Assembly (NCBI GenBank): GCA_944368775.1
Contig: CALVXB010000006.1
Coordinates: 8,196 to 72,195, forward strand
Direction: 5' to 3'
From: an uncultured Clostridia bacterium
Lineage (GTDB): Bacteria > Bacillota > Clostridia > Christensenellales > Borkfalkiaceae
DNA: 64,000 nucleotides
A program made the translations under genes and the position numbers. Under the pieces are notes generated by a model. The model had not been told where the DNA came from. It worked only from the letters and a program-made list of their open reading frames with translations, and ran no database searches. Positions 1 to 64,000 of the stretch are shown in pieces (positions within the stretch are counted from its first letter, which is position 1; the number at the start of each line of letters is the position of its first letter).

Positions 1-885
1 TGAAAAGAACAACATCAAATATTCTGCTAATAAATCGATAGAAGTTGTAAACACATACGATATAGAAGAAACTAAAAATGTTTCATTCGTCGTATTCAGA
101 GCAAGAGAAATCTTATCTCCACGCCTTGAAGTGTCGCCAACATAGGCAAAATAGTTTGGCTGCACTAATTTATAATTTGCTAACCCTACGCCTTCCATAT
201 CTGCTTTTGTTTCAATAAACTCTTTACTCGTTGATATTCCTCTAACAGCTTCCAACCCAAGTCCTATATCGTTTCTTCTATCGCTCAAAGATAAATATTT
301 ACCTATCGGTTCGGAAGGGAGCTTTCGACGGAGGTCTTCTATGTAGCCATCGCAGACAAGTTTTAAGTCTTCCAAGCCACGCTCGTATGCCTTTTGGTTA
401 TTCACCATACCTTGATAAATATCAACATACTTTTGCTGCACCTCTATCGGCGGCAATTCAATATCAATATCACACATTTCCTTGAATGTGAATAGTTCCG
501 TTGCGCTTCCCCATGAATTTATTCTTGCATATCTATCAAATTCGTTCCTACAAAAATAAATGTATAAGTACTGTGGCAATATTTGCGATTTATCTTTTAT
601 TTTGAATCCTATATTATTAAAAGAAAATAAAAGCGAACAATTTGTATCATTGTAAGCTAATCCTACTTTTTCACCCATTCGCGTTGTGCGTGGATTATAC
701 ACAAACTCATCGGGTTGAATAATTAAAAACTTGGCTATAACATCGGCATCAATGCTAGCTTTCGTTTTCATTATTGTTTTGTGATTTGAAACGCCGCGAA
801 CAACATCTATACCATATAGCTTATCTGTATTATATCGATTAACTTCTGAAATCAACTCCCCTAACTTATAATTACTCAATGCCAT
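1..885 (-). CDS. hsdS: Type I restriction-modification specificity subunit HsdS, partial (C-terminus lies left of the window)
   Basis: My own minus-strand translation from the ATG at 885-883 is open for all 295 codons down to position 1 (MALSNYKLGELISEVNRYNTDKLYGIDVV...). It has two TRD-like halves separated by a conserved helical spacer (ELPPIEVQQKYVDIYQGMVNNQKAYERGLEDLKLVCDGYIEDL). The start overlaps the hsdM stop by 14 nt. It is missing from the ORF track only because no stop codon lies inside the window. Confidence 0.8.
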   Translation of the reverse strand, partial: MALSNYKLGELISEVNRYNTDKLYGIDVVRGVSNHKTIMKTKASIDADVIAKFLIIQPDEFVYNPRTTRMGEKVGLAYNDTNCSLLFSFNNIGFKIKDKSQILPQYLYIYFCRNEFDRYARINSWGSATELFTFKEMCDIDIELPPIEVQQKYVDIYQGMVNNQKAYERGLEDLKLVCDGYIEDLRRKLPSEPIGKYLSLSDRRNDIGLGLEAVRGISTSKEFIETKADMEGVGLANYKLVQPNYFAYVGDTSRRGDKISLALNTTNETFLVSSISYVFTTSIDLLAEYLMLFFS

Positions 886-2500
886 AGCCGATACCTTCAA
901 ATGCCTTAATTAAAAGCTGCTGCGACTGCTTTTCCTGTTCAATAACTTCCTTCATTTCATTTTGAATACGCGCCATTTCCTTGGAGAAATCGATATCAAG
1001 GTCGTGGTCAATAAACTCAATATACTTGCTGGGCGTAAGGGTATAGTTATTTGCCCTGATGCCGTTTTCGCTTTCAAGCGTAACCGCCTTGCAGTATTCG
1101 GGCACATCTTTATACAGACTTCTGTCAGCACTCTGCCAAGCAAAATACAGGTCACGAATTTTTTCTATCTGCTTACGGGAGAGCACCGTCTTTTTCTTCT
1201 TTTTATTCTTGTCAAGCACATATTCTTCGGTGTTATCGTCCCAACGGCGCAAATCGACAAACAGCACTTCATTAGTTCTGTCACGCAACATTCTGCCGTT
1301 CAGTTCGTGAGCCTTTTTGTTATTATTCAAAATCCACAGCGTTACGGAAATATCCGTTGTATAGAACATATCGCGGGGCAAAACTATAATTGCCTCCACC
1401 TTATCCCTCTCCAAAAGCTGTTTACGGATCAGATACTCCGAATTTTCGCTGCCTTCATCGTCACCGCCAGCACCTGCGTTCAGGGCGCCGTTTGCAAGGA
1501 GGAAACCGGCAATGCCGTTGCTTTCGTCCATTTTGGAGAGCATGTGCAATATCCACGCATAGTTGGCATTGGAAACTGGCGGCATAGCCCAGCCCTTGAA
1601 TCGAGGATCATTTTTAAGTTCGTCTTCGCCGCGCCACTTTTTAAGGTTGAAGGGGGGATTCGCCATAATGTAGCGAACCTTTCTATCTTTATGTAAATCT
1701 TCTGTGAACGTGGAAGCGTTCTTTTCGCCCAAATCGCAGGAGATGCCGCGGATAGACAGATTCATTTTTGCAAGGCGCCAGGTATCGGGGTTGGATTCCT
1801 GCCCGACGACGGAAACCTTTTTGCGGCTTCCCTTGTGCTCGTCCACAAAACGCATACTCTGCACAAACATACCGCCTGAACCGCAACAAGGGTCATAGAC
1901 AACGCCGTCGAACGGCTCGATCAGCTCGGTGATGAGTTCTACCACGCAGGCAGGTGTGTAAAATTCACCGTCCTCCTTGGTGCCGGAAGCGGCATAGTTT
2001 TGCAGGAAATATTCATACACCCTGCCGATCAGGTCTTCTTCCTTGAAGTGCGCCTCGTTAATTTTATTCACCTCATCGATCAGCGATTTCATCGCGGCTT
2101 TGTCGGCATTGAGCGTTACAAACAGTTGTTGGGGCAGGGCGCCTTTCAGCGGCGGATTCTTCGCCTCAATATCTGCCATTGCTTTATCGAGTTTTACGGC
2201 TATGTCGTCTGCACTTGCATTTTTCACGATATAGTTCCAGCGGCAGTGCTCGTCCAGATAGTAGACGTTCTCTGCGTTGTAAAAGGAGACCTTCTCTAAA
2301 AACACAGGCACGTCGCCAAACTGTTCTATGATTTCTTTGCGGCGGCGTTCAAACTTTACGCTTGCAAAGTTTAAAAAGCAAAGCGAAATAATGGCATCTC
2401 TCTTCTTTTCAAGGCTACCGATCGTCCTGAGTGCCACGCGGCAATTCCACAGGACGGTTTCCAACGATTGTTCTTTTGATTTTACTTCTTTCTTAGGCAT
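872..2500 (-). CDS. hsdM: Type I restriction-modification DNA methyltransferase subunit HsdM (N6-adenine)
   Basis: 542-aa ORF. SAM-binding motif I is DPCCGSGGMF and catalytic motif IV is NPPF (IMANPPFNLKKW). The N-terminal HsdM-type helical domain is present. An hsdS follows immediately. Confidence 0.93.
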   Translation of the reverse strand: MPKKEVKSKEQSLETVLWNCRVALRTIGSLEKKRDAIISLCFLNFASVKFERRRKEIIEQFGDVPVFLEKVSFYNAENVYYLDEHCRWNYIVKNASADDIAVKLDKAMADIEAKNPPLKGALPQQLFVTLNADKAAMKSLIDEVNKINEAHFKEEDLIGRVYEYFLQNYAASGTKEDGEFYTPACVVELITELIEPFDGVVYDPCCGSGGMFVQSMRFVDEHKGSRKKVSVVGQESNPDTWRLAKMNLSIRGISCDLGEKNASTFTEDLHKDRKVRYIMANPPFNLKKWRGEDELKNDPRFKGWAMPPVSNANYAWILHMLSKMDESNGIAGFLLANGALNAGAGGDDEGSENSEYLIRKQLLERDKVEAIIVLPRDMFYTTDISVTLWILNNNKKAHELNGRMLRDRTNEVLFVDLRRWDDNTEEYVLDKNKKKKKTVLSRKQIEKIRDLYFAWQSADRSLYKDVPEYCKAVTLESENGIRANNYTLTPSKYIEFIDHDLDIDFSKEMARIQNEMKEVIEQEKQSQQLLIKAFEGIGYGIE

Positions 2501-2529
2501 TTTTGTGTAAGACTCCTAATAGTGCTTAA

Positions 2530-3573
2530 CTATTTGTTTTTCTTTGATTTAATTTTTTGATTTTGCGTATACCTTTCTTTAATTTTAACCAGCCATTCAG
2601 AGTCATCAGAATGTTCAGAAATTTCATTTTTTAATTTTTTAAACGCGAATTCAGAATACTTGTGCACCTCTGTCTTTTTAGAGGTTTGTATTTCCAAATG
2701 ATACTTCTTTTCGTCTTTAAGATGAAAATACCAAATTAAAGCAGGCGTATACTTCCCCTCAATACCAAGCATAGCCGTTAAATCTTTTTGCAGATAAGGA
2801 TGACTTACGTTAGGCTCCAAATCAGGAACGGGGACTTCCTCTGCAAGGTCTATATTGCCTGTAACCATCAATACCGGCTCTCCGCCTTCTTTTAATTGTC
2901 CCTCTTTAATAAATTTAGCCTTTTTTAAAACTTGTACAACTAATTTCTTATCAATAGCGACATCCACACCGTAAGGAGTGCTTATCCTTCCATTGCTATA
3001 ATTAATAATCCCAATATTAGGAGTATTGCCAGCGCGTATTGATTCAACTAATTTAATAATGCTGTCATGTATCCTCTTTTCCCTTTCCGCTATAATGCGA
3101 TGCATTTCAGGATACTTGATTTTTTCTGTACGCGCTTTATATCTATAAAAAATATCTCCACTACTAATTGTACCGTCAACTTTAATTGCCATAACGGGTT
3201 TATCAAGACTCTCCTCAACATAGATATATCCAACCTCACCCTTTTCACAATCAACGATGCCAATATCCCACAATATCTCGGGCGAAAATCTTGAATTTAA
3301 AATTTCCGTCATTTTTTCCACAGGCAGCTCTTTAAACGCATTATTAACACCTACAATCTCCCTTGGCTTATCTTTAACTCCAAAAATAATATATCCACCT
3401 GCATTATTAGCAAATGCGGCCATAGTTTTTGCATATTTAGCCGCATTGGAATAACTGAACGATTCTTTATATTCCAAGTCGGCTCTTTCACGGCATTTCA
3501 GCTTTCCGTTTTTATCAAAAACTAAAATATGCGACTTAATGTATTCTTCATGTTTTTGACAATTATGCAACAT
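2530..3573 (-). CDS. AlbA_2 / Schlafen-like (divergent AAA) putative DNA-binding protein, function unknown
   Basis: 347-aa ORF. The N-terminal third carries the AlbA_2 hallmark as I remember it (ADLEYKESF...AKTMAAFANNAGGYIIFGVKDKPREIVGV). I do not recognise the C-terminal ~150 aa. It lies 29 nt upstream of hsdM on the same strand. Confidence 0.65.
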   Translation of the reverse strand: MLHNCQKHEEYIKSHILVFDKNGKLKCRERADLEYKESFSYSNAAKYAKTMAAFANNAGGYIIFGVKDKPREIVGVNNAFKELPVEKMTEILNSRFSPEILWDIGIVDCEKGEVGYIYVEESLDKPVMAIKVDGTISSGDIFYRYKARTEKIKYPEMHRIIAEREKRIHDSIIKLVESIRAGNTPNIGIINYSNGRISTPYGVDVAIDKKLVVQVLKKAKFIKEGQLKEGGEPVLMVTGNIDLAEEVPVPDLEPNVSHPYLQKDLTAMLGIEGKYTPALIWYFHLKDEKKYHLEIQTSKKTEVHKYSEFAFKKLKNEISEHSDDSEWLVKIKERYTQNQKIKSKKNK

Positions 3574-3599
3574 GTTTCCCCTACCTCATATCCAGCTAA

Positions 3600-4430
3600 T
3601 TATTTCCTATAAATTTCATCCAACGTTTTGCCGGCTTTGTCTTTCCATTCCGCCCAGCCGTTGATCGAGCCGCCGAGAATAAATTCTCCGGCGCCGCTAG
3701 GTGTGTTGAATTCAAGCGTAACTTTCAAGATATACTTATCCGCCTGCTGGATGATATCCCCCTTTTCAAGCAACTCTTTTCGCTGTTTGTTATACTTTTC
3801 AAGATTTGCGGGTTTTGCAAGATTGACCTCTGAACCTTCCAGCACCTGAAATTTATCACCGTCATAAACGCCGTATGCCTTAATCCCATTGCGGGTCGTA
3901 TGGAAAACAGACGATTCATTCAGGCTTGCCCTTGCGTTATCCAGCTTATAGCCCTGCGTCGCCATGATGAACTGTATTTCCTCATATACCTCTTCAATGG
4001 AGGGGAGGTCGTACTCATCAATTTCATACTTGGGCTTGACGGAGTTTTCCACCTTATAGCGATTGGATTCATGCGCTTTGATAATGGCATATTCTTCCAG
4101 TCCGCTGATCATATCGAGAGAGAATGTCTTGCTGTCGGCAAGGAACATGATTGCCTTATTCCAAAAATCTTTGGAACGGTTATGGTCGTCCAGACGGACA
4201 ACTCCGTTGCGCGTCTGCCCTATGTAGATCTGTGCGATCTTATTTTCGTCGTTTTCATTGATGAGATAGTAAATACCAGGGCGGTTGATGCCTGTGATCT
4301 TCTTTGCCTCGGCAAGCAAAGGGCGCGGAATGACATAGGTTGTCATCGTCGATAGATGACGTCTGATCGATCGGATGCCGTCGGGCCGTCCGTTATGGTA
4401 GATGGTTTCAAGTTTCTTACTTGTTGCCAT
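3600..4430 (-). CDS. GIY-YIG nuclease domain protein with C-terminal DUF4357-like module
   Basis: I chose the ATG at 4430 as the start because AGGAGG lies 7 nt upstream; the track start at 4454 has no RBS. GIY-YIG motif: PGIYYLINE...IYIGQTRNGVVRLDDHNR. The C-terminus has an NGW-containing module (GGSINGWAEWKDKAGKTLDEIY) that I recall as DUF4357. Confidence 0.7.
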   Translation of the reverse strand: MATSKKLETIYHNGRPDGIRSIRRHLSTMTTYVIPRPLLAEAKKITGINRPGIYYLINENDENKIAQIYIGQTRNGVVRLDDHNRSKDFWNKAIMFLADSKTFSLDMISGLEEYAIIKAHESNRYKVENSVKPKYEIDEYDLPSIEEVYEEIQFIMATQGYKLDNARASLNESSVFHTTRNGIKAYGVYDGDKFQVLEGSEVNLAKPANLEKYNKQRKELLEKGDIIQQADKYILKVTLEFNTPSGAGEFILGGSINGWAEWKDKAGKTLDEIYRK

Positions 4431-4641
4431 TGCTAGCCTCCTCGTTGATGACATCCATAATGTCGCCGACGTTGCAATCGAGCAGTTTGCAGATCTTTAA
4501 GAGGACGTCCATCGAAACGGTCTCATTTTTTCCGAGTTTGGCAAGCGTCGTTGTGGAAATATCTGCTTGAAGACGCATTTGCGTCTTTGTCATTCCCTTG
4601 TCGATGAGCAGTTTCCATAACTTATTGTAGCTGATTGCCAT
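4417..4641 (-). CDS. XRE-family helix-turn-helix transcriptional regulator (74 aa), candidate controller of the operon
   Basis: MAISYNKLWKLLIDKGMTKTQMRLQADISTTTLAKLGKNETVSMDVLLKICKLLDCNVGDIM is a typical Cro/C1 HTH. Start is the ATG at 4641 with a GAGGTGA RBS. The stop overlaps the next gene by 14 nt. Confidence 0.85.
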   Translation of the reverse strand: MAISYNKLWKLLIDKGMTKTQMRLQADISTTTLAKLGKNETVSMDVLLKICKLLDCNVGDIMDVINEEASNGNK

Positions 4642-4674
4642 GCTGTCACCTCGTCCAAATCGTATTACAAAATA

Positions 4675-4712
4675 ATTATAGCATATCCGCACGGGGATTT
4701 CAATAGGATATG
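4675..4712 (-). promoter_or_regulatory. Sigma-70-type promoter of the XRE/R-M operon with a flanking inverted repeat (candidate operator)
   Basis: On the minus strand: TTGAAA (4703-4698), a 17-nt spacer, then TATAAT (4680-4675), about 35 nt upstream of the HTH start. The inverted repeat GCATATCC (4681-4688) / GGATATGC (4705-4712) brackets the -35 element and spacer. Confidence 0.7.
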
Positions 4713-4870
4713 CGAAATTGCTGATATATTATTTGAAAATAGTGCGGTATCCAACCGTATCGGATTCGATACGGTTAAATATTCCTATTCCGAAAAAGGT
4801 GGCTTTCCACCTTATCTCGGAGTAGAGGGAATAGGAGCAAATCGCAAGAGCAAAACGGGGCGCACAAAAG

Positions 4871-4896
4871 AACGGCAGCCCGTATGAGCTGCCGTT
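4871..4896 (-). terminator. Hairpin terminator downstream of the collagen-like gene
   Basis: AACGGCAGC-N8-GCTGCCGTT perfect 9-bp stem. On the minus strand it is followed by CTTTTGTG. Two further strong hairpins lie at 4753-4776 and 4783-4836 (nested). Confidence 0.55.
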
Positions 4897-4930
4897 TGAC
4901 TTTGTTCCGAATGGCTTTTTCATGTTTCCC

Positions 4931-5470
4931 TTATGTTACCTGCTCTGTCGCCCCCGTCGCGCCCGTCGCTCCCGTCGGGCCTTGTAGACCCGTGGGGCCG
5001 GCGGGGCCGGTCGCTCCTTGCGGGCCGGTCGCTCCTGTCGCGCCGGGTTGGCCGGCGGGGCCTTGAGGGCCGGTGGGGCCTGTCGCTCCTGTTGCCCCCG
5101 TCGCGCCCGTCGCCCCTGTCGCTCCGGGTTGGCCGGTGGGGCCTTGCGGGCCGGTGGGGCCGGTCGCTCCCGTTGCCCCCGTCGCGCCCGTCGCCCCTGT
5201 CGCTCCGGGTTGGCCGGTGGGGCCTTGGGGGCCGGTGGGACCTTGCGGGCCGGTCGGGCCCGTCGCTCCCGTTGCTCCGGTCGGGCCTTGGGGACCGGTG
5301 GGGCCGGTCGCCCCCGTCGCGCCCGTGGGGCCTTGCGGGCCGGTCGCTCCTTGCGGGCCGGTGGGGCCGGCGGGGCCTTGCGGGCCGGTCGGGCCGGCGG
5401 GGCCCATCGAGCCGCGCAGCAGCAGCGCCGTGCGGCAGCAGCAACAGTTCAAAAATTCTTCGTCGATCAT
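4931..5470 (-). CDS. Collagen-like triple-helix repeat protein (BclA-like), 179 aa
   Basis: After a 22-aa head ([22 protein letters not shown]), an uninterrupted Gly-X-Y run follows ([22 protein letters not shown]...), ending ...[19 protein letters not shown] lies 7 nt upstream of the ATG. An internal 81-bp direct repeat is present (the same 46-mer starts at 5100 and 5181). Confidence 0.85.
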
Positions 5471-5583
5471 TTTTCCTCCGTATGCGGGCGCTTGTGCCCA
5501 TGGCGGAAGAGTACAGACCGCGCCCGTATTACGCTCTTCCGCCCTATCATACTATGCGCGCGCCCGCCCGCGCGTGCGGGGGG

Positions 5584-6321
5584 CTATGGCTGTTTTTCGG
5601 GCGGGGTTTGCAGGCTTTTGCGGTATTCGGCGGGGCTGCGGCCGTATTTTTTGCGGAAGGTCTCGATAAAGTAGCTCACGCCGGCAAAGCCGACGTCCAG
5701 CCCGATCTCGATGATCTTTTTGTCCGTGTGCAGCAGCTCTGCCGCTTTTTTGAGGCGGTAGTCGATGAGGTATTGCACGGGCGTGGTGTGCAGATATTTT
5801 TTGAAGAGCGCCGTGCAGCTGCTCTTGCACATGGCGCCCGCGGCGGCGATCTCGCCCAGCGTCAGCTTTTCGCCGAAATGTTCCTGTATAAAACATAACA
5901 TACATTTGAGCGCGGGCAGGTCGGCAAAGCGGTCGTCCGGCTTTTTATTCTGCGGCAGCAGCGAGAGAAGCTGCGCCCAGATGCGGTACCCGGCGGACAG
6001 CGCGAGCAGAGAAAAGAGCGCCTCGCGCTCGCCGAGGTGCAGCTCGCAGACGGCGTCAAACAGCGCCGCACCCTCCGCGTCGCGCCGGAAGAGCATCAAG
6101 GGCGGCGCGCCGTCTTGCAGGATGGACAGGATATGGTTTTGCACGTCTTCGCTCCCCCGGCAGAAGGGCAGGGGATGGAGCAGCGCGCAGATAAAGTCAC
6201 ATTCCGCCTGCGTATCCGAAAACCCGTAATGCAGGCGGCGGGCGTTGACGAAGATGCCCTCTCCCGCGCGCAGGCGCACGATCTCGCCGTTGATGTTGTA
6301 GTCCATCTGCCCGCTCAACAC
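5584..6321 (-). CDS. AraC-family transcriptional regulator (cupin sensor + AraC HTH); true 5' end uncertain
   Basis: The C-terminal AraC HTH is present (GEIAAAGAMCKSSCTALFKKYLHTTPVQYLIDYRLKKAAELL...GFAGVSYFIETFRKKYGRSPAEYRK). The cupin-like sequence continues in frame upstream of the GTG at 6321 (…AADAHWHDDIELIAV-LSGQ) as far as a TAG at 6504-6502. No ATG, GTG or TTG occurs in that stretch. Confidence 0.75.
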   Translation of the reverse strand: MLSGQMDYNINGEIVRLRAGEGIFVNARRLHYGFSDTQAECDFICALLHPLPFCRGSEDVQNHILSILQDGAPPLMLFRRDAEGAALFDAVCELHLGEREALFSLLALSAGYRIWAQLLSLLPQNKKPDDRFADLPALKCMLCFIQEHFGEKLTLGEIAAAGAMCKSSCTALFKKYLHTTPVQYLIDYRLKKAAELLHTDKKIIEIGLDVGFAGVSYFIETFRKKYGRSPAEYRKSLQTPPEKQP

Positions 6322-6534
6322 GGCGATCAGCTCGATGTCGTCGTGCCAATGCGCGTCGGCGGCAAAGTCGTATTCAGACAGCTGCCCCCGCCGTACATAG
6401 ACGGCTACGTCGCCGCTGTTGTATGCGACGATCTCCGATTTGTCGCCGCGCCGATGGGGCTGCAGGTGGAGCGATGCGCGGCGCGCTTCGTCGCGCCGCG
6501 CCTATAAATCGGCGGGGGCGGCGGCGGAAATTCT

Positions 6535-7596
6535 TCATTTTTCCGAAAACAAGCGGTCAAAAAAGGCGCGGTTGTGCAGCACGCTCTCGTCCTGCGGCTT
6601 ATACCGCGCGGCGCGCTCGTTCCACGCGGCGGCGCGGCGGGCGTCGCCCAGCGCATAGCAGCACACGCACAGCCATAGGCAGGGGATAAAGCCGCCGCAG
6701 TCGGGGCGGGCGAACCCGCCGCTTCGGGTGGGGCCGACGCGCACCGCCAGCCGGTACCAAAAGGCGGCGTCCGCAAACCTGCCCGCCTCGCGCAGGCAGT
6801 CGCCCAGCGCGCAGCACGTCTCCGCCCGCGGAGGCGCGCAGGCAAAGGCGCGCAGCAGCGCCCGCTCGCAGCCCGCCCCGTCGCCGCAGGCGGCACGGCA
6901 GCGAGAGAGCGCCTCGCACGCGGCGATCTTATCCTCCGCCCACCCCTCGCCGCGCAAAAAATGTTCAAACGCGCCCGCGGCGGTGCGCGGCATGCCGCAG
7001 TCGAGCAGCTCGCGCGCAAAGTAGTAAGTCTGCCGCGCGTCGGGCGCTTCCCCGCTCGCAAAGGCGCGCGCGAAAATTTTCAGGTTGCGGAAGGGGTCGC
7101 GCTTGGGCCCGCCCAGGTGGGTGACGGCGATGTCCGCACGGGCGACGTCGCCGCCCGCGGCGATGTACTCGTGCACGCGGCCATGCCACAAGAAGCCCGC
7201 TTCTTTCCGCACGATGCGCACCCGCTCGAAGGCGAGCGCCACGCCGCCCCGCCCGTCGGGGATCTCGGTGCGCAGGCGGCAGGCGTCCGCCCGCAGCCTC
7301 TCTTTCAGCGCGCGCAGCGCCTGCGCGGCGCGGGGGAGCAGCACCTCGTCCGCGTCCAGCCACAGCAGGTAGTCGCCTTTCGCCTGCGCAAAGGCAAAGT
7401 TGCGGGCGGCGGCAAAGTCCTCCCGCCAGGCAAAGTCGAACACCTTGTCTGTAAACGACAGCGCGATCTTTTTTGTATCGTCCTTTGAGCCCGTGTCTGC
7501 GACGACGATCTCGTCGCACAGCGGCGCGGCGCTCTGCAAACACCGCCCCAGCACCGCCCCCTCGTCGCGCACGATCATGCAGAGAGAAAGAGTCAT
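6535..7596 (-). CDS. Family-2 glycosyltransferase with C-terminal TPR-like repeats
   Basis: N-terminal GT-A fold motifs: LSLCMIVRDEG...IVVADTGSKDDT...LWLDADE (DxD). The C-terminal half is Ala/Arg-rich helical repeats that look TPR-like. Confidence 0.8.
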   Translation of the reverse strand: MTLSLCMIVRDEGAVLGRCLQSAAPLCDEIVVADTGSKDDTKKIALSFTDKVFDFAWREDFAAARNFAFAQAKGDYLLWLDADEVLLPRAAQALRALKERLRADACRLRTEIPDGRGGVALAFERVRIVRKEAGFLWHGRVHEYIAAGGDVARADIAVTHLGGPKRDPFRNLKIFARAFASGEAPDARQTYYFARELLDCGMPRTAAGAFEHFLRGEGWAEDKIAACEALSRCRAACGDGAGCERALLRAFACAPPRAETCCALGDCLREAGRFADAAFWYRLAVRVGPTRSGGFARPDCGGFIPCLWLCVCCYALGDARRAAAWNERAARYKPQDESVLHNRAFFDRLFSEK

Positions 7597-7610
7597 AAAA
7601 AAACTCCCTC

Positions 7611-8143
7611 ACAAAATTTCTTTTGAGCTGACAAAAGAAATTTTCGTGATTTTGAGGGCTCTGCCCTCTGCGGCGCGCTTTTTAAGGGCACGCCAAAGTA
7701 TGCGCGCCGCATTCACCCGCTGAGGCGCTCACGCGCAAATAGGGGTGCGCTAACGCAGAAGCGTGGTTCTGCTTGCGCGAATATTTTAATGAATTAATTG
7801 AAAAAGCGGAAATCGCAATTTTGCCTTTTTCCCCCAATTTGCCGTGAGGCTTTTGGGAAGAGGGTGAAGCCGCGCGATTTCTTAGAAGAGCGCTCTCAAA
7901 TATCGCGCGGCGAGGGAGAAAACGCTGCTGCGTATCATAAGGGCTCCCAAAAAGTAACTCGCCGCGTTGCGGCGAGAGCTATAGCCCGCCGAACTTTTTG
8001 GGAAGAGGAGGAGCCGCCGAGCACGCCGCGCGGGCAGCCGATGGATGCCCGCGGGCAGGCAAAGGCGAGCGACGACGAGCACAGCGGTGTCTCCCTTAAA
8101 TCGGAAGATTTCGCAGGCAGCAGCCTGCCGAGAAATCTCCGAG
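7611..8143. repeat. Mosaic nested-hairpin intergenic repeat locus L1
   Basis: Contains hairpin A (7613-7644), GAGGGCTCTGCCCTC (7654-7668), the GCGCGCCGCATTCACCCGCTGAGGCGC module, hairpin G (about 7799-7850), module D (7995-8079, + orientation) and palindrome F (8098-8143). All of these recur elsewhere in the window. Confidence 0.9.
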
Positions 8144-8186
8144 CCCTACATCCTATGGAAATTTTTCTCCATCGGTGCGATTTTTC

Positions 8187-8216
8187 TTTACTTTTACGGA
8201 AAAATTTTGCTATAAT
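8187..8216 (+). promoter_or_regulatory. Putative promoter of tRNA-Arg
   Basis: TTTACT (8187-8192), 18-nt spacer, then TGc-TATAAT (extended -10; TATAAT at 8211-8216). It lies about 40 nt upstream of the tRNA 5' end. Confidence 0.5.
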
Positions 8217-8254
8217 AGGGGTCACAGCAGGGGCAAGCGCCCCATATAGGCCAT

Positions 8255-8331
8255 GTGTCCGTAGCGCAATTGGATAGAGTGACAGCCTCCGACGCTGTAG
8301 GTTCCGGGTTCGATTCCCGGCGGGCACACCA
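8255..8331 (+). tRNA. tRNA-Arg (anticodon CCG), CCA encoded
   Basis: Hand-folded cloverleaf. Acceptor stem GTGTCCG/CGGGCAC (one G-U pair). Anticodon stem ACAGC/GCTGT with loop CTCCGAC (anticodon CCG). T arm CCGGG-TTCGATT-CCCGG. Discriminator A followed by CCA. Confidence 0.9.
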
Positions 8332-8335
8332 AAAA

Positions 8336-8369
8336 GGCGGGAGCAGGTTTTACCTGCCCTCGCCTTTTT
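8336..8369 (+). terminator. Intrinsic terminator after tRNA-Arg
   Basis: GGCGGGAGCAGGT-TTTA-ACCTGCCCTCGCC stem-loop followed by TTTTT. Confidence 0.75.
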
Positions 8370-8517
8370 GTGTGTGCCCGCCTTAGGAACGAACTGCGCG
8401 CGATGTTAGAGCGGGCGAGAATGTATAGGTTTGGCCGCGCGCAGTTCGTGCTCTGGCGCAACTTGCCGCGCCGAGCTCCGCCGCTTTTTTTAGCGGTTTC
8501 GGCGGTTTCCGCGGCGG

Positions 8518-9003
8518 CTCGTCGTCGCTCGCCGCCGTTAGCCCGCGGGCAGCCGTTGGCCGCCCGCGCGGCAGCTTGGCGGCGGCTCCTCCTTTTTTGT
8601 TCACAAAATTTCTTTTGAGCTGACAAAAGAAATTTTCGTGATTTGAGGGCTTTGCCCTCTGCGGCGCGCTTTTTGAGGGCACACTGTTAAAATGCGCGCC
8701 GCATTCACCCGCTGAGGCGCTTCACGCGCAAATAGGGGACGCTCCGTCAAAATTGCGATTTTGACTCGCGCGTTTATTTTTAATTAAATTTTTGCGCAAG
8801 CAAAGTCGCGCCTTTGCGCCAGCGCCCTCAATTTGCCGTTAGGCTTAAGGGGGAAAGGTGAAGCCGCCGCGCGCTATTAAAGGTGTGCACTTAAACGCGC
8901 GGCGGCGAGGAAAACCCCGCGGATAGCGCTTGCGCGTGCCCGCGGGGTTTTCTTCAAAATCGGAAGAATTTGTTTTAACAGCTTAAAACAAATTCTCCGA
9001 GCT
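8518..9003. repeat. Mosaic nested-hairpin intergenic repeat locus L2
   Basis: Module D in reverse orientation (8518-8598). Hairpin A (8605-8636) plus the B/C modules, almost identical to 7611-7745. The TTGACTCGCGCG module is present. A palindrome F variant lies at 8956-9001. The segment 8905-9001 is the reverse complement of 55938-56035. Confidence 0.9.
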
Positions 9004-9012
9004 ATTTCCGAG

Positions 9013-10110
9013 CTATCTTGTATGTGTAGCACTCTCCAACGTATACACGATCTGCGCGCTTGTGCCGGAAAAGCCGAAGGCCTGGCGCACCTCGAGGGGG
9101 AGCGCATAGTAGAGGTTGCCCTGCGCGTTGCCGTCCGCGTCCGCCTGGTCGGGCAGCGCGTACACCGCCGTCTGCATGGGGCCGCTGTTGGTGCCGCCGT
9201 CGGCGAGCCGCGCCGAAACGACCACCGATTCGATCGCCTCGTCTTCGACCGCTTCGCCGTCCAGCGTAAAGCTCTTTTCGCCCGCGGCCGAATAGCTGCC
9301 CGCCGTTCCGCGCAGCGACACGGCGCGCGCGCTGCCGCCGCCGACGACGGTCAGCGGCGTGGCGGCCTCGCTCGCATAGGTGATGCCCCGCCCCGCAAAC
9401 AGCAGGTACGCCTCGTCGATGCCGGTATAGCGGCTCTGGATGCCGCTCACGGAGAGCTCCTCGGGCAGCATCCCCTCGGCAAAGACGGAAACCTTGTGCG
9501 TATCGTCGTTGATCGCGCTCTCTGCCTCGGTCAGGCCGGCGAAGCCGTCGGTGTACGTCGCCGTCGCGCGGCTGCCGCCGTCCGTATATTTTACGGTATA
9601 GCCGTAGCTGTACACCTCGACGGCGCGGCTGTTCTGCGCGACGGGCGTGTACGAATAGATGGTCGAAGAGCTCTCGAGCGGCTCGAGGTTGCCCTCGTGG
9701 GGGGAGGAAAAGAGCGCGGTGCGCTCGATGCGGCCGGGCGCGTTGCCGCTCTCCCCGCCGAAGGCGACCACTTCGCTCTCCTGCCCGTCTTCGCCGAGGT
9801 AGATGTAGCTGCCCGCGAGGGTGAGCGTGCTGGTCAGGCGGTACAGCTGGTAGTGGCCGTCCTGCGCGGGCACCGCCTCGACGGTCACGGTAAAGGCGCT
9901 GCCCTCGCCCGGCTGGAAAACGACGCCTCCGGCAAACGATTCTCCCCGTTCAAAGGAGACGCTGTATTCCGTCTTTTCATAAAAATTGCGGTCGTAGACG
10001 GAGGGGTTTTGCTGCCAATCGGCGGAAAAGGGCGTCACCGTCTGCACGGAGCAGCCGGCAAAGAGCAGCAGCCCGGCGGCGAGCGCCGCGGCGCAGATTT
10101 TTCGTTTCAT
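9013..10110 (-). CDS. Putative lipoprotein, function unknown
   Basis: Start taken at the internal ATG at 10110: MKRKICAAALAAGLLLFAGC has a signal peptide with an LFAGC lipobox. The rest is Ser/Thr/Gly/Tyr-rich and looks like beta-strand sequence. Confidence 0.6.
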   Translation of the reverse strand: MKRKICAAALAAGLLLFAGCSVQTVTPFSADWQQNPSVYDRNFYEKTEYSVSFERGESFAGGVVFQPGEGSAFTVTVEAVPAQDGHYQLYRLTSTLTLAGSYIYLGEDGQESEVVAFGGESGNAPGRIERTALFSSPHEGNLEPLESSSTIYSYTPVAQNSRAVEVYSYGYTVKYTDGGSRATATYTDGFAGLTEAESAINDDTHKVSVFAEGMLPEELSVSGIQSRYTGIDEAYLLFAGRGITYASEAATPLTVVGGGSARAVSLRGTAGSYSAAGEKSFTLDGEAVEDEAIESVVVSARLADGGTNSGPMQTAVYALPDQADADGNAQGNLYYALPLEVRQAFGFSGTSAQIVYTLESATHTR

Positions 10111-10351
10111 TGTCGTCAAAAATGGTTCCTTATGCGTTATTGGCATGCGAGAGGAGGCGCTGCGGGCGCAGCAGACCCCTTCGCTATCCAACAGTATAGC
10201 ACAATTTGCGCCGTTTGTACAGATAAAATGCGTGAAAATCACTTAAAAAAATGCCGCAACTATGCTATACTTGAAGGGCAGCGGCCGCCCGCGCGCGGGC
10301 TGCCGCACGCAAGAGACGCCCGCCCTTTTCGGGGCGGGGAAAGGGGAAGAT

Positions 10352-13300
10352 ATGCAAGTTACCGTCTATACCGCGCCCGATACGGACGCGCTGCTCGCCT
10401 TTTTGCGCGCGCTGCCGCGCGAGCAGAGGGCGCTCATCTTTTGCGAGGACCGCCTCACGCTCGAGGCGGAGCGCGCCGTGTGCGCGGGCGGGGCCGCCTT
10501 CGACGTGTCCGTGACCTCCTTCGCCCGCTTTTTGGGGGATAAAGGGGGCAGGCAGGTGCTCTCCAGGCAGGGCTCGGCGATGGCGGTGGGGGAGCTCGCC
10601 GCCAAAAACGCCGACAATCTGCGCTGCTTCGGCAAAAACCCCGCAGGCTGCGCCGTGCGGCTGTACGAGACCATCGCCCAGCTGCGCGCGGCGCGCGTCA
10701 CCCCCGAACTGCTCGAAGGGGCGCGCGCGCAGGCCGAGCCGCTGCTCGCCGAAAAGCTCGCCGACATCGCCCTCGTCTACCGCGCCTACCTCGCCTTTTT
10801 GGAGGGGGGCGGCTACCTCGACGAGAGCGGCGTGCTCGCGCTGCTGCCCGCCGCGCTCGAGCGGGCGGGCATCGCCGATACCGACGTGTACTTCGTCGGC
10901 TTTTCCTCTTTCACGAGCCAGGCGGCGGAGGGCATCGCCTACGCCTGCCGCGCCGCGCGGTCGGTGACGGGCGTGTTTATCGGGGGGAAGGAGGCGCTGT
11001 ACACCAACGAGGGCGCTGCCGCCTTCCGCAAATACTGTGCGCGTGCCGGCGCGGCCTTTGCCGAGCGGGCGCTCCCCGCCGGCCTGCGCGAAGAAGCGGA
11101 GCTGCTGCGCCGCGGGCTGTTCGACCCCCTCCAGCCCCCGCCCGTGCAGACGGACCGGGTGCGGCTGTACGAGGCGGCCGACCGCGACGACGAATTTTCG
11201 TTCATCGCCGCGATGATCCGCGCCGAGGTGCAGCGCGGGGCGCGCTACGGCGACGTCGCCCTCTTTTTGCCGGACGTCGCCGCCTGCGCCCTGCCCCTCG
11301 AACGCGCTTTCACCGAATATAACATCCCGTACTATGCCGAGGTCGAGCGCACCGCCGCCGAGCACCCGGTCGCCGCCTTCGTGCTCGGCTGGTTTTCGCT
11401 GCTGTCCGAGGGGTTTGCCCCCGCCGACGTCGACGCCTTTGTCGGCAGCCCCTTTTTCAGCGAGGACCGCCGCTCGTGCGAGCTGTACCGCAACTACCTC
11501 GCCAAGTACGCCAACTACCGCGGCGGGGCGCGCCGCCCCCTCAAAGATGCCGCGCCCTCCCCCCTCGTGCTCGGCGCTTTGCGCGATAAGTTGCTCTCCG
11601 CCTTCGAGGGCGCGTCCGCCTCCATGACGGGCGGGCAGTACTGCCGCCTCGTGCGCCGCCTGTTCGAGCTCTTCGGCTGCCGCGCGCGCGAGGAACAGCT
11701 CGCCGCCGACCTCGAACGGGCGGGCATGCGCGCGGAGAGCGCCTTCTTTTCCCGCGGCACCGAGAGCATCCTGCGCGTGCTGGACGAGGCGGAGGGGCTG
11801 GCGGGGGAGAGCAAGTGGCGGGCGGAGGAGTTCGCCGCCGTGCTCGGCGAGGGGTTCAAGGGGCTGCGCCTCTCCCTCATCCCGCAGTATTTAGACGCCG
11901 TGTTCGTCGGCGACGTCTCGCAGAGCCGCCGCCCGTCCGCCAAGGTCGTGTTCGCCGCGGGGCTGACGGACGCCGTGCCCGCGGGCGGGGCGGACACCGC
12001 GCTGATCACCGACCGCGACATCGACCGCCTGCGCGCCCTCGCGGTGGAGATCAGCCCCAAGATCCGCGAGGTCAACGCGCGCGTGCGCGAAAACGTCGCG
12101 CTGGCCGTCTGCTCCTTTGCCGAGCGGCTGTACCTCTCCTACCCGCGCAGCGCGGGCGGGGAGGAGTGCCGCCCGAGCGCCGTCATCGACACGGCGCGCG
12201 CCCTCTTCCGCAGCGAAGGCGGCGCCGCCCTGCCCATGCTCTCTCGCGCCGCGTTCGAGGGGGCGGAAAAGCGCGCGCCCGCGGCCTACCGCGCCTATCT
12301 CGCCGCCGTCGCCAGCGCCCCGCTGCCCGCCGCGCGCGAGCTGTACACCCGCGCCGACGCCTTCCGCCGCGGCCGCGCCGATTTTGCCGCGCACACCGGG
12401 CTGTACGCCGTGCTCGCCGAGCGGGGAGAGGCGCCCGCCCTGCTCTTCGACCCGCCCGCCCGCACAGACTTTCTGCCCGCCGCCGCGCAGGCGGTGCTGC
12501 GCGGCAAAACGACCGTCTCGCCCACCCTCATCGAGGGGTATTTCACCTGCCCCTACCGTAACTTTGCCGAGCGCGGCCTCGCCCTCGCCGAGCGGGAGGA
12601 GCGCAGCGTGCTCTCCCTCGATACGGGCAACTTCGTTCATGAATTGCTGCGCCGCCTCGCCGGGCAAGTTTCTTCCCTCGCGGACGAGCCCGCCTGCCGC
12701 GCCTATCTGGAGGGAGAATGTGCGCGCATGCTGGCCGAGCCGCCCTTCTGCTACCTCTCCGACACGGGCGAGGGGGGCTACGCTTCGCGCGCGCTCGCCG
12801 CGGAGGGAGTGCGGGCGGGGCTGCACGTCTTCGAGCAGCTGCGCGGCTCTTCCTTCACCGTCGCCGCCGCCGAGCAGAGCTTCGGCTACCCCTCCTCGCC
12901 CATGCGCGGCGTGCCGCTGCGCGCGGGCGGGCAGACGTATACCCTCGCGGGGAAGATCGACCGCGTCGACCGCAGCGACGGGTATGTGCGCGTCGTCGAT
13001 TACAAGACGGGCAAGATCGACACGGACGCCGAGGGGTACTACACCGGGCGCAAGCTGCAGCTCGAACTGTACCTCGCGGCGGCGTCTGCGGGGCGCGAAC
13101 CTGCGGGCGCCTACTACTTCCCCGCGGGCGGCGCGTTCTGCGATAAAGGGGAGGAGCCCTACTGTATGCAGGGCTACACCCGCGGCGACGACGAGGTCAT
13201 CCGCCGCAGCGACAGCGCCGTCAAGGAGGGGGAAAAGAGCCGCTTCATCGGCGTCTACCGCGGCGGCAGAGCCACCAAAGAGCGGCTCGCGCCCGAGGTG

Positions 13301-13516
13301 TTCGGGCCCTTCCTGCAATACGCGGCGCTGGTCGCGGAACGGGGCGTCGGCGAGACGGCGGAGGGCTGCATCGCCCCCTCGCCGTACAAGGATGCGTGTA
13401 AATACTGCCCCTACGGCGCGCTGTGCGGGTACGACCCCGGCGACGGCGCGCGCGAAGAAAAGGGCGTCAAGGCAGAAGACATCGCCGCCATCGTGCGGAG
13501 GAGGAAAGGAGAATGA
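10352..13516 (+). CDS. addB: ATP-dependent helicase/deoxyribonuclease subunit B (AddB)
   Basis: Start at ATG 10352 (MQVTVYTAPD). Position and size fit AddB. C-terminal RecB-type nuclease motif VVDYKTGK. A Cys cluster (CPYRNF ... CKYCPYGALC) fits the AddB Fe-S domain. The stop overlaps the addA start (ATGA). Confidence 0.88.
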   Translation: MQVTVYTAPDTDALLAFLRALPREQRALIFCEDRLTLEAERAVCAGGAAFDVSVTSFARFLGDKGGRQVLSRQGSAMAVGELAAKNADNLRCFGKNPAGCAVRLYETIAQLRAARVTPELLEGARAQAEPLLAEKLADIALVYRAYLAFLEGGGYLDESGVLALLPAALERAGIADTDVYFVGFSSFTSQAAEGIAYACRAARSVTGVFIGGKEALYTNEGAAAFRKYCARAGAAFAERALPAGLREEAELLRRGLFDPLQPPPVQTDRVRLYEAADRDDEFSFIAAMIRAEVQRGARYGDVALFLPDVAACALPLERAFTEYNIPYYAEVERTAAEHPVAAFVLGWFSLLSEGFAPADVDAFVGSPFFSEDRRSCELYRNYLAKYANYRGGARRPLKDAAPSPLVLGALRDKLLSAFEGASASMTGGQYCRLVRRLFELFGCRAREEQLAADLERAGMRAESAFFSRGTESILRVLDEAEGLAGESKWRAEEFAAVLGEGFKGLRLSLIPQYLDAVFVGDVSQSRRPSAKVVFAAGLTDAVPAGGADTALITDRDIDRLRALAVEISPKIREVNARVRENVALAVCSFAERLYLSYPRSAGGEECRPSAVIDTARALFRSEGGAALPMLSRAAFEGAEKRAPAAYRAYLAAVASAPLPAARELYTRADAFRRGRADFAAHTGLYAVLAERGEAPALLFDPPARTDFLPAAAQAVLRGKTTVSPTLIEGYFTCPYRNFAERGLALAEREERSVLSLDTGNFVHELLRRLAGQVSSLADEPACRAYLEGECARMLAEPPFCYLSDTGEGGYASRALAAEGVRAGLHVFEQLRGSSFTVAAAEQSFGYPSSPMRGVPLRAGGQTYTLAGKIDRVDRSDGYVRVVDYKTGKIDTDAEGYYTGRKLQLELYLAAASAGREPAGAYYFPAGGAFCDKGEEPYCMQGYTRGDDEVIRRSDSAVKEGEKSRFIGVYRGGRATKERLAPEVFGPFLQYAALVAERGVGETAEGCIAPSPYKDACKYCPYGALCGYDPGDGAREEKGVKAEDIAAIVRRRKGE

Positions 13517-16500
13517 GCGATCGCACACCCACGCCCGAACAACAGGCCGCCATCGACGCCGCCGGCGAGGTGCTCGTGTCCGCGTCGGCGGGCAGCGGCA
13601 AGACCTTTGTCATGGTCGAAAAGATGATCTCCCTCATTTTAGAGCAGAAGGCAGAGGTGTCCTCCGTGCTGGCGGTCACCTTCACCAAGCTCGCCGCGGG
13701 GGAGATGAAGGAGCGGCTGCGCGCCGCGCTCACCGCCCGCATCCGCGTCGAAACGGACCAAGCCGCCCGCGCGCGGCTCAAAGAGCAGCTCTCCGACATC
13801 CCCTCCGCCGACATCTGCACCCTGCACGCCTTCTGCACCAACGTCATCCGCCGCTACTTCTACGAGGGCGGGCTTGACGGCAACTTCCGCGTGCTCGACG
13901 AAACGGAGGCCGCCAAGCTGCGCGCCCGCGCGGCGGAGGCCGCGCTCGAAAAGCTCGCATCCTCCCCCTCGCCCGCCTTTTCCGCCGCCTGCGCCGCCTT
14001 TGCGGGCAGCCGGGGCTTCGGCGGCCTGCAAAAGGAGGTGCTGCGCCTGTACGAAAAGGTCGTCTCCCGCGCCGACCACCGAGAGTTTCTCGAGGGCATG
14101 GCCGCCCGCTGCGGCGAGGAGGGCTTTGCAGACGCCGCCGCGCAGATGCTGGAGGTGTGGAAGGGCGACGCCGCGCGCCTGCTCGCCCGCTGCGGCGCGC
14201 TTGCGGCGGCGTGGGGCCTCGCGGCGGAAGGCGCGCCCGCGGCACACGGCGCGCCCGCAGAGGGGAGCGCGGTAAAAGGGAGCGCGCTTGCCGGAGACGG
14301 CGGGCTGACCGAAAAGGAGCGCGCCCAAAGCGCCGCCTTCGTTTTCGGCTGCCGCGCCATGGCGGAGGCGGCGCTGTCGGCGGCGGAGCTGTTCGCCGCG
14401 GCGGAGGGGGTGCGCGCCTGCAAGTTGCCCCGCCGCCCCTCGCTGGGCAAAAAGGGAGAGCAGAGCGCGGCGCAGGCCGCGGCCGAAGGGCAGCTCGCCT
14501 CCCTGCGCGAGGCGGCCGCCGCCCTCGCAGGCCGCGCCAAGGCGCTCGGCGCGCGCGCGGAGGAGCGCGCGGCCTTTCTGTCGGCGGGGCAGGTGGCGGC
14601 GGGGCTGGCCGAGGCGGTGCTCGCTTTCGACGGCGAGTACGCCGCCCTCAAGCGCCGCGCGGGCGGGCTCGACTTTTCCGACCTCGAGCACAAGTGCCTC
14701 GACCTGCTGCGCATCCCGCGCGTGGGCGCGGAGGTGCGCGCCCGCTACACGCACGTCTTCGTCGACGAGTATCAAGACGTCAACCCCGCGCAGGAGAGCA
14801 TCCTCTCCCTCGTCGCGGGCGAAAACGTGTTCATGGTCGGGGACGCCAAGCAGTCCATCTACGGTTTCCGCGGCTGCAGCCCCGCCTTCTTCACCCAAAA
14901 ATACGACCGCCTGTGCGGGCAGGGCAGGGCGCTCACCCTCAACGGCAACTTCCGCAGCGCCTCCGCCGTGCTCGACTTCGTCAACATCCTCTTTTCGCGG
15001 GTGATGACGCGCGAATCGTTCGCCCTCGACTACGCCGCCACCTCGTGCATGGAGGCGGGCGCCCAAGCGCAAAAGGGCGGGCGGGTGCACATCTCCTTGG
15101 TGCCGGAGGAAGAAGAAGGGGAGCGCGCCGAACGGGGCGTCTACTCCGTCAAAGAAAACCTCGGCCCCGCCGAGGACGAGGAGTATGCCGAGGGCGCCCT
15201 CATCGCCGACATCATCCTGCAAGAAGCCGGCCGCACCCGCCTCGACCCCGCCACCGGCAAACAGGTGCCCACCCGCTTTGGCGACATCGTCATCCTCTCC
15301 CGCTCGCTCACCGCCCGCGCGGCGCGCATCGTCGCCGAGCTGGTGCGCCGCGGCATCCCCGTCGCCGCCGCCGCCGAGGTCAACATCTGCGACTATCCCG
15401 AGGTCAAAACGCTCGTCGCGCTGCTGCAATTTCTCGACAACGGCGCGCAGGATATCCCCCTCGCCGCCGCCCTCAAAAGCGCTTTGGGCGGGCTGACGGA
15501 CGGGGAGCTCGCCGCCATCCGCCTCGCGGGCAGGCGGCCGGAGGGCAAAGACGAGCCCTTTTACCTCGCCTGCGAGCGCTGCGCCGAGGGGCAGGACGCG
15601 CTCGCCCAAAAGCTCAAAACCTTTTTCGCCCGCGCCGGATCGCTGCGCCTGCGTATGCAGGTGCGGGGCGCGGCAGACGTCCTCGCCGCCATCCTTGCAG
15701 AAACGGGCATGGAGGCGCAGCTGCTCGCCCTGCCCTGCGGCACCGAGCGCATGCGCCGCGTCCGCCGCCTCATCGAGGCGTGCGGCACGCTGTCCGTTCC
15801 CGCCTTTTTAGACCGGCTCAAAAACGACGGCCGCATCGGCTGTTCGGAGAGCGGCGGCGAAGACGCCGTCCGCCTGATGACCATGCACGCCTCCAAGGGG
15901 CTCGAGTTCCCCGTCGTCATCGTCGCGGGCATGAGCGCCCCCTTCAACAACAAGGAGTCTGCGGGCGTGTACTACGACGACGAATGGGGCTTCGTTCCGC
16001 AGGCATATAACTTCGAGGCGCGCACCCGGTCGGACACGCTGCTGCGCCGCCTCGTGCACGGCAGGCAGCGCCGCCGCCGCGCCGCCGACGAGCTGCGCCT
16101 CTTCTACGTCGCCCTCACCCGCGCCAAGAGCGTGCTGCACCTCGTGTTCGAAAAGCAGAGGCCCTTCGACGCCGACCGCGCGGCGGAGGCGGGCTGCATG
16201 GCAGACTTCGTCGACTTTGCCGCCTTCGAGGGCTTCGACAAAGCGCAGGCCGCAGCCTGCGGGCAGGATGCGCGCGGCGCGCAAGACGCCCTGTACGCGC
16301 CCGTGTTCGGCGGGGCGGTGCTGCCGCCCGTTTCCCGCGTGCTCACGGCGGGCCCGGTCGACGAGGCCGCGGCGCAGGCGGTGCGCGCCGTGTACCGCGC
16401 GCCCTATCCGCACGCCGCCGCCCTCGGTCTGCCCGTCAAAACCTCCCCCTCGCAGCTGTTGCGCGAGCGCGCGGGCGAAGTTGCCCCCGCCGAGGAGACG

Positions 16501-17019
16501 GACGCCGCCGCGCGGCAGGCGGAGGAGTGCTACGCCTCGCACGCCGACGCCGCCACCGGCACCGCCTACCACGCCTTTTTGGAATTGGCCGACTTCTCCG
16601 CCCCGCCCGAAGCCGAAATTGCCCGCGTGTGCGCCCTGCTGCCGAAAGAGCAGGCCGCCCTGCTCGGGCGGGAGCGGCTGAAAGACATCTTAAAGATGCC
16701 CATCTTCGCGGAGATCGGCGGCTTTTCGCTGCGGCGCGAGCAGCCCTTTTTGGTCGGGCTGCCCGCAAGCAAGCTGTACGAGGGCGCGTCGGAGGATACC
16801 GTGCTCGTGCAGGGGGTCATCGACCTGCTCGCCGTGCGCGGCGACGAGGCGGTCGTCGTCGACTACAAGTACTCGCACCTCTCCGCCGAGGCGCTGCGCG
16901 CGCACTACGCCCCTCAGATGGAGGTGTACGTCGCGGCGGCGGCGCAGTGGCCGGGGGTGCGCACCGTGCGCGCCTGCCTCGTCAACATCCTGTGCGGCTA
17001 CTGCGTGCAGGTGCGCTGA
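13513..17019 (+). CDS. addA: ATP-dependent helicase/nuclease subunit A (AddA)
   Basis: Start at ATG 13513 (MSDRTPTPEQQAAIDAAGEVLVSASAGSGKTFVMVEKM; Walker A GSGKT). UvrD/Rep-type motifs are present (VDEYQDVNPAQ, MTMHASKGLEFPVV). C-terminal nuclease motif VVDYKYS. Confidence 0.92.
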   Translation: MSDRTPTPEQQAAIDAAGEVLVSASAGSGKTFVMVEKMISLILEQKAEVSSVLAVTFTKLAAGEMKERLRAALTARIRVETDQAARARLKEQLSDIPSADICTLHAFCTNVIRRYFYEGGLDGNFRVLDETEAAKLRARAAEAALEKLASSPSPAFSAACAAFAGSRGFGGLQKEVLRLYEKVVSRADHREFLEGMAARCGEEGFADAAAQMLEVWKGDAARLLARCGALAAAWGLAAEGAPAAHGAPAEGSAVKGSALAGDGGLTEKERAQSAAFVFGCRAMAEAALSAAELFAAAEGVRACKLPRRPSLGKKGEQSAAQAAAEGQLASLREAAAALAGRAKALGARAEERAAFLSAGQVAAGLAEAVLAFDGEYAALKRRAGGLDFSDLEHKCLDLLRIPRVGAEVRARYTHVFVDEYQDVNPAQESILSLVAGENVFMVGDAKQSIYGFRGCSPAFFTQKYDRLCGQGRALTLNGNFRSASAVLDFVNILFSRVMTRESFALDYAATSCMEAGAQAQKGGRVHISLVPEEEEGERAERGVYSVKENLGPAEDEEYAEGALIADIILQEAGRTRLDPATGKQVPTRFGDIVILSRSLTARAARIVAELVRRGIPVAAAAEVNICDYPEVKTLVALLQFLDNGAQDIPLAAALKSALGGLTDGELAAIRLAGRRPEGKDEPFYLACERCAEGQDALAQKLKTFFARAGSLRLRMQVRGAADVLAAILAETGMEAQLLALPCGTERMRRVRRLIEACGTLSVPAFLDRLKNDGRIGCSESGGEDAVRLMTMHASKGLEFPVVIVAGMSAPFNNKESAGVYYDDEWGFVPQAYNFEARTRSDTLLRRLVHGRQRRRRAADELRLFYVALTRAKSVLHLVFEKQRPFDADRAAEAGCMADFVDFAAFEGFDKAQAAACGQDARGAQDALYAPVFGGAVLPPVSRVLTAGPVDEAAAQAVRAVYRAPYPHAAALGLPVKTSPSQLLRERAGEVAPAEETDAAARQAEECYASHADAATGTAYHAFLELADFSAPPEAEIARVCALLPKEQAALLGRERLKDILKMPIFAEIGGFSLRREQPFLVGLPASKLYEGASEDTVLVQGVIDLLAVRGDEAVVVDYKYSHLSAEALRAHYAPQMEVYVAAAAQWPGVRTVRACLVNILCGYCVQVR

Positions 17020-17048
17020 TCTTTGAATTTGAAACAGAAGAAGAAAGG

Positions 17049-17090
17049 GGAGGCCGCGCCTTGCGCGGCCTCCTTTGCGCGCTTTTTGCG
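17049..17090 (+). terminator. Intrinsic terminator after addA
   Basis: GGAGGCCGCG-loop-CGCGGCCTCC 10-bp stem followed by TTTGCGCGCTTTTT. Confidence 0.7.
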
Positions 17091-17369
17091 CGTTCCCCTC
17101 TCTGCGGGCGGCCCGCCTTGCCGCCCTCGCCCGATGCGCGCGTTCTTGCCCGCCGCGCGGGGGAAGAACGGACGGGCTCGCCCCCTCTCCGTCCGCCTCG
17201 CCGTCTTGGTTGCGCGGGGAGAGGGGAGGGGCGGGGCGTCGGCGGCGGGCGTTTTCGCCCGCCGCCGACGCAAACGGACAATTCTTCCCCTTTTTCGAGG
17301 CGGGCGGCGGGCTATACTTTTTGGCAAAGGCGGGCGCGCCGCCCGCCCTTCCCTTTGCGGAGGCCGCAT

Positions 17370-18188
17370 ATGACGCTCGACGTATTCAAAACGATCCTCT
17401 CCCTCGCGCAGGAGGCTGCCGCCTTTTTGTATATCGACGGTGCGCTGCTGCCCCTGCTCGCCCTGCCGCCCGTCGCCGCCCTCTGTTTTGCCGCCGTCGG
17501 GCTGTTTTTGCCGCGGGGCAGGGCGGCGCTGCGCCGCGCCCTGCGCCCCGTCCGCCTCGCCTGCGGCGGGCTGCTGCTCGCGCTGTTTTTGCTCGCGGGG
17601 GCGCCCGCCCCCGCTTACGGCGTCATCGTCCTTGCGCAGCTCTTGGCGTGCGCGCTCGCCCTGCCGCTGCACATCCCCGCCCGAAAGCCCGCCCGCGCGC
17701 AGACAAAGCAGCCCGTGCTGCCCCGCGCCAAAGGAACAAAGGGAGAGGGCGCAAAGGGAGAACAGCAGAGGCCGCAGGCAGACGCGCCCTGCGCCGTGCG
17801 CCCCGTTTCGCCCGCCGAGGCGCGCCCCCGCCCCATCCCGCCCGCTCCGCCTGCAGGGGAGGGGCCGGCCGCCTTTCACGCCCCGCCGCTCTTGCAGCCC
17901 GTTCCGCCCGCCCCGCCCGCGGCCATGCCGCCTCCGCCCGCCCCGCCGCAGCCCGCGCGCGAGGGGAGCGTGGTGGTCGAGCGCGACGTCCGCCTCGGGC
18001 ACATCTTTTCCGCCCTCGAGCGCCTGCGCGACCTGCCGCTCAGCGCCGGCGACCGCCTCGAGGCGCAAAAGACGGAAGAGCTGCTCACCGTCTACCGCGC
18101 TAAGGGTGCCCTCTCACCCGCCGAGGCGGACACCCTCAACGACATCCTCGCCGCCCTACTCAAAATGATGGCAAAGTACCGTTTATAG
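17370..18188 (+). CDS. Hypothetical membrane protein with a Pro-rich linker
   Basis: ATG at 17370 with a GGAGG-like RBS. N-terminal hydrophobic helices (LLPLLALPPVAALCFAAVGLFL..., LLLALFLLAGAPAPAYGVIVLAQLLACALAL), then a Pro/Ala-rich spacer, then a helical C-terminal domain. Confidence 0.5.
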   Translation: MTLDVFKTILSLAQEAAAFLYIDGALLPLLALPPVAALCFAAVGLFLPRGRAALRRALRPVRLACGGLLLALFLLAGAPAPAYGVIVLAQLLACALALPLHIPARKPARAQTKQPVLPRAKGTKGEGAKGEQQRPQADAPCAVRPVSPAEARPRPIPPAPPAGEGPAAFHAPPLLQPVPPAPPAAMPPPPAPPQPAREGSVVVERDVRLGHIFSALERLRDLPLSAGDRLEAQKTEELLTVYRAKGALSPAEADTLNDILAALLKMMAKYRL

Positions 18189-18264
18189 AAGAAGGACAGA
18201 AAAGGGGCGCCCCGCGCAAAATGCGCGGGGCGCCCGCCCTTTGCCGCGCCCTTGTTCCCGCCGA

Positions 18265-19230
18265 CTATTGTCCGCGCGTACACAGGCAGGTGAGGGCGAA
18301 CAGCTTGTTGTGCCGCAGCGCGCAGCGGATGAGCGCGGCGTCCACCACCGCCCCGCGCGGCGCGAGCAGCGCGCCGCGCGCGTCCCGCAAGTCGTCGGGC
18401 AGCCGCTTGCCCGTCAACAGGGCGCTGCCCGCCAGCCGCCCGGGCGGCGCGCCGTTTGCGCCGCCCGTTCCGCTCGCAGCGTCGTTTGCGGGCGGGTCCT
18501 GTTCGCCCGCCGCCCCGCTCTCCGCGTTCGCCGCTCCGCCCGCATGGGGGCGGATGCGCACGCGCGGCGCCTCTTGCGCGGCGGGCAGCGTTTGTTCCGC
18601 CCCGCCCGCCGCGGCGGGCGGGGCGGCGGTATCGTTCGGAACCGCGCCCGCTCTCTCCGCGCCCGTGCTCGCTTCCTGCGCGGCGGCGGGCGCGTCTGTA
18701 AGTTGGGCAGCCGTGTCCGCTTCTAAAACGCGGGCGGGCGCGTCCGCTTTGTCCGCCCCGCGTTCGGCAGCCCCGCCCGCAGGCGGGCGGGGCAGGGCGG
18801 GCAGGCGGGCGGTGCGGCGGCCTTCCCTCTTCAAGTCCACGACCAGCGCGTCGCCCGCGCCCACCACCTGGCCGATGGGCAGCCGCAGCCCGCCCGAAAG
18901 CAGCAGCGCGGTCAGGCGCGCCCCCTCGCAGGCGAAGTCGTCCGCCGTGCCCAGCCTCTCGCCCGTGCGCGAGTACACCGCCCTGCCGAAGGGCGCGCTC
19001 ATTCCCCCCTCGCGGGGCGGGGCGAGGGCGCGCACCACCGCCGCATCCTTGCCGAACCGCTCCACCGCGGCAAAGGGGAGCAAAAACTCTTCCTCCTCCT
19101 CGTCGCAGCACTCGAGGTTGAGCACCCGCCGCAGCGCGCGGTCGGTCTGCACGCTGCGGATGTACCCGATGCGCGCGCCGCCGCGGGTGAGCAGCGGCTT
19201 GCCGATCCATTCGCTCATCCAAGTCTGCAT
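18265..19230 (-). CDS. PRC-barrel (YlmC/YmxH-like) tandem-domain protein with a low-complexity linker
   Basis: Start at ATG 19230 with a GGAAAGGAG RBS. Two PRC-barrel-like segments are present (IGKPLLTRGGARIGYIRSVQTDRA...LLPFAAVERFGKDAAVV and FGRAVYSRTGERLGTADDF...LPIGQVVGAGDALVVDL). Confidence 0.5.
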   Translation of the reverse strand: MQTWMSEWIGKPLLTRGGARIGYIRSVQTDRALRRVLNLECCDEEEEEFLLPFAAVERFGKDAAVVRALAPPREGGMSAPFGRAVYSRTGERLGTADDFACEGARLTALLLSGGLRLPIGQVVGAGDALVVDLKREGRRTARLPALPRPPAGGAAERGADKADAPARVLEADTAAQLTDAPAAAQEASTGAERAGAVPNDTAAPPAAAGGAEQTLPAAQEAPRVRIRPHAGGAANAESGAAGEQDPPANDAASGTGGANGAPPGRLAGSALLTGKRLPDDLRDARGALLAPRGAVVDAALIRCALRHNKLFALTCLCTRGQ

Positions 19231-19470
19231 AAACTCTCCTTTCCGCGCGCCGCCTCGGGCGCGCCGCTTGTTTACGCTTTTACTGTATGGCGGCGCGCCG
19301 CGGGGTATGCGCGCGCCGTTTGGCAAGTTTTGTCGGGATCGCTCGCATTTGCCCCCGCCCGCCCCGCGCCCCTTTTTGCCGCACTGCCCGCAAAAGCCGC
19401 CCCGTGCCGTTGACATTTTTCTTCGCCCCTATTATAATAAATAGGAAAGAACGCAAGGAGGAACATTTTG

Positions 19471-19968
19471 ATGCCGCAAAAGATGCTCGTGCTCGCCCGG
19501 CCGGAGGAGCACGCCGAACTCGCACAGCTGATCGACCGCCTCTGGCACTCCGCCTACGACGGGCTGCTCGGCCCCGATCAGGTCGCCTATATGACGCAAA
19601 AATTCCAAAGTGTGCCCGCCATCGAGGAGCAGATCCGCTCGGACAACTACCTCTACTTTTTCCTCGAAAAAGAGGGCGCGCGCATCGGCTACTGCGCCCT
19701 GCGGCCTGAAAAGGAAAAGCTGTTTTTATCCAAACTGTACCTCGTCGATGAGCTGCGCGGCCGCGGCGTGGGGCAGCTCGCCCTCGCCGAGATCGCCGAC
19801 GCCGCGCGGCGGATGGGCCTTTCGGCGGTGTACCTCACCGTCAACAAGGGCAACGCCCGCGCCGTGCGCGCGTACGAAAAGTTCGGCTTCGTCCGTACGG
19901 ACAGCACCGTCACCGACATCGGCGGCGGCTACGTGATGGACGACTACATCTACGAGTACGAAGTATAA
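19471..19968 (+). CDS. GNAT-family N-acetyltransferase
   Basis: ATG at 19471, 8 nt after AAGGAGG. Acetyl-CoA motif LRGRGVGQLAL. The overall GNAT pattern is present. Confidence 0.8.
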   Translation: MPQKMLVLARPEEHAELAQLIDRLWHSAYDGLLGPDQVAYMTQKFQSVPAIEEQIRSDNYLYFFLEKEGARIGYCALRPEKEKLFLSKLYLVDELRGRGVGQLALAEIADAARRMGLSAVYLTVNKGNARAVRAYEKFGFVRTDSTVTDIGGGYVMDDYIYEYEV

Positions 19969-20022
19969 ATAAAACGAATACCCGCCCTCAAAAAGGGCGA
20001 AGGCCGCGCGCCCGCCCAACGG

Positions 20023-20052
20023 TTGACTTCCTTTCGGGCGGTGTGCTACAAT
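20023..20052 (+). promoter_or_regulatory. Promoter of the asnB T-box leader
   Basis: TTGACT (20023-20028), 18-nt spacer, TGc-TACAAT (20047-20052). Confidence 0.6.
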
Positions 20053-20059
20053 AACGGCG

Positions 20060-20340
20060 TTCAAATCGCAACGACCGGGAAGAGTAGCGCCGATACGGGA
20101 GGCACAGAGAGCGGGGGCAGGCTGAAAGCCCCGCCCTTCCGCCCGCGCGAAAAACGCCCGCGAGCGGCGTCGGCGAACGGGCTTTGCCTCATTAGCCGCC
20201 GACGGGTGCGCCCGTTACCGCGCGCCCCCTTATGCAGAGGGGAGAGGTCTCGCCGCACGGCGGGATAAATTCGGGTGGCACCGCGGAAAGTCGCTCTTTT
20301 CGCCCCGAGCACGGGGAGAAAAAGGGGCGGCTCTTTTTTT
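20060..20340 (+). promoter_or_regulatory. T-box riboswitch leader (probable Asn specifier) with terminator
   Basis: Stem I 5' elements: GCAACGACCGGGAAGAGTAG (GA/K-turn plus AGTA), AG bulge CACAGAGAGCGG, and a distal GGCTGAAAG loop. The conserved T-box sequence AAATTCGGGTGGCACCGCGG lies at 20267-20286. A terminator helix followed by TCTTTTTTT lies at about 20301-20340. AAC triplets at 20153-20155 and 20176-20178 are specifier candidates. Confidence 0.8.
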
Positions 20341-20393
20341 ATTCCTCCCCCGCTTTTGCCGCCCCGACCCGTCAAACGAAGGAGGCTACCATC

Positions 20394-21977
20394 ATGTGTT
20401 CTATTTTCTGCTGCACCGCCAAAGAGGTGGACTACGCAAAGATGCTCGAGGGCTTTTACCGCACCGTGTCGCGCGGGCCGGACATGAGCCGCGTCGAGCG
20501 CACCCCTTCCGGCTACATGGCCTTCCACCGCCTGGCCATCATGGGCCTGAATGCGGCGGGCATGCAGCCCTTTTCGATGGGCAAGGACAAGCTGGTCTGC
20601 AACGGCGAAATTTACGGCTTCCGCCCCCTCAAGCGGCAGCTCGAAGAGCGCGGCTACGTCTTTTCGTCGGACAGCGACTGCGAGATCTTGCTCCCCCTCT
20701 ACCGCGAGTATGGGCTGAAGATGTTCTCCATGCTCGACGCCGAGTTCGCCCTCGTGCTCTACGACGGGCAAAAGGACGAGTACATCGCCGCGCGCGACCC
20801 CATCGGCATCCGCCCCCTCTACTACGGCCGCCTCGCGAGCGGGGCGATCGTCTTTGCCAGCGAGCCCAAAAACCTCGTCGGGTTTGTCGAAGGGGAAATT
20901 CTGCCCTTCCCCCCGGGTTGCTACTATTATAAGGGGCGCTTTCACCGCTACTGCGACATCGCCGCCGCGGAGAGCTATCTTGCCGACGACGTCGGCGAGA
21001 TCTGCCGCAACATCCGCCAAAAGCTGATCGAGGGGGTGCGCAAGCGGCTCGACGCCGACGCGCCCGTAGGCTTTTTGCTCTCGGGCGGGCTCGACTCCTC
21101 CCTCGTGTGCGCCATCGCCGCGCGGCAGCTGGATAGGCCCATCAAAACGTTCGCCATCGGCATGGATAAAGACGCCATCGACTTAAAGTACGCGCGCATC
21201 GTCGCCGATCATATCGGCTCCGACCACACCGAGGTCATCATCACCAAAGAGGACGTCCTTTCCGCCCTCGAGCCGGTCATCGCGGCGCTGGGTACATTCG
21301 ACATCACCACCATCCGCGCCTCGATGGGCATGTACCTGCTCTGCCAAAAGATCCACGCCTGCAGCGACGTGCGCGTCCTGCTCACCGGCGAGATCTCGGA
21401 CGAGCTGTTCGGCTACAAGTACACCGACTTCGCCCCCTCCGCCGAGGCCTTCCAAAAGGAGTCGCAAAAGCGGGTGCGCGAGCTGCATATGTACGACGTA
21501 TTGCGCGCCGACCGCTGCATCTCCGTGCACAGCATGGAGGCGCGCGTGCCCTTCGGCGACCTCGACTTCGTCCGCTACGTCATGCACGCCGACCCCGCCC
21601 GCAAAATTAACACCTACGGCAAGGGCAAGTACCTTTTGCGCAAGGCGTTTGAAGAGGGCGATTGGCTGCCCGAAAGCATCCTCTGGCGGGAAAAGGCCGC
21701 CTTCTCCGACGCCGTCGGCCACTCGATGGTCGACGACCTCAAAGAGTACGCCGAGGAGCGCTACGGAGAAGATTGGAAGGAGCGCGCACGCGCCTACGCG
21801 CACGCCCGCCCCTTCACCAAAGAGAGCCTGCTCTACCGCGAAATTTTTGAAAAATTTTACCCCGGCCAGGCGGGCATGGTCAAGGCATTCTGGATGCCCA
21901 ACCCCCGCTGGGAGGGCTGTAAGGTCAACGACCCCTCCGCGCGCGTCCTCTCCAACTACGGCGACAGCGGCAAGTAG
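20394..21977 (+). CDS. asnB: Asparagine synthase (glutamine-hydrolysing)
   Basis: Start MCSIFCC gives the Ntn-amidotransferase Cys2. PP-loop motif LLSGGLDSS. AGGAGG RBS. Confidence 0.9.
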   Translation: MCSIFCCTAKEVDYAKMLEGFYRTVSRGPDMSRVERTPSGYMAFHRLAIMGLNAAGMQPFSMGKDKLVCNGEIYGFRPLKRQLEERGYVFSSDSDCEILLPLYREYGLKMFSMLDAEFALVLYDGQKDEYIAARDPIGIRPLYYGRLASGAIVFASEPKNLVGFVEGEILPFPPGCYYYKGRFHRYCDIAAAESYLADDVGEICRNIRQKLIEGVRKRLDADAPVGFLLSGGLDSSLVCAIAARQLDRPIKTFAIGMDKDAIDLKYARIVADHIGSDHTEVIITKEDVLSALEPVIAALGTFDITTIRASMGMYLLCQKIHACSDVRVLLTGEISDELFGYKYTDFAPSAEAFQKESQKRVRELHMYDVLRADRCISVHSMEARVPFGDLDFVRYVMHADPARKINTYGKGKYLLRKAFEEGDWLPESILWREKAAFSDAVGHSMVDDLKEYAEERYGEDWKERARAYAHARPFTKESLLYREIFEKFYPGQAGMVKAFWMPNPRWEGCKVNDPSARVLSNYGDSGK

Positions 21978-22359
21978 GCCGCCCGCCCGCCGCACGCCTA
22001 TCTTGTGTGCGCCGCGCCCGCCGCGCGCCCGCCTATCTTGTGTGCGCCGCACCCGCCGCAAACCAAATAAAGTGTTTTTCCGCCCCCGCGCGGCTTGCCG
22101 CGCGGGGGCGGCCTCTGCGCGGCGCGGGAGCAGCTTGCTCCCGCGCCGCGCGCAGTTCGCGCCGCAAAAGGGGCAAACGGTGCCGCGCCGCGCGCAGTTT
22201 GCGCCGCGGGAGGGGAGATGCCGCGCCGCCCGCAAAGCGCGCCCCGCCTCCGCGCGTCCGCGCGGGGCGGAAAAGTGTGACATAAGCGACAAATTTTTAC
22301 AAACTTTGCAGAAGTATTCAATTTTTGGCTTGTAAATACTTTTCTTTTTTCAAAAAGTG

Positions 22360-22368
22360 TGTTATAAT
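22360..22368 (+). promoter_or_regulatory. Extended -10 element (TGtTATAAT) directly upstream of queH
   Basis: TATAAT at 22363-22368 preceded by TGT. Only 6 nt separate it from the ATG at 22375, and there is no RBS. This makes queH a candidate leaderless transcript. Confidence 0.45.
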
Positions 22369-22374
22369 ACTTCC

Positions 22375-22980
22375 ATGAACAGGGTGAATTTCCATGAGCG
22401 TATGCTGGAGATCCTGCCGTCGGTGCCGCGCGGAGAGCGCCTGCTCCTGCACAGCTGCTGCGGTCCTTGTTCGACGCGCTGCATCGAGGCGCTCAAAGAC
22501 GCCTTTCGCGTCACCGTGCTCTACTACAACCCCAACATCACCGACCCCGCCGAGTACGCAAAGCGCAAGGCCGAGCAAGTCCGCTTTTTGCAAGAGAGCG
22601 GCTGGGCAGATCTGCTCGACTGCCCGTACGACCCGCAAGAATTTTTCGCCGCGGCAAAGGGGTTTGAAGGGGAGCCCGAGGGCGGAGAGCGCTGCACCCG
22701 CTGCTTCGCGCTGCGCCTTATGTACACGGCGCAAGCCGCCAAACGGGAGGGCTTCGGCTGGTTCGGCACCACGCTTTCGGTCAGCCCGCATAAAGACGCC
22801 GCCCGCCTCAACGCGCTGGGCGAGCAGATCGCGGCGCAGACCGGCCTGCATTGGCTGTACGCCGACTTCAAAAAGCAAAACGGATATTTGCGCTCGACGG
22901 AGCTTGCGCGGCAGTATCACCTGTACCGCCAAAACTACTGCGGCTGCATCTTTTCCGATTGGACTCGCTCACAGGGATAA
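22375..22980 (+). CDS. queH: Epoxyqueuosine reductase QueH (DUF208)
   Basis: LLLHSCCGPCS motif and YNPNI...EY, then C-terminal YRQNYCGC. This matches QueH as I remember it. I prefer the start at ATG 22375 over the track GTG at 22357. Confidence 0.8.
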   Translation: MNRVNFHERMLEILPSVPRGERLLLHSCCGPCSTRCIEALKDAFRVTVLYYNPNITDPAEYAKRKAEQVRFLQESGWADLLDCPYDPQEFFAAAKGFEGEPEGGERCTRCFALRLMYTAQAAKREGFGWFGTTLSVSPHKDAARLNALGEQIAAQTGLHWLYADFKKQNGYLRSTELARQYHLYRQNYCGCIFSDWTRSQG

Positions 22981-23187
22981 ACTTGACAGATACTCCTTCT
23001 TTTTTCCGTGTTCTGCTCCGGCAGGGCGCGGAATTTTTTTACGGCGATTTTTTGCCGCGGCGGCAAAACCGCCCAAAAGGGGCGCGCACGCGGGGCGCGT
23101 TCTTTGCAAAAATGCGAAAAAGCCGCCCCTTCGCCCCCCTTTGCGCGGCGGGGAACGGGGTAAATGCGCAAAGGGGCGCAAAAACGG

Positions 23188-23216
23188 TTGACGGGCGCGC
23201 TTCTTCGCGGTATAAT
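23188..23216 (+). promoter_or_regulatory. Promoter of the Rrf2-nifS operon
   Basis: TTGACG (23188-23193), 17-nt spacer, TATAAT (23211-23216). A perfect 22-nt GC palindrome GGCGCGCCCGCGCGGGCGCGCC at 23243-23264 lies between the promoter and the RBS. Confidence 0.7.
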
Positions 23217-23280
23217 AAATGCAACTAAAAGAGTAGTATTTCGGCGCGCCCGCGCGGGCGCGCCGCAAGGAGGACACACC

Positions 23281-23706
23281 ATGCGCCTTTCATCCAAATC
23301 GCAGTACGGGCTCAAGGCCTGCTATATCCTCGCGCTGCATTACCCCGCGCGCTGCGTCAGCGCCTCGTCGCTCGAAAAGGAGATCGCCGTCTCCGGCAAG
23401 TATATCGAAAAGATCATGCGCATGCTCGCGGGCAAGGGCATCGTCGCGGCCGAGCGCGGCGTTTCGGGCGGGTATAAGCTGACCCGCGCCCCCAAAGACA
23501 TCACCATCGGCGACATCGCCCGCGCCCTCGAGGACAACATGGAGATCGTCGACTGCATCTCCTTCTGCTGCCCCAACTGCGCCACCGGCGACGTCTGGCG
23601 CAAGCTGTACGACGGCATCAACGCCGTGCTCGACTCGATGACGTTGCAGTCGATGATCGACGACTACGGCACCGAGGGCATCTGCAAGTGCCGCCACTCC
23701 GCATGA
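23281..23706 (+). CDS. Rrf2-family transcriptional regulator (IscR/CymR-like)
   Basis: The MRLSSKSQYGLKACYILAL N-terminus is typical of Rrf2 wHTH proteins. Cys residues (CISFCCPNC) suggest Fe-S ligation. The stop overlaps the nifS start (ATGA). Confidence 0.85.
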   Translation: MRLSSKSQYGLKACYILALHYPARCVSASSLEKEIAVSGKYIEKIMRMLAGKGIVAAERGVSGGYKLTRAPKDITIGDIARALEDNMEIVDCISFCCPNCATGDVWRKLYDGINAVLDSMTLQSMIDDYGTEGICKCRHSA

Positions 23707-24938
23707 AGCCCGTCTACCTCGACCACGCGGCGACGACGGCCGCAGACGCGCGCGTGCTCAAAGAGATGCTGCCCTATTTTTGTGAAGAGTTCGGCAACGC
23801 ACATTCGCTGCATTCCTTCGGGCGGCGCGCCGTCGCCGCCGTCGACGGCGCGCGCGACGCCGTCGCGGGCTTGCTCGGCGCAAAGGCGGGCGAGATCTAC
23901 TTCACCTCGGGCGGAACGGAGGCGGATAATTGGGCGCTGCGCGGGGCTGCGCATGCCAACGCGGCGCGGGGCAAGCGGGTGGTCGTCTCCGCCGTCGAGC
24001 ACCCCGCCGTCACAGAGGCCGCCCGCCTGCTCGCGGGCGAGGGGTTCGAGGTCGCCGTCTGCCCCGTCGACGCAGAGGGCATCCTCGACCTCGATGCCTT
24101 TGAACGCCTCGTGGGGGAGGGCGCCTGCCTCGCCGCCGTGATGGCCGTCAACAACGAGACGGGCGCGGTGCAGCCGCTGGCGGAGGCCGCCCGCATCTGC
24201 CATGCGCGCGGCGCGCTGCTTTTTTGCGACGCGGTGCAGGCGGCGGGCGCGTACGCGCTGCGCGTGGATGACATCCCCGCAGACCTGCTCTCCCTCTCCG
24301 CCCACAAATTCGGCGGGCCCAAGGGCGTCGGCGCGCTGTACGTGCGCGCGGGCACGGCAATCGCCCCCCTCATCGCGGGCGGCCACCAAGAGCGCGGCCT
24401 GCGCGGCGGCACCACCAACGTGCCCGGCGCGGTCGGCCTCGCCGCCGCCCTCGCCCTCGCCCGCAAAGAGCTCCCCCTCGCCCGCGAGAGTGCGGGCAAG
24501 GCGTGCGAGCATTTCATCTCCCGCGTGCTTGCGGGCATCCCCGGCGCACACCTCAACGGCCCGCGCGCGGCGCAGCGCGCGGATACGCCCCCCGCCCTCC
24601 GCGCGGCAAATTTAGATGTGGCGGCGGAAGAGGGCGCAAAAGAGGAAGAGGGCGCGCCGTATTGCGGGCGGCTGTATTCTATCGCCAACTTCTCCTTTGA
24701 CGGGGCAGACGGCGACAGGCTGCTCGCCCTGCTCGACCGCGCCGGCGTCGCCGCCTCGGGCGGGGCGGCGTGCTCGTCCGGCTCGCCAGACCCCTCCCCC
24801 GTGTTGCTGGCGATGGGCCGCAGCGGCGCGCTCGCCCGCGGCGTGCGCTTCTCCTTCGGCAAGGAGAACACGCTGCAAGAGGCAGACTTCGCCTTCGAGT
24901 GCCTGCGCGCCGCCGTCGCCCGCCTGCGCGGGCAGTAA
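23703..24938 (+). CDS. Cysteine desulfurase (NifS/IscS class V aminotransferase)
   Basis: MKPVYLDHAATT start. PLP lysine motif SAHKFGGPKGVGALY. Active-site loop SGGAACSSGS. It carries an extra ~40-aa segment (RAAQRADTPPALRAANLDVAAEEGAKEEEGAPY) that I do not expect in canonical NifS. Confidence 0.85.
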   Translation: MKPVYLDHAATTAADARVLKEMLPYFCEEFGNAHSLHSFGRRAVAAVDGARDAVAGLLGAKAGEIYFTSGGTEADNWALRGAAHANAARGKRVVVSAVEHPAVTEAARLLAGEGFEVAVCPVDAEGILDLDAFERLVGEGACLAAVMAVNNETGAVQPLAEAARICHARGALLFCDAVQAAGAYALRVDDIPADLLSLSAHKFGGPKGVGALYVRAGTAIAPLIAGGHQERGLRGGTTNVPGAVGLAAALALARKELPLARESAGKACEHFISRVLAGIPGAHLNGPRAAQRADTPPALRAANLDVAAEEGAKEEEGAPYCGRLYSIANFSFDGADGDRLLALLDRAGVAASGGAACSSGSPDPSPVLLAMGRSGALARGVRFSFGKENTLQEADFAFECLRAAVARLRGQ

Positions 24939-25020
24939 AGCGGGGCGGCGCGGAACAAATTCAAAAACCAACAGGAGCCCGCCCCGAAGGCGGCGGTTCA
25001 GAGAGAAAAAGGAGAACGAT

Positions 25021-25506
25021 ATGCGCAAAGCGGATCGAGAAGTGACGGACATCGAAGAAAAGTTGGCGGCGCTGCTGCGCTGCGAGTTTTTGACCCTCGC
25101 CCTGCGCGGGGAGGGCGCGCCCTACTGTGTGCCCCTCAACTTCGGCGCGGAGCTTGTGGGGGAGAGGCTCGTATTGTACTTTCACTGCGCGCGCGAGGGC
25201 GTAAAGCTCGAAAAGCTCGCCGCCGACGGGCGGGTGGGTTTTTCGGCGGCGCGGCTGCTGCGCGTGTTCAACAAGGGCGTCGCCCCCTGCGGCTACACCG
25301 CCGACTACGAAAGCGTCTGCGGCGAGGGCACCGCCCGCCTGCTCACGGAGGACGCCGAGCGCCTGCACGGCCTGTGCGTTTTGATGGCGCATTATACGGA
25401 AGAACGGTTCGCGGAGGCCGACTTTCTGCCACGCCCGCTGTCGCTGACCGCCGTCGTGCGCGTCGACGTGTCCGCGTGGACGTGCAAGCGCCTCGTGCGC
25501 GGGTAG
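25021..25506 (+). CDS. Pyridoxamine 5'-phosphate oxidase-family (FMN-binding split-barrel) protein
   Basis: MRKADREVTDIEEKLAALLRCEFLTLAL...YCVPLNFG...LYFHCAREGVKLEKL is a pattern typical of the NimA/PNPOx-like family. Start at ATG 25021 after GGAGAA. Confidence 0.7.
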   Translation: MRKADREVTDIEEKLAALLRCEFLTLALRGEGAPYCVPLNFGAELVGERLVLYFHCAREGVKLEKLAADGRVGFSAARLLRVFNKGVAPCGYTADYESVCGEGTARLLTEDAERLHGLCVLMAHYTEERFAEADFLPRPLSLTAVVRVDVSAWTCKRLVRG

Positions 25507-25591
25507 AACGTGCCCCGTCTGCGGGCTCAGCCGCCCCGCCGCGGCCGCCTGCAAGCCCTTCCAAAAAAAATTTTTTTCGCAAAAAAGTGAC

Positions 25592-25622
25592 AAAAACAGG
25601 CAGCATACTGCCTGTTTTTTGT
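25592..25622 (+). terminator. Intrinsic terminator
   Basis: AAAAACAGGCAG-CATA-CTGCCTGTTTTTT. A-tract and T-tract flanks make it potentially bidirectional. Confidence 0.8.
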
Positions 25623-25719
25623 GTTAAAATACAGCAAAAAGAGGGGGCGCTAAACATTTTTTTGCGCAAAAGGGGGCGGCGGTCGTCCGCCGCCCGCCCA
25701 AAGCGGAAAAAATAAACAG

Positions 25720-25748
25720 TTGACCTTTCGCACGCGTTGTGGTATAAT
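25720..25748 (+). promoter_or_regulatory. Consensus-like promoter
   Basis: TTGACC (25720-25725), 17-nt spacer, TATAAT (25743-25748). Confidence 0.7.
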
Positions 25749-25825
25749 AGTATCGTACTATACAAGATGTGCCGCTTTTTCGCGCAAGAGGGGGCGGCGG
25801 ACCCGCAAAAAGGAGAGGGGTGCGT

Positions 25826-26155
25826 ATGCACGGAGGCATTCAAACACAGCAGCAAAGCGCCGCGCGGCAGGCAGAGCAGTCTTGCCCGCGCAACGGCATC
25901 GGCATCGCGGGGTGGGTCGTCGCGCTCGCGTCCGCCGTCGTGCTGGCGGTATCCTTTTGGGTCGGGCAAAAAGACGCCCTCGCTGTGCTGCGGCTGACGG
26001 CGCTCCTTTTGGCGGCGGCGGGCACCGCGCTGTGCGGCGTGGGGGCGGCCCGCGCGGGCGGGCGGCGGCTCAACGGCTTCGCCTTCTGCGGCCTGCTCAT
26101 CGGGGCGGCGGTGCTGTGCACGAGCGCGCCGTTGCTGGTCGCCATGCTGGGGTAA
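25826..26155 (+). CDS. Small hypothetical membrane protein (109 aa)
   Basis: ATG at 25826 after AGGAGAGGGG. Three predicted hydrophobic helices (IGIAGWVVALASAVVLAVSFWV, LTALLLAAAGTALCGVGAA, FAFCGLLIGAAVLCTSAPLLVAML). Confidence 0.55.
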   Translation: MHGGIQTQQQSAARQAEQSCPRNGIGIAGWVVALASAVVLAVSFWVGQKDALAVLRLTALLLAAAGTALCGVGAARAGGRRLNGFAFCGLLIGAAVLCTSAPLLVAMLG

Positions 26156-26236
26156 ATACATATGCGCGCGGCTCGCTTGGGCGGGCCGCTTCTTTTTTTT
26201 TGAGAGGGAAGGGGCATAAAAAGTTGCCCTCCCCCC

Positions 26237-26265
26237 TTGACACGCCGCCGCGGCTGTGGTATAAT
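26237..26265 (+). promoter_or_regulatory. Consensus promoter
   Basis: TTGACA (26237-26242), 17-nt spacer, TATAAT (26260-26265). Confidence 0.75.
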
Positions 26266-26288
26266 GGTGGCACAAGGAGGAGAGTGCC

Positions 26289-26858
26289 ATGTATTGCAAA
26301 TTCTGCGGCAAATGGGTAGAAGGGGAGGGCATGGTCTGCGAAAGCTGCGCCGCCCTCCGCGGCGAGCCCGGCGTGCCCGCCGCCGCCCCGCCTTCACCCG
26401 CACAGCCCCAAGCTCCCGCACAGCCCCAAGCTCCCGCGCCCGCGCAAAAGCCCGCGGCAACGCAGCCCGCGCAAAAGCCCGCGGCAGCGCAGCCCGCGCA
26501 AAAGCCCGTTCCGCCCGCACCCCAAAGCGCGCCGCCCTACTACGGCTATCGCCGCCCGGAGGACGAAAAGCCGCTCAACGGCGTCGGCATCGGCGGCTTC
26601 GTGCTGGCCATCTTCGACCTCCTCCCCATCTGGGAGCTCGGCGTGCGGTTTTCGGACATGGCCGAGCCGCTGCGCAGCTTTTTGTTCTTTTTCCTGCCCA
26701 TGGTCATCTTCCAGACCATCGCCATCGCCCTCTCCGCCCTCGGCCTGCGCACCCGCAAGCAGACGCGCGGCGGCACCTTCGCGGTGGTCGGCATGCTCAT
26801 CGCCGTCGTCGGTCTCGTCATGTTTGTCGAAATGTTCATCGCGGGGCTCATCTTGTAG
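26289..26858 (+). CDS. Zinc-ribbon membrane protein with a Pro/Ala/Gln-rich linker
   Basis: MYCKFCGKWVEGEGMVCESCAAL has a CxxC...CxxC zinc ribbon. A repetitive AQPQAPAQPQAP...PAQKPAA linker follows. The C-terminus has hydrophobic helices. Confidence 0.65.
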   Translation: MYCKFCGKWVEGEGMVCESCAALRGEPGVPAAAPPSPAQPQAPAQPQAPAPAQKPAATQPAQKPAAAQPAQKPVPPAPQSAPPYYGYRRPEDEKPLNGVGIGGFVLAIFDLLPIWELGVRFSDMAEPLRSFLFFFLPMVIFQTIAIALSALGLRTRKQTRGGTFAVVGMLIAVVGLVMFVEMFIAGLIL

Positions 26859-27314
26859 CCGCCCGCCAAAATATCCGCAAAATATGCCCCTTCCGCCTGC
26901 GGAAGGGGCACTTTCGCGCTTTTTCGCCCTTTGCACAGTACTCTGCGCGGCATACTTCGCCGTTTCATATGAAAAACGCGTGGAACGCGGCAGCCGTTTT
27001 CCCGCGCGTTCCACGCCCCGCCCGTTTGTGTGGGAAGGGGAAAAGAGGATTTTACCGCCGCCCCGCCCGCCTCTCCCGCGCACCCGACGGGCGGGCGCGC
27101 CCGGCAGCAAAAGGGGCGCGGCAAAAGCGGCGCTCTGCGCCGCATAGAACTTGTTTCTGCGACTGTTTTATGTAGAAATATTATAAAAGAAGCCCGCCCG
27201 CCCCGCAAATTGCGGGGCGGGCGGGCGATTTTTTTGCCTTGCCCGCTCTGCCGGCCGGCAGGAGAAGGGCGCATCGCCTTGCGGCGGCCGTTCAAATCAA
27301 AGATCGGCGGCCGT

Positions 27315-28313
27315 TCAGCCCAAAAACTCGATGCGGATGTTGCCCATCCCCGTCTCGGCGGTCAGGCGGCGGCTGCCGCCGTCGCGGTCGACGACGTTGC
27401 TCTCGCCCATCTCCGTCCGCACGCGGATGGTGTACGCTTCCTTCGCGCCCGCCAGCGACGCGCGGACGTCGCCCATCTCGCTCGTCAGCTGCACATTCGC
27501 CCCGTCGATGCCCTCTGCGTCGACGTTGCCGACGCTCGCGGAGAGGGAGATCTCCCCCGCGGCGCGCACGTTTTCGGCGTCGACTTTGCCCATATCCGCG
27601 CTCGCGGACACGCTGCCGCCCTCGATGTCTTGCAGCGATATGTCGCCCAAAGCCGCGGCAAAGGCCGCAGAGCCTGCGACGCGCACCGCTTCCGTCTCGA
27701 TGGCGCCCACGTCTGCGCTCGCCGTCACGCTGCCCGCATCCACGCCTTGCAGAGAGATGTCGCCCAAGTTCGCGGTGAAGGCCGCAGAACCCGATACGCG
27801 CACCTCTTTCGCCGCCACGCCGCCCGCGTCCGAGCGCAGCGTCAGTTCGGCCGCCGAAATGCCCTCCGCCGTCACGCTGCCGGCGGAGGAGGATGCGGCG
27901 ATCGCCCCGTACGCTCCGTCGGGCAGCGTCAGCACCAGCTCGGGCGTCTTTGTGCCGAAGCCGACGCCCCATTGCAAAAAGCTGTCCTCTTCGGTCACGG
28001 TCAGCGCGCCGTCCTCTTCGGTGACGGTCACCTCCGCCAGCGCCTCGCCGTCGCCGTCCGTGCGCACGGGGTAGGAGAGGGCAAAGCTCTCCCCGCTCTC
28101 GATGCGGATGTGCGCGTTCTCGTAGTCGATGCGCACCGTTTCGATCTCTCCATGGGCGGTATAGCTGCGCGTCTCATAGTGCGCGCTGTTCAGCGCGGTC
28201 ACGTCCCAGCCTTCCAGCCCCAAACCGACGATAAACAGCGCCGCGCCCGCCAGCAGCAGCGCGCCGCCCGCGCACAAAAGTGCGATCGCCGCGATGCGAA
28301 GTCCCTTGCTCAT
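27315..28313 (-). CDS. DUF4097-like putative adhesin / beta-helix protein with N-terminal membrane anchor
   Basis: Start at ATG 28313 (MSKGLRIAAIALLCAGGALLLAGAALFIV). Repeated beta-strand segments of the form ...G(D/N)I(S/R)L...V.A..V... resemble DUF4097 (LiaG-like). The start overlaps the stop of the upstream gene. Confidence 0.65.
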   Translation of the reverse strand: MSKGLRIAAIALLCAGGALLLAGAALFIVGLGLEGWDVTALNSAHYETRSYTAHGEIETVRIDYENAHIRIESGESFALSYPVRTDGDGEALAEVTVTEEDGALTVTEEDSFLQWGVGFGTKTPELVLTLPDGAYGAIAASSSAGSVTAEGISAAELTLRSDAGGVAAKEVRVSGSAAFTANLGDISLQGVDAGSVTASADVGAIETEAVRVAGSAAFAAALGDISLQDIEGGSVSASADMGKVDAENVRAAGEISLSASVGNVDAEGIDGANVQLTSEMGDVRASLAGAKEAYTIRVRTEMGESNVVDRDGGSRRLTAETGMGNIRIEFLG

Positions 28314-28870
28314 GCCCGTACCTCCTCGCCTTCGCCGCGCGCAAAGTCGGCGATGCTTCTCCACATCCTGTTGCACAGCCGCAGCAGCAGGCGGCTCAAA
28401 AGCAGCGCCGGAACGAGCAGCATCGCCCCCGCGCCGGCTGCCGCCAGAGAGGTGCCGCACAGCGCCAGCGCGCCGCCCGCAAAGCCCTCGGCGGCGAGCG
28501 TCCATACAAAGAAGCCCGCGCCGCCCAGCCCGCCGAGGGCGGTCAGCACAAAGCTCGCGGGCAGGGCGACGAGCACCGCCCACAGCGCCGCCGTCGCCGC
28601 GCAGGCGGGGATGCCCATCAGCACGGCGAGCAGCACCCGCCAAGCGGAGCCGCCCCGCCCCTTTTTGGCGGCGACTCCGCTCTCTGTAAGCAGCGCGCCC
28701 GCCGCCCGCGCGGGGTCGCCCAGATCGCGGGCGATCGCCTCTTCGCTCTCTCCAGCCTCGGCGCGGTCGGCAAACAGCTCGGCGTAGTACTCTGCCGCCC
28801 GCTCCCGTTCCGCCTTGGGCAGGGGCGAGAGCGCCGCCCTGTATCTTTTCAGCCATTGTTTCGCAGTCAT
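28310..28870 (-). CDS. DUF1700-like membrane protein
   Basis: Start at ATG 28870 (MTAKQWLKRYRAALSPLPKAERERAAEYYAELFADRAEAGESEEAIARDLGDP), followed by hydrophobic helices. This arrangement is typical of the partner of PadR regulators. Confidence 0.65.
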   Translation of the reverse strand: MTAKQWLKRYRAALSPLPKAERERAAEYYAELFADRAEAGESEEAIARDLGDPARAAGALLTESGVAAKKGRGGSAWRVLLAVLMGIPACAATAALWAVLVALPASFVLTALGGLGGAGFFVWTLAAEGFAGGALALCGTSLAAAGAGAMLLVPALLLSRLLLRLCNRMWRSIADFARGEGEEVRA

Positions 28871-29181
28871 TGCTTTCCTCCGTCGCGGATGAGCGCGCAG
28901 ATGCGCTCCACTTCCCGCATATCCTCCAAAAAATCGTCGATGCGCGCAAGGCCCGCGTCCGTCACGGCGTAGTACTTGCGCAGCCGCCCGTTGTATTCGC
29001 GGCTGTGTACCGTCACCAGCCCCGCCCCCTCCAGCCGCTTGAGGATGGGGTACAGCGTCGACTCGGAGATGGCCGTGTACGGCGCCATGTCCGCGATGAT
29101 CTTGTACCCGTACGAGGGCTGCTCCCGCAGTACGGAGAGGACGCATACGTCCAGCAGTCCCTTTTTCAGCTGTGTGTCCAT
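28867..29181 (-). CDS. PadR-family transcriptional regulator
   Basis: LDVCVLSVLREQPSYGYKIIADM...STLYPILKRLEGAGLVTVHSREYNGRLRKYYAVTDAG is a canonical PadR wHTH. Confidence 0.9.
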   Translation of the reverse strand: MDTQLKKGLLDVCVLSVLREQPSYGYKIIADMAPYTAISESTLYPILKRLEGAGLVTVHSREYNGRLRKYYAVTDAGLARIDDFLEDMREVERICALIRDGGKQ

Positions 29182-29212
29182 GTCCTCCCTCCAATACTAT
29201 TGAACACATAAT

Positions 29213-29241
29213 ACTATACATTGCGAGGCATTGTTTGTCAA
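29213..29241 (-). promoter_or_regulatory. Promoter of the padR operon
   Basis: On the minus strand: TTGACA (29241-29236), 17-nt spacer, TATAGT (29218-29213). ATAGTAT occurs twice between the -10 element and the RBS. Confidence 0.7.
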
Positions 29242-29383
29242 GCGTTTGGGCGTATGTTTTTTGAAGAAGTTTCGCCTTTCGCCCCGCCTCGCTTTTTTGC
29301 GCGCCCGACGGGCGGGCGCGCCCCGCGCAAAAAAGGGCACAAAAAAGCCCCGCGGCTTTGCCGCGGGGCGGGGGATCGTTTGT

Positions 29384-30739
29384 TTACAGGCGGATCTCGC
29401 AGTATTCGTCCAGCTTTTCGAGCAGCCCGTCCGAGATCTCTTCGCGGAAGGCGCCCAGGTAGGCGAACACGGCGCGGAAGAAGGCGCGGTTGTCGCCGCC
29501 CGGCACATAGGCGGGCAGTCCGTCCGTGCGGAAGGACCGCTCGACGAACAGCCGCTCGAACTCCGCCTTTTCTTCGCTCGTCAGCTCGTCGAGGAAGTTG
29601 TCCGTCTCGCCCCCCTCGGGCAGGGGCGGCAGGGGAGATACGGCCGCGGTGTGCGGCTCGGCGCGCAGGGGTTCGGCGCGGTCTGGCCGGGGGCGGAAGG
29701 GCTCTGCCGGCTGCGTGCGCGCGTTCTCTGCGGCGCGCTCCGCTTCGAGCAGTTCGGCTCTGCCCGCCTCGAGCAGCTCGCCGATGGGTTCGCCGGGGGC
29801 GGCGGGCGCCTCGTCCGGCGGCGGCACATCTTCTTCCCCCTCTTTATCGGGCGCGGCCTTCTTTTGGCGGCCGCGGAAGGCAAAGATGTTCGCATAGACG
29901 AGCTGGCCGAGGGACAGCCCCGCGCCGACGAGGATGCCCGGATGGGCGGCGAGGGCGGCAAACCCCTCCAGCGCGGCGTACAGGGCGGCGGCGAGCAGGG
30001 CGATGACGAACAGCAGGTCGGCGCGCAGCGCGTCGAGCAGGTTGCGGCGGGGCAGGGCGAGGGAGAGGGCTGCCAACGCAAAGTTGGCGAGCGTGCCCCA
30101 GGCGTAGGCGGTCATCGCGGCGGACAGGGCGGCGGCCAGCCCGCTCTCGCCGAAGGAGGGGAAGCCGAACATTCCGTACAGCGTGCGCTCTTCCGTAAAG
30201 GGGAGCAGCCCCAGCAGCAAAAAGGCGGCGGCGAGCAGCAGGGCGATCAGCTTGACCAGCCCGTACCAGCCGAAGGCGGTAAAGGAGAGGGCGACGAGGT
30301 AGACGAGGGAGACCGCCAGCGCGAGCGCCGTCGCGTTGAATGCAAAAAAGGTATCGGGGGCGTAGAATACGTCGGCGAGGGTCAGCCCGTAGTTGTACAG
30401 CAACGCGCCCGTAAAAAAGGAGAAGGCGGCCAGCATGCACAGCCCCTTGGCGTAGTTGAAGGCGAGCGCGCCCTTCTTTTTGCAGAAGAGGGAAGCGGCG
30501 GTGCACACGAGCATGACGGCATAGGCGGCGACGAGCACGTACAGCGACGCGCGCGAGACGCCGTTTCCGATAAAGCTGCCCTTCAGCGCGCTGAGGATGA
30601 GGCCGAAAAAGCTCTCGTCGTAGTACGCGGCGGCGGGCACGAACAGCAGCGCCGCATAGGCGGCGAAGGCCGCCAGAGATAATATCGCCTGTAAAAGCCG
30701 CCCCTCTTCGCGCGCGGGGGCGTGCGCACGATCGTTCAT
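29384..30739 (-). CDS. Hypothetical polytopic membrane protein with a cytoplasmic C-terminal domain
   Basis: 451-aa ORF. About 9 hydrophobic helices, then an acidic/Pro-rich linker and a conserved-looking tail (ETDNFLDELTSEEKAEFERLFVERSF...). I do not recognise a family. Confidence 0.6.
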   Translation of the reverse strand: MNDRAHAPAREEGRLLQAILSLAAFAAYAALLFVPAAAYYDESFFGLILSALKGSFIGNGVSRASLYVLVAAYAVMLVCTAASLFCKKKGALAFNYAKGLCMLAAFSFFTGALLYNYGLTLADVFYAPDTFFAFNATALALAVSLVYLVALSFTAFGWYGLVKLIALLLAAAFLLLGLLPFTEERTLYGMFGFPSFGESGLAAALSAAMTAYAWGTLANFALAALSLALPRRNLLDALRADLLFVIALLAAALYAALEGFAALAAHPGILVGAGLSLGQLVYANIFAFRGRQKKAAPDKEGEEDVPPPDEAPAAPGEPIGELLEAGRAELLEAERAAENARTQPAEPFRPRPDRAEPLRAEPHTAAVSPLPPLPEGGETDNFLDELTSEEKAEFERLFVERSFRTDGLPAYVPGGDNRAFFRAVFAYLGAFREEISDGLLEKLDEYCEIRL

Positions 30740-30896
30740 ACCATCCTTCCTCTGCGCTGCCGCGCATTTTTCTTTATTTTAGTATAAGGGCGCGCCGTTG
30801 TCAAGCGCTTGACGCAAAAGGGGAGGGCCTCCCGCAGACAGAATGTGTTATCCGCGCGAAATTTTGCGCCGCGCGCGCAACCTTTTGCTTTTTTTA

Positions 30897-30925
30897 TTGA
30901 TATTTGCCCGCGTTTGCGCTATAAT
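30897..30925 (+). promoter_or_regulatory. Promoter of the PucR-family regulator gene
   Basis: TTGATA (30897-30902), 17-nt spacer, TATAAT (30920-30925). Confidence 0.7.
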
Positions 30926-30990
30926 AAAGGGGATCCGCGCCCGCAAAAAGGCGGGGCGGCAAGGCGGGCGCCCGCCCGCGGAGGGGAAAA

Positions 30991-32013
30991 ATGATCGCAC
31001 AACTGAAAAAACTCGTGCGCAACGTGTACGAAAACACGGGCATCGAGGTATCGGTGTTCTCGCAGGAGGGTAAGTGCCTGCTCGGCAATGCGGACCTGCG
31101 CCCGCCCGCCGGCGTCGACGGCATCCTGCCCGACAAGGCCGCGGGCATGACGTGGTTCCGCACCCTCGGCCCCGAGGGGTACGTCTGCGGCATCAAGGGC
31201 GTGGGCGAGGTGCAGAAGAATTACGCCTTTTTGCTGTCTGACCTCATCGAGGGGGCGGCGGGGCGCACCGCCAACCTGCCCAAGGGGGAGGGGCTGCGCC
31301 GCATCCTGCTCGGCGAGTGCGCCGCGGCGGACGTCCGCAAGTTCCGCGCCCGCTATTCGGTGCCGGAGGGGCCCTGCTTCGTCCTCGCCGTCGAGGCAGA
31401 CGGCAAACTCGGCGACGTCATCACCCTGCTCGCGCAGTATGCAGAAAGCGGGGCAGACTGCGCCGTCGCGCTCGCGGGCAAAGAGTGCGCCTTCCTCAAA
31501 TTCGTGCAGGCCGAGTCGGAGTACTCCTCGGCGGCAGACTTCGCCTCCTTTCTCGTGCGCTCGCTGCGCGAGGAGCTGGGCGTGCGCGCGCACATCGGCG
31601 TGGGCGGCACCGCCGCCCGCTTTGAAGAAGCCGCCCTCTCTTATCGCCAGGCGAACATGGCGCTGCGGCTGGGCGAGCAGTTCGGCGGGCACGGCGGCGT
31701 GTACAGCTACCGCTCGTATGTGCTCGTAAAGATGCTCGAAGAGATCCCGACCGCCCGCCTGTCCGAGTACTTTTCGGCGCTGCTCGAGGGCGAGTCGCGC
31801 GCGCTGCTGCAAGACGAAGATATGCTCGTCACCGCCGAGCACTTCCTCGAAAACAACCTCAACGTCAGCGAGACTTCGCGCGAGCTGTTCATGCACCGCA
31901 ACACGCTGATGTACCGATTGGATAAGATCGAGCGCATGACGGGGCTGAATTTGCGCAGTTTTTCTGACGCGGTCACCTTCCGCCTCATCACGATTTTGGC
32001 AAAACTCGTATAG
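30991..32013 (+). CDS. PucR/CdaR-family transcriptional regulator
   Basis: C-terminal PucR-type HTH: NLNVSETSRELFMHRNTLMYRLDKIERMTGLNLRSF. Confidence 0.8.
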   Translation: MIAQLKKLVRNVYENTGIEVSVFSQEGKCLLGNADLRPPAGVDGILPDKAAGMTWFRTLGPEGYVCGIKGVGEVQKNYAFLLSDLIEGAAGRTANLPKGEGLRRILLGECAAADVRKFRARYSVPEGPCFVLAVEADGKLGDVITLLAQYAESGADCAVALAGKECAFLKFVQAESEYSSAADFASFLVRSLREELGVRAHIGVGGTAARFEEAALSYRQANMALRLGEQFGGHGGVYSYRSYVLVKMLEEIPTARLSEYFSALLEGESRALLQDEDMLVTAEHFLENNLNVSETSRELFMHRNTLMYRLDKIERMTGLNLRSFSDAVTFRLITILAKLV

Positions 32014-32143
32014 CCCCGCTCTTGCAAAGGGCGGCGGGCAAAGCGGACGGCATTTGCTTCGCCGCAAGAACGCCGCACGCGATACAAATTCACGCCCCGC
32101 AAAGCGCGGGGCGAAGTTATCAAAAAAGATAGGAGCTGTCAAT

Positions 32144-33313
32144 ATGGACGTCTATGAAAGATCGTTGAAACTGCACGAAGAAAAGCGGGGCAAGTTCGAG
32201 GTGCGCTCGCTGGTCGAGGTCAAAGACCGCGAGGCGCTCTCCCTCGCCTATACCCCCGGCGTGGCGCAGCCCTGCCGCGAGATCGCAAAGGACCCCGCCG
32301 CCGCCTACCGCTACACCCGCAAGTGGAACACCGTCGCCGTCGTGTCCGACGGCAGCGCCGTGCTCGGGCTGGGCAACATCGGCGGGCTGGCGGGGCTGCC
32401 CGTCATGGAGGGCAAAAGCATCCTCTTCCGCGAGTTCGCCGGCATCGACGCCATCCCCATCGTTCTCTCGGGGCAGGACGAGGACGACATCGTGCGCGCC
32501 GTCGAGATGATCGCTCCCTCCTTCGGCGGCATCAACCTCGAGGACATCTGCGCGCCCAAGTGCTTTTCCGTCGAGCGCCGCTTGAAGGAAAAGTTGGATA
32601 TCCCCGTCTTCCACGACGACCAGCACGGCACCGCCATCGTCGTTTCGGCGGCGCTGATGAACGCGCTCAAATTGGCGGATAAGCAGCTCTCCTCCGCAAA
32701 GATCGTCATCTGCGGCGCGGGCAGCGCGGGCATCGCCATCGCAAATCTGCTGCTCGAGTGCGGCGCCGAGGACGTCATCCTCGCCGACCGCGGCGGCCTC
32801 GTGTGCGAGGGCGAGCCGTGGCTGACGGGCGCGCAGGCGGAGATGGCGCGGCGCACCAACCGCGCGCACCTGCGCGGCGCCCTCGCCGACGCCGTGCGCG
32901 GGGCAGACGTGTTCGTCGGCGTGTCCGCACCCAAACAGTTGACGGGGGAGATGGTGCGCAGCATGGCGCCGCGCGCCGTCGTCTTTGCGATGGCAAATCC
33001 GGAGCCGGAGATCTACCCGCAGGAGGCGCTGGAGGCGGGCGCGTTCGTCGTCGGCACCGGCCGCAGCGACTTTCCCAACCAGATCAACAACGTGCTCGCC
33101 TTCCCCGGCGTGTTTCGCGGCGCGCTCGACGTGCGCGCCAAAGACATCTCCGAGGGGATGAAGGTCGCTGCCGCCAAGGCGCTCGCAGACCTCGTGGGGG
33201 AGAGCCTCTCCCGCGAATGCGTCATCCCCTCCGCCTTCGACCCTCGCGTCGCGCCCGCCGTCGCCAAAGCCGTCGCCGAGGCCGCCCGCAGCGAGGGGCT
33301 CGCGCGCATCTGA
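32144..33313 (+). CDS. NAD(P)-dependent malic enzyme (short, MaeB-type without PTA domain)
   Basis: Start at ATG 32144 (MDVYERSLKLHEEKRGKFEV). Motifs LSLAYTPGVA, VVSDGSAVLGLGNIG, FHDDQHGTAIV and ICGAGSAGIA are characteristic of malic enzymes. Confidence 0.9.
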   Translation: MDVYERSLKLHEEKRGKFEVRSLVEVKDREALSLAYTPGVAQPCREIAKDPAAAYRYTRKWNTVAVVSDGSAVLGLGNIGGLAGLPVMEGKSILFREFAGIDAIPIVLSGQDEDDIVRAVEMIAPSFGGINLEDICAPKCFSVERRLKEKLDIPVFHDDQHGTAIVVSAALMNALKLADKQLSSAKIVICGAGSAGIAIANLLLECGAEDVILADRGGLVCEGEPWLTGAQAEMARRTNRAHLRGALADAVRGADVFVGVSAPKQLTGEMVRSMAPRAVVFAMANPEPEIYPQEALEAGAFVVGTGRSDFPNQINNVLAFPGVFRGALDVRAKDISEGMKVAAAKALADLVGESLSRECVIPSAFDPRVAPAVAKAVAEAARSEGLARI

Positions 33314-33330
33314 GCGGGAGGAAGCAGCCC

Positions 33331-33732
33331 ATGACCGACCTCGAAATGCTCGCGCTCGCGCGGCAAAATCTCGACCCCGTCATCCGCGGCGAACACTGCG
33401 CGACGGGCTTCGTATCCGCCGTGCTCGAGGGCGCAAACGGCAAGTACTACACGGGCGTCAACATCGACCTCGCCTGCGGCCTCGGTTTTTGCGCCGAGCG
33501 CGCCGCCGCCGCGGCGATGATCGACGACGGCGAGTGCGTCGTCCGCCGCGCCGTGTGCGTGGATAAAGACGGCGCGCCCATGACCCCCTGCGGCAGCTGC
33601 CGCGAGTTTTTGATGCTGCTCTCGCCCGCCAACGCGGGGGCGGTGTTCTATTTGGGGAAAGGGAAGCGCATGACGCTCGCCCAATTTTTGCCCCTCCCCT
33701 GGGAGAACTACGGGCAGGGAGACAACGCATGA
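33331..33732 (+). CDS. Cytidine/deoxycytidylate deaminase-fold protein (CDA / blasticidin-S deaminase-like)
   Basis: Zinc motifs CAERAA and PCGSCREFL. 133 aa. The stop overlaps the next start (ATGA). Confidence 0.75.
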   Translation: MTDLEMLALARQNLDPVIRGEHCATGFVSAVLEGANGKYYTGVNIDLACGLGFCAERAAAAAMIDDGECVVRRAVCVDKDGAPMTPCGSCREFLMLLSPANAGAVFYLGKGKRMTLAQFLPLPWENYGQGDNA

Positions 33733-35537
33733 AGGAAGATAAAGAGGACAAGGCCGCCCGCGCGAAGGAAGTATTGTTCGGCGAAACCAAGCCGGCGGGC
33801 GAGGTAAAGGCGGAGGCCCGCGCCGAGGACGCCGCCCGCGCGAAGGAAGTATTGTTCGGCGAACCCAAGCAGGAAGAAGCGGCAAAGGCGGAGGCCCGCG
33901 CCGAGGACGCCGCCCGCGCAAAGGAAGTATTGTTCGGCGAACCCAAGCAGGAAGAAGCGGCAAAGGCGGAGGACCGCGCCGAGGACGCCGCCCGCGCCAA
34001 AGAGGTGCTGTTCGGTGAGCCCAAGCCGGAAGAAGCGGCAAAGCAAGGCGCCGCCCCTTCGGCGGGCGCGGACAGCGCCCCCGCGGCGGACAAGCCCGCC
34101 GACGATTTGTTTTTTGCGGGCGAGCCGCCCAAGGCCCCGCCCGCCCCGCCCGCCGCGGCTCCTAGCGCCGCGCGGAAAAAGCCGCGCGGCGGCGCGCGCG
34201 CCGTCAGGCGCGCGCTTTGGGCGGTGGCGGCCGTCCTTCTTGCGGCCGCCCTGTTTGCGGCGGGGTACTTTACCTACTACTTCACATTAGACGGCGGTCT
34301 GCGCTCGCTGCTGTGGTTCAAAGAGGTCATCGACGGGCAGTACTACGAGGACATCTCCGACGAAGACTTCTGGAACGCCGCCATCCAGGGGGTGGAGGAC
34401 GGCCTGCTCGACCGCTACTCCACCTACTACTCCCCCGCCGAGCTTGACGACACGATGGCCTCGCAGCAGGGCATCGGCATGGGGGTGGGGCTGTCCTTTT
34501 TTACGGGCACCAACAAGGTGGTTTCGGTCGCCATCGGCTCGCCCGCCTTTTTTGCGGGCGTGCAGGCGGGCATGTACGTCACCGGCGTCGCCGTGGGCGG
34601 CGGGGAGATGGAGGACACCTTCCTCGCGAACGGCTACGGCGGCTATACCTGCACCGCCGCGTCGCAGCTTGCGGGCTTTGCAGAGGGCACGCAGGTGCGG
34701 CTGCGCCTGTCGGCAACTTCCCCCGTCGACACGAGCGCGGATACGACCGGCACGGTCGACCTGACCGTGCGCACCTACAACGAGAGCTACGTCCTCTACG
34801 CGGCGGAAGGCCGCGCTTGGGCGGCGCTCTATCACGAAGATACGCGCGAGTACGTTTGGACGGACGTCAGCGAATACGTCGCCGTCGACGAGCTCGCGCA
34901 GGGGAAAGAGGCGTATTTGCAGCTGCGCCGCTTTTACGGCGCGGCGGCGGGCGAGTTCGGCCTCGCGCTCGAGCAGTTCAAAGAGGACGGCGCAGATACG
35001 CTCATCCTCGACCTGCGCAACGACGGCGGCGGCAGCCTCGACGTCATGCAGGGCATCGCCGTCTACCTGCGCCGCGACGCAAAGGCGAGCCGCGAGGAGG
35101 TGCTGCGCGCCGAGTACGGCAACGGCGCGGTGGATGTATTCTACGCCGAGGAGGACCTCTACGACGAATACCTCGCCGACGCGAACATCAAGGTGATGGC
35201 AAACGGCAACACCGCCTCCGCGTCCGAGGCGCTCATCGGCGTCATGATCTCGTACGGCACCATCGGGTTTGAAGACGTGTACATCACCGACACGGTCGGC
35301 AACGGCAGCGCCGCCACCTACGGCAAGGGCATCATGCAGACCACCTTCGTCAACCGCATCACCGGCGAGGCGGCCAAGCTGACCACCGCCCGCATCTATT
35401 GGCCCAACGGCGTGTGCATCCACGGCACGGGCATCACCACCGCGATGGGCGCCAACCCTTCGCCCGCCGCCAGCTACGGCGAGTTCGGCGACCCCGAGCT
35501 CGCCGCCCTGCTCGCCGCCCTCGCGGCAGAAAACTGA
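33729..35537 (+). CDS. S41-family (C-terminal processing) peptidase with a repetitive N-terminal region and TM anchor
   Basis: Four DAARAKEVLFGEPKQEEAAKAEARAE repeats, then a TM helix (ALWAVAAVLLAAALFAAGYF). S41 core signatures are present (LILDLRNDGGGSL, ANGNTASASEALIGV). Confidence 0.75.
   Translation: MKEDKEDKAARAKEVLFGETKPAGEVKAEARAEDAARAKEVLFGEPKQEEAAKAEARAEDAARAKEVLFGEPKQEEAAKAEDRAEDAARAKEVLFGEPKPEEAAKQGAAPSAGADSAPAADKPADDLFFAGEPPKAPPAPPAAAPSAARKKPRGGARAVRRALWAVAAVLLAAALFAAGYFTYYFTLDGGLRSLLWFKEVIDGQYYEDISDEDFWNAAIQGVEDGLLDRYSTYYSPAELDDTMASQQGIGMGVGLSFFTGTNKVVSVAIGSPAFFAGVQAGMYVTGVAVGGGEMEDTFLANGYGGYTCTAASQLAGFAEGTQVRLRLSATSPVDTSADTTGTVDLTVRTYNESYVLYAAEGRAWAALYHEDTREYVWTDVSEYVAVDELAQGKEAYLQLRRFYGAAAGEFGLALEQFKEDGADTLILDLRNDGGGSLDVMQGIAVYLRRDAKASREEVLRAEYGNGAVDVFYAEEDLYDEYLADANIKVMANGNTASASEALIGVMISYGTIGFEDVYITDTVGNGSAATYGKGIMQTTFVNRITGEAAKLTTARIYWPNGVCIHGTGITTAMGANPSPAASYGEFGDPELAALLAALAAEN
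33753..34058 (+). repeat. 4 x 78-bp in-frame tandem repeat inside the S41 peptidase gene
   Basis: GCCGCCCGCG(C/A)... repeat anchors fall at 33753, 33831, 33909 and 33987, a period of exactly 78 nt. Confidence 0.9.
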
Positions 35538-35666
35538 TTTTTTGCGGAAGAAAATTCCCGTACGGGCGCCCCGCGGCTCTGCCGCGGGGCGCCCGCCTTC
35601 GCTTTCTGCGGGTGCGCGCCGCACGGGGGCGGCGCGCCGGGGCGGGGCGAGTGCAGAGTTCAGAGT

Positions 35667-36146
35667 TTAGAGATCGGAGTTTAGAGCAGAGAGGGCGGCG
35701 GCGAGCAGATGCAAGATCTCTTCGCCTGCGATGCGCCGCACGGGGGCGAGCGCCTCTTCGCTCTCCCGTGCGCGCGCTGCCGCCTGCGCGGCCGCCCACG
35801 CGTCGACTGTTGCGGACTGTGATGCGCTTTCTGTCTGCGCGTCCGCCCGATTGCCGTTTGTTGCGGGTTTTGATGTGTTTTGCGCTCGTGCGGGCGGCGG
35901 GGACGCGCCGCGCGCCTCCTTTTGCAGCAGGGAGAGCAGCCGCGCGAGGGCGTCCGTATCGGCGGGCGCGCCCCGTCCTTGCGGCGCGGCCTGCCGTGCG
36001 CTTCGTTCTTGCGGCGCGGCCTGCTCGCCGCGCGCGGGGGCGTTCAAAGCGGAAACAAGGCGCGCGAGGGCGGCCTCGCCTTGGGGCGGCGCGCCCGCCC
36101 CGCCCTTTGCCTGCAAAAGCAGCGTCAGCAGCGGCAAAATGTCCAT
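35667..36146 (-). CDS. Hypothetical protein (159 aa), Ala/Gln-rich
   Basis: Only the last 160 codons of the 767-aa track ORF are plausible, starting at ATG 36146 (MDILPLLTLLLQAKGG...). No family recognised. Confidence 0.4.
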   Translation of the reverse strand: MDILPLLTLLLQAKGGAGAPPQGEAALARLVSALNAPARGEQAAPQERSARQAAPQGRGAPADTDALARLLSLLQKEARGASPPPARAQNTSKPATNGNRADAQTESASQSATVDAWAAAQAAARARESEEALAPVRRIAGEEILHLLAAALSALNSDL

Positions 36147-36225
36147 ACGTTCCTCCTTCGGCGCACCGACAGCGGCCGCCGCGTCATATACATGGGGCAG
36201 AAATATCTTTTTTCGGAGGTGCTCT

Positions 36226-36489
36226 GTGCAAGATTTTCGTTCGTATGCCGGAGGGCAGGGGCAAGAGGAAGGGGCGTCGCCCGGTTCCGAGGCGATCGCC
36301 GCGCTTTTGGGCGGCAAGGGGGAGGGCGAGGTGCTGCGCGCCTTGTATAAGGAGGCGGAGGCCGCCCGCCGCGCCGGCAAGCTGACGGACGCCGAGCTCG
36401 ACAACTTTTGCGCCGCCGTCGCGCCCATGCTGGGCGATGGAGCGCGCAAAAAGTTAGAGCAGGTCGTCGGCCGCCTCAAAAAAATATAA
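36226..36489 (+). CDS. Hypothetical small protein (87 aa)
   Basis: GTG at 36226, 5 nt after GGAGG. VQDFRSYAGGQGQEEG...EVLRALYKEAEAARRAGKLTDAELDNFCAAVAPMLGDGARKKLEQVVGRLKKI has protein-like composition, unlike the overlapping frames. Confidence 0.45.
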   Translation: MQDFRSYAGGQGQEEGASPGSEAIAALLGGKGEGEVLRALYKEAEAARRAGKLTDAELDNFCAAVAPMLGDGARKKLEQVVGRLKKI

Positions 36490-36499
36490 AAAAATTGTT

Positions 36500-36860
36500 C
36501 ACACTTTTTCTTTTGAGCTGTCAAAAGAAAAAGTCGTGATTTGAGGGCTCTGCCCTCTGCGGCGCGCGCGTCGTCGCTTGCCTTTGCTTGCCCGCCTTTT
36601 GCTTTTGGCAAAAGGCGCGGCGTGCGCGGCAGCTCCTCCTTTTCCCAAAAAGTTCTTCGATACTTTTTGGGAACCCTTTGTAGGGGCACACCTTTTATAT
36701 GCGCGCCGCATTCACCCGCTGAGGCGCTTGACGCGCAAATTGGGGTGCGCAGCGGAAAAGCGCGGTTTTCCTCGCGCGAGTATTTTATAAAATAAATAAG
36801 GTTCCCGAAAATCGCAGCGGTGCGCAGCGTCGCGAGATTTTCGGGAGTCCTGTTATTTTT
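36500..36860. repeat. Mosaic nested-hairpin intergenic repeat locus L3
   Basis: Hairpin A variant 2 (36504-36533), GAGGGCTCTGCCCTC, module D in reverse orientation (36569-36651), stem CCCAAAAAGT/ACTTTTTGGG, the GCGCGCCGCATTCACCCGCTGAGGCGC module, and hairpin E (about 36801-36848). Confidence 0.9.
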
Positions 36861-36868
36861 GCGCGGCT

Positions 36869-38014
36869 TCACCTTTCCTCCGCCACGGCGCGCACCGCCC
36901 GCAAAAAGGCGTCTGCCTCGCCCTCGGTGTTGAATTCGGACAGCGACGCGCGCACCAGCCCCTCGCGCGCGGTGCCGAGCGCCGCGTGCAGGCGGGGCGC
37001 GCAATGCAGCCCGCCGCGCACGCAGATGCCGTACTCCTCCGAAAGCCTCCCCGCAAACAGTTCGGAGGAGAGGGTCTCGCAGCGGAAGGATACGATGCCG
37101 CAGGGGTTGGGGCGGGAGTACACCGCGATGCCGCCGATGCGCCGCAGGCCGCCGCACAGCCGTTCGGTCAGCGCCAGCAGGCGGCTCGCGATGCGCTCGC
37201 GGCGGGGCAGCAGGTACAGCGCGCCCTCGGCGAGGGAGGCCGCCGCCGGGCAGGAGAGGGTGCCCGCCTCCAGCCGCTCGGGGTAAAAGGCGGGCATATC
37301 CTCGGCGGCGCTCTCCACCCCCGTTCCGCCGTAGAGGAGGGGGTAGAGGCTGACCCGCTCTGAAAGCAGCAGCGCCCCGCTCCCCTGGATGCCGTGCATC
37401 CCCTTGTGCCCCGCCACCGCCAAGGCGTCGATCCCCGCCCCCTTCATGTCGACGGGCAGATGCCCGCACGCCTGCGCGCCGTCGCACACGGTCAAAACGC
37501 GCGGCGGCAGCAGCGCGCGCACCGCGGCGGGGTCGATCGCCTCGCCCGTCACGTTGGAGGCGAGGGTAAACACCGCCGCAACCGTATCTTCGTTTGCGGC
37601 CTCGGCGATGTGCCGCGGCGTCACCCGCCCGCCCTCCCCCTGCACGACGGTCAGGCGGATGTACCCCTCGCGCGCGAGAAAGAGCAGCGGCCGCAGCGCG
37701 GCGTTGTGCTCGAGCGCCGTGCTCACGACGTGCGGCTTGATCTTCGGCGGCCGCGGCGGGCGCAGCAGCCCGAAGATGGCCATGTTCAGCGCCTGCGTGC
37801 AGCCGGCGGTGAGGATCACCCGCTCCGCGCTCTCCCCGCCCAAAAAGCGGCACAGCAGGCGGCGGCAGCGCTGCACCTCCTCCGCCAGGGCGAGGGCGAG
37901 CGCGTGCCCGCTCCGCCCGGGGTTGCCGCATACGCCTTCGATGCAGGCGCGCACCGCCCGCACCACGCAATCGGGCTTGCGCCCGCCCGTCGCCGCGTTG
38001 TCAAAATAGATCAT
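36869..38014 (-). CDS. Class V aminotransferase (cysteine desulfurase / selenocysteine lyase-like)
   Basis: MIYFDNAATGGRKP start. PLP lysine motif AVAGHKGMHG. Active-site region VRGGLHCAP. GGGAGGG RBS. Confidence 0.8.
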   Translation of the reverse strand: MIYFDNAATGGRKPDCVVRAVRACIEGVCGNPGRSGHALALALAEEVQRCRRLLCRFLGGESAERVILTAGCTQALNMAIFGLLRPPRPPKIKPHVVSTALEHNAALRPLLFLAREGYIRLTVVQGEGGRVTPRHIAEAANEDTVAAVFTLASNVTGEAIDPAAVRALLPPRVLTVCDGAQACGHLPVDMKGAGIDALAVAGHKGMHGIQGSGALLLSERVSLYPLLYGGTGVESAAEDMPAFYPERLEAGTLSCPAAASLAEGALYLLPRRERIASRLLALTERLCGGLRRIGGIAVYSRPNPCGIVSFRCETLSSELFAGRLSEEYGICVRGGLHCAPRLHAALGTAREGLVRASLSEFNTEGEADAFLRAVRAVAEER

Positions 38015-38243
38015 AAGCCCTCCCGCGCCTTTTTCTCTTTGTCGGGTGCTTTTTTGCAGAAGCGCCGCTCGTTTTTTGGTTTGAAGCGCCGCCGCGTGGG
38101 CGCGCCTTCCGCCCGCCGCCCGCGATATAGTCGCGGGCGGAACAGTTGCGGCTGCGCCTTTTGCGGCGCAAGTTCATATACTGTACTATCATAGTATGCC
38201 GCGCGGCGGCAAAGTTGCCCGCGGCGCGCGAAGGAGGAAAGGT

Positions 38244-38504
38244 ATGCAGGAGTTTTTGGCGGTCTTTCGCTCGCGGGGGCAGGCGCTCGACTGCGCCGCC
38301 CGCTTGCGGCAGGGGGGCATCCCCGCCGTGGCCGTCTCCACCCCGCAGGAGACGGGCGCGGGCTGCGGGCTTTCGGTGCGCATCGGCGCGTTCGACTTCG
38401 CGCAGGCCCGCCGCGTCATCGCAGGCTGCGGGTACGGCGCGTTTTTCGGGTACTTCCGGCTCGAGCGCGCCTGCGGCCGCACCTATCTGACGCGCGTCGG
38501 CTGA
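38244..38504 (+). CDS. DUF3343-like small protein (putative S/Se carrier-associated)
   Basis: ATG at 38244 after AAGGAGG. MQEFLAVFRSRGQALDCAARLRQGGIPAVAVSTPQE...CGLSVRI matches the DUF3343 pattern I recall as usually adjacent to cysteine desulfurase-like genes. Confidence 0.6.
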   Translation: MQEFLAVFRSRGQALDCAARLRQGGIPAVAVSTPQETGAGCGLSVRIGAFDFAQARRVIAGCGYGAFFGYFRLERACGRTYLTRVG

Positions 38505-38624
38505 TCCCGCCCTCTCTTTTGTTTTTTTTGAACTTGTCACGCGCCGCCCCGCCCCGCCCGTTCGCCGTTCGTTCTGCCCCGCCGCCCCGCCCGCTTGCGG
38601 GCGGGGCGGCGGGTGTAAAAATCC

Positions 38625-38653
38625 TTGTATTCGCGCGCAATTTATGGTAAAAT
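38625..38653 (+). promoter_or_regulatory. Promoter of nth, with the -10 element only 6 nt from the ATG
   Basis: TTGTAT (38625-38630), 17-nt spacer, TAAAAT (38648-38653), then AGGGGC and the ATG at 38660. Confidence 0.5.
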
Positions 38654-38659
38654 AGGGGC

Positions 38660-39301
38660 ATGGAAGCAGAACGCGCGCAAAAGGCGCTGCAAATTTTGGC
38701 GGAAACGTACCCCGACGCCCGCCCGGCGCTGCAATATAACACCGCCTACGAGCTGCTCGTGGCGGTCATTCTCTCGGCGCAGTGCACCGACGAGCGTGTC
38801 AACAAGGTCACGGCCGAGCTCTTCCGCGAGCACAACACGCCGCAGACCATGCTGCGCCTGACGCAGGAGCAGCTCGAGGGGTACATCTTTTCGTGCGGGC
38901 TGTACCGCAGCAAGGCGAAGCACATCCTCTCCGCCTCGCGCGACATCCTCGACAAGTTCGGCGGGCAGGTGCCCTCCGGCTTTGCCGAGCTCAAGTCGCT
39001 CGCGGGCGTCGGGCAAAAGACGGCCAACGTCGTCGCCTCGGTGTGGTTCGACGAGGACGCCATCGCGGTGGATACGCACGTCTTCCGCGTCAGCAACCGC
39101 CTCGGCCTCGCCTGCGCGCGCACGCCCGAAAAGACGGAGGAGCAGCTCAAACAGGTCATCCCGCAGGCAGACTGGTCCAAGGCGCACCATTGGCTCATCT
39201 GGCACGGGCGGCGCGTCTGTCACGCGCAAAAGCCAAACTGCGATATCTGCCCGCTCGCAGGCGTGTGCGACTTTGCCCGCGGCGGACAAGTTCAAAAATA
39301 A
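38660..39301 (+). CDS. nth: Endonuclease III
   Basis: HhH-GPD motif LKSLAGVGQKTANVV. C-terminal 4Fe-4S cluster CHAQKPNCDICPLAGVC. Confidence 0.92.
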   Translation: MEAERAQKALQILAETYPDARPALQYNTAYELLVAVILSAQCTDERVNKVTAELFREHNTPQTMLRLTQEQLEGYIFSCGLYRSKAKHILSASRDILDKFGGQVPSGFAELKSLAGVGQKTANVVASVWFDEDAIAVDTHVFRVSNRLGLACARTPEKTEEQLKQVIPQADWSKAHHWLIWHGRRVCHAQKPNCDICPLAGVCDFARGGQVQK

Positions 39302-39321
39302 TTTCACGGGAGGTCAAAAGT

Positions 39322-40596
39322 ATGGCATCTCTCTTTACGGATAAGGTCAAGATCACCGTCAAGGCGGGCGACGGCGGCGACGGCATGAACTCCTTCAAAA
39401 GTTTCAAGGGTTTCGCCAACGGCGGGCCGGACGGCGGCGACGGCGGCAAGGGGGGCGACGTGTACGTCGTCGGCGATAAAGACAAGGGCGACCTCGTCGA
39501 CTTCCGCTTCGGCTCTCGCTTCAAGGCGGGAGACGGCGAGCGGGGCGGCACCAACAACTGCTTCGGCAAGGGGGGAGAAGACGTCGTCATCGCCCTGCCC
39601 CTCGGCACCCTCGTGCGCGACGCGGAGACGGGCAAGCTGCTGTGCGACGTGTACGCCGACGGCGAAAAGCACCTCATCGCGCGCGGCGGCAGGGGGGGCA
39701 AGGGCAACGTGCGCTTCACCACCGCCCGCCGCCACGCCCCGCACTTCGCGCAAAAGGGGCAAAAGACGCAGCCGCACGCCCTCATCCTCGAGCTCAAGGT
39801 CATCGCCGACGTCGGCATCGTCGGCTTCCCCAACGTGGGCAAAAGCACGCTGCTCTCCAAGATCAGCGGCGCAAAGCCCAAAATTGCGGGCTATCACTTT
39901 ACCACCCTCTCGCCCAACCTCGGCGTCGTGCGCCGCTACGACAAGTCCTTCGTCGCGGCGGATATCCCGGGGCTGATCGAGGGCGCGGCGCAGGGCGCGG
40001 GGCTGGGGCACGACTTTTTGCGCCACATCGAGCGCACCCGCATGCTCGTGCACGTCGTCGACATCTCCGGCATGGAGGGGCGCGACCCCGTCGGGGACTT
40101 CGCCCGCATCAACGCAGAGCTCGCCGAATACAGCCAAAAGCTCGCCGCCCTGCCGCAGATCGTCGCCCTCAACAAGTGCGACGTGTTCGGCGCGGAGGAG
40201 AATTTGACGCGCTTTGCCGAAACATATCCGGAGTACCCGACCTTCCCCATCACCGCGCTCACCGGCGCGGGCACCAAAGAGCTGCTCGACGCCGTGTTCG
40301 AGGTGCTCGAAACGCTGCCGCCCGCCGAGCCCATCCCCGCCGACGAGTTCGAGTACGACCTGCCCGACGTCAACGAGTTCTTTATCGAAAAGGACGAGGC
40401 CGAGCGGGTGTGGTACGTCACGGGCGGGCTGGTGGATATGCTCGAGCGCAACGTCGTGCTGTCCGATCCCGACTCGATGGCGTACTTCCAAAAGGTGCTC
40501 AAAGATAAGGGCGTCATCCGCGCCCTGCGCGAACAGGGCGTCCAAGAAGACGACACCGTCGTCGTGGGGGGCGTGGAGTTTTCGTACAAAGAATAG
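39322..40596 (+). CDS. obg: GTPase Obg/CgtA
   Basis: MASLFTDKVKITVKAGDGGDG Obg fold with Gly-rich repeats. G1 GFPNVGKST, G3 DIPGLIEGA. C-terminal OCT-like domain. Confidence 0.95.
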   Translation: MASLFTDKVKITVKAGDGGDGMNSFKSFKGFANGGPDGGDGGKGGDVYVVGDKDKGDLVDFRFGSRFKAGDGERGGTNNCFGKGGEDVVIALPLGTLVRDAETGKLLCDVYADGEKHLIARGGRGGKGNVRFTTARRHAPHFAQKGQKTQPHALILELKVIADVGIVGFPNVGKSTLLSKISGAKPKIAGYHFTTLSPNLGVVRRYDKSFVAADIPGLIEGAAQGAGLGHDFLRHIERTRMLVHVVDISGMEGRDPVGDFARINAELAEYSQKLAALPQIVALNKCDVFGAEENLTRFAETYPEYPTFPITALTGAGTKELLDAVFEVLETLPPAEPIPADEFEYDLPDVNEFFIEKDEAERVWYVTGGLVDMLERNVVLSDPDSMAYFQKVLKDKGVIRALREQGVQEDDTVVVGGVEFSYKE

Positions 40597-40599
40597 GGG

Positions 40600-41090
40600 C
40601 TCGCGAAATTTGTTTTGAGCTGTCAAAACAAATTTCTGCGATTTTGAGGGACAACCCGCCGTTCGCAGCTATCGCTGCTCGGCGGCCGGTTTTCTCTCTT
40701 TGCGGCATATTTTAAGGGCACACCTTTGATAAATGCCGCAAATTCACTCTTTCCTCATAAGCGCTCACGCGCAAATTGAGTTGCGCAGCGGAAAAGTGTG
40801 ATTTTCCTCGCGCGTGTATTTTAAGAAATATAAAGGGTTCCCAGAAATCGCAGCGGTGCGGAGCGTCGCGAGATTTTTGGGAAGAGGAGGAGCCGCCGAG
40901 CACGCCGAGCCTTTTGCCAACAGCAAAAGGCTGGCAAGCAAAGGCGTGCGACGACGAGCTAACGCAGAAGCGTGGTTCTGCTTGCGCAAGTAATTTAAGA
41001 AAAGTTAGAGGGCTGCGCTCTCGTTGAGCGCTTGCGCGCAAATTGAGTGCGCTCATCAAAATTACGATTTTGACTCGCGCGAGTAATTCA
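40600..41090. repeat. Mosaic nested-hairpin intergenic repeat locus L4
   Basis: Hairpin A variant 3 (40606-40635). The segment 40640-40725 is the reverse complement of 56700-56785. Hairpin E plus module D in + orientation (40838-40958). The AACGCAGAAGCGTGGTTCTGCTTGCGC module is shared with 7752-7778. The TTGACTCGCGCG module lies at 41070. Confidence 0.9.
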
Positions 41091-41122
41091 AAAATAAAAT
41101 ATTATAGAGAGAGAGTTTTTGA

Positions 41123-41416
41123 ATGTTAACAAGTAAACAGAGAAGCAACTTAAAGAGCATCGCGGCGAATTTGGAACCCGTTGCGCAGGTGGGCAAGGCG
41201 GGCATTGGCGAAAATATGATCAAGTCGCTGTCCGACGCGCTCGAGGCGCGCGAGCTGATCAAGGTGAACATCCTCACCAACGCCGAAGAGGACGCAAAAA
41301 CGACGGGCGCACAGCTCGCAGAGGCGCTGGGCGCCGACTGCGTCGCCGTCATCGGCCGCAAGGCCATCTTTTACCGCCGCTCGTCGCGTAAAAATTTCCC
41401 GCATATCCAATTTTAA
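41123..41416 (+). CDS. yhbY: YhbY-family (CRM domain) RNA-binding protein
   Basis: MLTSKQRSNLKSIAANLEPVAQVGKAGIGENMIKSLSDALEARELIKV is a typical CRS1/YhbY domain. Confidence 0.85.
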   Translation: MLTSKQRSNLKSIAANLEPVAQVGKAGIGENMIKSLSDALEARELIKVNILTNAEEDAKTTGAQLAEALGADCVAVIGRKAIFYRRSSRKNFPHIQF

Positions 41417-41432
41417 GCGGAAAGGAGAGAGT

Positions 41433-42248
41433 ATGAAAGGGAACGGATTGCGCCGCCTGCGCCTCGCGCGCGGGCTGTCCGCCGCGCAGCTTGCAGAGGC
41501 GGTCGGCGCAACGGAGGCAGAAGTGCTGCGCTGGGAGGAGGGCGAGCTGCCCCCGTCGGGCAAGCTGCTCGCCTTATCGGCGGCGCTGGGCGCAGAAGTG
41601 GAGGACATCCTGCGCGCCGCGCAGGAGGGAGCGGACACGAATAATAGCGCCGCGGGCGAAGCCAATGCCGCCCAAAGCGACGGCTCTGCCGCAGAGAACG
41701 GCGGCGATGCCGCGCAGGGCGGGGCGGAACCGCTCGATGTAGACCGCCTGCGCGCCGAAGGCGCGCCGGAGTGGCTGCGCGCGGAGGGTGAGCGCGAGGC
41801 TGCGCAGGCGCAAAAACCCGCGCCCGTAAGGGTCAAGGAGCGCCTGTCCTCGCCCACAAACGGCTTCACGCGCGGCGAGCGCATCTTCGGGTACATCGTG
41901 TGCCTGCTCGCTGCGGCGGCGGCCATCTTCGTTCTCGTGTGGCGGTTCGTTCCGCAAGAGCGCCCGCTGACCATGGATAACTACGAGCGCTATTGTACCC
42001 TTTCCTTCCAAAGAGAAACCTACGGCATCACCGCCGAAGTCACTTCCGAGGCAGACATCGAAAACTTTTCGATGGTCATCGAGGTGGAACTTGTATCGAT
42101 GTACGACATCCACAACAGGGTGACGCGCACCGTCACGCTTGCCGACAGCTTTTTGGAAACGGGAGAAACGCTGCGCGGCAGCGCAGAGGACTTCATGTTT
42201 ATGTACGGCGGCCACACCGTCGTATCGATCGGAGGGACCATCGTATGA
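41433..42248 (+). CDS. Membrane-anchored XRE-family HTH protein
   Basis: N-terminal HTH (LRRLRLARGLSAAQLAEAVGATEAEVLRWEEGE), an acidic linker, a single TM helix (IFGYIVCLLAAAAAIFVLVW), and an extracytoplasmic ~90-aa domain. Confidence 0.7.
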   Translation: MKGNGLRRLRLARGLSAAQLAEAVGATEAEVLRWEEGELPPSGKLLALSAALGAEVEDILRAAQEGADTNNSAAGEANAAQSDGSAAENGGDAAQGGAEPLDVDRLRAEGAPEWLRAEGEREAAQAQKPAPVRVKERLSSPTNGFTRGERIFGYIVCLLAAAAAIFVLVWRFVPQERPLTMDNYERYCTLSFQRETYGITAEVTSEADIENFSMVIEVELVSMYDIHNRVTRTVTLADSFLETGETLRGSAEDFMFMYGGHTVVSIGGTIV

Positions 42249-42622
42249 AGCAGCCTTTGACCGCGCGCGTGCAGCGCGCCCGCGATATTCGCCTCATCGT
42301 CTGCATGGCGGCGGTGAGCATCCTCTCCTTTTGCGTGATGGTCACGTCCGAACTCGGCGGGGCGGCCGCCGGATCTTGGAGCTGGCTGATCTTTTTGTAC
42401 GTCGTGCTCTGCCCGATCAGCATCCTCGACTTGTACTTTACCTACTCCTTCTGCCGCTGGCACAACCGCTGGCACCGCACCCTGCACGAGTCGGGCGGGG
42501 AACAAGGGGAGCCGAGCGCCTTTGCGCTGGTCACAAGCAAGATCGCCGGCTGGGCGCTGTTCATTTTGATGCAGGCGTATGCGCACCTCCCGACGATCTT
42601 GAGTTTACTCCTTTGGCTTTAA
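42245..42622 (+). CDS. Hypothetical membrane protein (125 aa)
   Basis: ATG at 42245 overlaps the upstream stop (ATGA). Four hydrophobic segments. Confidence 0.5.
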   Translation: MKQPLTARVQRARDIRLIVCMAAVSILSFCVMVTSELGGAAAGSWSWLIFLYVVLCPISILDLYFTYSFCRWHNRWHRTLHESGGEQGEPSAFALVTSKIAGWALFILMQAYAHLPTILSLLLWL

Positions 42623-42674
42623 GAGGGCGAAATCAATTCCGCGAGGTTTTCGCGAGCCTTTCTCATTAAAATAA

Positions 42675-43110
42675 TTGAAAAAGGCAAAATCACACTTTTG
42701 CCTTTTTCCCCCAATTTGCCGTGAGGCTCACGGAAGAGGTGAAAGCGGCGCGCATAAAAAAAGGCGTGCCCTTAAAGAGCGCGCCGCTGAGGGGAAAACC
42801 GTTCGGGTTTCCCCTCAAATCGCAGAAAATCGCAGCCGTCAGCACGGCGAGATTTTCGCGAGCAGAATTTTTGAAAAAGGCAAAATCACACTTTTGCCTT
42901 TTTCCCCCAATTTGCCGTGAGGCTCACGGAAGAGGTGAAAGCGGCGCGCATAAAAAAAGGCGTGCCCTTAAAGAGCGCGCCGCTGAGGGGAAAACCGTTC
43001 GGGTTTCCCCTCAAATCGCAGAAAATCGCAGCCGTCAGCACGGCGAGATTTTCGCGAGCTGAATTTTTGAAAAAGCAAAAATCACACTTTTGCCTTTTCC
43101 CCCATTTATT
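42675..43110. repeat. Mosaic repeat locus L5: 196-bp unit in about 2.2 tandem copies
   Basis: Units start at 42675, 42871 and 43067 (TTGAAAAAGGCAAAATCACACTTTTGCC...). The first two copies are essentially identical. The duplicated peptide strings in the track ORFs at 42721 and 42917 show the same 196-nt offset. Confidence 0.95.
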
Positions 43111-44002
43111 TTCCAAAGAGTTTAAGAAGTATGCCCCCCACCAGCAGTACACCGCCCGCGATGAGGTAGTAGAGGGGGAAGATCGCCCACAGCGAAAAGA
43201 GCAGCAGCGCCCCGCCAGAGAGGGCGTAGCCCCGCCACGCGCCGCGCAAAGGCCGCAGCGTTTTCCGTTTTTTGGCGGGCGGGGGCGGTGCGAGCAGGGG
43301 GGATGGCACCATGCCCGCCGCGCGCACCAGCGCGTACACCGCGTCCGCGCCCCAAAGCCGTATGCCGAATGCCGCGGCGAGCTTTTCCGCCTCCGGCGTG
43401 AACGCCCCGCCCATCGCGCCGCGCCTGCCTTCCGCGCGCACCGCCGCGCGCAGCTCGTCCGCCGTCACCTTGTCCAGGCGGAACAGCAAAAACCACCGCG
43501 TATCGCCCGCGCGCACCGTGCCGTCCGCTTCGGCCTCTGCCGCGCAGCCCGCCCCGCCCGCAGCTTGCGGGGCGGGGGAGGGGTTTTGCGCGCCGCGCGG
43601 CCCTTCTTCATCCTCGTCCGCCGCACGGGCGGCTTTTTTGTTTTGGGGGGAAGAAGTGCCCCGCCCGCCAACTTTCTGTTCCTCCGCGCCCGGAGAGAAG
43701 CCGGGCGCGGCGCGCAGGCTGGCGGCGATGAGGCGGGCGTTGCTCGCGGGCGGCTGCATGGCGAGGTGAAAGGCGAGCGCTGCGGCCTCGCGCCGCTCCT
43801 CCTCCGCCGCCCTCCTTTTGCGGCGGCGGGCGGCGAGCAGGCGGTGGGCGGGCAGCGAAAGGGCGGCGGCAGCGGCGAGCGCCGCTGCCGCCGCCCCCCA
43901 AGCCGAGGGTATGTAAAAGCGCAAAATGCAAAAGCCGAGCGCGCCCGCAGCGGCAAACAGCGCGATTGTATCCGACCACAGCGGCAGATCGAACTTTTTC
44001 AT
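43106..44002 (-). CDS. Hypothetical membrane protein (298 aa)
   Basis: ATG at 44002 after GGAGGATAC. N-terminal and C-terminal TM helices flank a soluble core and a low-complexity insert. No family assigned. Confidence 0.5.
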   Translation of the reverse strand: MKKFDLPLWSDTIALFAAAGALGFCILRFYIPSAWGAAAAALAAAAALSLPAHRLLAARRRKRRAAEEERREAAALAFHLAMQPPASNARLIAASLRAAPGFSPGAEEQKVGGRGTSSPQNKKAARAADEDEEGPRGAQNPSPAPQAAGGAGCAAEAEADGTVRAGDTRWFLLFRLDKVTADELRAAVRAEGRRGAMGGAFTPEAEKLAAAFGIRLWGADAVYALVRAAGMVPSPLLAPPPPAKKRKTLRPLRGAWRGYALSGGALLLFSLWAIFPLYYLIAGGVLLVGGILLKLFGK

Positions 44003-44348
44003 GTATCCTCCTTGCGGCGGGCTTTGCCTGTGCCGCCGCTTTCGGCGGGCGCTTTGCCCGCGCCGCTCGTTTTCGGCGGGCGCTTTGCCCCTTCGCCCTT
44101 GCGGCAGCGTTTCGCGCGCCTCGTTCCGCCGGGAGCTGTACGATCGGAGCGGGCGGCGGGGCGTCTGCGCCGCGCGGCCTGCCCGCACGGCGGCTCGCGG
44201 CGGGGAGCGGCGCTCGCTCCGCGGCGATCCTTCGCAGATTTTTGTCAAAAAATCGCTTTTTCAAACGTTGCGCGCGCGCGCAACTTATGTTATACTAAAA
44301 GAAAAAGGAAAAACGGGGCGGACAAACCGTTCCGCGGAGGATCGCCGC

Positions 44349-45482
44349 ATGAAGATCGCAATTTTCGGCGGGTCGTTCGACCCCGTCCACGCCGAACACG
44401 TCAGCATCGCCCGCGCCGCGCGCGAAAAGCTGGGGGCGGACAGGGTCGTCGTCGTGCCCGCGTTTTTGCCGCCGCACAAGGCGGAGCGCCACCTCGCGCC
44501 CGCAGCCGCGCGGCTGGAGATGGCCCGCCTCGCCTTTGCCGGCATCCCCGGCTGCGAGGTCAGCCCGTACGAGATCAACGCGGGCGGCACCAGCTACACC
44601 GTGCGCACGCTGCGCAGATTCCGCGAGCTGTACCCGCAAGACGAGCTGTTTTTGCTCGTCGGCGCGGATATGCTGCGCGATTTTTACACATGGAAGCAGC
44701 CGGAGGACATCCTCTCGATGGCGACGCTCGTCGCCTGCGGGCGGGAGGGGGACCCCGCCGACTTCAAAAAGGAGCAAAAGCGCTTCACCGCGCGCTTCGG
44801 CGTGCCCTTTCTCCCCCTCGGATACACGGGCGGGCCCGTCTCGTCGACGGAGGTGCGCGTGCTGTGCGCCTTCGGCGAGGACGCGCGCGGGTTTCTGCCC
44901 GCCGAGGTCGCCGACTACATCGACGCGAACGAGCTGTACCGCGTGGGGCCGGTGCGCGCCGCGCTCGGCTACCTGACCCCCGCCCGCCGCAAGCACAGCC
45001 TGCGCGTGGCGCTGACGGCGGCGGGGCGCGCGGCGCAGGTCGGCGTGTCCGAGTACGACGCCGTGCTCGCCGCCGGCCTGCACGACTGCGCCAAAAACCT
45101 CCCGCCCGACGCGCCCGCGCTCGCGGGCTTTTGCCCGCCCGACGATGTTCCCGCGCCCGTGCTGCACCAATACGCGGGGGCGTACGTCGCCGAGCACACC
45201 CTCGGCGTCACCGACCAAAACGTGCTCGACGCCATCCGCTACCACACCTCCGGCCGCCCCGCGATGAGCGCGCTCGAAAAGCTCATCTTTCTTGCGGACA
45301 TGCTCGAGCCGGGGCGCGACTTCCCCGGCATCCGCAGGCTGCGCAAGCTGTTTGCCGAAAGCCTCGACGCCTGTATGTACCGCAGCCTCAAAGAGGAGAT
45401 CAAACACTTAAAAAAGGGGAAGGGGAGCATCTACCCGCTCACCTTCCGCGCCTACGAATATTATAAAGAACACCGCAAATAA
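44349..45482 (+). CDS. nadD: Nicotinate-nucleotide adenylyltransferase NadD fused to a YqeK-type HD-domain hydrolase
   Basis: N-terminal IFGGSFDPVHAEH (HxGH-type nucleotidyltransferase motif) and SSTEVR. C-terminal HD domain (HSLRVALTAA...AAGLHDCAK...IRYHTSG...LIFLADMLEP). One uninterrupted 377-aa ORF. Confidence 0.85.
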   Translation: MKIAIFGGSFDPVHAEHVSIARAAREKLGADRVVVVPAFLPPHKAERHLAPAAARLEMARLAFAGIPGCEVSPYEINAGGTSYTVRTLRRFRELYPQDELFLLVGADMLRDFYTWKQPEDILSMATLVACGREGDPADFKKEQKRFTARFGVPFLPLGYTGGPVSSTEVRVLCAFGEDARGFLPAEVADYIDANELYRVGPVRAALGYLTPARRKHSLRVALTAAGRAAQVGVSEYDAVLAAGLHDCAKNLPPDAPALAGFCPPDDVPAPVLHQYAGAYVAEHTLGVTDQNVLDAIRYHTSGRPAMSALEKLIFLADMLEPGRDFPGIRRLRKLFAESLDACMYRSLKEEIKHLKKGKGSIYPLTFRAYEYYKEHRK

Positions 45483-45531
45483 TAGTGGGAGAGGCCGCAT
45501 CGCCCTCTCTCCCTATACAAAAGGAGACTAT

Positions 45532-45876
45532 ATGGAAGTTTTACAGCTTGCACAAGAGATCGGCAGCTACCTCTCGCAGAAAAAGGCGGAGGACATCCTC
45601 ATCATCGACGTGCGCGAAAAGACGGCGCTGTGCGACTACTTCGTCATCGCCTCCGGCCGCAACACCACGCAGGTGCGCACCCTGTGCGAAAACCTCGAAG
45701 AGCACCTCTCCAAGCAGGGCGTCGAGCCCCGCCGCACCGAGGGTGTGCGCGAGGGGCGCTGGGGGGTGCTCGACTACGCAGACGTCATCGTGCACGTCTT
45801 CAACGACGACACCCGCCTCTTTTATCACATCGAGCGCCTCTGGGCGGAGGGCGAAAACGTCCGCCGCGTCGAGTAA
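45532..45876 (+). CDS. rsfS: Ribosome silencing factor RsfS
   Basis: KKAEDILIIDVREKTALCDYFVIASGRNTTQVRTL...WGVLDYADVIVHVF is the canonical RsfS/IojAP pattern. Confidence 0.92.
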   Translation: MEVLQLAQEIGSYLSQKKAEDILIIDVREKTALCDYFVIASGRNTTQVRTLCENLEEHLSKQGVEPRRTEGVREGRWGVLDYADVIVHVFNDDTRLFYHIERLWAEGENVRRVE

Positions 45877-45980
45877 GGGCTTTTGGGAAGAAGTTTTCTC
45901 TGCGCCTTCTCGCCTGCGCGCCCGCAGTCTGCGTTCCGCCCGCCTGCGGCATGGGGGCGGGCGGCGCGCCTTTGCCGCCG

Positions 45981-46235
45981 CTACTTCTGGAAGCGGATCT
46001 CGCGCGGGGCGGCGTATTCCTGCTTGGCGCGCGTGCGCTTCTTCTCCACGATGTAATACACCGGTTGCGGCGGGGGCGGCGGGGCAGGCGGGTCTGCGCC
46101 CTCTTCTTCCGGCTCTTCGCCGCGCCGGGCGCGGCGGTGCAGCGCGTACAGGCGGAAGCCCGCCACCCCGCCCAGGCATAACAAAAACAGCAGTACAAGA
46201 TACACCGCGCCCATCGCGGCGGACGCAAGCAGCAT
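45981..46235 (-). CDS. Small hypothetical membrane protein (84 aa)
   Basis: ATG at 46235, 8 nt after AAGGAGG. One TM helix (MGAVYLVLLFLLCLGGVAGF), a Pro-rich spacer, and a basic tail. Confidence 0.45.
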   Translation of the reverse strand: MLLASAAMGAVYLVLLFLLCLGGVAGFRLYALHRRARRGEEPEEEGADPPAPPPPPQPVYYIVEKKRTRAKQEYAAPREIRFQK

Positions 46236-46338
46236 AGGCGGCACCTCCTTGCCCCGTTGTGAGGGGATGCGCGCATTGTATCACGGCGGCGGCCGCGCGC
46301 GGCGTCCCCTTTTGTAAATTGCAGGAGGTTTTTGCCGA

Positions 46339-47640
46339 ATGACCATCTACGACGTGATCGACCGCAAAAAGCGCGGGCAGGCGCTCTCCGACGAGGAGAT
46401 CCGCTATTTCGTGCAGGCGGTGGCGGGCGGCGGCGCGTCAGACGCGCAGATCGCCGCCTTCTGCATGGCGGTATTGCTTGTCGGCATGAGCGAGGCGGAG
46501 TGCTTCGCCCTCACCCGCGCCATGACGGACAGCGGCGCGCGCGTGCCCCGCCCGCGCGCGGGCGGGGTGTTCGTCGACAAGCACTCGACGGGCGGCGTGT
46601 CCGATTCGACCACCCTCGTCCTCGCGCCCGTGCTCGCCGCCTGCGGCGCGCGCTGCGCCAAGTATTCGGGGCGCGGCCTCGGGCACACGGGCGGCACGCT
46701 GGATAAGTTAGAGTGCTTCCCCGGGCTGACGGTATCCCTCACCCCCGCGCAGTTCGAGGCGCAGGCCGAGCGGGTGGGGGCGGTCGTCGCGGGGCAGACG
46801 GCGCAGGTCGTTCCCGCCGACAAGCGCATGTACGCCGTGCGCGACGTCACCGCCACCGTCGACAGCATCCCCCTCATCGCGGCGTCGGTGATGAGCAAAA
46901 AGCTCGCCTCCTTTGCAGACGTCATCCTGCTCGACGTCAAGTACGGCGAGGGGGCGTTCGTGCGGGGTGTGGAGGACGCCGCCTCTCTCGCCGCGCTGAT
47001 GGTCGGTATCGGCCGCCGCGCCGGGCGCAGGATGTGCGCCTCCGTCACCTGCATGGATCAGCCGCTCGGCGATTGGGTCGGCTGCTGCGCCGAGGTGCGC
47101 GAGGCGGTCGGCGTGCTGCGCGGAGAGGTGCAAAACGACCTCGCCGCCCTCTCGCTCGACCACGCCGCACGGCTGCTGCGGCTCGCTTTGGGCATTTCGG
47201 CGGCGGAGGCGGAGCGGCGCGTCAAAGGGGCCGTCGCCTCGGGCGCGGCGCTGCAAAAACTGCGCGACATGGTCGCCGCGCAGGGGGGAGACGCCCGCGC
47301 CGTCGACGACTTTTCTCTCCTTCCCTTAGCGCCCCAACGCGCCCTCATCCGCGCCCCGCGCGACGGCTTCGTGCGGGTGCATGCCCTGCCCCTCGGGCAG
47401 GCGTGCGTGCTGCTGGGCGGGGGCAGGCAGAGGGCGGGGGAGGCCGTCGACCATACCGTCGCCCTGCACCTGCTGCGGCGCACGGGCAGCCGCGTGCGCG
47501 CGGGCGAGCCGCTTTTAGAGGTGTTCCACCGCGGCGGCGCGCAGGCCGCGCTCGGGCGCGCGGCCGAAGGCTTTTCGGTAGAGCAAATGCCGCCCGCCGC
47601 GCAGCCGCTCATCTACCGCACCATCGAGGAGGATACCTGA
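46339..47640 (+). CDS. pdp: Pyrimidine-nucleoside (thymidine) phosphorylase
   Basis: MTIYDVIDRKKRGQALSDEEIRYFV start. Motifs DKHSTGGVSDSTTL and SGRGLGHTGGTLDKLE. Confidence 0.92.
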   Translation: MTIYDVIDRKKRGQALSDEEIRYFVQAVAGGGASDAQIAAFCMAVLLVGMSEAECFALTRAMTDSGARVPRPRAGGVFVDKHSTGGVSDSTTLVLAPVLAACGARCAKYSGRGLGHTGGTLDKLECFPGLTVSLTPAQFEAQAERVGAVVAGQTAQVVPADKRMYAVRDVTATVDSIPLIAASVMSKKLASFADVILLDVKYGEGAFVRGVEDAASLAALMVGIGRRAGRRMCASVTCMDQPLGDWVGCCAEVREAVGVLRGEVQNDLAALSLDHAARLLRLALGISAAEAERRVKGAVASGAALQKLRDMVAAQGGDARAVDDFSLLPLAPQRALIRAPRDGFVRVHALPLGQACVLLGGGRQRAGEAVDHTVALHLLRRTGSRVRAGEPLLEVFHRGGAQAALGRAAEGFSVEQMPPAAQPLIYRTIEEDT

Positions 47641-48540
47641 ATGTTCGATTTTTTTAAGAAGGAAAGTCCCGCGCAGGCAGAGCCCGCGCGATCCCCCGCA
47701 CCGGCGGAGGGCGCGCCCGCAGAGAGCGCCCCGCAAAGCGTGAACGCGCAGCCGCAAAACGTGAACGCGCAGCCGCAAAGCGCAAGCGCGCAGCCGCAGG
47801 CGGGCGGGTCCATCCCCGTTACGGAGATGGAAGAGTTTGCCGAGTTCCGCCGCCGCAAAAAGGCGGAAGAGCTCGCCCGCCGTCTGCGCATGATCGACCA
47901 TACCCTGCTCAAACAGACGGCGACGCGCGCAGACATCCGCAAGCTGTGCGACGAGGCGCGCACCTTCGGCTTTTATTCGGTGTGCGTGCAGCCGGTGTAC
48001 GTCTCCGTCTGCCGCACCTTCCTCAAAAATGACCCGCAGGTCAAGATCGCCTGCGTCGTCGGCTTCCCGATGGGCGAAAACGTCATCCCCGTCAAGGTGT
48101 ACGAAACAAAGCGCGCCGTCGCCGACGGCGCGGACGAGATCGACATGGTCATCTGCATCTCCGCCGTCAAAAACGGCGACTACGCCTACGTCAAGCGCGA
48201 GGTCAAAAAGGTGGTGCGCGCCGCGCAGGGCAGGCCGGTCAAGGTCATCTTGGAGACGTCGCTGCTCACCAAAGAGGAGATGGTGCGCGCCGCCTGCTGC
48301 GCGCGCGACGCGGGCGCGGCCTTCGTCAAAACGAGCACCGGCTACTTCGGCGGCGGTGCCACGGCAGACGACGTGCGCCTGTTAAAGCAGACGGTGCGCG
48401 GGGTGTGCCAAGTCAAAGCGTCGGGCGGCATCCGCACGGCGGAGGACTTCGCCGCCATGGAGAGCGCGGGCGCAGACCGCATCGGCACCAGCGCGGGCGT
48501 CGCCATCGCCGAGGGCTTGCAGAAGGGGCAGAAGGACTGA
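47641..48540 (+). CDS. deoC: Deoxyribose-phosphate aldolase with an ~80-aa low-complexity N-terminal extension
   Basis: The core runs from MIDHTLLKQTAT. Catalytic lysine contexts are FVKTSTGY and VKASGGIRT. The N-terminal extension contains NAQPQ(N/S) repeats. Confidence 0.88.
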   Translation: MFDFFKKESPAQAEPARSPAPAEGAPAESAPQSVNAQPQNVNAQPQSASAQPQAGGSIPVTEMEEFAEFRRRKKAEELARRLRMIDHTLLKQTATRADIRKLCDEARTFGFYSVCVQPVYVSVCRTFLKNDPQVKIACVVGFPMGENVIPVKVYETKRAVADGADEIDMVICISAVKNGDYAYVKREVKKVVRAAQGRPVKVILETSLLTKEEMVRAACCARDAGAAFVKTSTGYFGGGATADDVRLLKQTVRGVCQVKASGGIRTAEDFAAMESAGADRIGTSAGVAIAEGLQKGQKD

Positions 48541-48679
48541 CCGCCCGCCCCGCCCCTCTTCTCGCGCCATCTGCCCCGCGCGCCCGCTTGCGCCATTCGC
48601 CGCCGGCCTTGCCTTTCGCGCCCTTTGCGCGGGCGAAAAAAGATTTTTGAAAAAAGTGAGTTAACCATAGTTAATTCGT

Positions 48680-48708
48680 TTGACAGGGCGGCGGCGGTGT
48701 GCTATAAT
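48680..48708 (+). promoter_or_regulatory. Orphan consensus promoter
   Basis: TTGACA (48680-48685), 17-nt spacer, TGc-TATAAT (48703-48708). No credible ORF follows. Confidence 0.65.
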
Positions 48709-48714
48709 AGGGGC

Positions 48715-48838
48715 ACAAAAGGAAGTTGAAGCACCTCCAAGCTCTAAGCTCTGAACTCTAAAAACGCTCATTCCCGTTATAATAACCTACCGATATGTCA
48801 AAAACGGCGGCTCGCACAGGGCTGCCGTTTTTGTCTGC
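48715..48838 (+). ncRNA. Candidate small RNA (promoter-to-terminator unit, about 125 nt; about 170 nt if the second terminator is used)
   Basis: Bounded by the consensus promoter at 48680-48708 and the hairpin/T-tract at about 48800-48838. It contains only an 11-codon TTG mini-ORF with poor RBS spacing. Confidence 0.35.
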
Positions 48839-48890
48839 CCTTATGTCAAAAACGGCGGCTCGCACAGGGCTGCCGTTTTTGTCTGCCCTT
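48795..48890 (+). terminator. Two tandem 48-bp copies of a terminator-like hairpin
   Basis: ATGTCAAAAACGGCGGCTCGCACAGGGCTGCCGTTTTTGTCTGCCCTT occurs twice back to back (48795-48842 and 48843-48890). Each copy is an A-tract, a 9-bp stem with one mismatch, and a T-tract. Confidence 0.75.
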
Positions 48891-49013
48891 GCGGGCGCTT
48901 CTGCGGGCGGCGGGGGAGCGGCGTGCGCTTCTGCGGGCGGCGGGGGGAGCGCGGGCGGGCACGCCGCTGCCGCGGGCGGGGCAAAAATTTTTTCGGATTG
49001 TGGCGCAAAACTC

Positions 49014-49042
49014 TTGACAAAGGCGGCAATTCTTTATATAAT
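49014..49042 (+). promoter_or_regulatory. hrcA operon promoter
   Basis: TTGACA (49014-49019), 17-nt spacer, TATAAT (49037-49042). Confidence 0.85.
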
Positions 49043-49046
49043 AGCG

Positions 49047-49073
49047 TTAGCACTTGGGTTAAGAGAGTGCTAA
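49047..49073 (+). promoter_or_regulatory. CIRCE operator (HrcA binding site)
   Basis: TTAGCACTT-GGGTTAAGA-GAGTGCTAA compared with the consensus TTAGCACTC-N9-GAGTGCTAA. It lies immediately downstream of the -10 element. Confidence 0.92.
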
Positions 49074-49118
49074 CAACAAGAAAAATCAAGTGCCAAAGTT
49101 CGCGAGGGGTGAGCGGCC

Positions 49119-50171
49119 ATGAAGATGTCCGACCGAAAACGGAAAATTTTACAGATCGTCGTCGACGAATACATCAACACTGCCGTGCCCGTCTCCAGCA
49201 AGAGCATTGCAGAAAAGCACCTCACCAAGATCAGCTCCGCCACCGTGCGCAACGAGCTGGCCTCGCTCGAAGAGCTCGGCTATCTGACGCAGTTCCACAC
49301 CTCGGGCGGGCGGGTGCCGTCGCCGCAGGCGTATCGGTTTTACATCGAAGAGCTGATGCAAAAGGGCGACCTGTCCGAGCGCGACCTCGACTACATCCAC
49401 GAGGCGTTCAGCCACAAGTCGAACGACGTCGAGCACCTCATCAAGGACGTGACCAAGGTCATCTCCGAACTGACAGACTACACCTCCGTCGCCATCGGCC
49501 CGCATGCCGACGGCGAGCGCATCCGCAGCATCTCGCTGCTCCCCTGCGGAGACGGGCGGGCGCTGCTGGTCATCGTAACGGGCGAGCGCATCTTGCGCGA
49601 CAGCTTTATCGACGTGCCCGACGGCATGCCCGACGAGGACCTGTCCAACGCCTCGCACGTCATCTCCAAGCTGTTCGAGGGCAAGCGCCTCTCGGAGGCG
49701 AAAGACGTCGAAGAGCAGGTGCTCGCCGAGTTCGGGCAGTACCGCCAGGTCATGCGCGAGGTCATCGACGCGCTCAAATCGTACACCCGCCCGCGCGAGG
49801 AGGACGTCGTCCTCTCGGGGCCGGATAAAATTTTCAACCACCCCGAGTTCGAGGACGTCGAAAACGTCAAAAATTTTCTGACGGTCATCTCCAGCAAGGA
49901 TAAGATCGCCGAGCTCATCGACTCGGGCGACGACGAGATCCAGATCAACGTCAAGATCGGCTCGTGCGACGACAAAGACGTCCCCGACGACTGCTCCGTC
50001 GTCACCGCGACGTACTCCGCCGGCGGCAAAAGCCTCGGCACCTACGGCGTCATCGGGCCCATCCGCATGGACTACACCAAGGTGATCACCGTGCTCGAAA
50101 ACGTCGGCAAGGCGCTCGAGGGGCTGGTCAACAATAAAAAGAAGGAAAAAGACAAGGACAAGGACGAATAA
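49119..50171 (+). CDS. hrcA: Heat-inducible transcription repressor HrcA
   Basis: MSDRKRKILQIVVDEYINTAVPVSSKSIAEK... is the canonical HrcA N-terminal wHTH. The gene sits upstream of grpE-dnaK-dnaJ. Confidence 0.93.
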   Translation: MKMSDRKRKILQIVVDEYINTAVPVSSKSIAEKHLTKISSATVRNELASLEELGYLTQFHTSGGRVPSPQAYRFYIEELMQKGDLSERDLDYIHEAFSHKSNDVEHLIKDVTKVISELTDYTSVAIGPHADGERIRSISLLPCGDGRALLVIVTGERILRDSFIDVPDGMPDEDLSNASHVISKLFEGKRLSEAKDVEEQVLAEFGQYRQVMREVIDALKSYTRPREEDVVLSGPDKIFNHPEFEDVENVKNFLTVISSKDKIAELIDSGDDEIQINVKIGSCDDKDVPDDCSVVTATYSAGGKSLGTYGVIGPIRMDYTKVITVLENVGKALEGLVNNKKKEKDKDKDE

Positions 50172-50173
50172 GC

Positions 50174-50725
50174 ATGAACGAAGAGATCAAAGAGGCCGCA
50201 GCGCAGCAAGAGGACGCCGCACAGCCGGCCGAGCAGCCCGCACAGCAGGCGGAACAGGCCGCACAAGAGAGCGCGCAGGCGCAGCTCGAAGAGGCGCTCG
50301 CCGCCGCCAAGGCGGAGGCAGCCGGCTATAAAGACAAGTGGATGCGCGCCGCCGCCGAGTTCGATAACTTCCGCAAGCGCAACGAGCAGACCCGCCGCAA
50401 CGCCTATTTGGACGGCAAGGCAGACGTGCTGTTGAAGATCTTTCCCGTCGGCGACAACCTCGAGCGCGCCCTCGCCACCTGCGACGAGCAGACCAAAAAG
50501 GGGATCGAAATGGTGCTGCGCGCCTTCAACAAGCTGCTCGAAGAGGAGGGCATCGAGGCGATCGACCCCAAAGACGAGGAGTTCGACCCGACCTACTGCG
50601 AGGCGATCATGAGCGAGCCCGCCGCCGAGGGCGTCGAGCCCGGCTACGTCAAGGAGGTCTTCCTCAAGGGCTACAAGCGGGGCGAAAAGGTGCTGCGGTT
50701 CGCGCAGGTGAAAGTAACAACATGA
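50174..50725 (+). CDS. grpE: Nucleotide exchange factor GrpE
   Basis: YKDKWMRAAAEFDNFRKRNEQ ... GYKRGEKVLRFAQVKV are typical GrpE motifs. Confidence 0.93.
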   Translation: MNEEIKEAAAQQEDAAQPAEQPAQQAEQAAQESAQAQLEEALAAAKAEAAGYKDKWMRAAAEFDNFRKRNEQTRRNAYLDGKADVLLKIFPVGDNLERALATCDEQTKKGIEMVLRAFNKLLEEEGIEAIDPKDEEFDPTYCEAIMSEPAAEGVEPGYVKEVFLKGYKRGEKVLRFAQVKVTT

Positions 50726-50995
50726 TTCACACTTTTTCTTTTGAGCTGTCAAAAGAAAAAGTCGTGATCTGAGGGCTCTGCCCTCTGCGGCGCGCTTTTT
50801 AAGGGCACACCAAAGTATGCGCGCCGCATTCACCCGCTGAGGCGCTCACGCGCAAATTGAGTGCGCTCATCAAAAGTGTGATTTTGACTCGCGCATTTGT
50901 TTTTATATAATAAATGCCGCAAATTCACTCTTTCCTCGTAAGCCATTCGGCAAATTGAGGGAAAAAGGCAAAAGCGTGGTTTTGCCTTTTTCAAG
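50726..50995. repeat. Mosaic nested-hairpin repeat locus L6, inserted between grpE and dnaK
   Basis: Starts at the first base after the grpE stop. Hairpin A variant 2 (50732-50761), then the B/C modules, then the TTGACTCGCGC module carrying TTGACT-16-TATAAT (50884-50911), then hairpin G (about 50958-50990). Confidence 0.9.
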
Positions 50996-51164
50996 AGGTT
51001 TAATTAGAGGCGTTCGAAAGTTTTTCTGTAAAAGATTTTCGAAAAAGTTTCAAAAGACAAAGACGCGAGATCGCGTTCGGATATACATTCAAAAAACCTT
51101 AAAAAAACAAATTAAAAAAGAATCAAGGCCCGAAAGGTTTTTTCGGGTTCCGATAAAGGAGTGA

Positions 51165-52970
<1,806 letters not shown>

Positions 52971-53113
52971 CGAGTTATGCAGAAGATCGCGCCCCGTTCG
53001 GCGCGGTCTTGTGCGCAGGGGGGCCTTCCGGCGGCATTTTCAGATAAAAGTGCCGCGGAGGGCTCTGACCATGCGGCCGCGCGTCCGCGCGGCGCGCTGC
53101 GCAAGAGGTGTTT

Positions 53114-54268
53114 ATGGCAGACAAGAATTATTACGAGACGTTGGGCGTGGATAAAAAGGCGTCGGAGGCGGACATCAAGTCCGCCTATCGCAAGCTCGCC
53201 AAAATGTACCACCCCGACCTTCACCCGAACGACGAGGCCGCAGCGGCCAAGTTCAAAGAGATCAACGAGGCGTACGAGGTGCTCTCCGACCAGCAGAAGC
53301 GCGCCGCCTACGACTACGAGCTCGAGCACCCGAACGCGCGCGGAAGCGGCGCGGGCGGCTTTTCGGGCGCGGGATTCGGCGGCGGATTTTCCGGCTTCGG
53401 CGGCTTCGGCGACATTTTCAGCGACATCTTTTCCGGCTTCGGCGGCGGCAGCGCGCAGCGCGCGGCCGAGGCGCAGGGGGAGGACATCACCAAAGAGGTC
53501 GTCCTCAGCTTCCTCGACGCCGCCAAGGGCTGCACCAAAGAGATCCGCTACACCCGCAACGAGCCCTGCTCCGCCTGCCGCGGCACGGGCGCGAAAAACG
53601 GCACCGCGTACAAGACGTGCGACAAGTGCAAGGGCAGTGGGCAGATCCGCTACGCGCAGGACACGCTGTTCGGGCGCACCATCCGCATGGCCGCCTGCGA
53701 CGAGTGCGGCGGCACCGGCAAAAAGATCACCGAGCCCTGCCCCGAGTGCCGCGGCAAGGGGTACGTCCGCCGCGAAACGACGGTCACCCTCAACATCCCC
53801 GCCGGCGCGGATACCAACAGCTACATCCGCAAAAAGGGGTTCGGCCAGGCCGCGCCGCACGGCGGCACGCCCGGCGACCTCATCGTCATCTTCCGCGTCG
53901 AGCCGCACAAAATTTTCAAGCGCAAAGACAGGGACCTCTACGTCGAGCTGCCCATCTCCTTCCGCACCGCCGCGCTGGGCGGCAAGGTGCGCGTGCCCGG
54001 CATCGACGAGACCTTCGAGTATGCCATCCCCGAGGGCACGCAGAGCGGTACCACCTTCTGCGTGCGCGGCAAGGGGCTTAAAACGCGCGCCGGCACCGGC
54101 AATATGTACCTGACCGTCAGCGTCGAGGTGCCCACCAAGCTCTCGCGCGAGCAAAAGCGCGCCGTCGAGCAGATGGACGGCGGCTTAGACATCCGCCAGA
54201 GCGCCAAAATGCGCGCCTTCCGCGACAATATGCAGGCGATGTACGGCGTCGACCCCTACCAAAAATAA
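53114..54268 (+). CDS. dnaJ: Molecular chaperone DnaJ
   Basis: ATG at 53114 after AAGAGG. J domain with the HPD motif (KMYHPDLHP), a Gly/Phe-rich region, and four CxxCxGxG zinc motifs. Confidence 0.96.
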
Positions 54269-54274
54269 ACATTT

Positions 54275-54312
54275 CCGCCCGCAGCGCGCTGCGGGCGGTC
54301 TTTCGTCTTTTT
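54275..54312 (+). terminator. Intrinsic terminator after dnaJ
   Basis: CCGCCCGCAG-CGCG-CTGCGGGCGG stem followed by TCTTTCGTCTTTTT. Confidence 0.8.
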
Positions 54313-54466
54313 GGGAGGGGAAAAAGCGCCCGCCGCGGGCGGGGCGGCCCGTTCTTTGCCGCGCGGCGCGCGTATCCCGCCTGTCCGCTGCGGCCGCACG
54401 GCGGCGGAAACATTGCCTGCGGGCGGCGGAAGAAAGCGCCCGCTCGCGGTTTTACCTTCAAACTGC

Positions 54467-54495
54467 TTGATAAATCGCCGAAAGTTTGTTACAAT
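54467..54495 (+). promoter_or_regulatory. asnS promoter
   Basis: TTGATA (54467-54472), 17-nt spacer, TACAAT (54490-54495). Confidence 0.65.
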
Positions 54496-54554
54496 AAAAG
54501 GAAACAAAACGGTCATCGTGCGAGCATTCGCACGCGATTTTGGGAGGATGCGCC

Positions 54555-55937
54555 ATGCAAAGGACTACGATACGAGAGATATATGCGCGAGCGGCGGCGC
54601 TGGGCGGGCAAACGGTCGCCCTGTGCGGCTGGGTCCGCACCCTGCGCGATTCAAAGGCGTTCGGCTTTATCGAGCTGAACGACGGCAGCTGCTTCAAAAA
54701 CTGCCAGGTCGTGTTCGAGCGGGATACGCTCGCCAACTACGACGAGATCGCCCGCCAAAACGTGGGCGCGAGCCTTGTGGTGGAGGGCACCCTCGTGCTC
54801 ACCCCGCAAAACCGCCAGCCTTTCGAGGTCAAGGCGACCGCCGTGTCCGTGATGGGCGCGTCCTCGCCCGACTACCCGCTGCAAAAAAAGCGGCATTCGA
54901 TGGAGTTTCTGCGCGAGATCGCCTACCTGCGCCCGCGCACCAACACCTTCGGCGCGGTGTTCCGCATCCGCAGCGAGGCGGCGTTCGCCATCCACAAGTT
55001 CTTCAACGACCGCGGCTTTGTGTATGTACACACGCCCATCATCACCGGCAGCGACTGCGAGGGCGCGGGCGCGATGTTCCAGGTGACGACGCTCGACCTC
55101 GACAAGATCAAGGGCGAAGTCGACTATAAAAAAGATTTCTTCGGCAAAAAGGCGAGCCTGACCGTCTCCGGCCAGCTCAACGTCGAGCCCTTCGCGATGG
55201 CGTTTGCCGACGTGTATACCTTCGGCCCCACCTTCCGCGCCGAGCGCTCGAACACCACCCGCCACGCGGCGGAGTTCTGGATGATCGAGCCGGAGATGTC
55301 CTTCTGCGACCTCGCGGGGGATATGGACGTCGCCGAGGCGATGGTCAAGTTCGTCATCGATTACGTCATGGAGCGCTGCCCCGACGAGATCGCCTTCCTC
55401 AATAATTTCGTCGACAAGGGTCTCGTCGAGCGGCTGCAAAACGTGTCGGGCAGCGAGTTCGTCCGCCTCACCTATACCGAGGCGATCGGTATCCTCGAAA
55501 AGGTGAAAGACAAGTTCGAGTTCCCCGTTTATTGGGGGTGCGACCTGCAGAGCGAGCACGAGCGGTACCTGACCGAGCAGGTGTATAAAAAGCCCGTCTT
55601 CCTCACCGATTACCCCAAGGAGATCAAGGCCTTTTATATGCGCCTCAACGACGACGGCAAGACGGTCGCCGCGGCAGACCTGCTTGTGCCGGGCATCGGC
55701 GAGCTGATCGGCGGCTCGCAGCGCGAAGAGCGCGAGGACGTCCTGCTCGCGCGCATGAAGGAGCTCGGCCTCGACCCCGCCGACTACGAGTTTTACCTTA
55801 AATTGCGCCGCTACGGCGGCACCGTGCACGCCGGCTTCGGCCTCGGGTTCGAGCGGATGATCATGTACCTTACGGGCATCTCGAACATCCGCGACGTGCT
55901 GCCCTATCCGAGAACGGTGGGGAACTTAGAATATTAA
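54555..55937 (+). CDS. asnS: Asparagine--tRNA ligase
   Basis: ATG at 54555, 6 nt after GGGAGGA. Anticodon-binding OB fold ([23 protein letters not shown]). Class II motifs ([38 protein letters not shown]). Confidence 0.93.
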
Positions 55938-56822
55938 GCTCGGAGATTTCTCGGCGAGCTGACGCCTGCGAAATCTTCCGATTTGAAGACAACCCCGCGG
56001 GCACGCGCGGGGCGCCGGCCGCGGGGTTTTCCTCATCGTCGCGCGTTTAGGTGCACACCTTCGTCGTCGCACGCCTTTGCTTGCCCGCCTTTTGCTTATT
56101 GGCAAAAGGCGCGGCTTGCGCGGCGGCTCCTCCTCTTCCCAAAAATCTCGCGTCGCTGCGCTCTGCTGTGATTTTCGGGAGCCCTGTTTTTTCGCTCGCC
56201 TTCGCTTGCCCGTGGGCATCCATTGGCTGCCCGCGCGGCTTGCTCGGCGGCTCCTCCTCTTCCCAAAAATCTCGCGTCGCTGCGCTCTGCTGCGATTTTC
56301 GGGAGCCCTGTTATTTTTCGCGCGGCTGCACCCTCTTCCCGGAAGCCTTCCGGTAAATTGGGAAAAAAGCAAAAAGTGTCATTTTTGCTTTTTCAGAAGT
56401 TTAAGAATTGTATTTTAGCGCGGCGTTGCCGCTTTTTCGAGAAAATTTAATTAAAAATACTCGCGCAAGCTCGTCGTCGCTCGCCTTTGCTTGCCAGCCT
56501 TTTGCTAAAAGCAAAAGGCTCGGCTTGCAAGGCGGCTCCTCCTCTTCCCAAAAATCTCGCGACGCTTCGCACCGCTGCGATTTTCGGGAACCCTATTTTT
56601 ATTAAATTTTTGCGCAAGGAAAATCACACTTTTCCGCCAGCGCACTGTATTTGCCGTTAGGCTTTTGCAGAAAGAGTGAATTTGCGCGACTTCTTAATGG
56701 CGTGCCCTTCATTGTCGCGCAAAGAGAGAAAACCGGCCGCAGAGCAGCGATAGCTGCGAACGGCGGGTTGTCTATAAAATCGGAAGATTTCGCAGGCAGC
56801 AGCCTGCCGAGAAATCTCCGAG
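55938..56822. repeat. Mosaic nested-hairpin repeat locus L7 (0.9-kb array between asnS and plsX)
   Basis: Starts at the base after the asnS stop and ends 12 nt before the plsX ATG. Palindrome F lies at both ends (55938-55984 and 56776-56822). Three reverse-orientation copies of module D plus hairpin E are present (D at 56061-56145, 56192-56269 and 56470-56554). Hairpin G lies at about 56358-56395. The segment 56700-56785 is the reverse complement of 40640-40725. Confidence 0.92.
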
Positions 56823-56834
56823 GGAGATTTTTTT

Positions 56835-57861
56835 ATGATCAAGATCATCGTAGACGCAATGGGCGGAGACAACGCCCCGCAGGAGATCGTCAAGGGCGCC
56901 GCAATGGCGCTGAATCAGGACAAAGATTTGCAGGTGGTGCTCACCGGCGACGAGGGCAAGGTCAACGCGTGCCTTGCGGGCCTCTCGTACGATGCCGCCC
57001 GCCTGCAGGTGGTGCACTGCACCGAGGTCATCACCAACGACGACGCGCCCACCCTCGCCATCCGCCAAAAGAAGGATTCTTCCCTCGTGGTCGCGCTCAA
57101 AATGCTCAAAGAGGACGAGAGCGCGGCGGGCTTCGTATCCGCGGGCTCGACGGGCGCGGTACTCACGGGCGCGCTGCTGCGCGTCGGCCGCATCCGCGGC
57201 ATTTCACGCCCCGCCGTCTGCCCCGCGCTGCCCACCGCCAAGGGGGGCAAGGTGCTCATCATCGACGCGGGCGCAAACGCCGAGTGCAAGCCGGTCAACC
57301 TCTGCCACTTCGCGCTGATGGGCACCGCCTACGCGCGCACGATGGGGGTGAAGGACCCGCGCGTCGGCCTCGTCACCAACGGCACCGAGGAACACAAGGG
57401 CGACCCGCTGCACCAGGAGAGCTACCATATGCTCAAAGAGCTGGCGGGCATCCGCTTCGTCGGCAACGTCGAGGGGCGCGACATCATGAGCGGCGACATC
57501 GACGTCGCCGTGTGCGACGGCTTTTCGGGCAACATCGCCTTGAAGACGGCGGAGGGCACCGCGCTCGCGGTGATGAGCGTCATCAAGCAGAACATCAAGA
57601 GCTCCCTCGCCGCCAAGATCGGCTATGCGCTGTTCATGCGCGGGGCCTTCAAAAAGATCAAAAAGGTGCTCGACTATTCCAAGTACGGCGGGGCGGTGCT
57701 GCTGGGCATCGAAAAGCCCGTCGTCAAGGCGCACGGTTCGAGCAAGGCAGAGTCTGTGTGCGCCGCCGTTTTGCAGGCGAAGGAGGCCGCCGAAAGCGGG
57801 CTGGTCGGCGATATCCGCGAGATGCTCGCGGCCGTGCAGCCGGAAGGGGAGACGGGCGCCG

Positions 57862-57869
<8 letters not shown>
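56835..57869 (+). CDS. plsX: Phosphate acyltransferase PlsX
   Basis: MIKIIVDAMGGDNAPQEIVKGA start and SAGSTGAV motif. Confidence 0.95.
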
Positions 57870-58508
<639 letters not shown>

Positions 58509-58512
<4 letters not shown>

Positions 58513-61500
58513 ACTTCAAAAAAGTTGAACTCAACGGATTCAAGTCCTTCGCGGACAAGACGGAGATCCGCTTCGACAACGGCGTCACCTGTATCGTGGG
58601 GCCGAACGGCTGCGGCAAGAGCAACGTGGCGGACGCCATCCGCTGGGTGTTCGGCGAGCAGTCGGCAAAGACCATGCGCGGCTCGAGCATGCAAGACGTC
58701 ATCTTCGGCGGCACCCAGCAGCGCAAGAGCCAATCTTTCTGCGAGGTGACGCTCACCTTCGACAATTCGACCAAGATGTTCGCCGACCTCGACTACGCCG
58801 AGGTCGCCATGACCCGCCGCCTCTTCCGCAGCGGCGAGAGCGAGTACCTGATCAACAAGCAGCCCTGCCGCATGAAGGACATCGTCGACCGCCTGCACTC
58901 CGTCGGCTTGGGCAAGGAGGGGTACTCCATCATCGGCCAGGGCAAGATCGAGCAGATCATGAACGCCAAGCCGGAGGACCGCCGCGCCATCTTCGAGGAG
59001 GCGACGGGCATCATCCTCTTCAAGGCGCGCCGGCAGGAGATCGAGCGCCGCCTCTCCAACTCGTACAACAACCTCAACATCTACCTGCAGCGCATGGGCG
59101 AGGTCGAGCATATGCTCGCGCCGCTCGCGCGGCAGTCGGAAAAGACCCGCCGCTACCGCGAGCTGTACGCCGAGCTCAAGCAGGCGGAGATCAACCTCTA
59201 CATCTACAAGCACGAAGACGCCGCCTCCGCGCGCGCCCGCATCGCGGGCGCCGTCGCCGCCATCCAGGCGCAGATCGACGCCTGCCGCGCCGAGTCGGAG
59301 CGGCTGGAGACCAAGTACGCCGAGGACCGCAAGCGCCTCTCCGAGAGCGACGCGCTGCTGCAAAAGCTCAACGAGCAGATCCTGCGCATCACCGTCGAGC
59401 TGCAAAAAAAGGAGGGGGACGCCAAGGTCATCCGCGAGCGCATCGCCTTCTGCAACAGCCAGCGCGAGGCGGACGAAAAGACGGCGGCGGAGGGCGCCGC
59501 CCGCCTCGAGGCGATCGCCGCCGAGTCGGCGCAGAGTTTGCGCTCCGCCGCGCGGCAGGAAAATAAGATGGAAGAATGCCGCCGCGAGATCGAGCAGCTC
59601 TCCGCAGAAGTCGCAGATCTCGGCGGCAAGCTGACCGAGTACGAGGCGCTGACCGACGCCTCCCGGCGCAGCGTCATCGACACCATCGAGGACCTCTCCG
59701 AGATCCGCCAGAACATCGGTACCCTCTCCGCCCGCAAAGAGGCGGCGGAGGAGCGGCTTGCCGAGCTCGCCGCGCAGGCGCAAAAGAGCGCCGAGGCGCT
59801 CGCCGCGGACAAAAAGGCGCTCGCCGAGTGCGAAGATTGGCTCGCAGAGGTCGAAGAGTACGTCGCGCGCGAGCCGCAGGCGCGCGCCGAGCAAGAGCAA
59901 AAGCTCGCTTCCCTCTCCGCTAAGACGGACGAATTGAGCGAGCAGATCTTCCGCTGCGACGCGCGCATCGCCAGCCTTCGCGACCGCGAGCGCTTCTACC
60001 GCAACGTCAAGGAGGAGTTCGAGGGGTACAAATTCTCCGTCAAAAAGCTGCTGGGCGAGGCGCGCAAGAACGCGGCGCTCTCCGCGCGGCTCAAGGGGGT
60101 CATCGCCGACATCGTCCACTGCGACGAGCAGTACGAGGTCGCCGTGGAGACCGCCTTCGGCGGCGCGATGCAAAACGTCGTCACCGCCACGGCGGAGGAC
60201 GCGCGCTACCTCATCGAGCACCTCAAGCGCACCAAGGGCGGGCAGGTCACCTTTCTCCCCGTCGCGGCGCTCAAGCCCCGCTACGAGACGGACTACACCC
60301 GCAAGGCGCTGCGCGAGCCGGGCGCGGTGGGGCTGGCGACCGACCTCGTCCGCTTCGACGAGTACTACGCGAACGTCGTCTACAACCTCATCGGCAACAC
60401 CCTCGTCGCCGACACCATCGCCTCCGCCACCGCCATCGCCAAAAAGTACCCGCACGCCTTCCGCATCGTCACGCTGGACGGCGACGTCATCGCGACGAGC
60501 GGCTCGATGACGGGCGGTTCCCGCCGTGAAGGGGGCAGCAGCTTCCTCGCCAACGAGCGCAAGATCGAGGAGGCCAAGGCTGCGCTCGCCGCGGCAGAAA
60601 AGGAGCGCGCCGCCCTCGCAGACGCTAAAATCAAGGCAGAAAAAGCGCAGCAAAAGGCCGCCGCCGCGCTCGAAACACTGCGCGAGGGCTTCCAGGAGGC
60701 CAAGAGCCGCCGCGCCGCCCTCGCCGAAAAAAAGGAGACGCTTTCTTCCCGCGTCGCCGCCGGCGAGGAGGAGTACCGCGCCCGGGAGCAGGCGGTCGGC
60801 CTGCTGCACGCGCGGCTGCAGCAGCTCACCAGCGAAGTGAATACCTCTTCGGAAGGGGAAGAAGAGATCGCCCGCCGCCGCAGCGACGCGCAGGGCGAGT
60901 CTGACCGCCGCAAGGGGGAGTACGACCGCCTCAAGGGCGAGTACGACCAGCGCAACCTGCGGCTGAACGCGCTGCAGGTGTATGTGGCGCAGTACCGCGC
61001 CGCAGCCGCCGCCGACCGCGACGCCGTCGAGCGGCTGGAGCGCGAGCGCGCAGAGCTGACCGCGCGCATCGAGGCGGCCAAAGAGAACGCGCAAAACCTC
61101 GCCGCCGCCGTCGCCGAGCTCGAGGTGCAGGCCGAGCAGGCTGCGCTCACCCCCGCCCAGCGGGAGGAGCTGAACGATCTGCGCACCCGCCGCGACGAGG
61201 AGACGCGCTTCAAGGAGACGCTCAACGCCGAGCTCGAAAGCGTTTTGGGCGAGACGCGCGCGCACAGCGAGCGCGCCGAGGCGCTCGCCGAAGAGCGGCA
61301 CAAGCGGGAGATCGAGCGCACCAAGATCGATTCGGAGCTGGAAAATTTGCAGGCGCGCATCTCGGAGGAATACAACGAGACGTACGAGAGCTGCCTCGCG
61401 TATAAGGAAGAAAACTTCGACGCGAAGGCGGGGCAGACGGCGGTCAACCGCCTCCGCCGCGAAATTTCTTCCCTCGGCGCCATCAACCACAACGCCATCG

Positions 61501-62108
61501 AGGAGTACGAGGCGCTGCACGCGCAGTACGAGGAGATGTGCGCCCAGCGAGACGACGTGCAGCGGGGCATCGACGACACGAGCGCCGCGCTCGAGGAGCT
61601 CAAAGGCGAGATGCAGAAGCAGTTCGACGAGGGCTTCAACCGCATCAACGAAAATTTCCAAAAGCTCTTCCGCGAGCTGTTCGGCGGCGGCCGCGCCGAG
61701 CTGCAGATGGACTACGCCGACACCGACGACCCCCTCTCCGCGGGCGTCGAGATCGTCGCCTGCCCGCCCGGCAAAAAGCTGACCAAGATCTCGCTGCTTT
61801 CGGGCGGCGAGCGGGCGCTCACCGCCATCGCCATCCTCTTCGCCATCCTCATGCTCCGCCCCATGCCCTTCTGCGTGCTCGACGAGATCGAGGCGGCGCT
61901 CGACGAGGCCAACGTCGACAAGTTTGCCCGCTTCCTCAAAAAATTCGCAAAAGAGACGCAGTTCATCGTCATCACCCACCGCAAGCCGACGATGGAGCAG
62001 GCAGACAGTCTGTTCGGCGTCACGATGGAGGAGAAGGGCGTCTCCAAGATCGTATCCGTCCGCCTCTCCGAGGTGGAGAGCCGCCTGGGCGGCGACACGG
62101 TCGCCTGA
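58509..62108 (+). CDS. smc: Chromosome partition protein Smc
   Basis: Walker A GPNGCGKSN, long coiled coils, a hinge region, the LSGGE signature and Walker B FCVLDEIEAALD. 1199 aa. Confidence 0.97.
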
Positions 62109-62159
62109 AAAGCCATTCAAACCCAAAAAAACACCGAGAACGGAGGAGATCGCCGCGCA

Positions 62160-62876
62160 ATGAGTTCGACGCGCCGCTTTTTTGTTGAAAATATCCGCCG
62201 CGAGACGGAGCTTGTCGGCGACGCCTTCGCCCACGCGCGCAGCGTGCTGCGCCTGCGCGAGGGAGACGAGGTCGTCCTCTTCGACGGCAGCGGCAAGGAG
62301 TACACCGCCATCGTCGCCCGCGCGGGCAAAAACAGCCTGCTGTGCAACGTGCTCGGCGAGCGCGCCTGCGACAAGGACGCCCGCACCCCCCTCTGCCTGT
62401 GCGTCGGCGCGCTCAAGGGAGACAAGACGGAGCTGGTCGTGCAGAAGGCGACCGAGCTGGGCGTCTCCGCCGTCGACGTCTTTTCCTCCCGCTACTGCGC
62501 CGCGTACATGAACGAAAAAAAGCTCGAGCGGCTGGGCAAGGTCGCGCGGGAGGCGGCCGAGCAGTGCGGCCGCGCGACGGTGCCCTCCGTGCGCTATTTC
62601 GATACCCTCGGCGGCGCGCTCGCCGACTGCGCGGGGTACAAAAACAAGCTGTTCGCCTGCGAGTTCGCAGAAAGCAGCGAGGCGGACCTCGCGAGCCTTT
62701 CGGGCAGCTGCGCGCTGGTCGTGGGCAGCGAGGGGGGCTTCGCGCCGGACGAGTTCGAGGCGGCGCGGGCGGCGGGCTTTGCGGGCATCACCCTCGGCCG
62801 CCGCATCCTGCGCGCGGAGACGGCTGCCATCGCCTTCACCGCCGTGGTCGCCTATTGTCTGGGAGAATTGCGATGA
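62160..62876 (+). CDS. rsmE: 16S rRNA (uracil1498-N3)-methyltransferase RsmE
   Basis: RRFFVE start, PUA-like N-domain, and a SPOUT C-domain (LVVGSEGGFAPDE...ITLGRRILRAETAA). Confidence 0.9.
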   Translation: MSSTRRFFVENIRRETELVGDAFAHARSVLRLREGDEVVLFDGSGKEYTAIVARAGKNSLLCNVLGERACDKDARTPLCLCVGALKGDKTELVVQKATELGVSAVDVFSSRYCAAYMNEKKLERLGKVAREAAEQCGRATVPSVRYFDTLGGALADCAGYKNKLFACEFAESSEADLASLSGSCALVVGSEGGFAPDEFEAARAAGFAGITLGRRILRAETAAIAFTAVVAYCLGELR

Positions 62877-64000
62877 AGGCCGTCATCTTCACCTTGGGCT
62901 GCAAGGTCAACGACTGCGAGAGCGCCTCTCTCGCGCACGCCCTGCGCGAACGGGGGTGGGAGGTGTCGGAGGCGCTCGAAGACGCCGACCTCTTCATCCT
63001 CAATACCTGCGCCGTCACGGCGGAGGCGGAAAAAAAGTCGCGCCAGGCGGTCGCGCGCATCCGCGCCGTGTCGCCGCACGCGCGCATCGCCGTGTGCGGC
63101 TGCGCCGCCGAGCGCGCCCCCGCCGCCTTTGCGCAAAAGGAGGGGGTGTTCCTCGTCACGGGCGCGCAGAGCAAGGGCGAGCTCGTCGACCTGCTCGCCT
63201 CGCACGCCCGCGGCGTGTGCATCCGCGGCGAGTCCGCCTACGGCGAGCTGCCCGCCCCGCAGTCCGCAAAGAGCCGCGCCTTCGTCAAGATCCAGGACGG
63301 CTGCAACAACTTCTGCTCCTACTGCATCATCCCCTACCTGCGCGGCCGCACCCGCTCGCGCTCGCTCGAAAGCGCCGCGGCGGAGATCTTGTCCTCTCCT
63401 GCCGAAGAGGTCGTCATCACCGGCATCGACGTCTCCTCTTATAACGACGGCGGCCGCGACCTCGCCGACCTGCTGCTCGCCGTCAAAGACGCGCCCGCGC
63501 GCATCCGCCTCGGCTCGCTCGAGGCGGGCGTCGTCACCGAGCGGCTGCTCGCGGCGGCAAAGCAGGTGCGCGACTTCGCACCCCACTTCCACCTCTCGCT
63601 GCAGAGCGGGTCAGACGCCGTTTTGCGCCGCATGAACCGCCACTACACGGGCGAGCAGTTCCTCTCCCGCATCGCCCTCGCGCGTTCGTACTTTCCGTGC
63701 GCCGCCATCACCACCGACATCATCGCCGGCTTCCCCGGAGAGACGGAGGAGGACTTCGCCGCCACCTGCGCGCTCGCCGAGCGCGCCGCCTTTGCGGGCA
63801 TCCACGCCTTTCCGTACAGCCGCCGCACCGGCACCGCCGCCGCCAAGATGGAAGATTTGCCCGCCGCCGTCAAAAAGCAGCGGCTGCACCGCCTGCTCGA
63901 GCTCGCGGCGCGCCTGCGCGCCGCGTACGAAGGGCAGTTCGTCGGCCGCACCCTCTCCCTCGTTCCAGAGGAGCAAAAGGAGGGCTTCACCGTCGGCTAT
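62873..64000 (+). CDS. mtaB: tRNA methylthiotransferase MtaB (radical SAM), partial (3' end beyond the window)
   Basis: My own translation from ATG 62873 (ATGA overlap with the rsmE stop) is open to the window end: MKAVIFTLGCKVNDCESASLA... It has the radical-SAM motif CNNFCSYC and a TRAM-proximal region. It is missing from the ORF track because no stop codon lies inside the window. Confidence 0.85.
   Translation, partial: MKAVIFTLGCKVNDCESASLAHALRERGWEVSEALEDADLFILNTCAVTAEAEKKSRQAVARIRAVSPHARIAVCGCAAERAPAAFAQKEGVFLVTGAQSKGELVDLLASHARGVCIRGESAYGELPAPQSAKSRAFVKIQDGCNNFCSYCIIPYLRGRTRSRSLESAAAEILSSPAEEVVITGIDVSSYNDGGRDLADLLLAVKDAPARIRLGSLEAGVVTERLLAAAKQVRDFAPHFHLSLQSGSDAVLRRMNRHYTGEQFLSRIALARSYFPCAAITTDIIAGFPGETEEDFAATCALAERAAFAGIHAFPYSRRTGTAAAKMEDLPAAVKKQRLHRLLELAARLRAAYEGQFVGRTLSLVPEEQKEGFTVGY

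What the first reader, a model, noticed from the sequence alone, without database searches (positions are those of the whole stretch)
1..4712. AT-rich island: one XRE-led operon joining type I HsdM/HsdS with a GIY-YIG-DUF4357 nuclease and an AlbA_2/Schlafen-like protein
Seen in sequence: composition changes abruptly near 4.7-4.9 kb. Hand-counted 60-nt lines left of this point give 28-47 % G+C, against about 70 % in the rest of the window.

The island carries five same-strand genes with almost no intergenic space:
- HTH to GIY-YIG: 14-nt overlap
- GIY-YIG to AlbA_2: 26-nt gap
- AlbA_2 to hsdM: 29-nt gap
- hsdM to hsdS: 14-nt overlap

A single consensus promoter (TTGAAA-17-TATAAT) lies upstream of the first gene.

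Established knowledge: type I R-M loci are hot spots for embedded defence genes. GIY-YIG and Schlafen/AlbA_2 folds recur in anti-phage systems.

Inference: this is a horizontally acquired composite defence module. No HsdR is visible, and the window ends inside hsdS, so the GIY-YIG protein could either be an accessory effector or replace HsdR as the nuclease. To my knowledge this exact five-gene architecture has not been characterised.
Basis: partly seen in the sequence, partly recalled or inferred. Interest (0 to 1): 0.72.

Follow-up and report, generated by a model that had tools for sequence, protein, structure and literature searches.

The report
Mobile type I restriction operon with passengers
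The AT-rich island is the front end of a widely travelling type I restriction-modification operon; related contigs carry its normal cutting enzyme (HsdR) just past the window edge, and two extra, untested defence-type nucleases are slotted in as swappable cassettes, a pattern already catalogued.

Summary
Window 1-4712 is 41.6 % G+C against 65.6 % for the rest. It carries five tightly packed minus-strand genes (XRE/HTH_26, GIY-YIG+DUF4357, AlbA_2/Schlafen, hsdM, cut hsdS) behind one near-consensus promoter. Every stated gap and overlap is exact.

In every related contig that extends far enough past hsdS, including ones with identical proteins, a full 993-1052-aa hsdR follows hsdS. One to three further embedded genes lie in between. 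So "GIY-YIG replaces HsdR" is very unlikely.

- The locus is a modular scaffold. The slot between the GIY-YIG gene and hsdM holds AlbA_2, a TIR cassette, or a helicase plus a different type I system.
- The GIY-YIG protein is PADLOC candidate PDC-S14, with catalytic residues intact. Its DUF4357 tail is RAMA-like, a domain predicted to read DNA modification.
- The AlbA_2 protein keeps the Schlafen RNase catalytic triad. Its family sits almost only beside methyltransferases of type I, IIS, IIG and III R-M systems.

Both associations are already published as predictions, and neither has been tested. I rate this a new member of a known kind, of moderate interest.

The parts
1..885 (-). hsdS, 5' part (295 codons, ORF open at the window edge)
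   Evidence: Pfam Methylase_S. PADLOC Specificity_I 4.9e-98. 100 % aa identity to the HsdS N-terminus of L027. The ATG at 885 overlaps the hsdM stop by 14 nt.
872..2500 (-). hsdM, type I N6-adenine DNA methyltransferase (542 aa)
   Evidence: N6_Mtase 8.8e-88 plus HsdM_N. PADLOC MTase_I 9e-117. The DPCCGSGG and NPPF motifs are visible in the translation.
2530..3573 (-). AlbA_2/Schlafen-like protein (347 aa): N-terminal Schlafen nuclease-like domain plus a C-terminal helix/beta-hairpin domain that looks like a winged helix
   Evidence: SLFN_AlbA_2 1.2e-21. The AF2 model matches the SLFN13/14/5/11 and SAMD9 tRNase domains, best E=3e-6. Invariant E29/E34/D68 align with the SLFN13 catalytic triad.
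3600..4430 (-). GIY-YIG nuclease with C-terminal DUF4357 (RAMA-like) domain, 276 aa; PADLOC PDC-S14
   Evidence: PDC-S14 1.3e-66, full length. DUF4357 1.4e-17 and GIY-YIG 5.9e-5. Y54, Y69, G71, R79, E112 and N129 are at least 90 % conserved in 65 homologues. AF2 pLDDT 94.7.
4417..4641 (-). XRE-type HTH_26 protein (74 aa), first gene of the operon
   Evidence: HTH_26 3.4e-19. VanU-like 2e-24, below cut-off. Related HTH genes sit directly upstream of hsdM in L034, L047, L052, L059 and L070.
4675..4703 (-). Promoter TTGAAA-17-TATAAT with extended -10 TG
   Evidence: 11/12 match, the best in 1-5600. Conserved in all close relatives.
4681..4713 (.). Perfect 8-bp inverted repeat GCATATCC-N17-GGATATGC bracketing the -35 box; candidate operator for the HTH protein
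   Evidence: Conserved in relatives. No binding data and no covariation, so this is inference only.
4748..4836 (.). Two conserved hairpins in the leader between the upstream terminator and the promoter
   Evidence: Inverted repeats I1, I3 and I6. Present in relatives. Function unknown.
4871..4896 (-). Intrinsic terminator of the upstream collagen-like gene
   Evidence: 11-bp stem with 7 GC pairs, followed by a T-run.
4931..5470 (-). Collagen-like (G-X-T)n gene; its 3' end is part of the DNA shared with other hosts, so it marks the real junction zone
   Evidence: Collagen repeat 1.3e-26. Homology with contigs from other contexts extends to 5040-5317. All contexts end in ...TEQVT*. In L014 only a start-less remnant is left.

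Best explanation
This is the promoter-proximal half of a mobile, single-promoter type I restriction-modification operon whose HsdR gene lies just beyond the window edge. The operon acts as a scaffold for interchangeable accessory defence cassettes.

Shown:
- The gene order is HTH, GIY-YIG/DUF4357, AlbA_2, hsdM, hsdS.
- In relatives this continues with zero or one AbiJ-NTD3 kinase, a KAP NTPase (PDC-S49) in most relatives, hsdR, and a DUF1016/YhcG nuclease (PDC-S02).
- In some contigs a NikA-like gene and a relaxase follow.

Inferred roles:
1. The small XRE protein is the native leader or regulator of this hsdMSR family. It probably represses its own promoter through the inverted repeat around the -35 box.
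2. HsdM2S1 methylates host DNA, and HsdR restricts unmethylated DNA in the usual way.
3. The GIY-YIG/DUF4357 protein is a self-contained DNA endonuclease. Its RAMA-like C-terminal domain reads the modification state of DNA and directs the GIY-YIG domain, much as a type IV (modification-dependent) enzyme does. This would cover phages that escape type I restriction by modifying their DNA.
4. The AlbA_2 protein is a Schlafen-type endoribonuclease with a DNA-binding tail. It is held inactive until infection and then cuts tRNA or rRNA as an abortive-infection back-up.

The accessory genes are separable passengers, not subunits of the type I enzyme.
For: Architecture and HsdR. More than 25 related contigs, many encoding identical proteins, carry hsdR of 993-1052 aa with all five HsdR domains.

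Single transcription unit: one 11/12 promoter, 14-nt overlaps, 26-29-nt gaps, and no credible internal terminator.

Cassette exchange with conserved flanks:
- In L001, L002 and L027 a TIR cassette replaces AlbA_2 next to a 98-100 % identical HsdM.
- In L015, L018, L019 and L022 the identical HTH and GIY-YIG pair precedes a helicase and a type I system with 24 % identical HsdM.

Mobility: at least seven flanking contexts, with island G+C of 39-42 % against flanks of 45-66 %. NikA and a relaxase lie downstream, and serine recombinases lie upstream in L001.

The HTH as native leader: HTH lies directly before hsdM in five loci of the same hsdR family.

GIY-YIG/DUF4357:
- PDC-S14 at 1e-66 with catalytic residues conserved.
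- In relatives the DUF4357 residues also hit RAMA, up to 1.8e-16.
- The domain occurs in tandem and fused to HEPN_Swt1 and GmrSD_C.
- The literature reports it fused to GmrSD and McrB (PMC4619093, PMC11090510).
- RAMA is predicted to discriminate m6A and is found fused to URI, HNH, REase and McrB domains (PMC4738411).
- Homologues at 27-44 % identity again sit beside N6A methyltransferase or type I loci.

AlbA_2:
- The fold matches SLFN13, SLFN14 and the SAMD9 tRNase.
- The E-x4-E...D triad is invariant in 37/37 sequences.
- 52 of 59 metagenome loci have a DNA methyltransferase gene within 1.1 kb downstream.
- Four of the five exceptions examined are AlwI-type IIS, Eco57I-type IIG or other type I systems.
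- Prokaryotic Schlafen proteins cleave tRNA in defence (PMC13462974).
Against: - The window itself stops inside hsdS, so HsdR in this genome is inferred from relatives. The nearest are L003 (99.7 % nt identity over 4.65 kb) and L027 (95 % nt identity over hsdM-hsdS, with the visible HsdS residues 100 % identical).
- No member of the GIY-YIG/DUF4357 (PDC-S14) family or of this AlbA_2 family has been tested, as far as the searched literature shows.
- The window protein's own RAMA hit is only E=0.053.
- Fold and profile searches gave no solved-structure relative for DUF4357.
- RAMA's reading of m6A is itself a prediction.
- The AlbA_2 model is only moderate (pLDDT 73, middle third disordered).
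- The strict placement of AlbA_2 next to methyltransferase genes could mean functional coupling rather than independent cargo.
- The proposed operator has no covariation support.
Confidence: 0.62

Rival explanations
1. The AlbA_2/Schlafen protein, and perhaps the GIY-YIG/RAMA protein, is not independent cargo. It is a guard coupled to the R-M system in the manner of PrrC with EcoprrI. It stays latent while the R-M enzyme works and is unleashed when a phage anti-restriction protein blocks it, or when restriction produces DNA ends.
For: The family is almost exclusively R-M-adjacent and usually lies immediately 5' of the methyltransferase gene, often with overlapping or abutting coding regions. 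The catalytic triad is intact. PrrC sets the precedent for a tRNase embedded in a type I locus (PMC12707154). PMC13462974 speculates that R-M-linked Schlafens sense products of DNA cleavage.
Against: - The partner methyltransferases belong to three unrelated classes (HsdM gamma, Mod beta, D12 alpha) and four R-M types. One conserved protein-protein docking surface is therefore unlikely.
- In the window family the gene is freely swapped for a TIR cassette while HsdM stays 98-100 % identical.
- There is no experimental trigger.
Confidence: 0.2
2. The AlbA_2 protein with its winged-helix-like tail, together with the XRE protein, is a transcription regulator of the methyltransferase and restriction genes. 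It would be a controller-protein analogue that times expression after transfer, not a nuclease effector.
For: The gene holds a fixed position just upstream of methyltransferase genes across R-M types. The C-terminal domain has a helix-helix-helix-beta-beta pattern typical of winged helices. Bacterial AlbA_2 proteins are often annotated as DNA-binding proteins or regulators. The XRE gene is first in the operon, with an inverted repeat over its promoter.
Against: The three acidic residues that form the Schlafen RNase active site are invariant in all 37 aligned homologues, which a pure DNA-binding role would not require. The operon functions in relatives without AlbA_2 (L001, L002, L027). At 347 aa the protein is far larger than known controller proteins.
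Confidence: 0.1
3. The GIY-YIG/DUF4357 protein is the restriction nuclease of this system. It would use HsdM/HsdS for target recognition in place of, or alongside, HsdR.
For: GIY-YIG restriction enzymes exist (established knowledge, e.g. Eco29kI and Cfr42I). The gene is co-transcribed with hsdMS. RAMA domains are associated with adenine methylases (PMC4738411).
Against: - A canonical full-length hsdR is present in every relative that extends far enough.
- The 100 % identical GIY-YIG protein accompanies a second type I system with 24 % identical HsdM, and many different HsdS variants.
- Homologues occur after hsdR, divergently, or alone in defence islands.
Confidence: 0.04
4. The HTH and GIY-YIG pair is a selfish, homing-type module. 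Its double-strand breaks promote recombination, which explains why the cassette break points lie just downstream of it.
For: GIY-YIG is a classic homing-endonuclease fold, and weak structural hits to phage GIY-YIG proteins were found. Homology between cassette variants breaks within or right after the GIY-YIG gene, at window 3596, 3505 and 3832.
Against: No significant similarity to homing endonucleases (all E>0.001). There is no intron or intein context. The family is defined by a modification-reader-type domain shared with GmrSD, McrB and HEPN defence proteins.
Confidence: 0.04

Closest known systems
Type I R-M loci with embedded accessory defence genes (EcoprrI-PrrC; the 'guilt-by-embedding' PDC candidates of PADLOC)
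   Same: An hsdM-hsdS-...-hsdR operon is interrupted and flanked by non-R-M defence genes. The GIY-YIG/DUF4357 protein matches PDC-S14 over its full length. In relatives the KAP NTPase matches PDC-S49 and the DUF1016 protein matches PDC-S02.
   Different: The embedded RNase candidate has a Schlafen fold, not the ABC-ATPase plus anticodon-nuclease of PrrC (no PrrC hit). Two accessory genes sit upstream of hsdM behind an XRE leader rather than between hsdS and hsdR. None has been tested.
RAMA-domain nuclease fusions (Iyer, Zhang and Aravind 2016, PMC4738411) and type IV enzymes carrying DUF4357 (GmrSD, McrB homologues; PMC4619093, PMC11090510)
   Same: A nuclease domain (URI, i.e. GIY-YIG) is joined to a RAMA/DUF4357 module and encoded next to an N6-adenine methyltransferase.
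   Different: Here the reader domain is a single copy behind a GIY-YIG core plus a conserved roughly 45-aa N-terminal domain. The window protein reaches Pfam RAMA only at E=0.053. The substrate and the dependence on modification are unknown.
Prokaryotic Schlafen defence nucleases (Cash; 'Cluster 4' R-M-associated Schlafens with unknown C-terminal domains, PMC13462974) and eukaryotic SLFN11/13/14 and SAMD9
   Same: The Schlafen/AlbA_2 fold, a conserved E-x4-E...D catalytic triad, and a defence-locus context.
   Different: The protein has no CARF/Csx15, ATPase, NACHT or Ig-like sensor domain. Instead it has a short winged-helix-like tail. The activation signal is unknown.
Controller (C) proteins of type II R-M systems
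   Same: A small XRE-family HTH is encoded first in the operon, with an inverted repeat over its own promoter.
   Different: This is a type I context. The repeat is an 8-bp pair 17 nt apart rather than a characterised C-box. There is no evidence of delayed-restriction control.

Membership tests
Type I restriction-modification system | HsdM: gamma-class N6-adenine methyltransferase with an HsdM_N domain and the AdoMet (DPxxGSGG) and NPPF motifs | tested here: met
   N6_Mtase 8.8e-88, HsdM_N 1.4e-12. The motifs VYDPCCGSGG and ANPPF are present in the translation.
Type I restriction-modification system | HsdS specificity subunit with two target-recognition domains | tested here: inconclusive
   Only the first 295 residues lie inside the window. 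They match PADLOC Specificity_I at 4.9e-98 over model positions 8-301 of 384. Relatives have 362-379-aa HsdS.
Type I restriction-modification system | HsdR helicase-nuclease encoded in the same locus | not testable with these tools
   The window ends in hsdS. All related contigs that extend far enough carry a 993-1052-aa hsdR. The source contig itself could not be fetched.
PADLOC PDC-S14 (GIY-YIG + DUF4357 candidate defence protein) | Full-length match to the PDC-S14 profile | tested here: met
   PDLC04925 at 1.3e-66, residues 1-274 against model 13-295 of 301.
PADLOC PDC-S14 (GIY-YIG + DUF4357 candidate defence protein) | Demonstrated anti-phage activity | not testable with these tools
   No experimental report found. 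PDCs are predictions (bioRxiv 10.1101/2024.01.29.577857).
GIY-YIG nuclease superfamily | Catalytic residues: GIY Tyr, YIG Tyr/Gly, Arg, Glu, Asn | tested here: met
   Y54, Y69, G71, R79, E112 and N129 are each at least 90 % conserved in 65 homologues of 26-69 % identity.
RAMA-domain / type IV modification-dependent nucleases | Presence of a RAMA domain | tested here: inconclusive
   The window protein gives RAMA E=0.053 on the DUF4357 residues. Homologues hit RAMA on the same residues at 1e-6 to 1.8e-16.
RAMA-domain / type IV modification-dependent nucleases | Cleavage depends on DNA modification | not testable with these tools
   Requires biochemistry.
Schlafen (SLFN/AlbA_2) endoribonucleases | Schlafen core fold | tested here: met
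   Pfam SLFN_AlbA_2 1.2e-21. Foldseek hits to SLFN13, SLFN14, SLFN5, SLFN11, SLFN12 and SAMD9, E from 3e-6 to 5e-3, probability 0.99-1.00.
Schlafen (SLFN/AlbA_2) endoribonucleases | Catalytic triad E-x4-E...D | tested here: met
   E29, E34 and D68 are invariant in 37 sequences. They align with the E/E/D positions of rat SLFN13, chain 5yd0, with the spacing of the published E205/E210/D248 triad (residue numbers from my own knowledge).
Schlafen (SLFN/AlbA_2) endoribonucleases | tRNA/rRNA cleavage activity | not testable with these tools
   Requires biochemistry.
PrrC/RloC anticodon nucleases embedded in type I R-M | ABC-ATPase-like N-domain plus C-terminal anticodon-nuclease domain (sequence membership) | tested here: not met
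   None of the five window proteins hits a PrrC model in PADLOC. The AlbA_2 protein has a different fold. The similarity is one of position and predicted logic only.
R-M controller (C) proteins | Small HTH protein with a palindromic operator at its own promoter | tested here: inconclusive
   A 74-aa HTH_26 protein. A perfect 8-bp inverted repeat brackets the -35 box. It is conserved only among near-identical relatives, and the diverged L001 leader has no clear equivalent.

The most novel reading that the evidence does not exclude
The 340-aa Schlafen plus winged-helix proteins could be a dedicated, R-M-type-independent guard class. They are encoded next to N6-adenine methyltransferases of type I, IIS, IIG and III systems. 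In this reading they sense failure or activity of restriction (anti-restriction proteins, or DNA ends made by the restriction enzyme) and then cleave tRNA. That would be a Schlafen-based functional analogue of PrrC, evolved independently and far more widespread. In the same operon, the GIY-YIG/RAMA nuclease would read the adenine-methylation state of DNA.
Probability: 0.2. Interest if true: 0.65.

Novelty: new member of a known kind. Interest (0 to 1): 0.4.

Why it matters
The locus is a clean natural example of a restriction operon used as a plug-in board. Flanks that are identical or nearly so carry different accessory cassettes, and the same accessory gene heads unrelated type I systems.

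It also offers ready-made comparisons for testing two common but untested candidate defence families:
- PDC-S14, the GIY-YIG/RAMA nuclease;
- the R-M-linked Schlafen proteins.

The second matters more. This survey shows the family is tied to R-M systems of four types. Its mechanism would connect bacterial restriction to the Schlafen and SAMD9 tRNase branch of animal antiviral immunity. Otherwise the finding is an ordinary mobile type I R-M island.

Tried and rejected
- Foldseek of the whole GIY-YIG/DUF4357 model against PDB and BFVD gave no hit with E<=0.001, only weak GIY-YIG-domain matches.
- A profile of the C-terminal domain against PDB sequences gave only spurious short matches and did not find MPND/RAMA. 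phmmer of the full protein against PDB gave nothing.
- megablast of the island against PLSDB plasmids and INPHARED phages gave no match.
- The genome-contig scan with HsdR found only one close relative, L027 (96 %). The rest are generic members of the hsdR family, which I used as a background survey.
- I looked for a tRNA, integrase or att site at the right edge. The only tRNA, Arg-CCG at 8255-8331, lies 2.8 kb beyond the collagen-like gene, and the window has no integrase near the island. I therefore propose no integration site.
- I rejected the G+C step as the island boundary (see the observation check) and rejected GIY-YIG as a replacement for HsdR.
- Covariation of the operator between the window and L001 leaders was too ambiguous to use.
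- The source contig of the window was not returned by the exact-protein look-ups.

Full report
OBSERVATION. The composition profile shows 0.34-0.52 G+C in every 400-nt window up to about 4.8 kb, then 0.69-0.82. The means are 41.6 % for 1-4712 and 65.6 % for 5471-64000.

The five genes are all on the minus strand:
- HTH 4641..4417
- GIY-YIG/DUF4357 4430..3600
- AlbA_2 3573..2530
- hsdM 2500..872
- hsdS 885..<1, open at the window edge

Pfam confirms every domain call. The promoter TTGAAA-17-TATAAT lies at 4703-4675, with a TG extended -10 element. It is the only 11/12 match in the region, although the overall number of promoter-like matches is no more than chance. No credible minus-strand terminator lies between the genes. 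A strong terminator (4896-4871) closes the upstream collagen-like gene.

WHAT LIES BEYOND THE WINDOW EDGE. Exact-sequence look-ups of the window's HsdM, AlbA_2 and GIY-YIG proteins returned more than 25 gut-metagenome contigs. In every contig that extends far enough the operon continues in the same way. After hsdS (362-379 aa) come an optional AbiJ_NTD3-protein-kinase gene and, in most contigs, a KAP-family NTPase. Then follow a complete hsdR and a DUF1016/YhcG PD-(D/E)xK protein.
- The hsdR is 993-1052 aa and carries HSDR_N, ResIII, SWI2_SNF2, T1R_D3-like and T1RH-like_C domains.
- In L006, L010 and L012 a NikA-like gene and a relaxase come next.
- L003 is 99.7 % identical to window 290-4941.
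- L027, a Candidatus Coproplasma stercoripullorum MAG, has an HsdS N-terminus 100 % identical to the 295 residues visible in the window. It is followed by the kinase, KAP, hsdR (96 %) and DUF1016.

HsdR in the window's own genome is therefore inferred, not seen, but the inference is strong. PADLOC profiles label the extra genes as catalogued embedded-gene candidates: PDC-S49 for KAP, PDC-S02 for DUF1016, and Stk2/PD-T4-6-like for the kinase.

MOBILITY AND THE TRUE BOUNDARY. The module is about 40 % G+C. It occurs next to the following neighbours:
- SpoIIE/purB/purA
- polyamine-synthesis genes and a sigma factor
- a GH3 and McrBC-like cluster
- a DNA-alkylation-repair gene
- DUF3737 and a glycosyltransferase
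- a phage-like region with a holin and two large serine recombinases
- in the window, an AraC-type regulator and a glycosyltransferase

Flanks range from 45 to 66 % G+C. No match was found in PLSDB or INPHARED.

The DNA shared between these contexts does not stop at the G+C step. It continues through a conserved 230-nt leader and terminator into the 3' end of a collagen-like (G-X-T)n gene that always ends in ...TEQVT*. The N-termini and lengths of this gene differ between hosts. In L014 and L016 only a start-less remnant is left. The junction therefore lies inside the repeat array, near window 5040-5317.

A MODULAR SCAFFOLD. Two slots vary while their flanks stay nearly identical.

The first slot lies between the GIY-YIG gene and hsdM. 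It holds one of three things:
- AlbA_2, as in the window and most relatives.
- A three-gene cassette of a 157-aa protein, a ThsB-type TIR protein and a 258-aa protein with a weak TIR_2 hit. This occurs in L001, L002 and L027, where HsdM is 98-100 % identical.
- An 820-aa DEAD/ResIII helicase followed by a different type I system in the order hsdR-hsdM-DUF1016-hsdS. This occurs in L015, L018, L019 and L022.

The HsdM of that second system is only 24 % identical to the window's, yet the GIY-YIG protein in front of it is 100 % identical to the window's.

The second slot lies between hsdS and hsdR. It varies in the kinase, KAP and small ORFs.

Among about 80 loci of the wider hsdR family (59-77 % identity) the plain hsdM-hsdS-hsdR layout dominates. 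A related small HTH gene sits directly before hsdM in five of them. This suggests the XRE protein is the native leader and the two nucleases are insertions behind it.

THE GIY-YIG/DUF4357 PROTEIN. It matches PADLOC PDC-S14 over its full length (1.3e-66). PDCs were defined as genes found embedded in type I R-M, BREX and DISARM loci (bioRxiv 10.1101/2024.01.29.577857).

The family is large: 3585 clusters at 50 % identity with E<=1e-3. In 65 homologues of 26-69 % identity the GIY-YIG catalytic residues (Y54, Y69/G71, R79, E112, N129) are at least 90 % conserved. So is the C-terminal N-G-W-x-x-W motif. The AlphaFold model is confident (pLDDT 94.7). It shows three parts: a small N-terminal beta domain, the GIY-YIG core, and a roughly 100-residue C-terminal alpha/beta domain.

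In relatives the DUF4357 residues also hit Pfam RAMA, up to 1.8e-16. The domain occurs in up to four tandem copies and is fused to HEPN_Swt1 and GmrSD_C nucleases. The window protein's own RAMA hit is only E=0.053.

Published analyses report the following:
- DUF4357 is fused to GmrSD type IV enzymes (PMC4619093, PMC5714182).
- RAMA is a predicted m6A-discriminating domain fused to URI (GIY-YIG), HNH, REase and McrB modules beside N6A methyltransferases (PMC4738411).

More distant homologues are again R-M neighbours:
- L089 (31 %): HTH, GIY, hsdM.
- L114 (44 %): HTH_3, GIY, N6_Mtase, S.
- L116 (41 %): a small NikA-like gene, GIY, hsdM.
- L057: directly after hsdR.
- pBUN2 of Bacteroides uniformis and pSR56 of Salinibacter ruber.
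- L115: the gene stands alone in a defence island with Mrr-nSTAND3 and GmrSD.

I read the protein as a self-contained endonuclease directed by a modification-reading domain, that is, type IV-like. This step is inference. Whole-model fold searches and a profile search of PDB gave nothing for DUF4357.

THE AlbA_2 PROTEIN. The AlphaFold model is moderate (pLDDT 73). The N-terminal domain (1-130) and the C-terminal domain (255-347) are well predicted, and the region between them is mostly poor. The N-domain matches rat SLFN13, human SLFN14, SLFN5, SLFN11 and SLFN12, and the SAMD9 tRNase domain (best E=3e-6).

In 37 homologues of 49-76 % identity, E29, E34 and D68 are invariant. In the phmmer alignment to 5yd0 they fall on the E-x4-E...D positions whose spacing equals that of the SLFN13 catalytic triad E205/E210/D248 (residue numbers from my own knowledge). 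The C-terminal domain has a helix-helix-helix-strand-strand pattern suggestive of a winged helix.

Neighbourhoods are striking. Five homologues checked individually all lie in SNF2-DUF4391-AlbA_2-Mod-Res loci or HTH-AlbA_2-Mod-TIR-Res loci. I then surveyed 80 metagenome loci of 45-100 % identity:
- 52 of the 59 loci with at least 1.5 kb downstream have a DNA methyltransferase gene starting within 1.1 kb, and 34 have one within 150 nt.
- 50 of the 67 loci with enough upstream sequence have DUF4391 directly upstream.

Of the seven apparent exceptions I examined five, and four of those are also R-M systems. L151 and L168 have AlbA_2, a D12 N6A methyltransferase and an AlwI endonuclease. L131 has HTH, AlbA_2, hsdR and hsdM. 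L152 has two Eco57I-like type IIG enzymes before AlbA_2. In L192 the one downstream ORF tested gave no Pfam match. L121 pairs the GIY-YIG (79 %) and AlbA_2 (77 %) genes in front of a third type I family, next to AbiE and an integrase. A Psychrobacter plasmid has hsdMSR followed by a 36 %-identical homologue. The sample is redundant, so the fractions are descriptive rather than statistical.

[quoted passage not shown] The same paper shows that a CRISPR-linked Schlafen (Cash) cleaves tRNAs.

MOST LIKELY MECHANISM. One transcript starts from the promoter at 4675-4703. The XRE protein probably autoregulates through the perfect 8-bp inverted repeat GCATATCC-N17-GGATATGC that brackets the -35 box (inference).

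HsdM2S1 methylates the host genome, and the HsdR encoded downstream restricts unmethylated DNA (established type I biology). The GIY-YIG/RAMA-like nuclease adds a second DNA-level barrier aimed at DNA whose modification state differs from the host's. The Schlafen-type protein adds an RNA-level, abortive back-up.

The accessory genes behave as separable cassettes. The identical GIY-YIG protein serves two unrelated type I systems. AlbA_2 is swapped for TIR genes without any change in HsdM, and it accompanies methyltransferases of three different classes. This argues against fixed subunit-type docking. It does not exclude a looser guard relationship of the PrrC kind (PMC12707154), which I keep as the main rival and as the most novel reading.

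COMPARISON AND NOVELTY. The kind of system is known: type I R-M loci with embedded defence genes. EcoprrI-PrrC is the classic case, and the PADLOC embedded-gene survey is the systematic one. The GIY-YIG/DUF4357 protein is a member of PDC-S14 by profile. The AlbA_2 protein is a Schlafen-fold protein with the catalytic triad, but it is not a PrrC relative. The HTH protein resembles a controller protein only in outline.

This analysis adds four points:
- HsdR is present in relatives, so the nuclease-replacement idea falls.
- The cassette-exchange structure has identical flanks.
- The junction lies inside a collagen-like repeat gene.
- This Schlafen family is tied to R-M systems of types I, IIS, IIG and III.

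None of these takes the locus outside known categories, and nothing here is experimentally characterised. I rate it a new member of a known kind, with interest 0.4.

CAVEATS.
- HsdR in this genome is inferred from relatives.
- The functions of both accessory proteins rest on domain and motif conservation and on context.
- RAMA's reading of modification is itself a prediction.
- The neighbourhood counts come from redundant metagenome contigs.
- The host organism was not identified. A T-box leader at 20062-20310 and SpoIIE next to the island in related contigs point to Bacillota.

Noticed in passing
window 4931-5470 (-); also L004 7916-8641, L019 6996-7841, L014 9344-9511: A collagen-like (G-X-T)n gene with a Cys-rich N-terminus, always ending ...TEQVT*, sits at the island junction in every host context. 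Its length varies from about 30 to 281 codons, and the N-termini differ between hosts. In L014 and L016 only a start-less 3' remnant abuts the neighbouring gene. The break in homology between contexts falls inside the repeat array, so the repeats may serve as the recombination substrate for island exchange.
   Followed up: partly
L024 4140-14206; L107-L113; most of L123-L197: A conserved five-gene arrangement: SNF2 helicase (about 1075 aa), DUF4391, AlbA_2/Schlafen, a type III Mod methyltransferase and a type III Res. It is often preceded by an HTH_26 gene and is the main home of the AlbA_2 family (50 of 67 loci). DUF4391 has no PADLOC match. The SNF2 protein hits PADLOC 'C3a139 HKD+Snf2'.
   Followed up: partly
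L001 6464-8248; L002 989-2773; L027 2260-4128: An alternative cassette occupies the AlbA_2 slot: a 157-aa protein with no Pfam hit, a 170-aa ThsB-type TIR protein, and a 258-aa protein with a weak TIR_2 hit. It resembles Thoeris but has no recognisable ThsA.
   Followed up: no
L151 1780-6620; L168 4950-9795: AlbA_2 homologues lie immediately upstream of a 627-aa tandem D12-class N6-adenine methyltransferase and an AlwI-family type IIS endonuclease. This extends the Schlafen-R-M link to type II systems.
   Followed up: partly
L121 411-10351: The order is integrase, a 195-aa ORF, AbiEii, GIY-YIG (79 %), AlbA_2 (77 %), hsdR (919 aa, EcoEI type) and hsdM (474 aa). The two accessory genes travel as a pair in front of a third type I family, without the XRE leader.
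   Followed up: partly
L001 1322-4977: In one context the operon lies directly downstream of a holin-like gene and two large serine recombinases. This suggests carriage on a prophage or a similar integrative element.
   Followed up: no
window 4748-4836: Two conserved hairpins lie between the collagen-gene terminator and the operon promoter: 15-nt arms at 4748-4781, and a nested 9-nt plus 7-nt stem at 4783-4836 with a T-run. Their function is unknown; they could be a second terminator or insulator, or a recombination site.
   Followed up: no
window 20062-20310 (+) and 8255-8331 (+): A T-box leader (104 bits) and a tRNA-Arg(CCG) gene. The T-box supports a Bacillota host. The tRNA is 2.8 kb from the island junction and shows no sign of being an attachment site.
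   Followed up: no
window 7400-9000: A second, milder dip in G+C (0.51-0.62) surrounds the tRNA-Arg gene in an otherwise 65-70 % G+C region. I did not examine it further.
   Followed up: no

What the first reader, a model, noticed from the sequence alone, without database searches (positions are those of the whole stretch)
3600..4430. GIY-YIG nuclease fused to a DUF4357-like NGW module inside the R-M operon
Seen in sequence: the N-terminus has GIYYL...YIGQT...R...H...N, the catalytic GIY-YIG layout. The C-terminal ~90 aa contains INGWAEWK, which I recall as the DUF4357 signature. An AGGAGG RBS is present, and the gene is translationally coupled to the upstream HTH gene.

Inference: the uncharacterised C-terminal module may be a sensor or DNA-recognition domain that directs a non-specific nuclease. 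That would make this a candidate effector of an undescribed defence activity.
Basis: partly seen in the sequence, partly recalled or inferred. Interest (0 to 1): 0.6.

Follow-up and report, generated by a model that had tools for sequence, protein, structure and literature searches.

The report
GIY-YIG nuclease with RAMA-like DNA-binding tail
This is a real, intact gene for a two-part DNA-cutting enzyme (a GIY-YIG nuclease joined to a fast-evolving DNA-binding tail) that leads a foreign restriction-modification operon in a chicken-gut bacterium; it belongs to a catalogued but untested family of suspected anti-phage genes, so it is a typical member and not a new kind of system.

Summary
Window 3600-4430 (minus strand) encodes a 276-aa protein. 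It has a GAGGAGG ribosome-binding site and overlaps the upstream HTH gene by 14 nt. It carries a complete GIY-YIG catalytic set and a Pfam DUF4357 domain.

The C-terminal module is a DNA-binding domain of the RAMA/SAND-like kind. Its best structural matches are the two solved RAMA domains, mouse MPND and CcrM. The family is not undescribed, though:
- It matches PADLOC candidate PDC-S14 over its full length (E 1e-66).
- GIY-YIG/URI-RAMA fusions were predicted in 2016 and noted again in 2024 as possible Type IV restriction enzymes.
- No member has been tested.
- This scan has already met the family on other DNA (34 notes, at least 32 genomes).

Three results are added here:
- Position: in 33 of 55 related gut-Clostridia loci the gene sits directly upstream of Type I R-M genes on the same strand. 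In the other 22 no R-M gene was found with my seed queries.
- Evolution: the nuclease half is almost frozen (omega about 0.01-0.03). The tail diversifies (30 sequence types against 6), most strongly at residues 201-240.
- Origin: the 13-kb island is low-GC foreign DNA.

Best reading (confidence 0.5): an autonomous restriction-type nuclease aimed by its variable tail.

The parts
4675..4703 (-). Promoter-like site of the operon (TTGAAA, 17 nt, TG-TATAAT)
   Evidence: This is the only 11-of-12 match in window 1-5200. It is a consensus match only. RNA-library contigs reach 4693 and none lies between 4694 and 4950, which is a weak hint.
4417..4641 (-). 74-aa XRE/Cro-type HTH gene, first gene of the operon
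   Evidence: Pfam HTH_26 E 3.5e-19. The NCBIfam VanU-like hit is below its cut-off. A similar HTH lies upstream of the nuclease in 12-14 of the related loci.
4437..4443 (-). GAGGAGG ribosome-binding site of the nuclease gene, inside the end of the HTH gene
   Evidence: Read from the sequence. It lies 6 nt before the ATG at 4430.
3600..4430 (-). GIY-YIG/DUF4357 nuclease gene (276 aa plus stop), PDC-S14 family
4281..4430 (-). Residues 1-50: conserved N-terminal three-strand extension (G18, P35, R36 nearly invariant)
   Evidence: It is partly covered by the matches to Eco29kI, EndoII and 2lwf.
4026..4280 (-). Residues 51-135: GIY-YIG catalytic core (Y54, Y69, G71, R79, H83, E112, N129)
3909..4025 (-). 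Residues 136-174: long helix (142-158) and interdomain linker; conservation drops sharply at about residue 160
3603..3908 (-). Residues 175-276: RAMA/SAND-like DNA-binding domain (Pfam DUF4357 core = residues 217-270, nt 3621-3782)
   Evidence: The conserved residues are S200, R217, P244, S245, A247, G253, G258, W262 and K263.
3711..3830 (-). Residues 201-240: hypervariable segment of the tail (loop, helix 211-223, hairpin 226-235)
   Evidence: Mean pairwise identity is 38-49% here, against 75-97% in the nuclease half, among 74 close homologues. It is also the least conserved part in the deep alignment (14-22%).
2530..3573 (-). Schlafen/AlbA_2 protein gene (347 aa), third gene of the operon
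   Evidence: Pfam SLFN_AlbA_2 E 1.2e-21. There are weak PADLOC PDC-S50 and PDC-S19 hits. tblastn at E 1e-5 found no match to this protein in any of the 80 related loci.
872..2500 (-). hsdM, Type I N6-adenine DNA methyltransferase
   Evidence: Pfam N6_Mtase E 8.8e-88 plus HsdM_N. PADLOC MTase_I E 9e-117.
1..900 (-). hsdS (the gene runs off the left end of the window)
   Evidence: Pfam Methylase_S. The full gene is L002 7956-9095.
4871..4896 (.). Two-way terminator-like hairpin at the island's upstream edge
   Evidence: The GC content jumps from 36-48% to 61-74% here. Homology to the head module of other islands ends at about 4975-5040.

Best explanation
The gene encodes a stand-alone, single-protein DNA endonuclease of the restriction type (family PDC-S14).

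Shown here:
- The N-terminal half is a catalytically complete GIY-YIG nuclease.
- The C-terminal 100 residues form a RAMA/SAND-like domain. Solved domains of that kind (mouse MPND; CcrM's C-terminal RAMA domain solved in its DNA complex) are DNA-binding, and MPND's grips the phosphate backbone of double-stranded DNA.
- The gene is transcriptionally and translationally linked to a small HTH regulator.
- It leads a horizontally acquired Type I R-M/defence operon.

Inferred:
- The tail brings the nuclease to its DNA target. Its hypervariable segment (residues 201-240) sets which DNA is accepted, either a modified base in a particular context (Type IV-like) or a particular sequence or structure.
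- The conserved SPS...G...W-K surface provides the general DNA grip.
- The enzyme then cuts foreign DNA that the neighbouring Type I system cannot restrict, giving the island a second, complementary layer of defence.
- It does not need the R-M proteins to work.
For: Nuclease half. The catalytic set is conserved in 68 diverse homologues. The model is confident (pLDDT 94.7) and has a GIY-YIG fold.

Tail.
- Pfam RAMA is hit by 61 of 68 family members at E<=1, best 7.6e-7. A tandem-DUF4357 relative passes the RAMA cut-off (60.5 bits against 35.2).
- The top structural matches of the isolated tail are the two solved RAMA domains: MPND 7ydt (Z 5.8, 27% identity over 66 residues) and CcrM 6pbd (Z 4.8). 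SAND domains follow.
- MPND's RAMA domain binds double-stranded DNA through Ser113, Ser115 and Trp135 (PMC9963953). This resembles the invariant S-P-S and W-K motifs here.

Fusion partners. DUF4357 is also fused to HEPN_Swt1, GmrSD_C and DUF4268, and occurs as 2-4 tandem copies. The literature reports fusions to GmrSD, McrB-like proteins and T5orf172. That is the pattern of a reader domain.

Evolution. There are 6 nuclease-half clusters against 30 tail clusters at 85% identity. 416 pairs have N>=90% with C<=75%, and no pair shows the reverse. Omega is 0.01-0.03 for the nuclease half against 0.18-0.26 for the tail.

Context.
- PDC-S14 E 1.3e-66.
- 33 of 55 related loci have Type I genes downstream on the same strand. 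22 of 55 have none detected, which argues for autonomy.
- Distant plasmid homologues also sit by Type I R-M or AbiE genes.
- The family is patchy: 20 of 401 genomes of the phylum.

Precedent. CMoRE/PD-T4-3 is a GIY-YIG nuclease with a C-terminal modification sensor and is a proven Type IV enzyme (PMC12923530). wH-GIY-YIG enzymes are proven 6mA-dependent enzymes (PMC11037411).

Host compatibility. The only clear N6-adenine DNA methyltransferase found in the host genome (95.5% complete) is the island's own HsdM. No Dam (D12-class) or N6_N4 methyltransferase was found.
Against: - No member of the family has been tested, so nuclease activity, defence and any modification dependence are all inferred.
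- The one biochemically studied RAMA domain (MPND) showed no preference for 6mA and no sequence preference. The tail may be only a non-specific DNA clamp.
- The structural match is moderate (Z 5.8, below the tool's caution level of about 8). Foldseek and a profile search of PDB sequences found nothing for the tail.
- The faster evolution of the tail could be relaxed constraint and not diversifying selection. Omega stays below 1 and dS is saturated for most pairs.
- Sharing an operon with an N6-adenine methyltransferase in 60% of loci is awkward for a general 6mA-dependent enzyme.
- The strictly upstream, same-strand position hints at a functional tie to the R-M system that this reading does not explain.
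Confidence: 0.5

Rival explanations
1. Guard or back-up effector of the Type I system, on the logic of PrrC. The nuclease is kept silent while the R-M complex is intact. It is released when a phage anti-restriction protein disables the complex, and then degrades DNA and aborts the infection. On this reading the variable tail would recognise the R-M complex or the phage trigger, not DNA.
For: - The gene is in the same operon as Type I genes in 33 of 55 loci, always upstream and co-directional, and often within 150 bp.
- The PrrC/EcoprrI precedent is discussed by Payne et al..
- Fast evolution of the tail would also fit an arms race with phage proteins.
Against: - In 22 of 55 loci no R-M gene was found downstream with my seeds. 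Distant homologues also occur beside unrelated genes.
- The downstream R-M types differ widely (EcoEI-type, HsdM-S fusions, Type IIG-like) while the nuclease half stays nearly identical.
- The tail matches DNA-binding domains, not protein-binding ones.
- There is no sequence similarity to PrrC or RloC.
Confidence: 0.2
2. An additional classical restriction subunit. The nuclease cuts unmodified DNA and is held off the host genome by methylation from the neighbouring N6-adenine methyltransferase, with the RAMA-like tail sensing the unmethylated or methylated state of the site.
For: RAMA was named for its association with N6A methyltransferases and the nucleases of N6A-modifying R-M systems (PMC4738411). 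A methyltransferase lies downstream in 30 of 55 loci.
Against: - The operon already has its own HsdR.
- In 25 of 55 loci no methyltransferase was found downstream.
- The same nuclease half is paired with very different methyltransferases.
- The nuclease gene comes first in the operon, which would be risky on entry into a new host.
Confidence: 0.12
3. A selfish, homing-type GIY-YIG endonuclease that promotes the spread of the R-M island, or of its own head module, by cutting genomes that lack it.
For: - Free-standing GIY-YIG homing endonucleases exist; I-TevI is a structural match at Z 5.1.
- The HTH + nuclease + about 330-390 bp upstream module is 87-98% identical in other MAGs whose flanks and downstream cargo differ.
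- Assembly graphs branch at 4777-4950.
Against: - No intron, intein or conserved target gene is interrupted.
- Upstream neighbours are often other defence-type genes (Fic, KilA-N, AbiEii), so the gene is not always at an island edge.
- The family is catalogued from embedding in defence systems.
- No recombinase lies nearby.
Confidence: 0.08

Closest known systems
PADLOC phage-defence candidate PDC-S14 (Payne, Hughes, Fineran and Jackson 2024, bioRxiv 10.1101/2024.01.29.577857)
   Same: Full-length match to model PDLC04925 (residues 1-274, E 1.3e-66), plus hits to four further PDC-S14 models. It is a single gene with the same two-domain architecture and is associated with Type I R-M.
   Different: None in kind; this is a member. 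Here the gene leads the operon (upstream of hsdM) and is not wedged between hsd genes. PDC-S14 is one of 145 untested candidates, so membership gives no mechanism.
URI(GIY-YIG)-RAMA fusion nucleases predicted by Iyer, Zhang and Aravind 2016 (PMC4738411) and noted as possible Type IV enzymes by Helbrecht et al. 2024 (PMC11037411)
   Same: GIY-YIG nuclease plus a RAMA-type domain, in an R-M context. The family hits Pfam RAMA (61 of 68 members) and the tail superposes on the solved RAMA domains.

The paper's proposed role for RAMA, discrimination of m6A marks, is its authors' suggestion and was not tested here.
   Different: This protein's own RAMA score is below the Pfam cut-off (12.1 against 35.2 bits). 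It is filed under the sister model DUF4357. No 6mA dependence has been shown for any such fusion.
CMoRE / PD-T4-3, a GIY-YIG Type IV endonuclease specific for 5hmC/5ghmC DNA (PMC12923530; PDB 9u75)
   Same: [quoted passage not shown] The nuclease domains superpose (Z 4.5, rmsd 2.7 over 78 residues).
   Different: The defining GIYxY-YIG motif is absent (GIYYL here; family consensus GxYFL). There is no PADLOC PD-T4-3 hit. The match to 9u75 covers only the nuclease half (model residues 37-130), and 9u75 is not among the listed matches of the isolated tail.
wH-GIY-YIG Type IV enzymes Ahi29725I and Apa233I (PMC11037411)
   Same: A GIY-YIG nuclease fused to a small DNA-reader domain. They are proven modification-dependent enzymes (Gm6ATC).
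   Different: The domain order is reversed.
RAMA domains of mouse MPND (7ydt) and Caulobacter CcrM (6pbd)
   Same: The best structural matches of the tail (Z 5.8 and 4.8). The MPND paper calls the CcrM C-terminal domain a RAMA domain and its closest structural homologue, and MPND binds double-stranded DNA through Ser and Trp residues.
   Different: They are attached to a deubiquitinase and a methyltransferase, not a nuclease. MPND showed no methylation or sequence preference. No sequence-level match to either was found in PDB searches.

Membership tests
GIY-YIG nuclease superfamily (Pfam PF01541) | GIY and YIG motifs 10-15 residues apart | tested here: met
   G52-I53-Y54 and Y69-I70-G71. Y54, Y69 and G71 are kept in at least 90% of 68 homologues. 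The Pfam score is 23.7 bits against a 22.6 cut-off.
GIY-YIG nuclease superfamily (Pfam PF01541) | Catalytic Arg, His/Tyr, Glu and Asn downstream of the YIG motif | tested here: met
   R79, E112 and N129 are nearly invariant, and H83 is in the family consensus (RLxxH).
GIY-YIG nuclease superfamily (Pfam PF01541) | Alpha/beta fold with a central three-stranded sheet | tested here: met
   The model (pLDDT 94.7) matches 2lwf Z 8.1, UvrC 1ycz Z 5.9, I-TevI 1ln0 Z 5.1, T4 EndoII Z 5.0 and Eco29kI Z 4.0.
GIY-YIG nuclease superfamily (Pfam PF01541) | Metal-dependent phosphodiester cleavage | not testable with these tools
   This needs purified protein.
DUF4357 (Pfam PF14267) | Score over the gathering threshold, with the conserved NGW/W motif | tested here: met
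   63.8 bits against 38.4, residues 217-270 covering the whole 54-position model. W262 is invariant.
RAMA domain (Pfam PF18755) | Sequence score over the gathering threshold (35.2 bits) | tested here: not met
   This protein scores 12.1 bits, E 0.2. At family level 61 of 68 members hit at E<=1 (best 7.6e-7), and a tandem relative (P0165) scores 60.5 bits. The relation is therefore at superfamily level.
RAMA domain (Pfam PF18755) | Fold shared with the solved RAMA domains (MPND, CcrM C-terminal domain) | tested here: inconclusive
   They are the top two matches of the isolated tail (Z 5.8 and 4.8; rmsd 3.1; 64-66 residues aligned; 27% identity to MPND). Z is moderate and Foldseek found nothing.
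RAMA domain (Pfam PF18755) | Discrimination of N6-methyladenine in DNA (a proposal, not established) | not testable with these tools
   It was not confirmed even for MPND.
PADLOC PDC-S14 | Full-length match to a PDC-S14 HMM | tested here: met
   PDLC04925 E 1.3e-66, residues 1-274 on profile positions 13-295 of 301.
PADLOC PDC-S14 | Anti-phage activity | not testable with these tools
   PDCs are untested candidates. The held papers that name PDC-S14 were seen only as titles and abstract openings, and those are genome or metagenome surveys.
CMoRE / PD-T4-3 | GIYxY-YIG motif (a third Tyr two residues after the GIY Tyr) | tested here: not met
   The sequence is G-I-Y54-Y55-L56, and the family consensus is GxYFL. 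The definition is from PMC12923530.
CMoRE / PD-T4-3 | Match to PD-T4-3 models | tested here: not met
   There was no PD-T4-3 hit at E<=0.01 in PADLOC.
Type IV (modification-dependent) restriction enzymes | Cleavage only of DNA that carries a modified base | not testable with these tools
   This is inferred only from the domain type and from precedents.
PrrC-like R-M-dependent guard nucleases | Obligate embedding in a Type I R-M operon | tested here: not met
   In 22 of 55 related loci with at least 3 kb downstream, no R-M gene was detected with 12 seed proteins. One plasmid homologue lies beside an AAA protein and AbiE genes.
Homing endonucleases of the GIY-YIG class | Residence in an intron or intein, or free-standing beside a cleavable conserved target gene | tested here: not met
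   The neighbours are R-M and defence genes. No interrupted gene was seen.

The most novel reading that the evidence does not exclude
The hypervariable 40-residue segment of the RAMA-like tail (residues 201-240) is an exchangeable specificity cassette. On this reading the family is a natural library of nucleases that share one frozen catalytic half but carry dozens of different DNA-mark or sequence specificities. Each is matched to what the co-transcribed Type I system cannot see. This would be a modular targeting principle not yet shown for any RAMA protein, and it would be the first function assigned to prokaryotic RAMA/DUF4357 domains.
Probability: 0.2. Interest if true: 0.65.

Novelty: new member of a known kind. 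Interest (0 to 1): 0.33.

Why it matters
The family is very large: 3585 cluster representatives at 50% identity. It is common in gut Clostridia and already sits in defence-prediction tools, yet no member has been tested.

If the tail proves to read a DNA modification or sequence, three things would follow:
- DUF4357/RAMA would get its first prokaryotic function.
- A proposal made in 2016, that RAMA is a base-modification reader, would be settled. The only biochemical study so far (MPND) failed to confirm it.
- A set of small single-chain nucleases with naturally varied specificities would become available as reagents.

For this window alone the result is ordinary. It is one more PDC-S14 gene on a mobile, multi-layered Type I R-M island.

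Tried and rejected
Searches that found nothing useful:
- Foldseek against the PDB gave no match at E<=0.001, with either the whole model or the isolated tail. Only VIA-align found the GIY-YIG and RAMA matches.
- Sequence and profile searches of PDB chains did not find MPND or CcrM. I used the tail alone, a tandem-DUF4357 protein and a 21-sequence tail profile. The only hits were at chance level: a WW-type peptide, a hexon, a tape-measure protein and alphavirus E1. The whole-protein profile found only SLX1, at E 0.13.
- NCBIfam has no model for the protein. PHROGs gives only an unknown-function family, phrog_12629.
- In the held library I found no experimental paper on GIY-YIG-RAMA, DUF4357 or PDC-S14.

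Tools that failed:
- The search for related loci with the 68-sequence alignment failed because no conserved stretch was long enough. The single protein was used instead, so the 80 loci are all fairly close relatives (55-99%) from gut Clostridia. They are kin, not independent samples.

Ideas considered and dropped:
- The HTH as an obligate antitoxin-like partner. It is present in only 12 of 53 upstream neighbours.
- Recent recombination at the linker as the sole cause of the domain asymmetry. dS in the nuclease half is already about 1 for the pairs with 96-98% protein identity there, so strong purifying selection is the main cause.
- A chimeric contig as the cause of the GC jump. Other MAGs show the same high-GC to low-GC pattern at the same module, and a DNA contig from another study bridges 4889-5120 without a difference.

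Expression. RNA-library contigs from one study cover the gene, but contigs cannot prove transcription.
Full report
1. What is there

The minus strand of window 3600-4430 carries a 276-codon gene. Its ATG (4428-4430) is preceded by GAGGAGG at a 6-nt spacing.

Pfam finds DUF4357 at residues 217-270 (63.8 bits) and GIY-YIG at 52-114 (23.7 bits, barely over the cut-off). The weak GIY-YIG score is backed by two other lines of evidence:
- In an alignment of 68 homologues of 26-69% identity, Y54, Y69, G71, R79, E112 and N129 are nearly invariant.
- An AlphaFold2 model of pLDDT 94.7 superposes on GIY-YIG structures: 2lwf Z 8.1, UvrC Z 5.9, I-TevI Z 5.1, T4 EndoII Z 5.0, CMoRE/PD-T4-3 Z 4.5 and Eco29kI Z 4.0.

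2. The C-terminal module

The tail is a compact domain of about 100 residues (175-276), twice the length of the Pfam model. When it is folded alone (pLDDT 94.3), its two best matches among 48,161 PDB representatives are mouse MPND (7ydt, Z 5.8, 27% identity over 66 residues) and the C-terminal domain of CcrM (6pbd, Z 4.8). SAND and Ski domains follow. MPND and CcrM are the two RAMA-domain structures named in the MPND paper.

Sequence evidence points the same way:
- 61 of 68 family members hit Pfam RAMA at E<=1, best 7.6e-7.
- A relative with tandem DUF4357 copies passes the RAMA threshold.

The Z scores are moderate. Foldseek and PDB sequence or profile searches found nothing. I therefore call this a superfamily-level relation, not membership of PF18755.

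In MPND the RAMA domain binds the backbone of double-stranded DNA through Ser113, Ser115 and Trp135. It showed no 6mA or sequence preference (PMC9963953). The invariant S-P-S, G and W-K residues of the tail look like the counterpart of that surface. This is an inference, because no residue-level superposition was available.

3. What else the domain is fused to

Among the search hits, DUF4357 occurs in several arrangements:
- as two to four tandem copies;
- fused to HEPN_Swt1;
- fused to GmrSD_C;
- with DUF4268 following it.

Published surveys list it with GIY-YIG, T5orf172, GmrSD and McrB-like proteins. Iyer et al. 2016 defined RAMA by its fusion to many nuclease folds, including URI (the GIY-YIG fold), and proposed it as a reader of m6A. 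Helbrecht et al. 2024 noted a GIY-YIG-RAMA fusion as a candidate Type IV enzyme for future study. I found no experimental work on it in the held library.

4. Family and catalogue status

The protein matches PADLOC model PDC-S14 over its full length (E 1.3e-66). PDC systems are the 145 untested candidates that Payne et al. derived from genes embedded in BREX, DISARM and Type I R-M systems.

The family is large: 2292 hits in the 90% clusters and 3585 representatives at 50%. PGAP annotates members as 'GIY-YIG nuclease family protein' on plasmids of many phyla. It is patchy, found in 20 of 401 sampled genomes of the host's phylum and in none of the 12 sampled from its class or order.

This scan has already reported the family on other DNA: 34 notes in at least 32 genomes, with the same identification.

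5. Context in this genome

The window starts 8.2 kb into contig C6. The first 13 kb of the contig form one minus-strand operon at 29-50% GC, against 57-74% for the rest of the window up to 24 kb. The gene order is:
- HTH
- GIY-YIG/DUF4357
- Schlafen/AlbA_2
- HsdM
- HsdS
- AbiJ_NTD3-Ser/Thr kinase
- KAP NTPase (PDC-S49)
- HsdR
- DUF1016/YhcG nuclease (PDC-S02)

The best promoter-like site in the first 5.2 kb lies just upstream of the HTH gene. A two-way hairpin marks the island edge.

The junction is not an assembly artefact:
- Related MAGs show the same high-GC flank followed by the same low-GC head module. That module is the HTH, the nuclease and about 330-390 bp upstream, at 87-98% nucleotide identity. 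The flanks and downstream cargo differ.
- A DNA contig from a different chicken-gut study bridges 4889-5120 without a difference.

The stretch occurs in chicken-gut metagenomes from several studies. Contigs from two metatranscriptome libraries of one study cover the HTH, the nuclease and the Schlafen gene and stop near the promoter. This is only a weak hint of transcription.

6. Context in relatives

Eighty loci from different species representatives, all gut Clostridia MAGs at 55-99% identity, were fetched.

- Of the 66 first same-strand downstream genes, 19 are HsdR-type, 11 are HsdM and 8 hit Eco57I-type methylase models.
- Of the 40 second downstream genes, 16 are N6 methyltransferases, 7 are HsdS and 5 are HsdR.
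- Representative architectures are EcoEI-type hsdR-hsdM, HsdM-HsdS fusions, long HsdM-type proteins, a Type IIG-like enzyme and a UvrD helicase.

Counted per locus with 12 seed proteins, 33 of 55 loci with at least 3 kb downstream carry Type I-like genes downstream. All 33 are on the same strand, and 21 start within 150 bp. Only one locus has such genes upstream. In 22 loci none was found with these seeds.

Upstream neighbours vary: HTH_26 in 12, KilA-N in 7, Fic in 7, AAA_14/DUF4143 in 4 and AbiEii in 2, out of 53. Distant plasmid homologues sit beside Type I R-M in Bacteroides and Salinibacter, and beside a large AAA protein and AbiE in Variovorax.

The gene is therefore a frequent but not obligate leader of R-M operons, and the HTH is a lineage-specific regulator. 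These loci are relatives, so the counts are descriptive and not a statistical test.

7. Two halves that evolve differently

Among 74 intact close homologues:
- Mean pairwise identity is 87% for residues 1-162 and 62% for residues 170-276.
- 416 pairs have at least 90% identity in the N half but at most 75% in the C half. No pair shows the reverse.
- At 85% identity the nuclease half forms 6 clusters and the tail forms 30. One nuclease cluster of 57 sequences carries 21 tail types.
- Conservation falls abruptly at about residue 160 and is lowest at 201-240 (38-49%).

Against L037, L045 and L046 the nuclease half is 96-98% identical while the tail is 51-53% identical. Nei-Gojobori estimates give omega 0.01-0.03 for the nuclease half and 0.18-0.26 for the tail. 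dS is already about 1 in the nuclease half. The contrast therefore comes mainly from extreme purifying selection on the nuclease and much looser or diversifying evolution of the tail. Exchange of tails is not excluded, because dS is higher in the tail.

In the deep alignment the DUF4357 core (241-276) is the most conserved part (47%) and residues 201-240 the least (14-22%). A conserved DNA-grip motif next to a hypervariable segment is what one expects of a targeting domain. It could also be relaxed constraint.

8. Mechanism

The best-supported reading is an autonomous restriction-type endonuclease.
- Shown: the intact nuclease, the fold type of the tail, the operon linkage and the evolutionary asymmetry.
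- Inferred: that the tail selects the DNA target, and that the protein defends against phage or plasmids.

A Type IV-like mode has precedents in CMoRE/PD-T4-3 (GIY-YIG plus a C-terminal 5hmC sensor) and in the wH-GIY-YIG enzymes. It is compatible with the host. In the 95.5%-complete genome the only clear N6-adenine DNA methyltransferase found is the island's own HsdM. No Dam-class or N6_N4-class enzyme was found.

It is not a CMoRE member, because the GIYxY motif is absent and no PD-T4-3 model is hit.

The rivals are a PrrC-like guard of the R-M complex (0.2), an extra classical restriction subunit protected by the neighbouring methylase (0.12) and a selfish homing-type nuclease (0.08). The strictly upstream, co-directional position is the observation that the main reading explains least well.

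9. Verdict

The gene is real and intact and the domain call is correct. The defence-nuclease idea is reasonable, but the family is already catalogued and the fusion already predicted in print. This is a new member of a known, untested kind, and interest is modest. The domain-asymmetry result and the polar leader position are the useful additions, and they give a direct experiment: tail swaps.

Noticed in passing
L002 6755-7954 (minus strand; contig C6, left of the window): A 399-aa AbiJ_NTD3 + Ser/Thr protein kinase gene sits between hsdS and hsdR. It has PADLOC hits to Stk2, mad6 and PD-T4-6 kinases. It is 100% identical in the Coproplasma MAG locus L037.
   Followed up: partly
L002 4823-6736 (minus strand): A 637-aa KAP-family P-loop NTPase (PADLOC PDC-S49, E 2.5e-34) is also embedded between hsdS and hsdR. 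It is only 57% identical in L037, although the flanking hsd genes are 95-100% identical, so this slot is exchanged.
   Followed up: partly
L002 615-1640 (minus strand): A DUF1016_N + YhcG PD-(D/E)xK nuclease gene (PADLOC PDC-S02, E 5e-128) follows hsdR. It is the last gene seen before the contig end.
   Followed up: no
window 2530-3573 (minus strand): A Schlafen/AlbA_2 protein lies between the nuclease and hsdM. Its C-terminal half has only weak PDC-S19 hits. tblastn at E 1e-5 found no match to it in any of the 80 related loci, so it is a cassette specific to this island variant.
   Followed up: partly
window 4650-5040: About 330-390 bp upstream of the HTH gene (promoter, hairpins) travel with the HTH-nuclease module at 87-98% identity in three other MAGs whose flanks differ. 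Assembly graphs of chicken-gut runs branch at 4777 and 4948. No recombinase gene was seen in the stretches I annotated (contig C6 1-13500).
   Followed up: partly
window 4931-5470 and onward: The high-GC genome starts with frames that have no Pfam hit. The loose ends of metagenome contigs in this repeat (GGACCTGTAGGACCTGTAGG and similar) fit a variable triplet repeat.
   Followed up: no
L062 10872-13433; L006 12862-13566: In some relatives the gene directly after the nuclease is not an R-M gene. It is a UvrD-type helicase in L062, and a DUF2290 protein placed ahead of hsdR in L006 and L007.
   Followed up: no

Follow-up and report, generated by a model that had tools for sequence, protein, structure and literature searches.

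Correia (NEMIS) and ERIC elements are abundant, intergenic and co-transcribed long hairpins that can alter how mRNA is processed and how adjacent genes are expressed; a Correia element carries terminal inverted repeats of 26 bp along with a TA duplication, and ERIC is a single 127-bp imperfect palindrome. MIRUs are direct tandem repeats of 46–101 bp with small ORFs coupled to neighbouring genes, and attC sites and the ends of IS200/IS605 elements are read as folded DNA. REP hairpins stabilise upstream mRNA and, when located about 15 nt or less from a stop codon, have an effect on translation; IHF, gyrase and DNA polymerase I bind to BIMEs. The pneumococcal genome is about 2.2 Mb in size. It holds 125 BOX elements, which are 67–637 bp long, follow the layout boxA-boxB(n)-boxC in which boxA and boxC pair, have terminal inverted repeats and target-site duplications, and are co-transcribed and thought to influence neighbouring genes (Croucher et al. 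2011, PMC3049150).

The window, by which we mean the whole 64-kb stretch of DNA that was analysed, was originally predicted to carry about 3.6 kb of short recurring modules in seven intergenic regions. Self-BLAST of these regions against the whole window gave agreeing coordinates, confining the repeated sequence to 7609-8144, 8601-8994, 36498-36873, 40606-41081, 42672-43103, 50726-50994 and 55938-56822, with a total of about 3.5 kb, all of it in the seven intergenic regions. Module cores of 21–29 nt occurred 4–6 times each, compared to 0.00 expected from shuffles, and all seven of the copies proposed for module D were recovered by profile search, at 7939-8079, 36567-36679, 40830-40959, 56060-56189, 56189-56313 and 56469-56598, and at 8518-8609 as a partial copy. 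The modules had also been described as shuffled in order and orientation, but the shuffling is not free: they belong to two composite elements with fixed internal order, which we call unit 1 and unit 2 and which are distributed over the seven arrays as follows.

7603..7794, + strand: array 1, unit 1 (nhmmer 181 bits, model positions 3-204; covariance model 182.8 bits); its A hairpin abuts the ribosome-binding site and start codon of a glycosyltransferase gene (6535-7596, - strand; Pfam)
7784..8148, - strand: array 1, unit 1 with a unit 2 in the loop of its B hairpin (profile and covariance model); its A hairpin is palindrome F, 8098-8143, and faces tRNA-Arg (8255-8331)
7936-8081, - strand: array 1, the unit 2 insert (profile search)
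8518..8609, + strand: array 2, incomplete unit 2 limited to the D part, with model positions 3-87 (profile and inverted repeat)
8595..8787, + strand: array 2, unit 1 (covariance model 169 bits)
8778..9006, - strand: array 2, unit 1 (covariance model 202 bits); its A hairpin, 8956-9001, follows closely on the stop codon of a co-oriented gene (9013-10242, - strand)
36493..36793, + strand: array 3, unit 1, after the stop codon at 36487-36489 (profile search)
36565-36681: array 3, unit 2, splitting the C loop of unit 1 cleanly between model positions 88 and 89
36794..36855, strand ".": array 3, lone G-type hairpin CCCGAAAATC...GATTTTCGGG, adjoining the stop codon of an aminotransferase gene (36869-38014, - strand; Pfam)
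40595..40829, + strand: array 4, unit 1, about 7 nt past the obg stop codon (40594-40596; covariance model 209 bits)
40830..40960, - strand: array 4, unit 2, which together with 40595-40829 is an inverted copy of 56468-56827
40958..41096, + strand: array 4, K hairpin and partial E-K fragment of unit 1; the array ends about 30 nt before yhbY (41123-41416; Pfam)
42661..43104, - strand: array 5, a tandem pair of unit 1 copies (98% identity, period 196 nt) and one extra K hairpin
50721..50910, + strand: array 6, unit 1, directly after the grpE stop codon (50723-50725)
50909..51003, + strand: array 6, partial unit 1, E-K part
55934..56410, + strand: array 7, unit 1, 1 nt past the asnS stop codon; two unit 2 copies, 56058-56189 and 56183-56313, split its C loop
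56411..56467, + strand: array 7, non-repeat central spacer, conserved at the related locus L008, with a terminator-like hairpin leading into a T run at 56420-56440
56468..56598, + strand: array 7, third unit 2 (profile 140 bits)
56596..56827, - strand: array 7, unit 1 (covariance model 187 bits; L008 ortholog 96% identical); its A hairpin is palindrome F, 56777-56822, and abuts the ribosome-binding site and start codon (56835) of plsX

The possibility of an assembly artefact was checked, and the repeats were found both in independent metagenome assemblies, where the right part of the largest array matched six contigs from other samples at 100% identity, and in related Candidatus Borkfalkia genomes. 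Those six contigs end within the core of module D or G, and short-read assemblies are interrupted at the repeats. Full-length copies of unit 1 numbered 29 in the window and the Borkfalkia loci, with a further 79 in metagenome loci, and its covariance model gave 162 matches in 645 kb; unit 2 was found in 28 full-length copies. The density of unit 1 is about 0.2 copies per kb.

Other details of the original prediction were recovered, some in altered form. Palindrome F, said to cap both ends of the largest array, is present at 55939-55984 and 56777-56822 (91% complementary), reappears at 8081-8143 and has a variant stem at 8956-9001; it is domain A of unit 1 in reverse orientation, and most arrays open with this domain. 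The segment proposed to be inverted between two arrays was found as 40643-40704, 94% complementary to 56718-56779, and the inverted copy is larger than claimed, since the entire stretch 40595-40960 is an inverted 56468-56827. The hairpin CCCAAAAAGT/ACTTTTTGGG, described as having other hairpins nested in its loop, closes on an 8-nt loop at 36642-36673; at about 7945-8006 it carries a long nested insert, and the nesting is resolved as unit 2 sitting in unit 1 hairpin loops. Arrays do start near stop codons, 1–10 nt past those of grpE, obg and asnS and of the ORF ending at 36489; the identities of grpE, obg, asnS and plsX are supported by Pfam.

Unit 1 is 190–240 nt long and consists of five hairpin domains in the constant order A-B-C-E-K. 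Domain A is a hairpin of 17–19 bp with a TC..GA base, a GCTG loop and an unpaired C or T bulging from the 3' arm; domain B (GAGG..CCTC) occurs in three size classes; domain C has a 10-bp stem and a loop containing AAGGGCAC; domain E starts with an invariant TTCAC; and domain K is an A-rich hairpin with a GYGYGR loop. The invariant single-stranded motifs between the helices (the GCTG loop, AAGGGCAC, TTCAC, GCAAAT and AAAAGYGYGRTTTT) hold across relatives of 45–67% GC, and unit 1 has a GC content of about 0.45–0.57 irrespective of host GC. The consensus of 150 copies has a 40–50 nt A hairpin with the TC..GA base and a gtTCac 5' flank, and contains no conserved GTAG tetranucleotide. Terminal inverted repeats are absent, the ends (gtTCac... 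and ...cttgcgCnannnntt) not being inverted matches, and there is no closure of the boxA-boxC kind: each domain folds on itself and the unit ends are not complementary.

Unit 2, 117–146 nt long, combines module D with a CCCAAAAA/TTTTYGGG hairpin (G), so that a hairpin is followed by an invariant tract, CGGCGGCTCCTCCTCTTCCCAAAAA, and by a second hairpin. It lies within unit 1 hairpin loops or adjoins unit 1; in the loops its orientation relative to unit 1 is constant in most cases, and relative to the flanking genes it occurs both ways. The core of unit 2, a 21-mer, does not vary between species and is predicted to lie unpaired between the two hairpins. Ascertainment accounts for part of this invariance, since the 21-mer itself was used to fetch the loci; relatives found without the 21-mer bias are diverged. 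The exposed CUCCUCCUCUUCCC tract is anti-Shine-Dalgarno-like, and the other strand reads AAGAGGAGGAG. No terminal inverted repeats were found in unit 2 (its ends, TCGTCGTCGC... and ...GGGAGCCCTGTT, are not inverted matches), and no common direct repeat flanks it across the 28 copies. The C stem of unit 1 copies interrupted by unit 2 is mixed, some retaining 10/10 pairs, as in array 3 where all are Watson-Crick, and many having a shortened 5' arm. A small protein encoded by module D was considered and rejected: the GGAGGAG on the reverse strand is strongly Shine-Dalgarno-like and has no conserved start codon after it, and the varying length of the apical hairpin shifts the frame.

A search of the whole window against Rfam 15 at gathering threshold returned only a T-box and a tRNA, and permissive scans of the arrays gave only chance-level matches far below thresholds (miRNA models, CbSR2 and CcsR1, the last with 17 bits compared to a threshold of 65.3). 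The literature searched did not mention repeats in Borkfalkia or Christensenellales. Neither of the two findings that would have overturned the original prediction, modules confined to the window or a match to a described family (Rfam being the collection covered), was made, and the description as an unnamed BOX/REP-like mosaic family is supported, the elements being non-coding, hairpin-rich, intergenic, multi-copy and present in relatives, with no Rfam match.

The elements share with the REP/BIME (REPIN-RAYT) sequences of enterobacteria and pseudomonads an extragenic, hairpin-forming and multi-copy nature, organization in mosaics with some inverted pairs, and placement at gene 3' ends, often a few nt from stop codons, and in operon interiors, with rare occurrence between divergent genes; both are also long-lived and vertically inherited. 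However, a REP is a palindrome of 20–40 nt and unit 1 a chain of five hairpin domains, 190–240 nt in all, which lacks a conserved GT(A/G)G 5' motif and forms no near-identical cloud around a master, its copies being 60–88% identical with many compensated stem variants. The host here is a Firmicute of the order Christensenellales. REPIN systems have a cognate single-copy RAYT gene, which encodes a Y1 transposase and is usually flanked by REPs; a weak search of about 1 Mb of window and loci showed none. The inverted doublet of two similar REPs that replicates as a REPIN is not the rule here, single unit 1 copies being commoner. A giant palindrome made of unit 1 forward and reverse was for this reason rejected as the general basic unit: arrays inside loci comprised 13 '>' and 10 '<' single units, compared to 2 plain '><' pairs and a few mixed forms. 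The two halves of the window's inverted pairs carry different stems, and the outward-facing hairpin at array ends was A in 96 cases and K in 55.

Likeness to BOX lies in the modular mosaic in a Firmicute, with variable internal module number and slow turnover, in a similar size range with extensive predicted secondary structure and a position fit for co-transcription, and in an inner module that can be absent or multiple without disturbing the remaining fold. In contrast to BOX, unit 1 has domains that self-fold, no terminal inverted repeats were seen, and the stems covary widely; the comparison with BOX covered structure and layout. About 0.2 units per kb is approximately three to four times the BOX density, taking the pneumococcal genome as about 2.2 Mb. 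The host genome is 66% GC, compared to 39.5% in the pneumococcus (PMC3049150). Like MIRUs, the units are intergenic in operons, mostly co-oriented with flanking genes, and end tightly against the stop or start codons of their neighbours; unlike them, they are chains of hairpins that do not code for protein and share no conserved reading frame. They are abundant intergenic hairpin repeats, as are Correia and ERIC, which are without the five-domain order, the nested second elements and the pervasive compensated stem variation. With attC sites and IS200/IS605 ends they have in common a structure that is kept where sequence is not, Watson-Crick stems, conserved extrahelical bases, and conserved loop or flank motifs, but unit 1 has five ordered hairpins where those sites have one or two, the copies are scattered along the chromosome and associated with gene ends, and no integrase, cassette ORFs or TnpA/TnpB genes adjoin the arrays. 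MITEs are defined by terminal inverted repeats, flanking target-site duplications and an autonomous insertion sequence that shares their ends; units 1 and 2 do not have the inverted repeats. The best reading of these comparisons is a new lineage-specific REP/BOX-like repeat system, whose function we infer.

Among 86 gene-adjacent A ends, 60 follow the 3' end of a co-oriented gene and 26 lie at gene starts, and the distance from the end of the stop codon to the base of the A hairpin was 1–11 nt in 43 of 52 cases. Array contexts were tandem (32), convergent (9) or divergent (1); units in tandem contexts were co-oriented in 27 instances and not in 9 (3:1), and approximately a quarter to a third of copies have the orientation opposite to the neighbouring gene. 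Arrays occur inside the dnaK operon, between grpE and dnaK in the window (array 6, in the hrcA-grpE-dnaK gene cluster) and between dnaK and dnaJ at the locus L074. The pattern suggests co-transcription with neighbouring genes, and the orientation bias could partly stem from replication-strand bias or from purging out of promoter regions.

We tentatively favor, at somewhat short of an even chance, the explanation that the arrays are two non-coding structured repeat elements of the Borkfalkia clade (Christensenellales) that act on flanking genes in a REP/BOX-like way. The elements would be long-lived intergenic DNA that seldom spreads, and that spreads or changes through duplication, segmental gene conversion or some enzyme. 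Transcribed along with neighbouring genes, they would form stable stem-loop blocks in 3' untranslated, intercistronic and some 5' untranslated regions of the RNA. Such blocks would impede 3'-to-5' exonucleases and, because they lie within the ribosome footprint of the stop codon, the terminating ribosome, and the stability and translation of the flanking cistrons may thereby be tuned.

Action as a terminator or promoter cassette was considered and rejected, as consensus scans showed no clear enrichment (terminator-like sites in arrays compared to shuffled expectation: 7 vs 3.7, 4 vs 1.0 and 5 vs 3.1). Neither end hairpin resembles an intrinsic terminator: A stems are A+T-rich and followed by GATTTGAGG, with no G+C-rich stem and direct U tract, and the K hairpin is followed by 2–5 other bases before a short T run. 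Canonical terminator-like hairpins nonetheless occur at 8341-8359 and 56420-56440. A strong promoter-like site, TTGACT-16-TATAAT, lies at 50884-50911 in the K domain upstream of dnaK, and the motif is not conserved in other K domains.

The fold of unit 1 is conserved. Over 148 distinct copies, 94.7% of stem cells were paired, compared to 68.2% after shuffling and 39–59% after partner sliding; 38 of the 39 pairs were changed on both sides somewhere among these copies, RNAalifold identified compensatory changes in 27 of 31 pairs, and folding z-scores were approximately -6. Of two ortholog comparisons, one has differences in 36% of unpaired columns but identical bases in 37 of 39 pairs, and the other shows nine pairing-preserving double changes and one broken pair. 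Paralogues are only 60–88% identical, while their stems are about 95–99% paired, with 99% in domain C, and therefore the fold is what is maintained. These results could be taken to indicate a multi-copy structured RNA that is read by a specific protein or by the ribosome, for instance as a processing or localisation signal, and in one variant the CUCCUCCUCUUCCC tract of unit 2 could pair with ribosome-binding sites or 16S rRNA. Five covarying helices linked by invariant single-stranded motifs in relatives of 45–67% GC, ortholog stems conserved next to diverged unpaired columns, 3:1 co-orientation with transcription, and a unit 2 core that is invariant across species and predicted to be unpaired are all consistent with such an RNA. 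We nevertheless consider it quite improbable. The stems are almost purely Watson-Crick, with one-side-changed counts of 0–6 per pair in the main helices, and G-U pairs, although gathered at two fixed positions in the forward strand only, as an RNA reading would have it, are much rarer than is usual in RNA families. The folding energies of the two strands of one copy are -77.6 and -77.5 kcal/mol, and the asymmetry over 108 copies is marginal, its sign flipping with DNA parameters. Many copies are antisense to local genes, unit 2 occurs in both orientations, there is no Rfam match (the CcsR1 score being at chance level), and the invariance of the unit 2 core comes partly from the fetching with its 21-mer.

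Neither G-U versus A-C counts nor folding energies clearly favor one strand as the strand of action, and this symmetry fits DNA-level hairpins or palindrome-correcting mutation at least as well as RNA-level selection. Strand-symmetric, Watson-Crick-only palindromes would also suit a host function at the DNA level, with the arrays serving as BIME-like sites for gyrase or a nucleoid protein, or as cruciform buffers of supercoiling. AT-rich junctions between inverted unit pairs, the regular placement between transcription units and the GC content of unit 1, about 0.45–0.57 whatever that of the host, are in line with this role, which we judge very improbable: the conserved bulges, which are asymmetric, and the conserved internal loops suggest a single strand that folds, not duplex DNA, the orientation bias and exact stop-codon spacing would be unexpected for a purely architectural role, and no binding protein or motif was identified.

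Orthologous copies indicate the age of the arrays. Copies are most similar to their orthologs (96% and 83% identical), with paralogues at 60–88%, and arrays recur at asnS/plsX and obg/yhbY in species whose flanking proteins are 78–98% identical to those of the window. The two unit 2 copies in the C loop of array 7 are absent at the same site in L008, which has a 23-nt K hairpin core missing from the window; the ortholog of 8778..9006 at L013 2791-3020 has a swapped upper A stem; and two paralogues that are otherwise 80% identical share 99% identity over 88 nt. A 365-nt composite is present, inverted, at a second locus. Among 108 unit 1 copies there are 65 distinct upper A stems and no master sequence. 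Judging from these comparisons, the copies are old and vertically inherited, with turnover by whole modules.

The same observations bear on the possibility that the elements are purely selfish, non-autonomous DNA, moved as a folded single strand by a hairpin-recognising enzyme encoded elsewhere. That enzyme, which might be an HUH/Y1 transposase (RAYT or IS200/IS605 type) or a different recombinase, would recognise the hairpins, the bulged base and the conserved loops, and effects on genes would be incidental. Sites that are read as hairpins of DNA, for which REP, IS200/IS605 ends and attC are examples, typically show what is seen here: stems restricted to Watson-Crick pairs, with conserved bulges, internal loops and loop motifs, and strands that fold equally. 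Movement is also suggested by the presence and absence of unit 2 at an orthologous site, its insertion into hairpin loops in a mostly constant orientation to unit 1, the inverted copying of the 365-nt composite to a second locus, a density of about 0.2 unit 1 copies per kb, and the breaking of short-read assemblies at the repeats. However, the old and divergent state of the copies, their 65 upper A stems among 108 copies with no master sequence, and the persistence of orthologs across species tell against it. There is no conserved GTAG-type guide and there are no terminal inverted repeats, and no target-site duplication could be made out in the one filled-versus-empty comparison, that of the window with L008, where the loop around the unit 2 insert has diverged. 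A tblastn search for Y1 transposases (with IS200 TnpA and E. coli YafM as queries, a weak test) returned no match with an E value under 0.06 across about 1 Mb of window and loci. IMG/VR viral contigs contained neither the unit 2 core nor a unit 1 motif, and a phage vector was rejected for now on that account. The spacing of 1–11 nt from stop codons and the 3:1 orientation bias would require an extra assumption. Purely selfish DNA is thus a conceivable but doubtful explanation, and we retain long-lived REP/BOX-like elements acting on flanking genes as the preferred reading.

The family unites high copy number, a trait of mobile DNA, with old, divergent orthologous copies and compensated stems, a trait of functional RNA. 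It could reveal whether covariation arises without RNA-level selection, through palindrome correction or gene conversion, and bears on the calling of candidate structured RNAs from comparative data. Borkfalkia short-read assemblies fragment because of the repeats, which could also act as strain-typing markers. Extrapolation from 0.2 copies per kb gives some hundreds of unit 1 per genome, and if the rest of the genome is as dense in repeats as the window, two undescribed structured repeats would make up several percent of the small genome of a gut bacterium, a repeat load among the highest in bacteria. Placement 1–11 nt from stop codons provides a direct handle on downstream hairpins, termination and mRNA decay in Clostridia. 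A bolder conjecture, which we consider rather unlikely, is that unit 1 is a new class of multi-copy structured element whose fold and loops are selected through a dedicated host factor, acting on RNA or single-stranded DNA at gene ends, and that unit 2 is a second, loop-nesting element with an anti-Shine-Dalgarno-like tract. If this were true, the Borkfalkia clade would possess a clade-wide 'end-of-gene cassette' that couples translation termination to mRNA fate.

Self-BLAST of the repeat-filled intergenic regions against the 64-kb window delimited seven tracts and recovered no repeated sequence outside them, and a repeat finder returned the same direct and inverted families. Module cores of 21–29 nt occurred 4–6 times each, compared with none in shuffles, demonstrating together with these searches that the proposed repeat family is real. 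The gene neighborhoods were also as originally described, with arrays located between a glycosyltransferase gene and tRNA-Arg, between obg and yhbY, in the order hrcA-grpE-array-dnaK, and in the order asnS-array-plsX-rnc-smc. Six metagenome contigs assembled from other samples match the window at 100% identity across plsX and the right-hand portion of the largest array, and these independent contigs rule out an assembly artefact. Each of the six starts inside a core of module D or of the G hairpin, as fits short-read assembly failure at repeats.

The original prediction described modules that recur in shuffled order and orientation. The recurrence was borne out and the free shuffling was not, since alignment of the array starts and profile searches revealed two composite elements. 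Unit 1, which emerged when array starts were aligned, is an ordered element of about 190 nt with five hairpin domains (A-B-C-E-K), and 29 full-length copies were found by profile search of the window and Borkfalkia loci. The domain A hairpin (17–19 bp) has TC..GA at its base and GCTG in its loop, and a C or T bulges from its 3' arm; the "palindrome F" of the original prediction is this hairpin on the opposite strand. Domain B (GAGG..CCTC) comes in three sizes (short, medium and long), the stem of domain C has 10 bp and its loop, of about 22 nt, contains AAGGGCAC, domain E starts with an invariant TTCAC, and an A-rich hairpin forms domain K, with GYGYGR as its loop and an outer stem of GCGC/GCGC or GAAA/TTTC around it. 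Unit 2 (117–146 nt; 28 full-length copies) joins module D to the G hairpin, CCCAAAAA...TTTTYGGG, and combines long invariant tracts (TCGTCGTCGCTCGCC, CGGCGGCTCCTCCTCTTCCCAAAAA and TTTTYGGGAGCCCTGT) with apical hairpins that are interchangeable from copy to copy. The loops of unit 1 hairpins host unit 2, which follows the 5' arm of C in at least 9 copies and GGGCACRCCTT within the C loop in at least 4, with further sites in the B loop, in E and beside K. In the unit 1 copy at 36493–36793 the interruption is a clean one, falling between model positions 88 and 89. Counting full and split copies, the 64 kb of the window hold about 13 of unit 1.

Layout of the seven arrays of the window (self-BLAST tracts)
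7609–8144, array 1: unit 1 forward, followed by a reverse unit 1 whose B loop carries unit 2
8601–8994, array 2: partial unit 2 (8518–8609), then unit 1 forward, then unit 1 reverse
36498–36873, array 3: unit 1 forward, its C loop carrying unit 2, followed by a lone G hairpin
40606–41081, array 4: unit 1 forward, then unit 2, a K hairpin and a partial E-K
42672–43103, array 5: two tandem unit 1 copies, reverse, and a K hairpin
50726–50994, array 6: unit 1 forward and a partial E-K
55938–56822, array 7: unit 1 forward, its C loop carrying two unit 2 copies, followed by a spacer, unit 2, and unit 1 reverse

The non-repeat center of the largest array contains a canonical terminator-like hairpin (56420–56440), kept in the related locus L008. 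At the right end of this array (56812–56830), two partners are predicted for the 3' arm (AAATCTCC) of the final A hairpin, namely the 5' arm of the same hairpin and the Shine-Dalgarno region of plsX (GGAGATTT), giving two mutually exclusive predicted structures at this ribosome-binding site. Elsewhere, a unit 2 copy of locus L018 (about 800–1010) adjoins a tRNA-like sequence, represented by its 3' part, and an inverted duplicate of this tRNA segment flanks the copy. In B. faecavium (L021, L030 at about 1900–2020, L009, L011 and L027), unit 2 lies within a different composite, whose conserved left (..TGTCAYYYYG) and right (..GAGTGGAGAAATCTTGCGCG) flanks are not part of unit 1, which suggests further undescribed modules.

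Other features of the window
1–4700: low-GC island (36–48% compared with about 66% elsewhere) carrying a type I restriction-modification methylase gene, HsdM (872–2500, minus strand); it looks horizontally acquired
4938–5414: densely packed GCCGGTGGG-like repeats with a 9-nt period and higher-order tandem periods of 27, 45 and 81 nt, within overlapping ORFs 4933–5898 (plus) and 4920–5501 (minus), neither with a Pfam match; may encode a collagen-like or other triplet-repeat protein
20062–20310: T-box leader (104 bits) upstream of an ORF listed as 20232–21977, whose true start codon is probably further downstream because the leader overlaps the mechanical ORF start
33753–34043: 78-nt tandem repeat (3.7 copies, 91% matches) inside ORF 33729–35537, hence an in-frame 26-residue protein repeat
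43272–45482: high third-position-GC frame (about 43200–45482) that follows array 5 closely on its downstream side and is broken by a stop codon at 43767–43769; a pseudogene, a pair of genes or a sequencing error may account for it
48794–48890: perfect 48-nt tandem duplication containing a terminator-like hairpin, just before the CIRCE operator
49047–49073: CIRCE operator TTAGCACTT-N9-GAGTGCTAA with 1 mismatch, upstream of hrcA

What unit 1 copies conserve is their fold. RNAalifold predicted 31 pairs from the 29 copies, with compensatory changes in 27 of them, and in the five-helix structure 94.4% of cells paired, compared with 70.6% when shuffled and 39–54% when the partner was slid. A covariance model built from the alignment of the 29 copies gave 162 matches in 645 kb. 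Among 148 distinct copies, 94.7% of cells paired (68.2% shuffled, at most 59% slid), 38 of 39 pairs showed changes on both sides, and double-change cells numbered 1410 against 444 expected; this alignment was fitted to the covariance model and is therefore biased towards structure, but MAFFT-based counts concur. The upper A stem took 65 different forms in 108 copies, and folding z-scores of single copies were near −6. G-U pairs were scarce in helices A, C and K and concentrated at two fixed positions. Both strands fold equally well (−77.6 and −77.5 kcal/mol in one copy), with a mean difference over 108 copies of −1.4 kcal/mol under RNA parameters and +1.0 under DNA parameters. These data indicate that a single-stranded fold is maintained, whether as RNA or as DNA. 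A dedicated RNA-protein system, or a role in DNA architecture, is a less likely reading of the elements than the REP/BOX-like one and its main rival, both developed below. It could also be proposed that the stems are shaped by a purely neutral process that perfects palindromes, but conserved asymmetric features argue against this, namely the pyrimidine bulge on the 3' side, the TC/TGC internal loop that one class of A hairpins contains, and a C-T mismatch in long B stems.

The exact 21-nt core of module D occurred at 26 loci of the genome collection, many of them at contig ends and all from Candidatus Borkfalkia MAGs (B. faecavium, B. avicola, B. faecigallinarum) or Clostridiales/Firmicutes MAGs; several were syntenic with the window at 76–98% protein identity. 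Borkfalkia is a member of the Christensenellales, and its type strain has 51.7% GC. The paper describing the genus does not mention repeats, and our search of the Borkfalkia/Christensenellales literature found no such elements. A metagenome motif scan yielded 120 loci, 53 of them with real unit 1 (79 full-length copies); the GC content of these is 45–67% and most lack unit 2, the unit 2 relatives that they do contain being diverged. Their housekeeping proteins are 69–93% identical to those of the window, so unit 1 is spread over a Borkfalkia-like clade. The GC content of unit 1 (0.42–0.64, mostly 0.45–0.57, in the window and loci L007–L146) is independent of host DNA, at 66% GC in the window or 45–60% in relatives, so that the copies form AT-rich islands in the window and not in low-GC relatives.

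Array positions are partly shared. The asnS|plsX array is present in the window and in sampled relatives L008, L012, L044, L075 and L099, and the obg|yhbY array recurs in L015, L030 and L077, while the dnaK-dnaJ gap holds three units in L074 and none in the window. Copies resemble their orthologs most closely (96% and 83% identity), with paralogues 60–88% identical. In one ortholog pair 36% of unpaired columns differ, yet 37 of 39 pairs are identical; in a second, the entire upper A stem has been swapped, with 9 pairing-preserving double changes and 1 broken pair. Comparison with L008 demonstrated turnover by whole modules: two unit 2 copies of the window are absent from the same L008 site (about 97% protein identity), and a 23-nt K hairpin core of L008 is absent from the window. 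Segmental exchange was evident in 88 nt that are 99% identical between paralogues 80% identical overall, and in a 365-nt composite that two loci share in inverted orientation relative to each other. As intergenic DNA, the elements are long-lived.

Counts of placement relative to genes are approximate because genes were called in the loci by a simple codon-position GC rule. Sixty A ends come after a co-oriented gene, at its 3' end, 26 adjoin the start of a gene with its ribosome-binding site, and 10 lie more than 150 nt from a gene. An ORF of 100 codons or more ends on the same strand no further than 60 nt upstream of 52 copies, and 43 of these have 1–11 nt between the stop codon and the TC base of hairpin A (mode 5–6 nt). 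Arrays lie between tandem (32), convergent (9) or divergent (1) genes; of the full units between tandem genes, 27 share the direction of those genes and 9 do not, and outward-facing hairpins at array ends are A in 96 cases and K in 55. This positioning implies co-transcription with the neighboring genes. No T run directly follows hairpins A or K, and terminator-like and promoter-like sites show no clear enrichment in arrays. Between grpE and dnaK, a K domain contains TTGACT-16 nt-TATAAT (50884–50911; an 11/12 sigma-70-type match), which is not conserved in other K domains; judged from its sequence, the repeat could thereby provide dnaK with an internal promoter.

The best-supported interpretation is a lineage-specific REP/BOX-like system. 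No Rfam family matches the elements, and the original prediction of an unnamed BOX/REP-like mosaic is upheld, without its shuffling. They work like REP/BIME and BOX elements, but unit 1 lacks the short palindrome and GTAG motif of REP and is not mainly an inverted doublet, nor does it have the boxA-boxC closure or terminal inverted repeats of BOX; the elements are likewise not MITEs, for want of terminal inverted repeats. In conserving structure rather than sequence, the elements come closest to attC sites and IS200/IS605 ends, although no genes associated with either were found nearby. No copies were found in viral contigs, and the way the elements spread is inferred. The main rival to the REP/BOX-like interpretation is purely selfish DNA moving as hairpinned single strands. 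Such movement accounts well for stems of Watson-Crick pairs only and for the bulges, but it fits less well with old divergent copies, a missing master sequence, the exact stop-codon spacing and the orientation bias.

The stem-loops of REP elements affect both the ends of mRNAs and ribosomes at termination. In a REP/BOX-like system, the stem-loops described here may do likewise, and a like action has been proposed for BOX (PMC3049150). Beyond the seeded copy, metagenome loci carry about 0.2 unit 1 copies per kb; held genome-wide, this density would amount, by extrapolation rather than by count, to about 200 copies per megabase.
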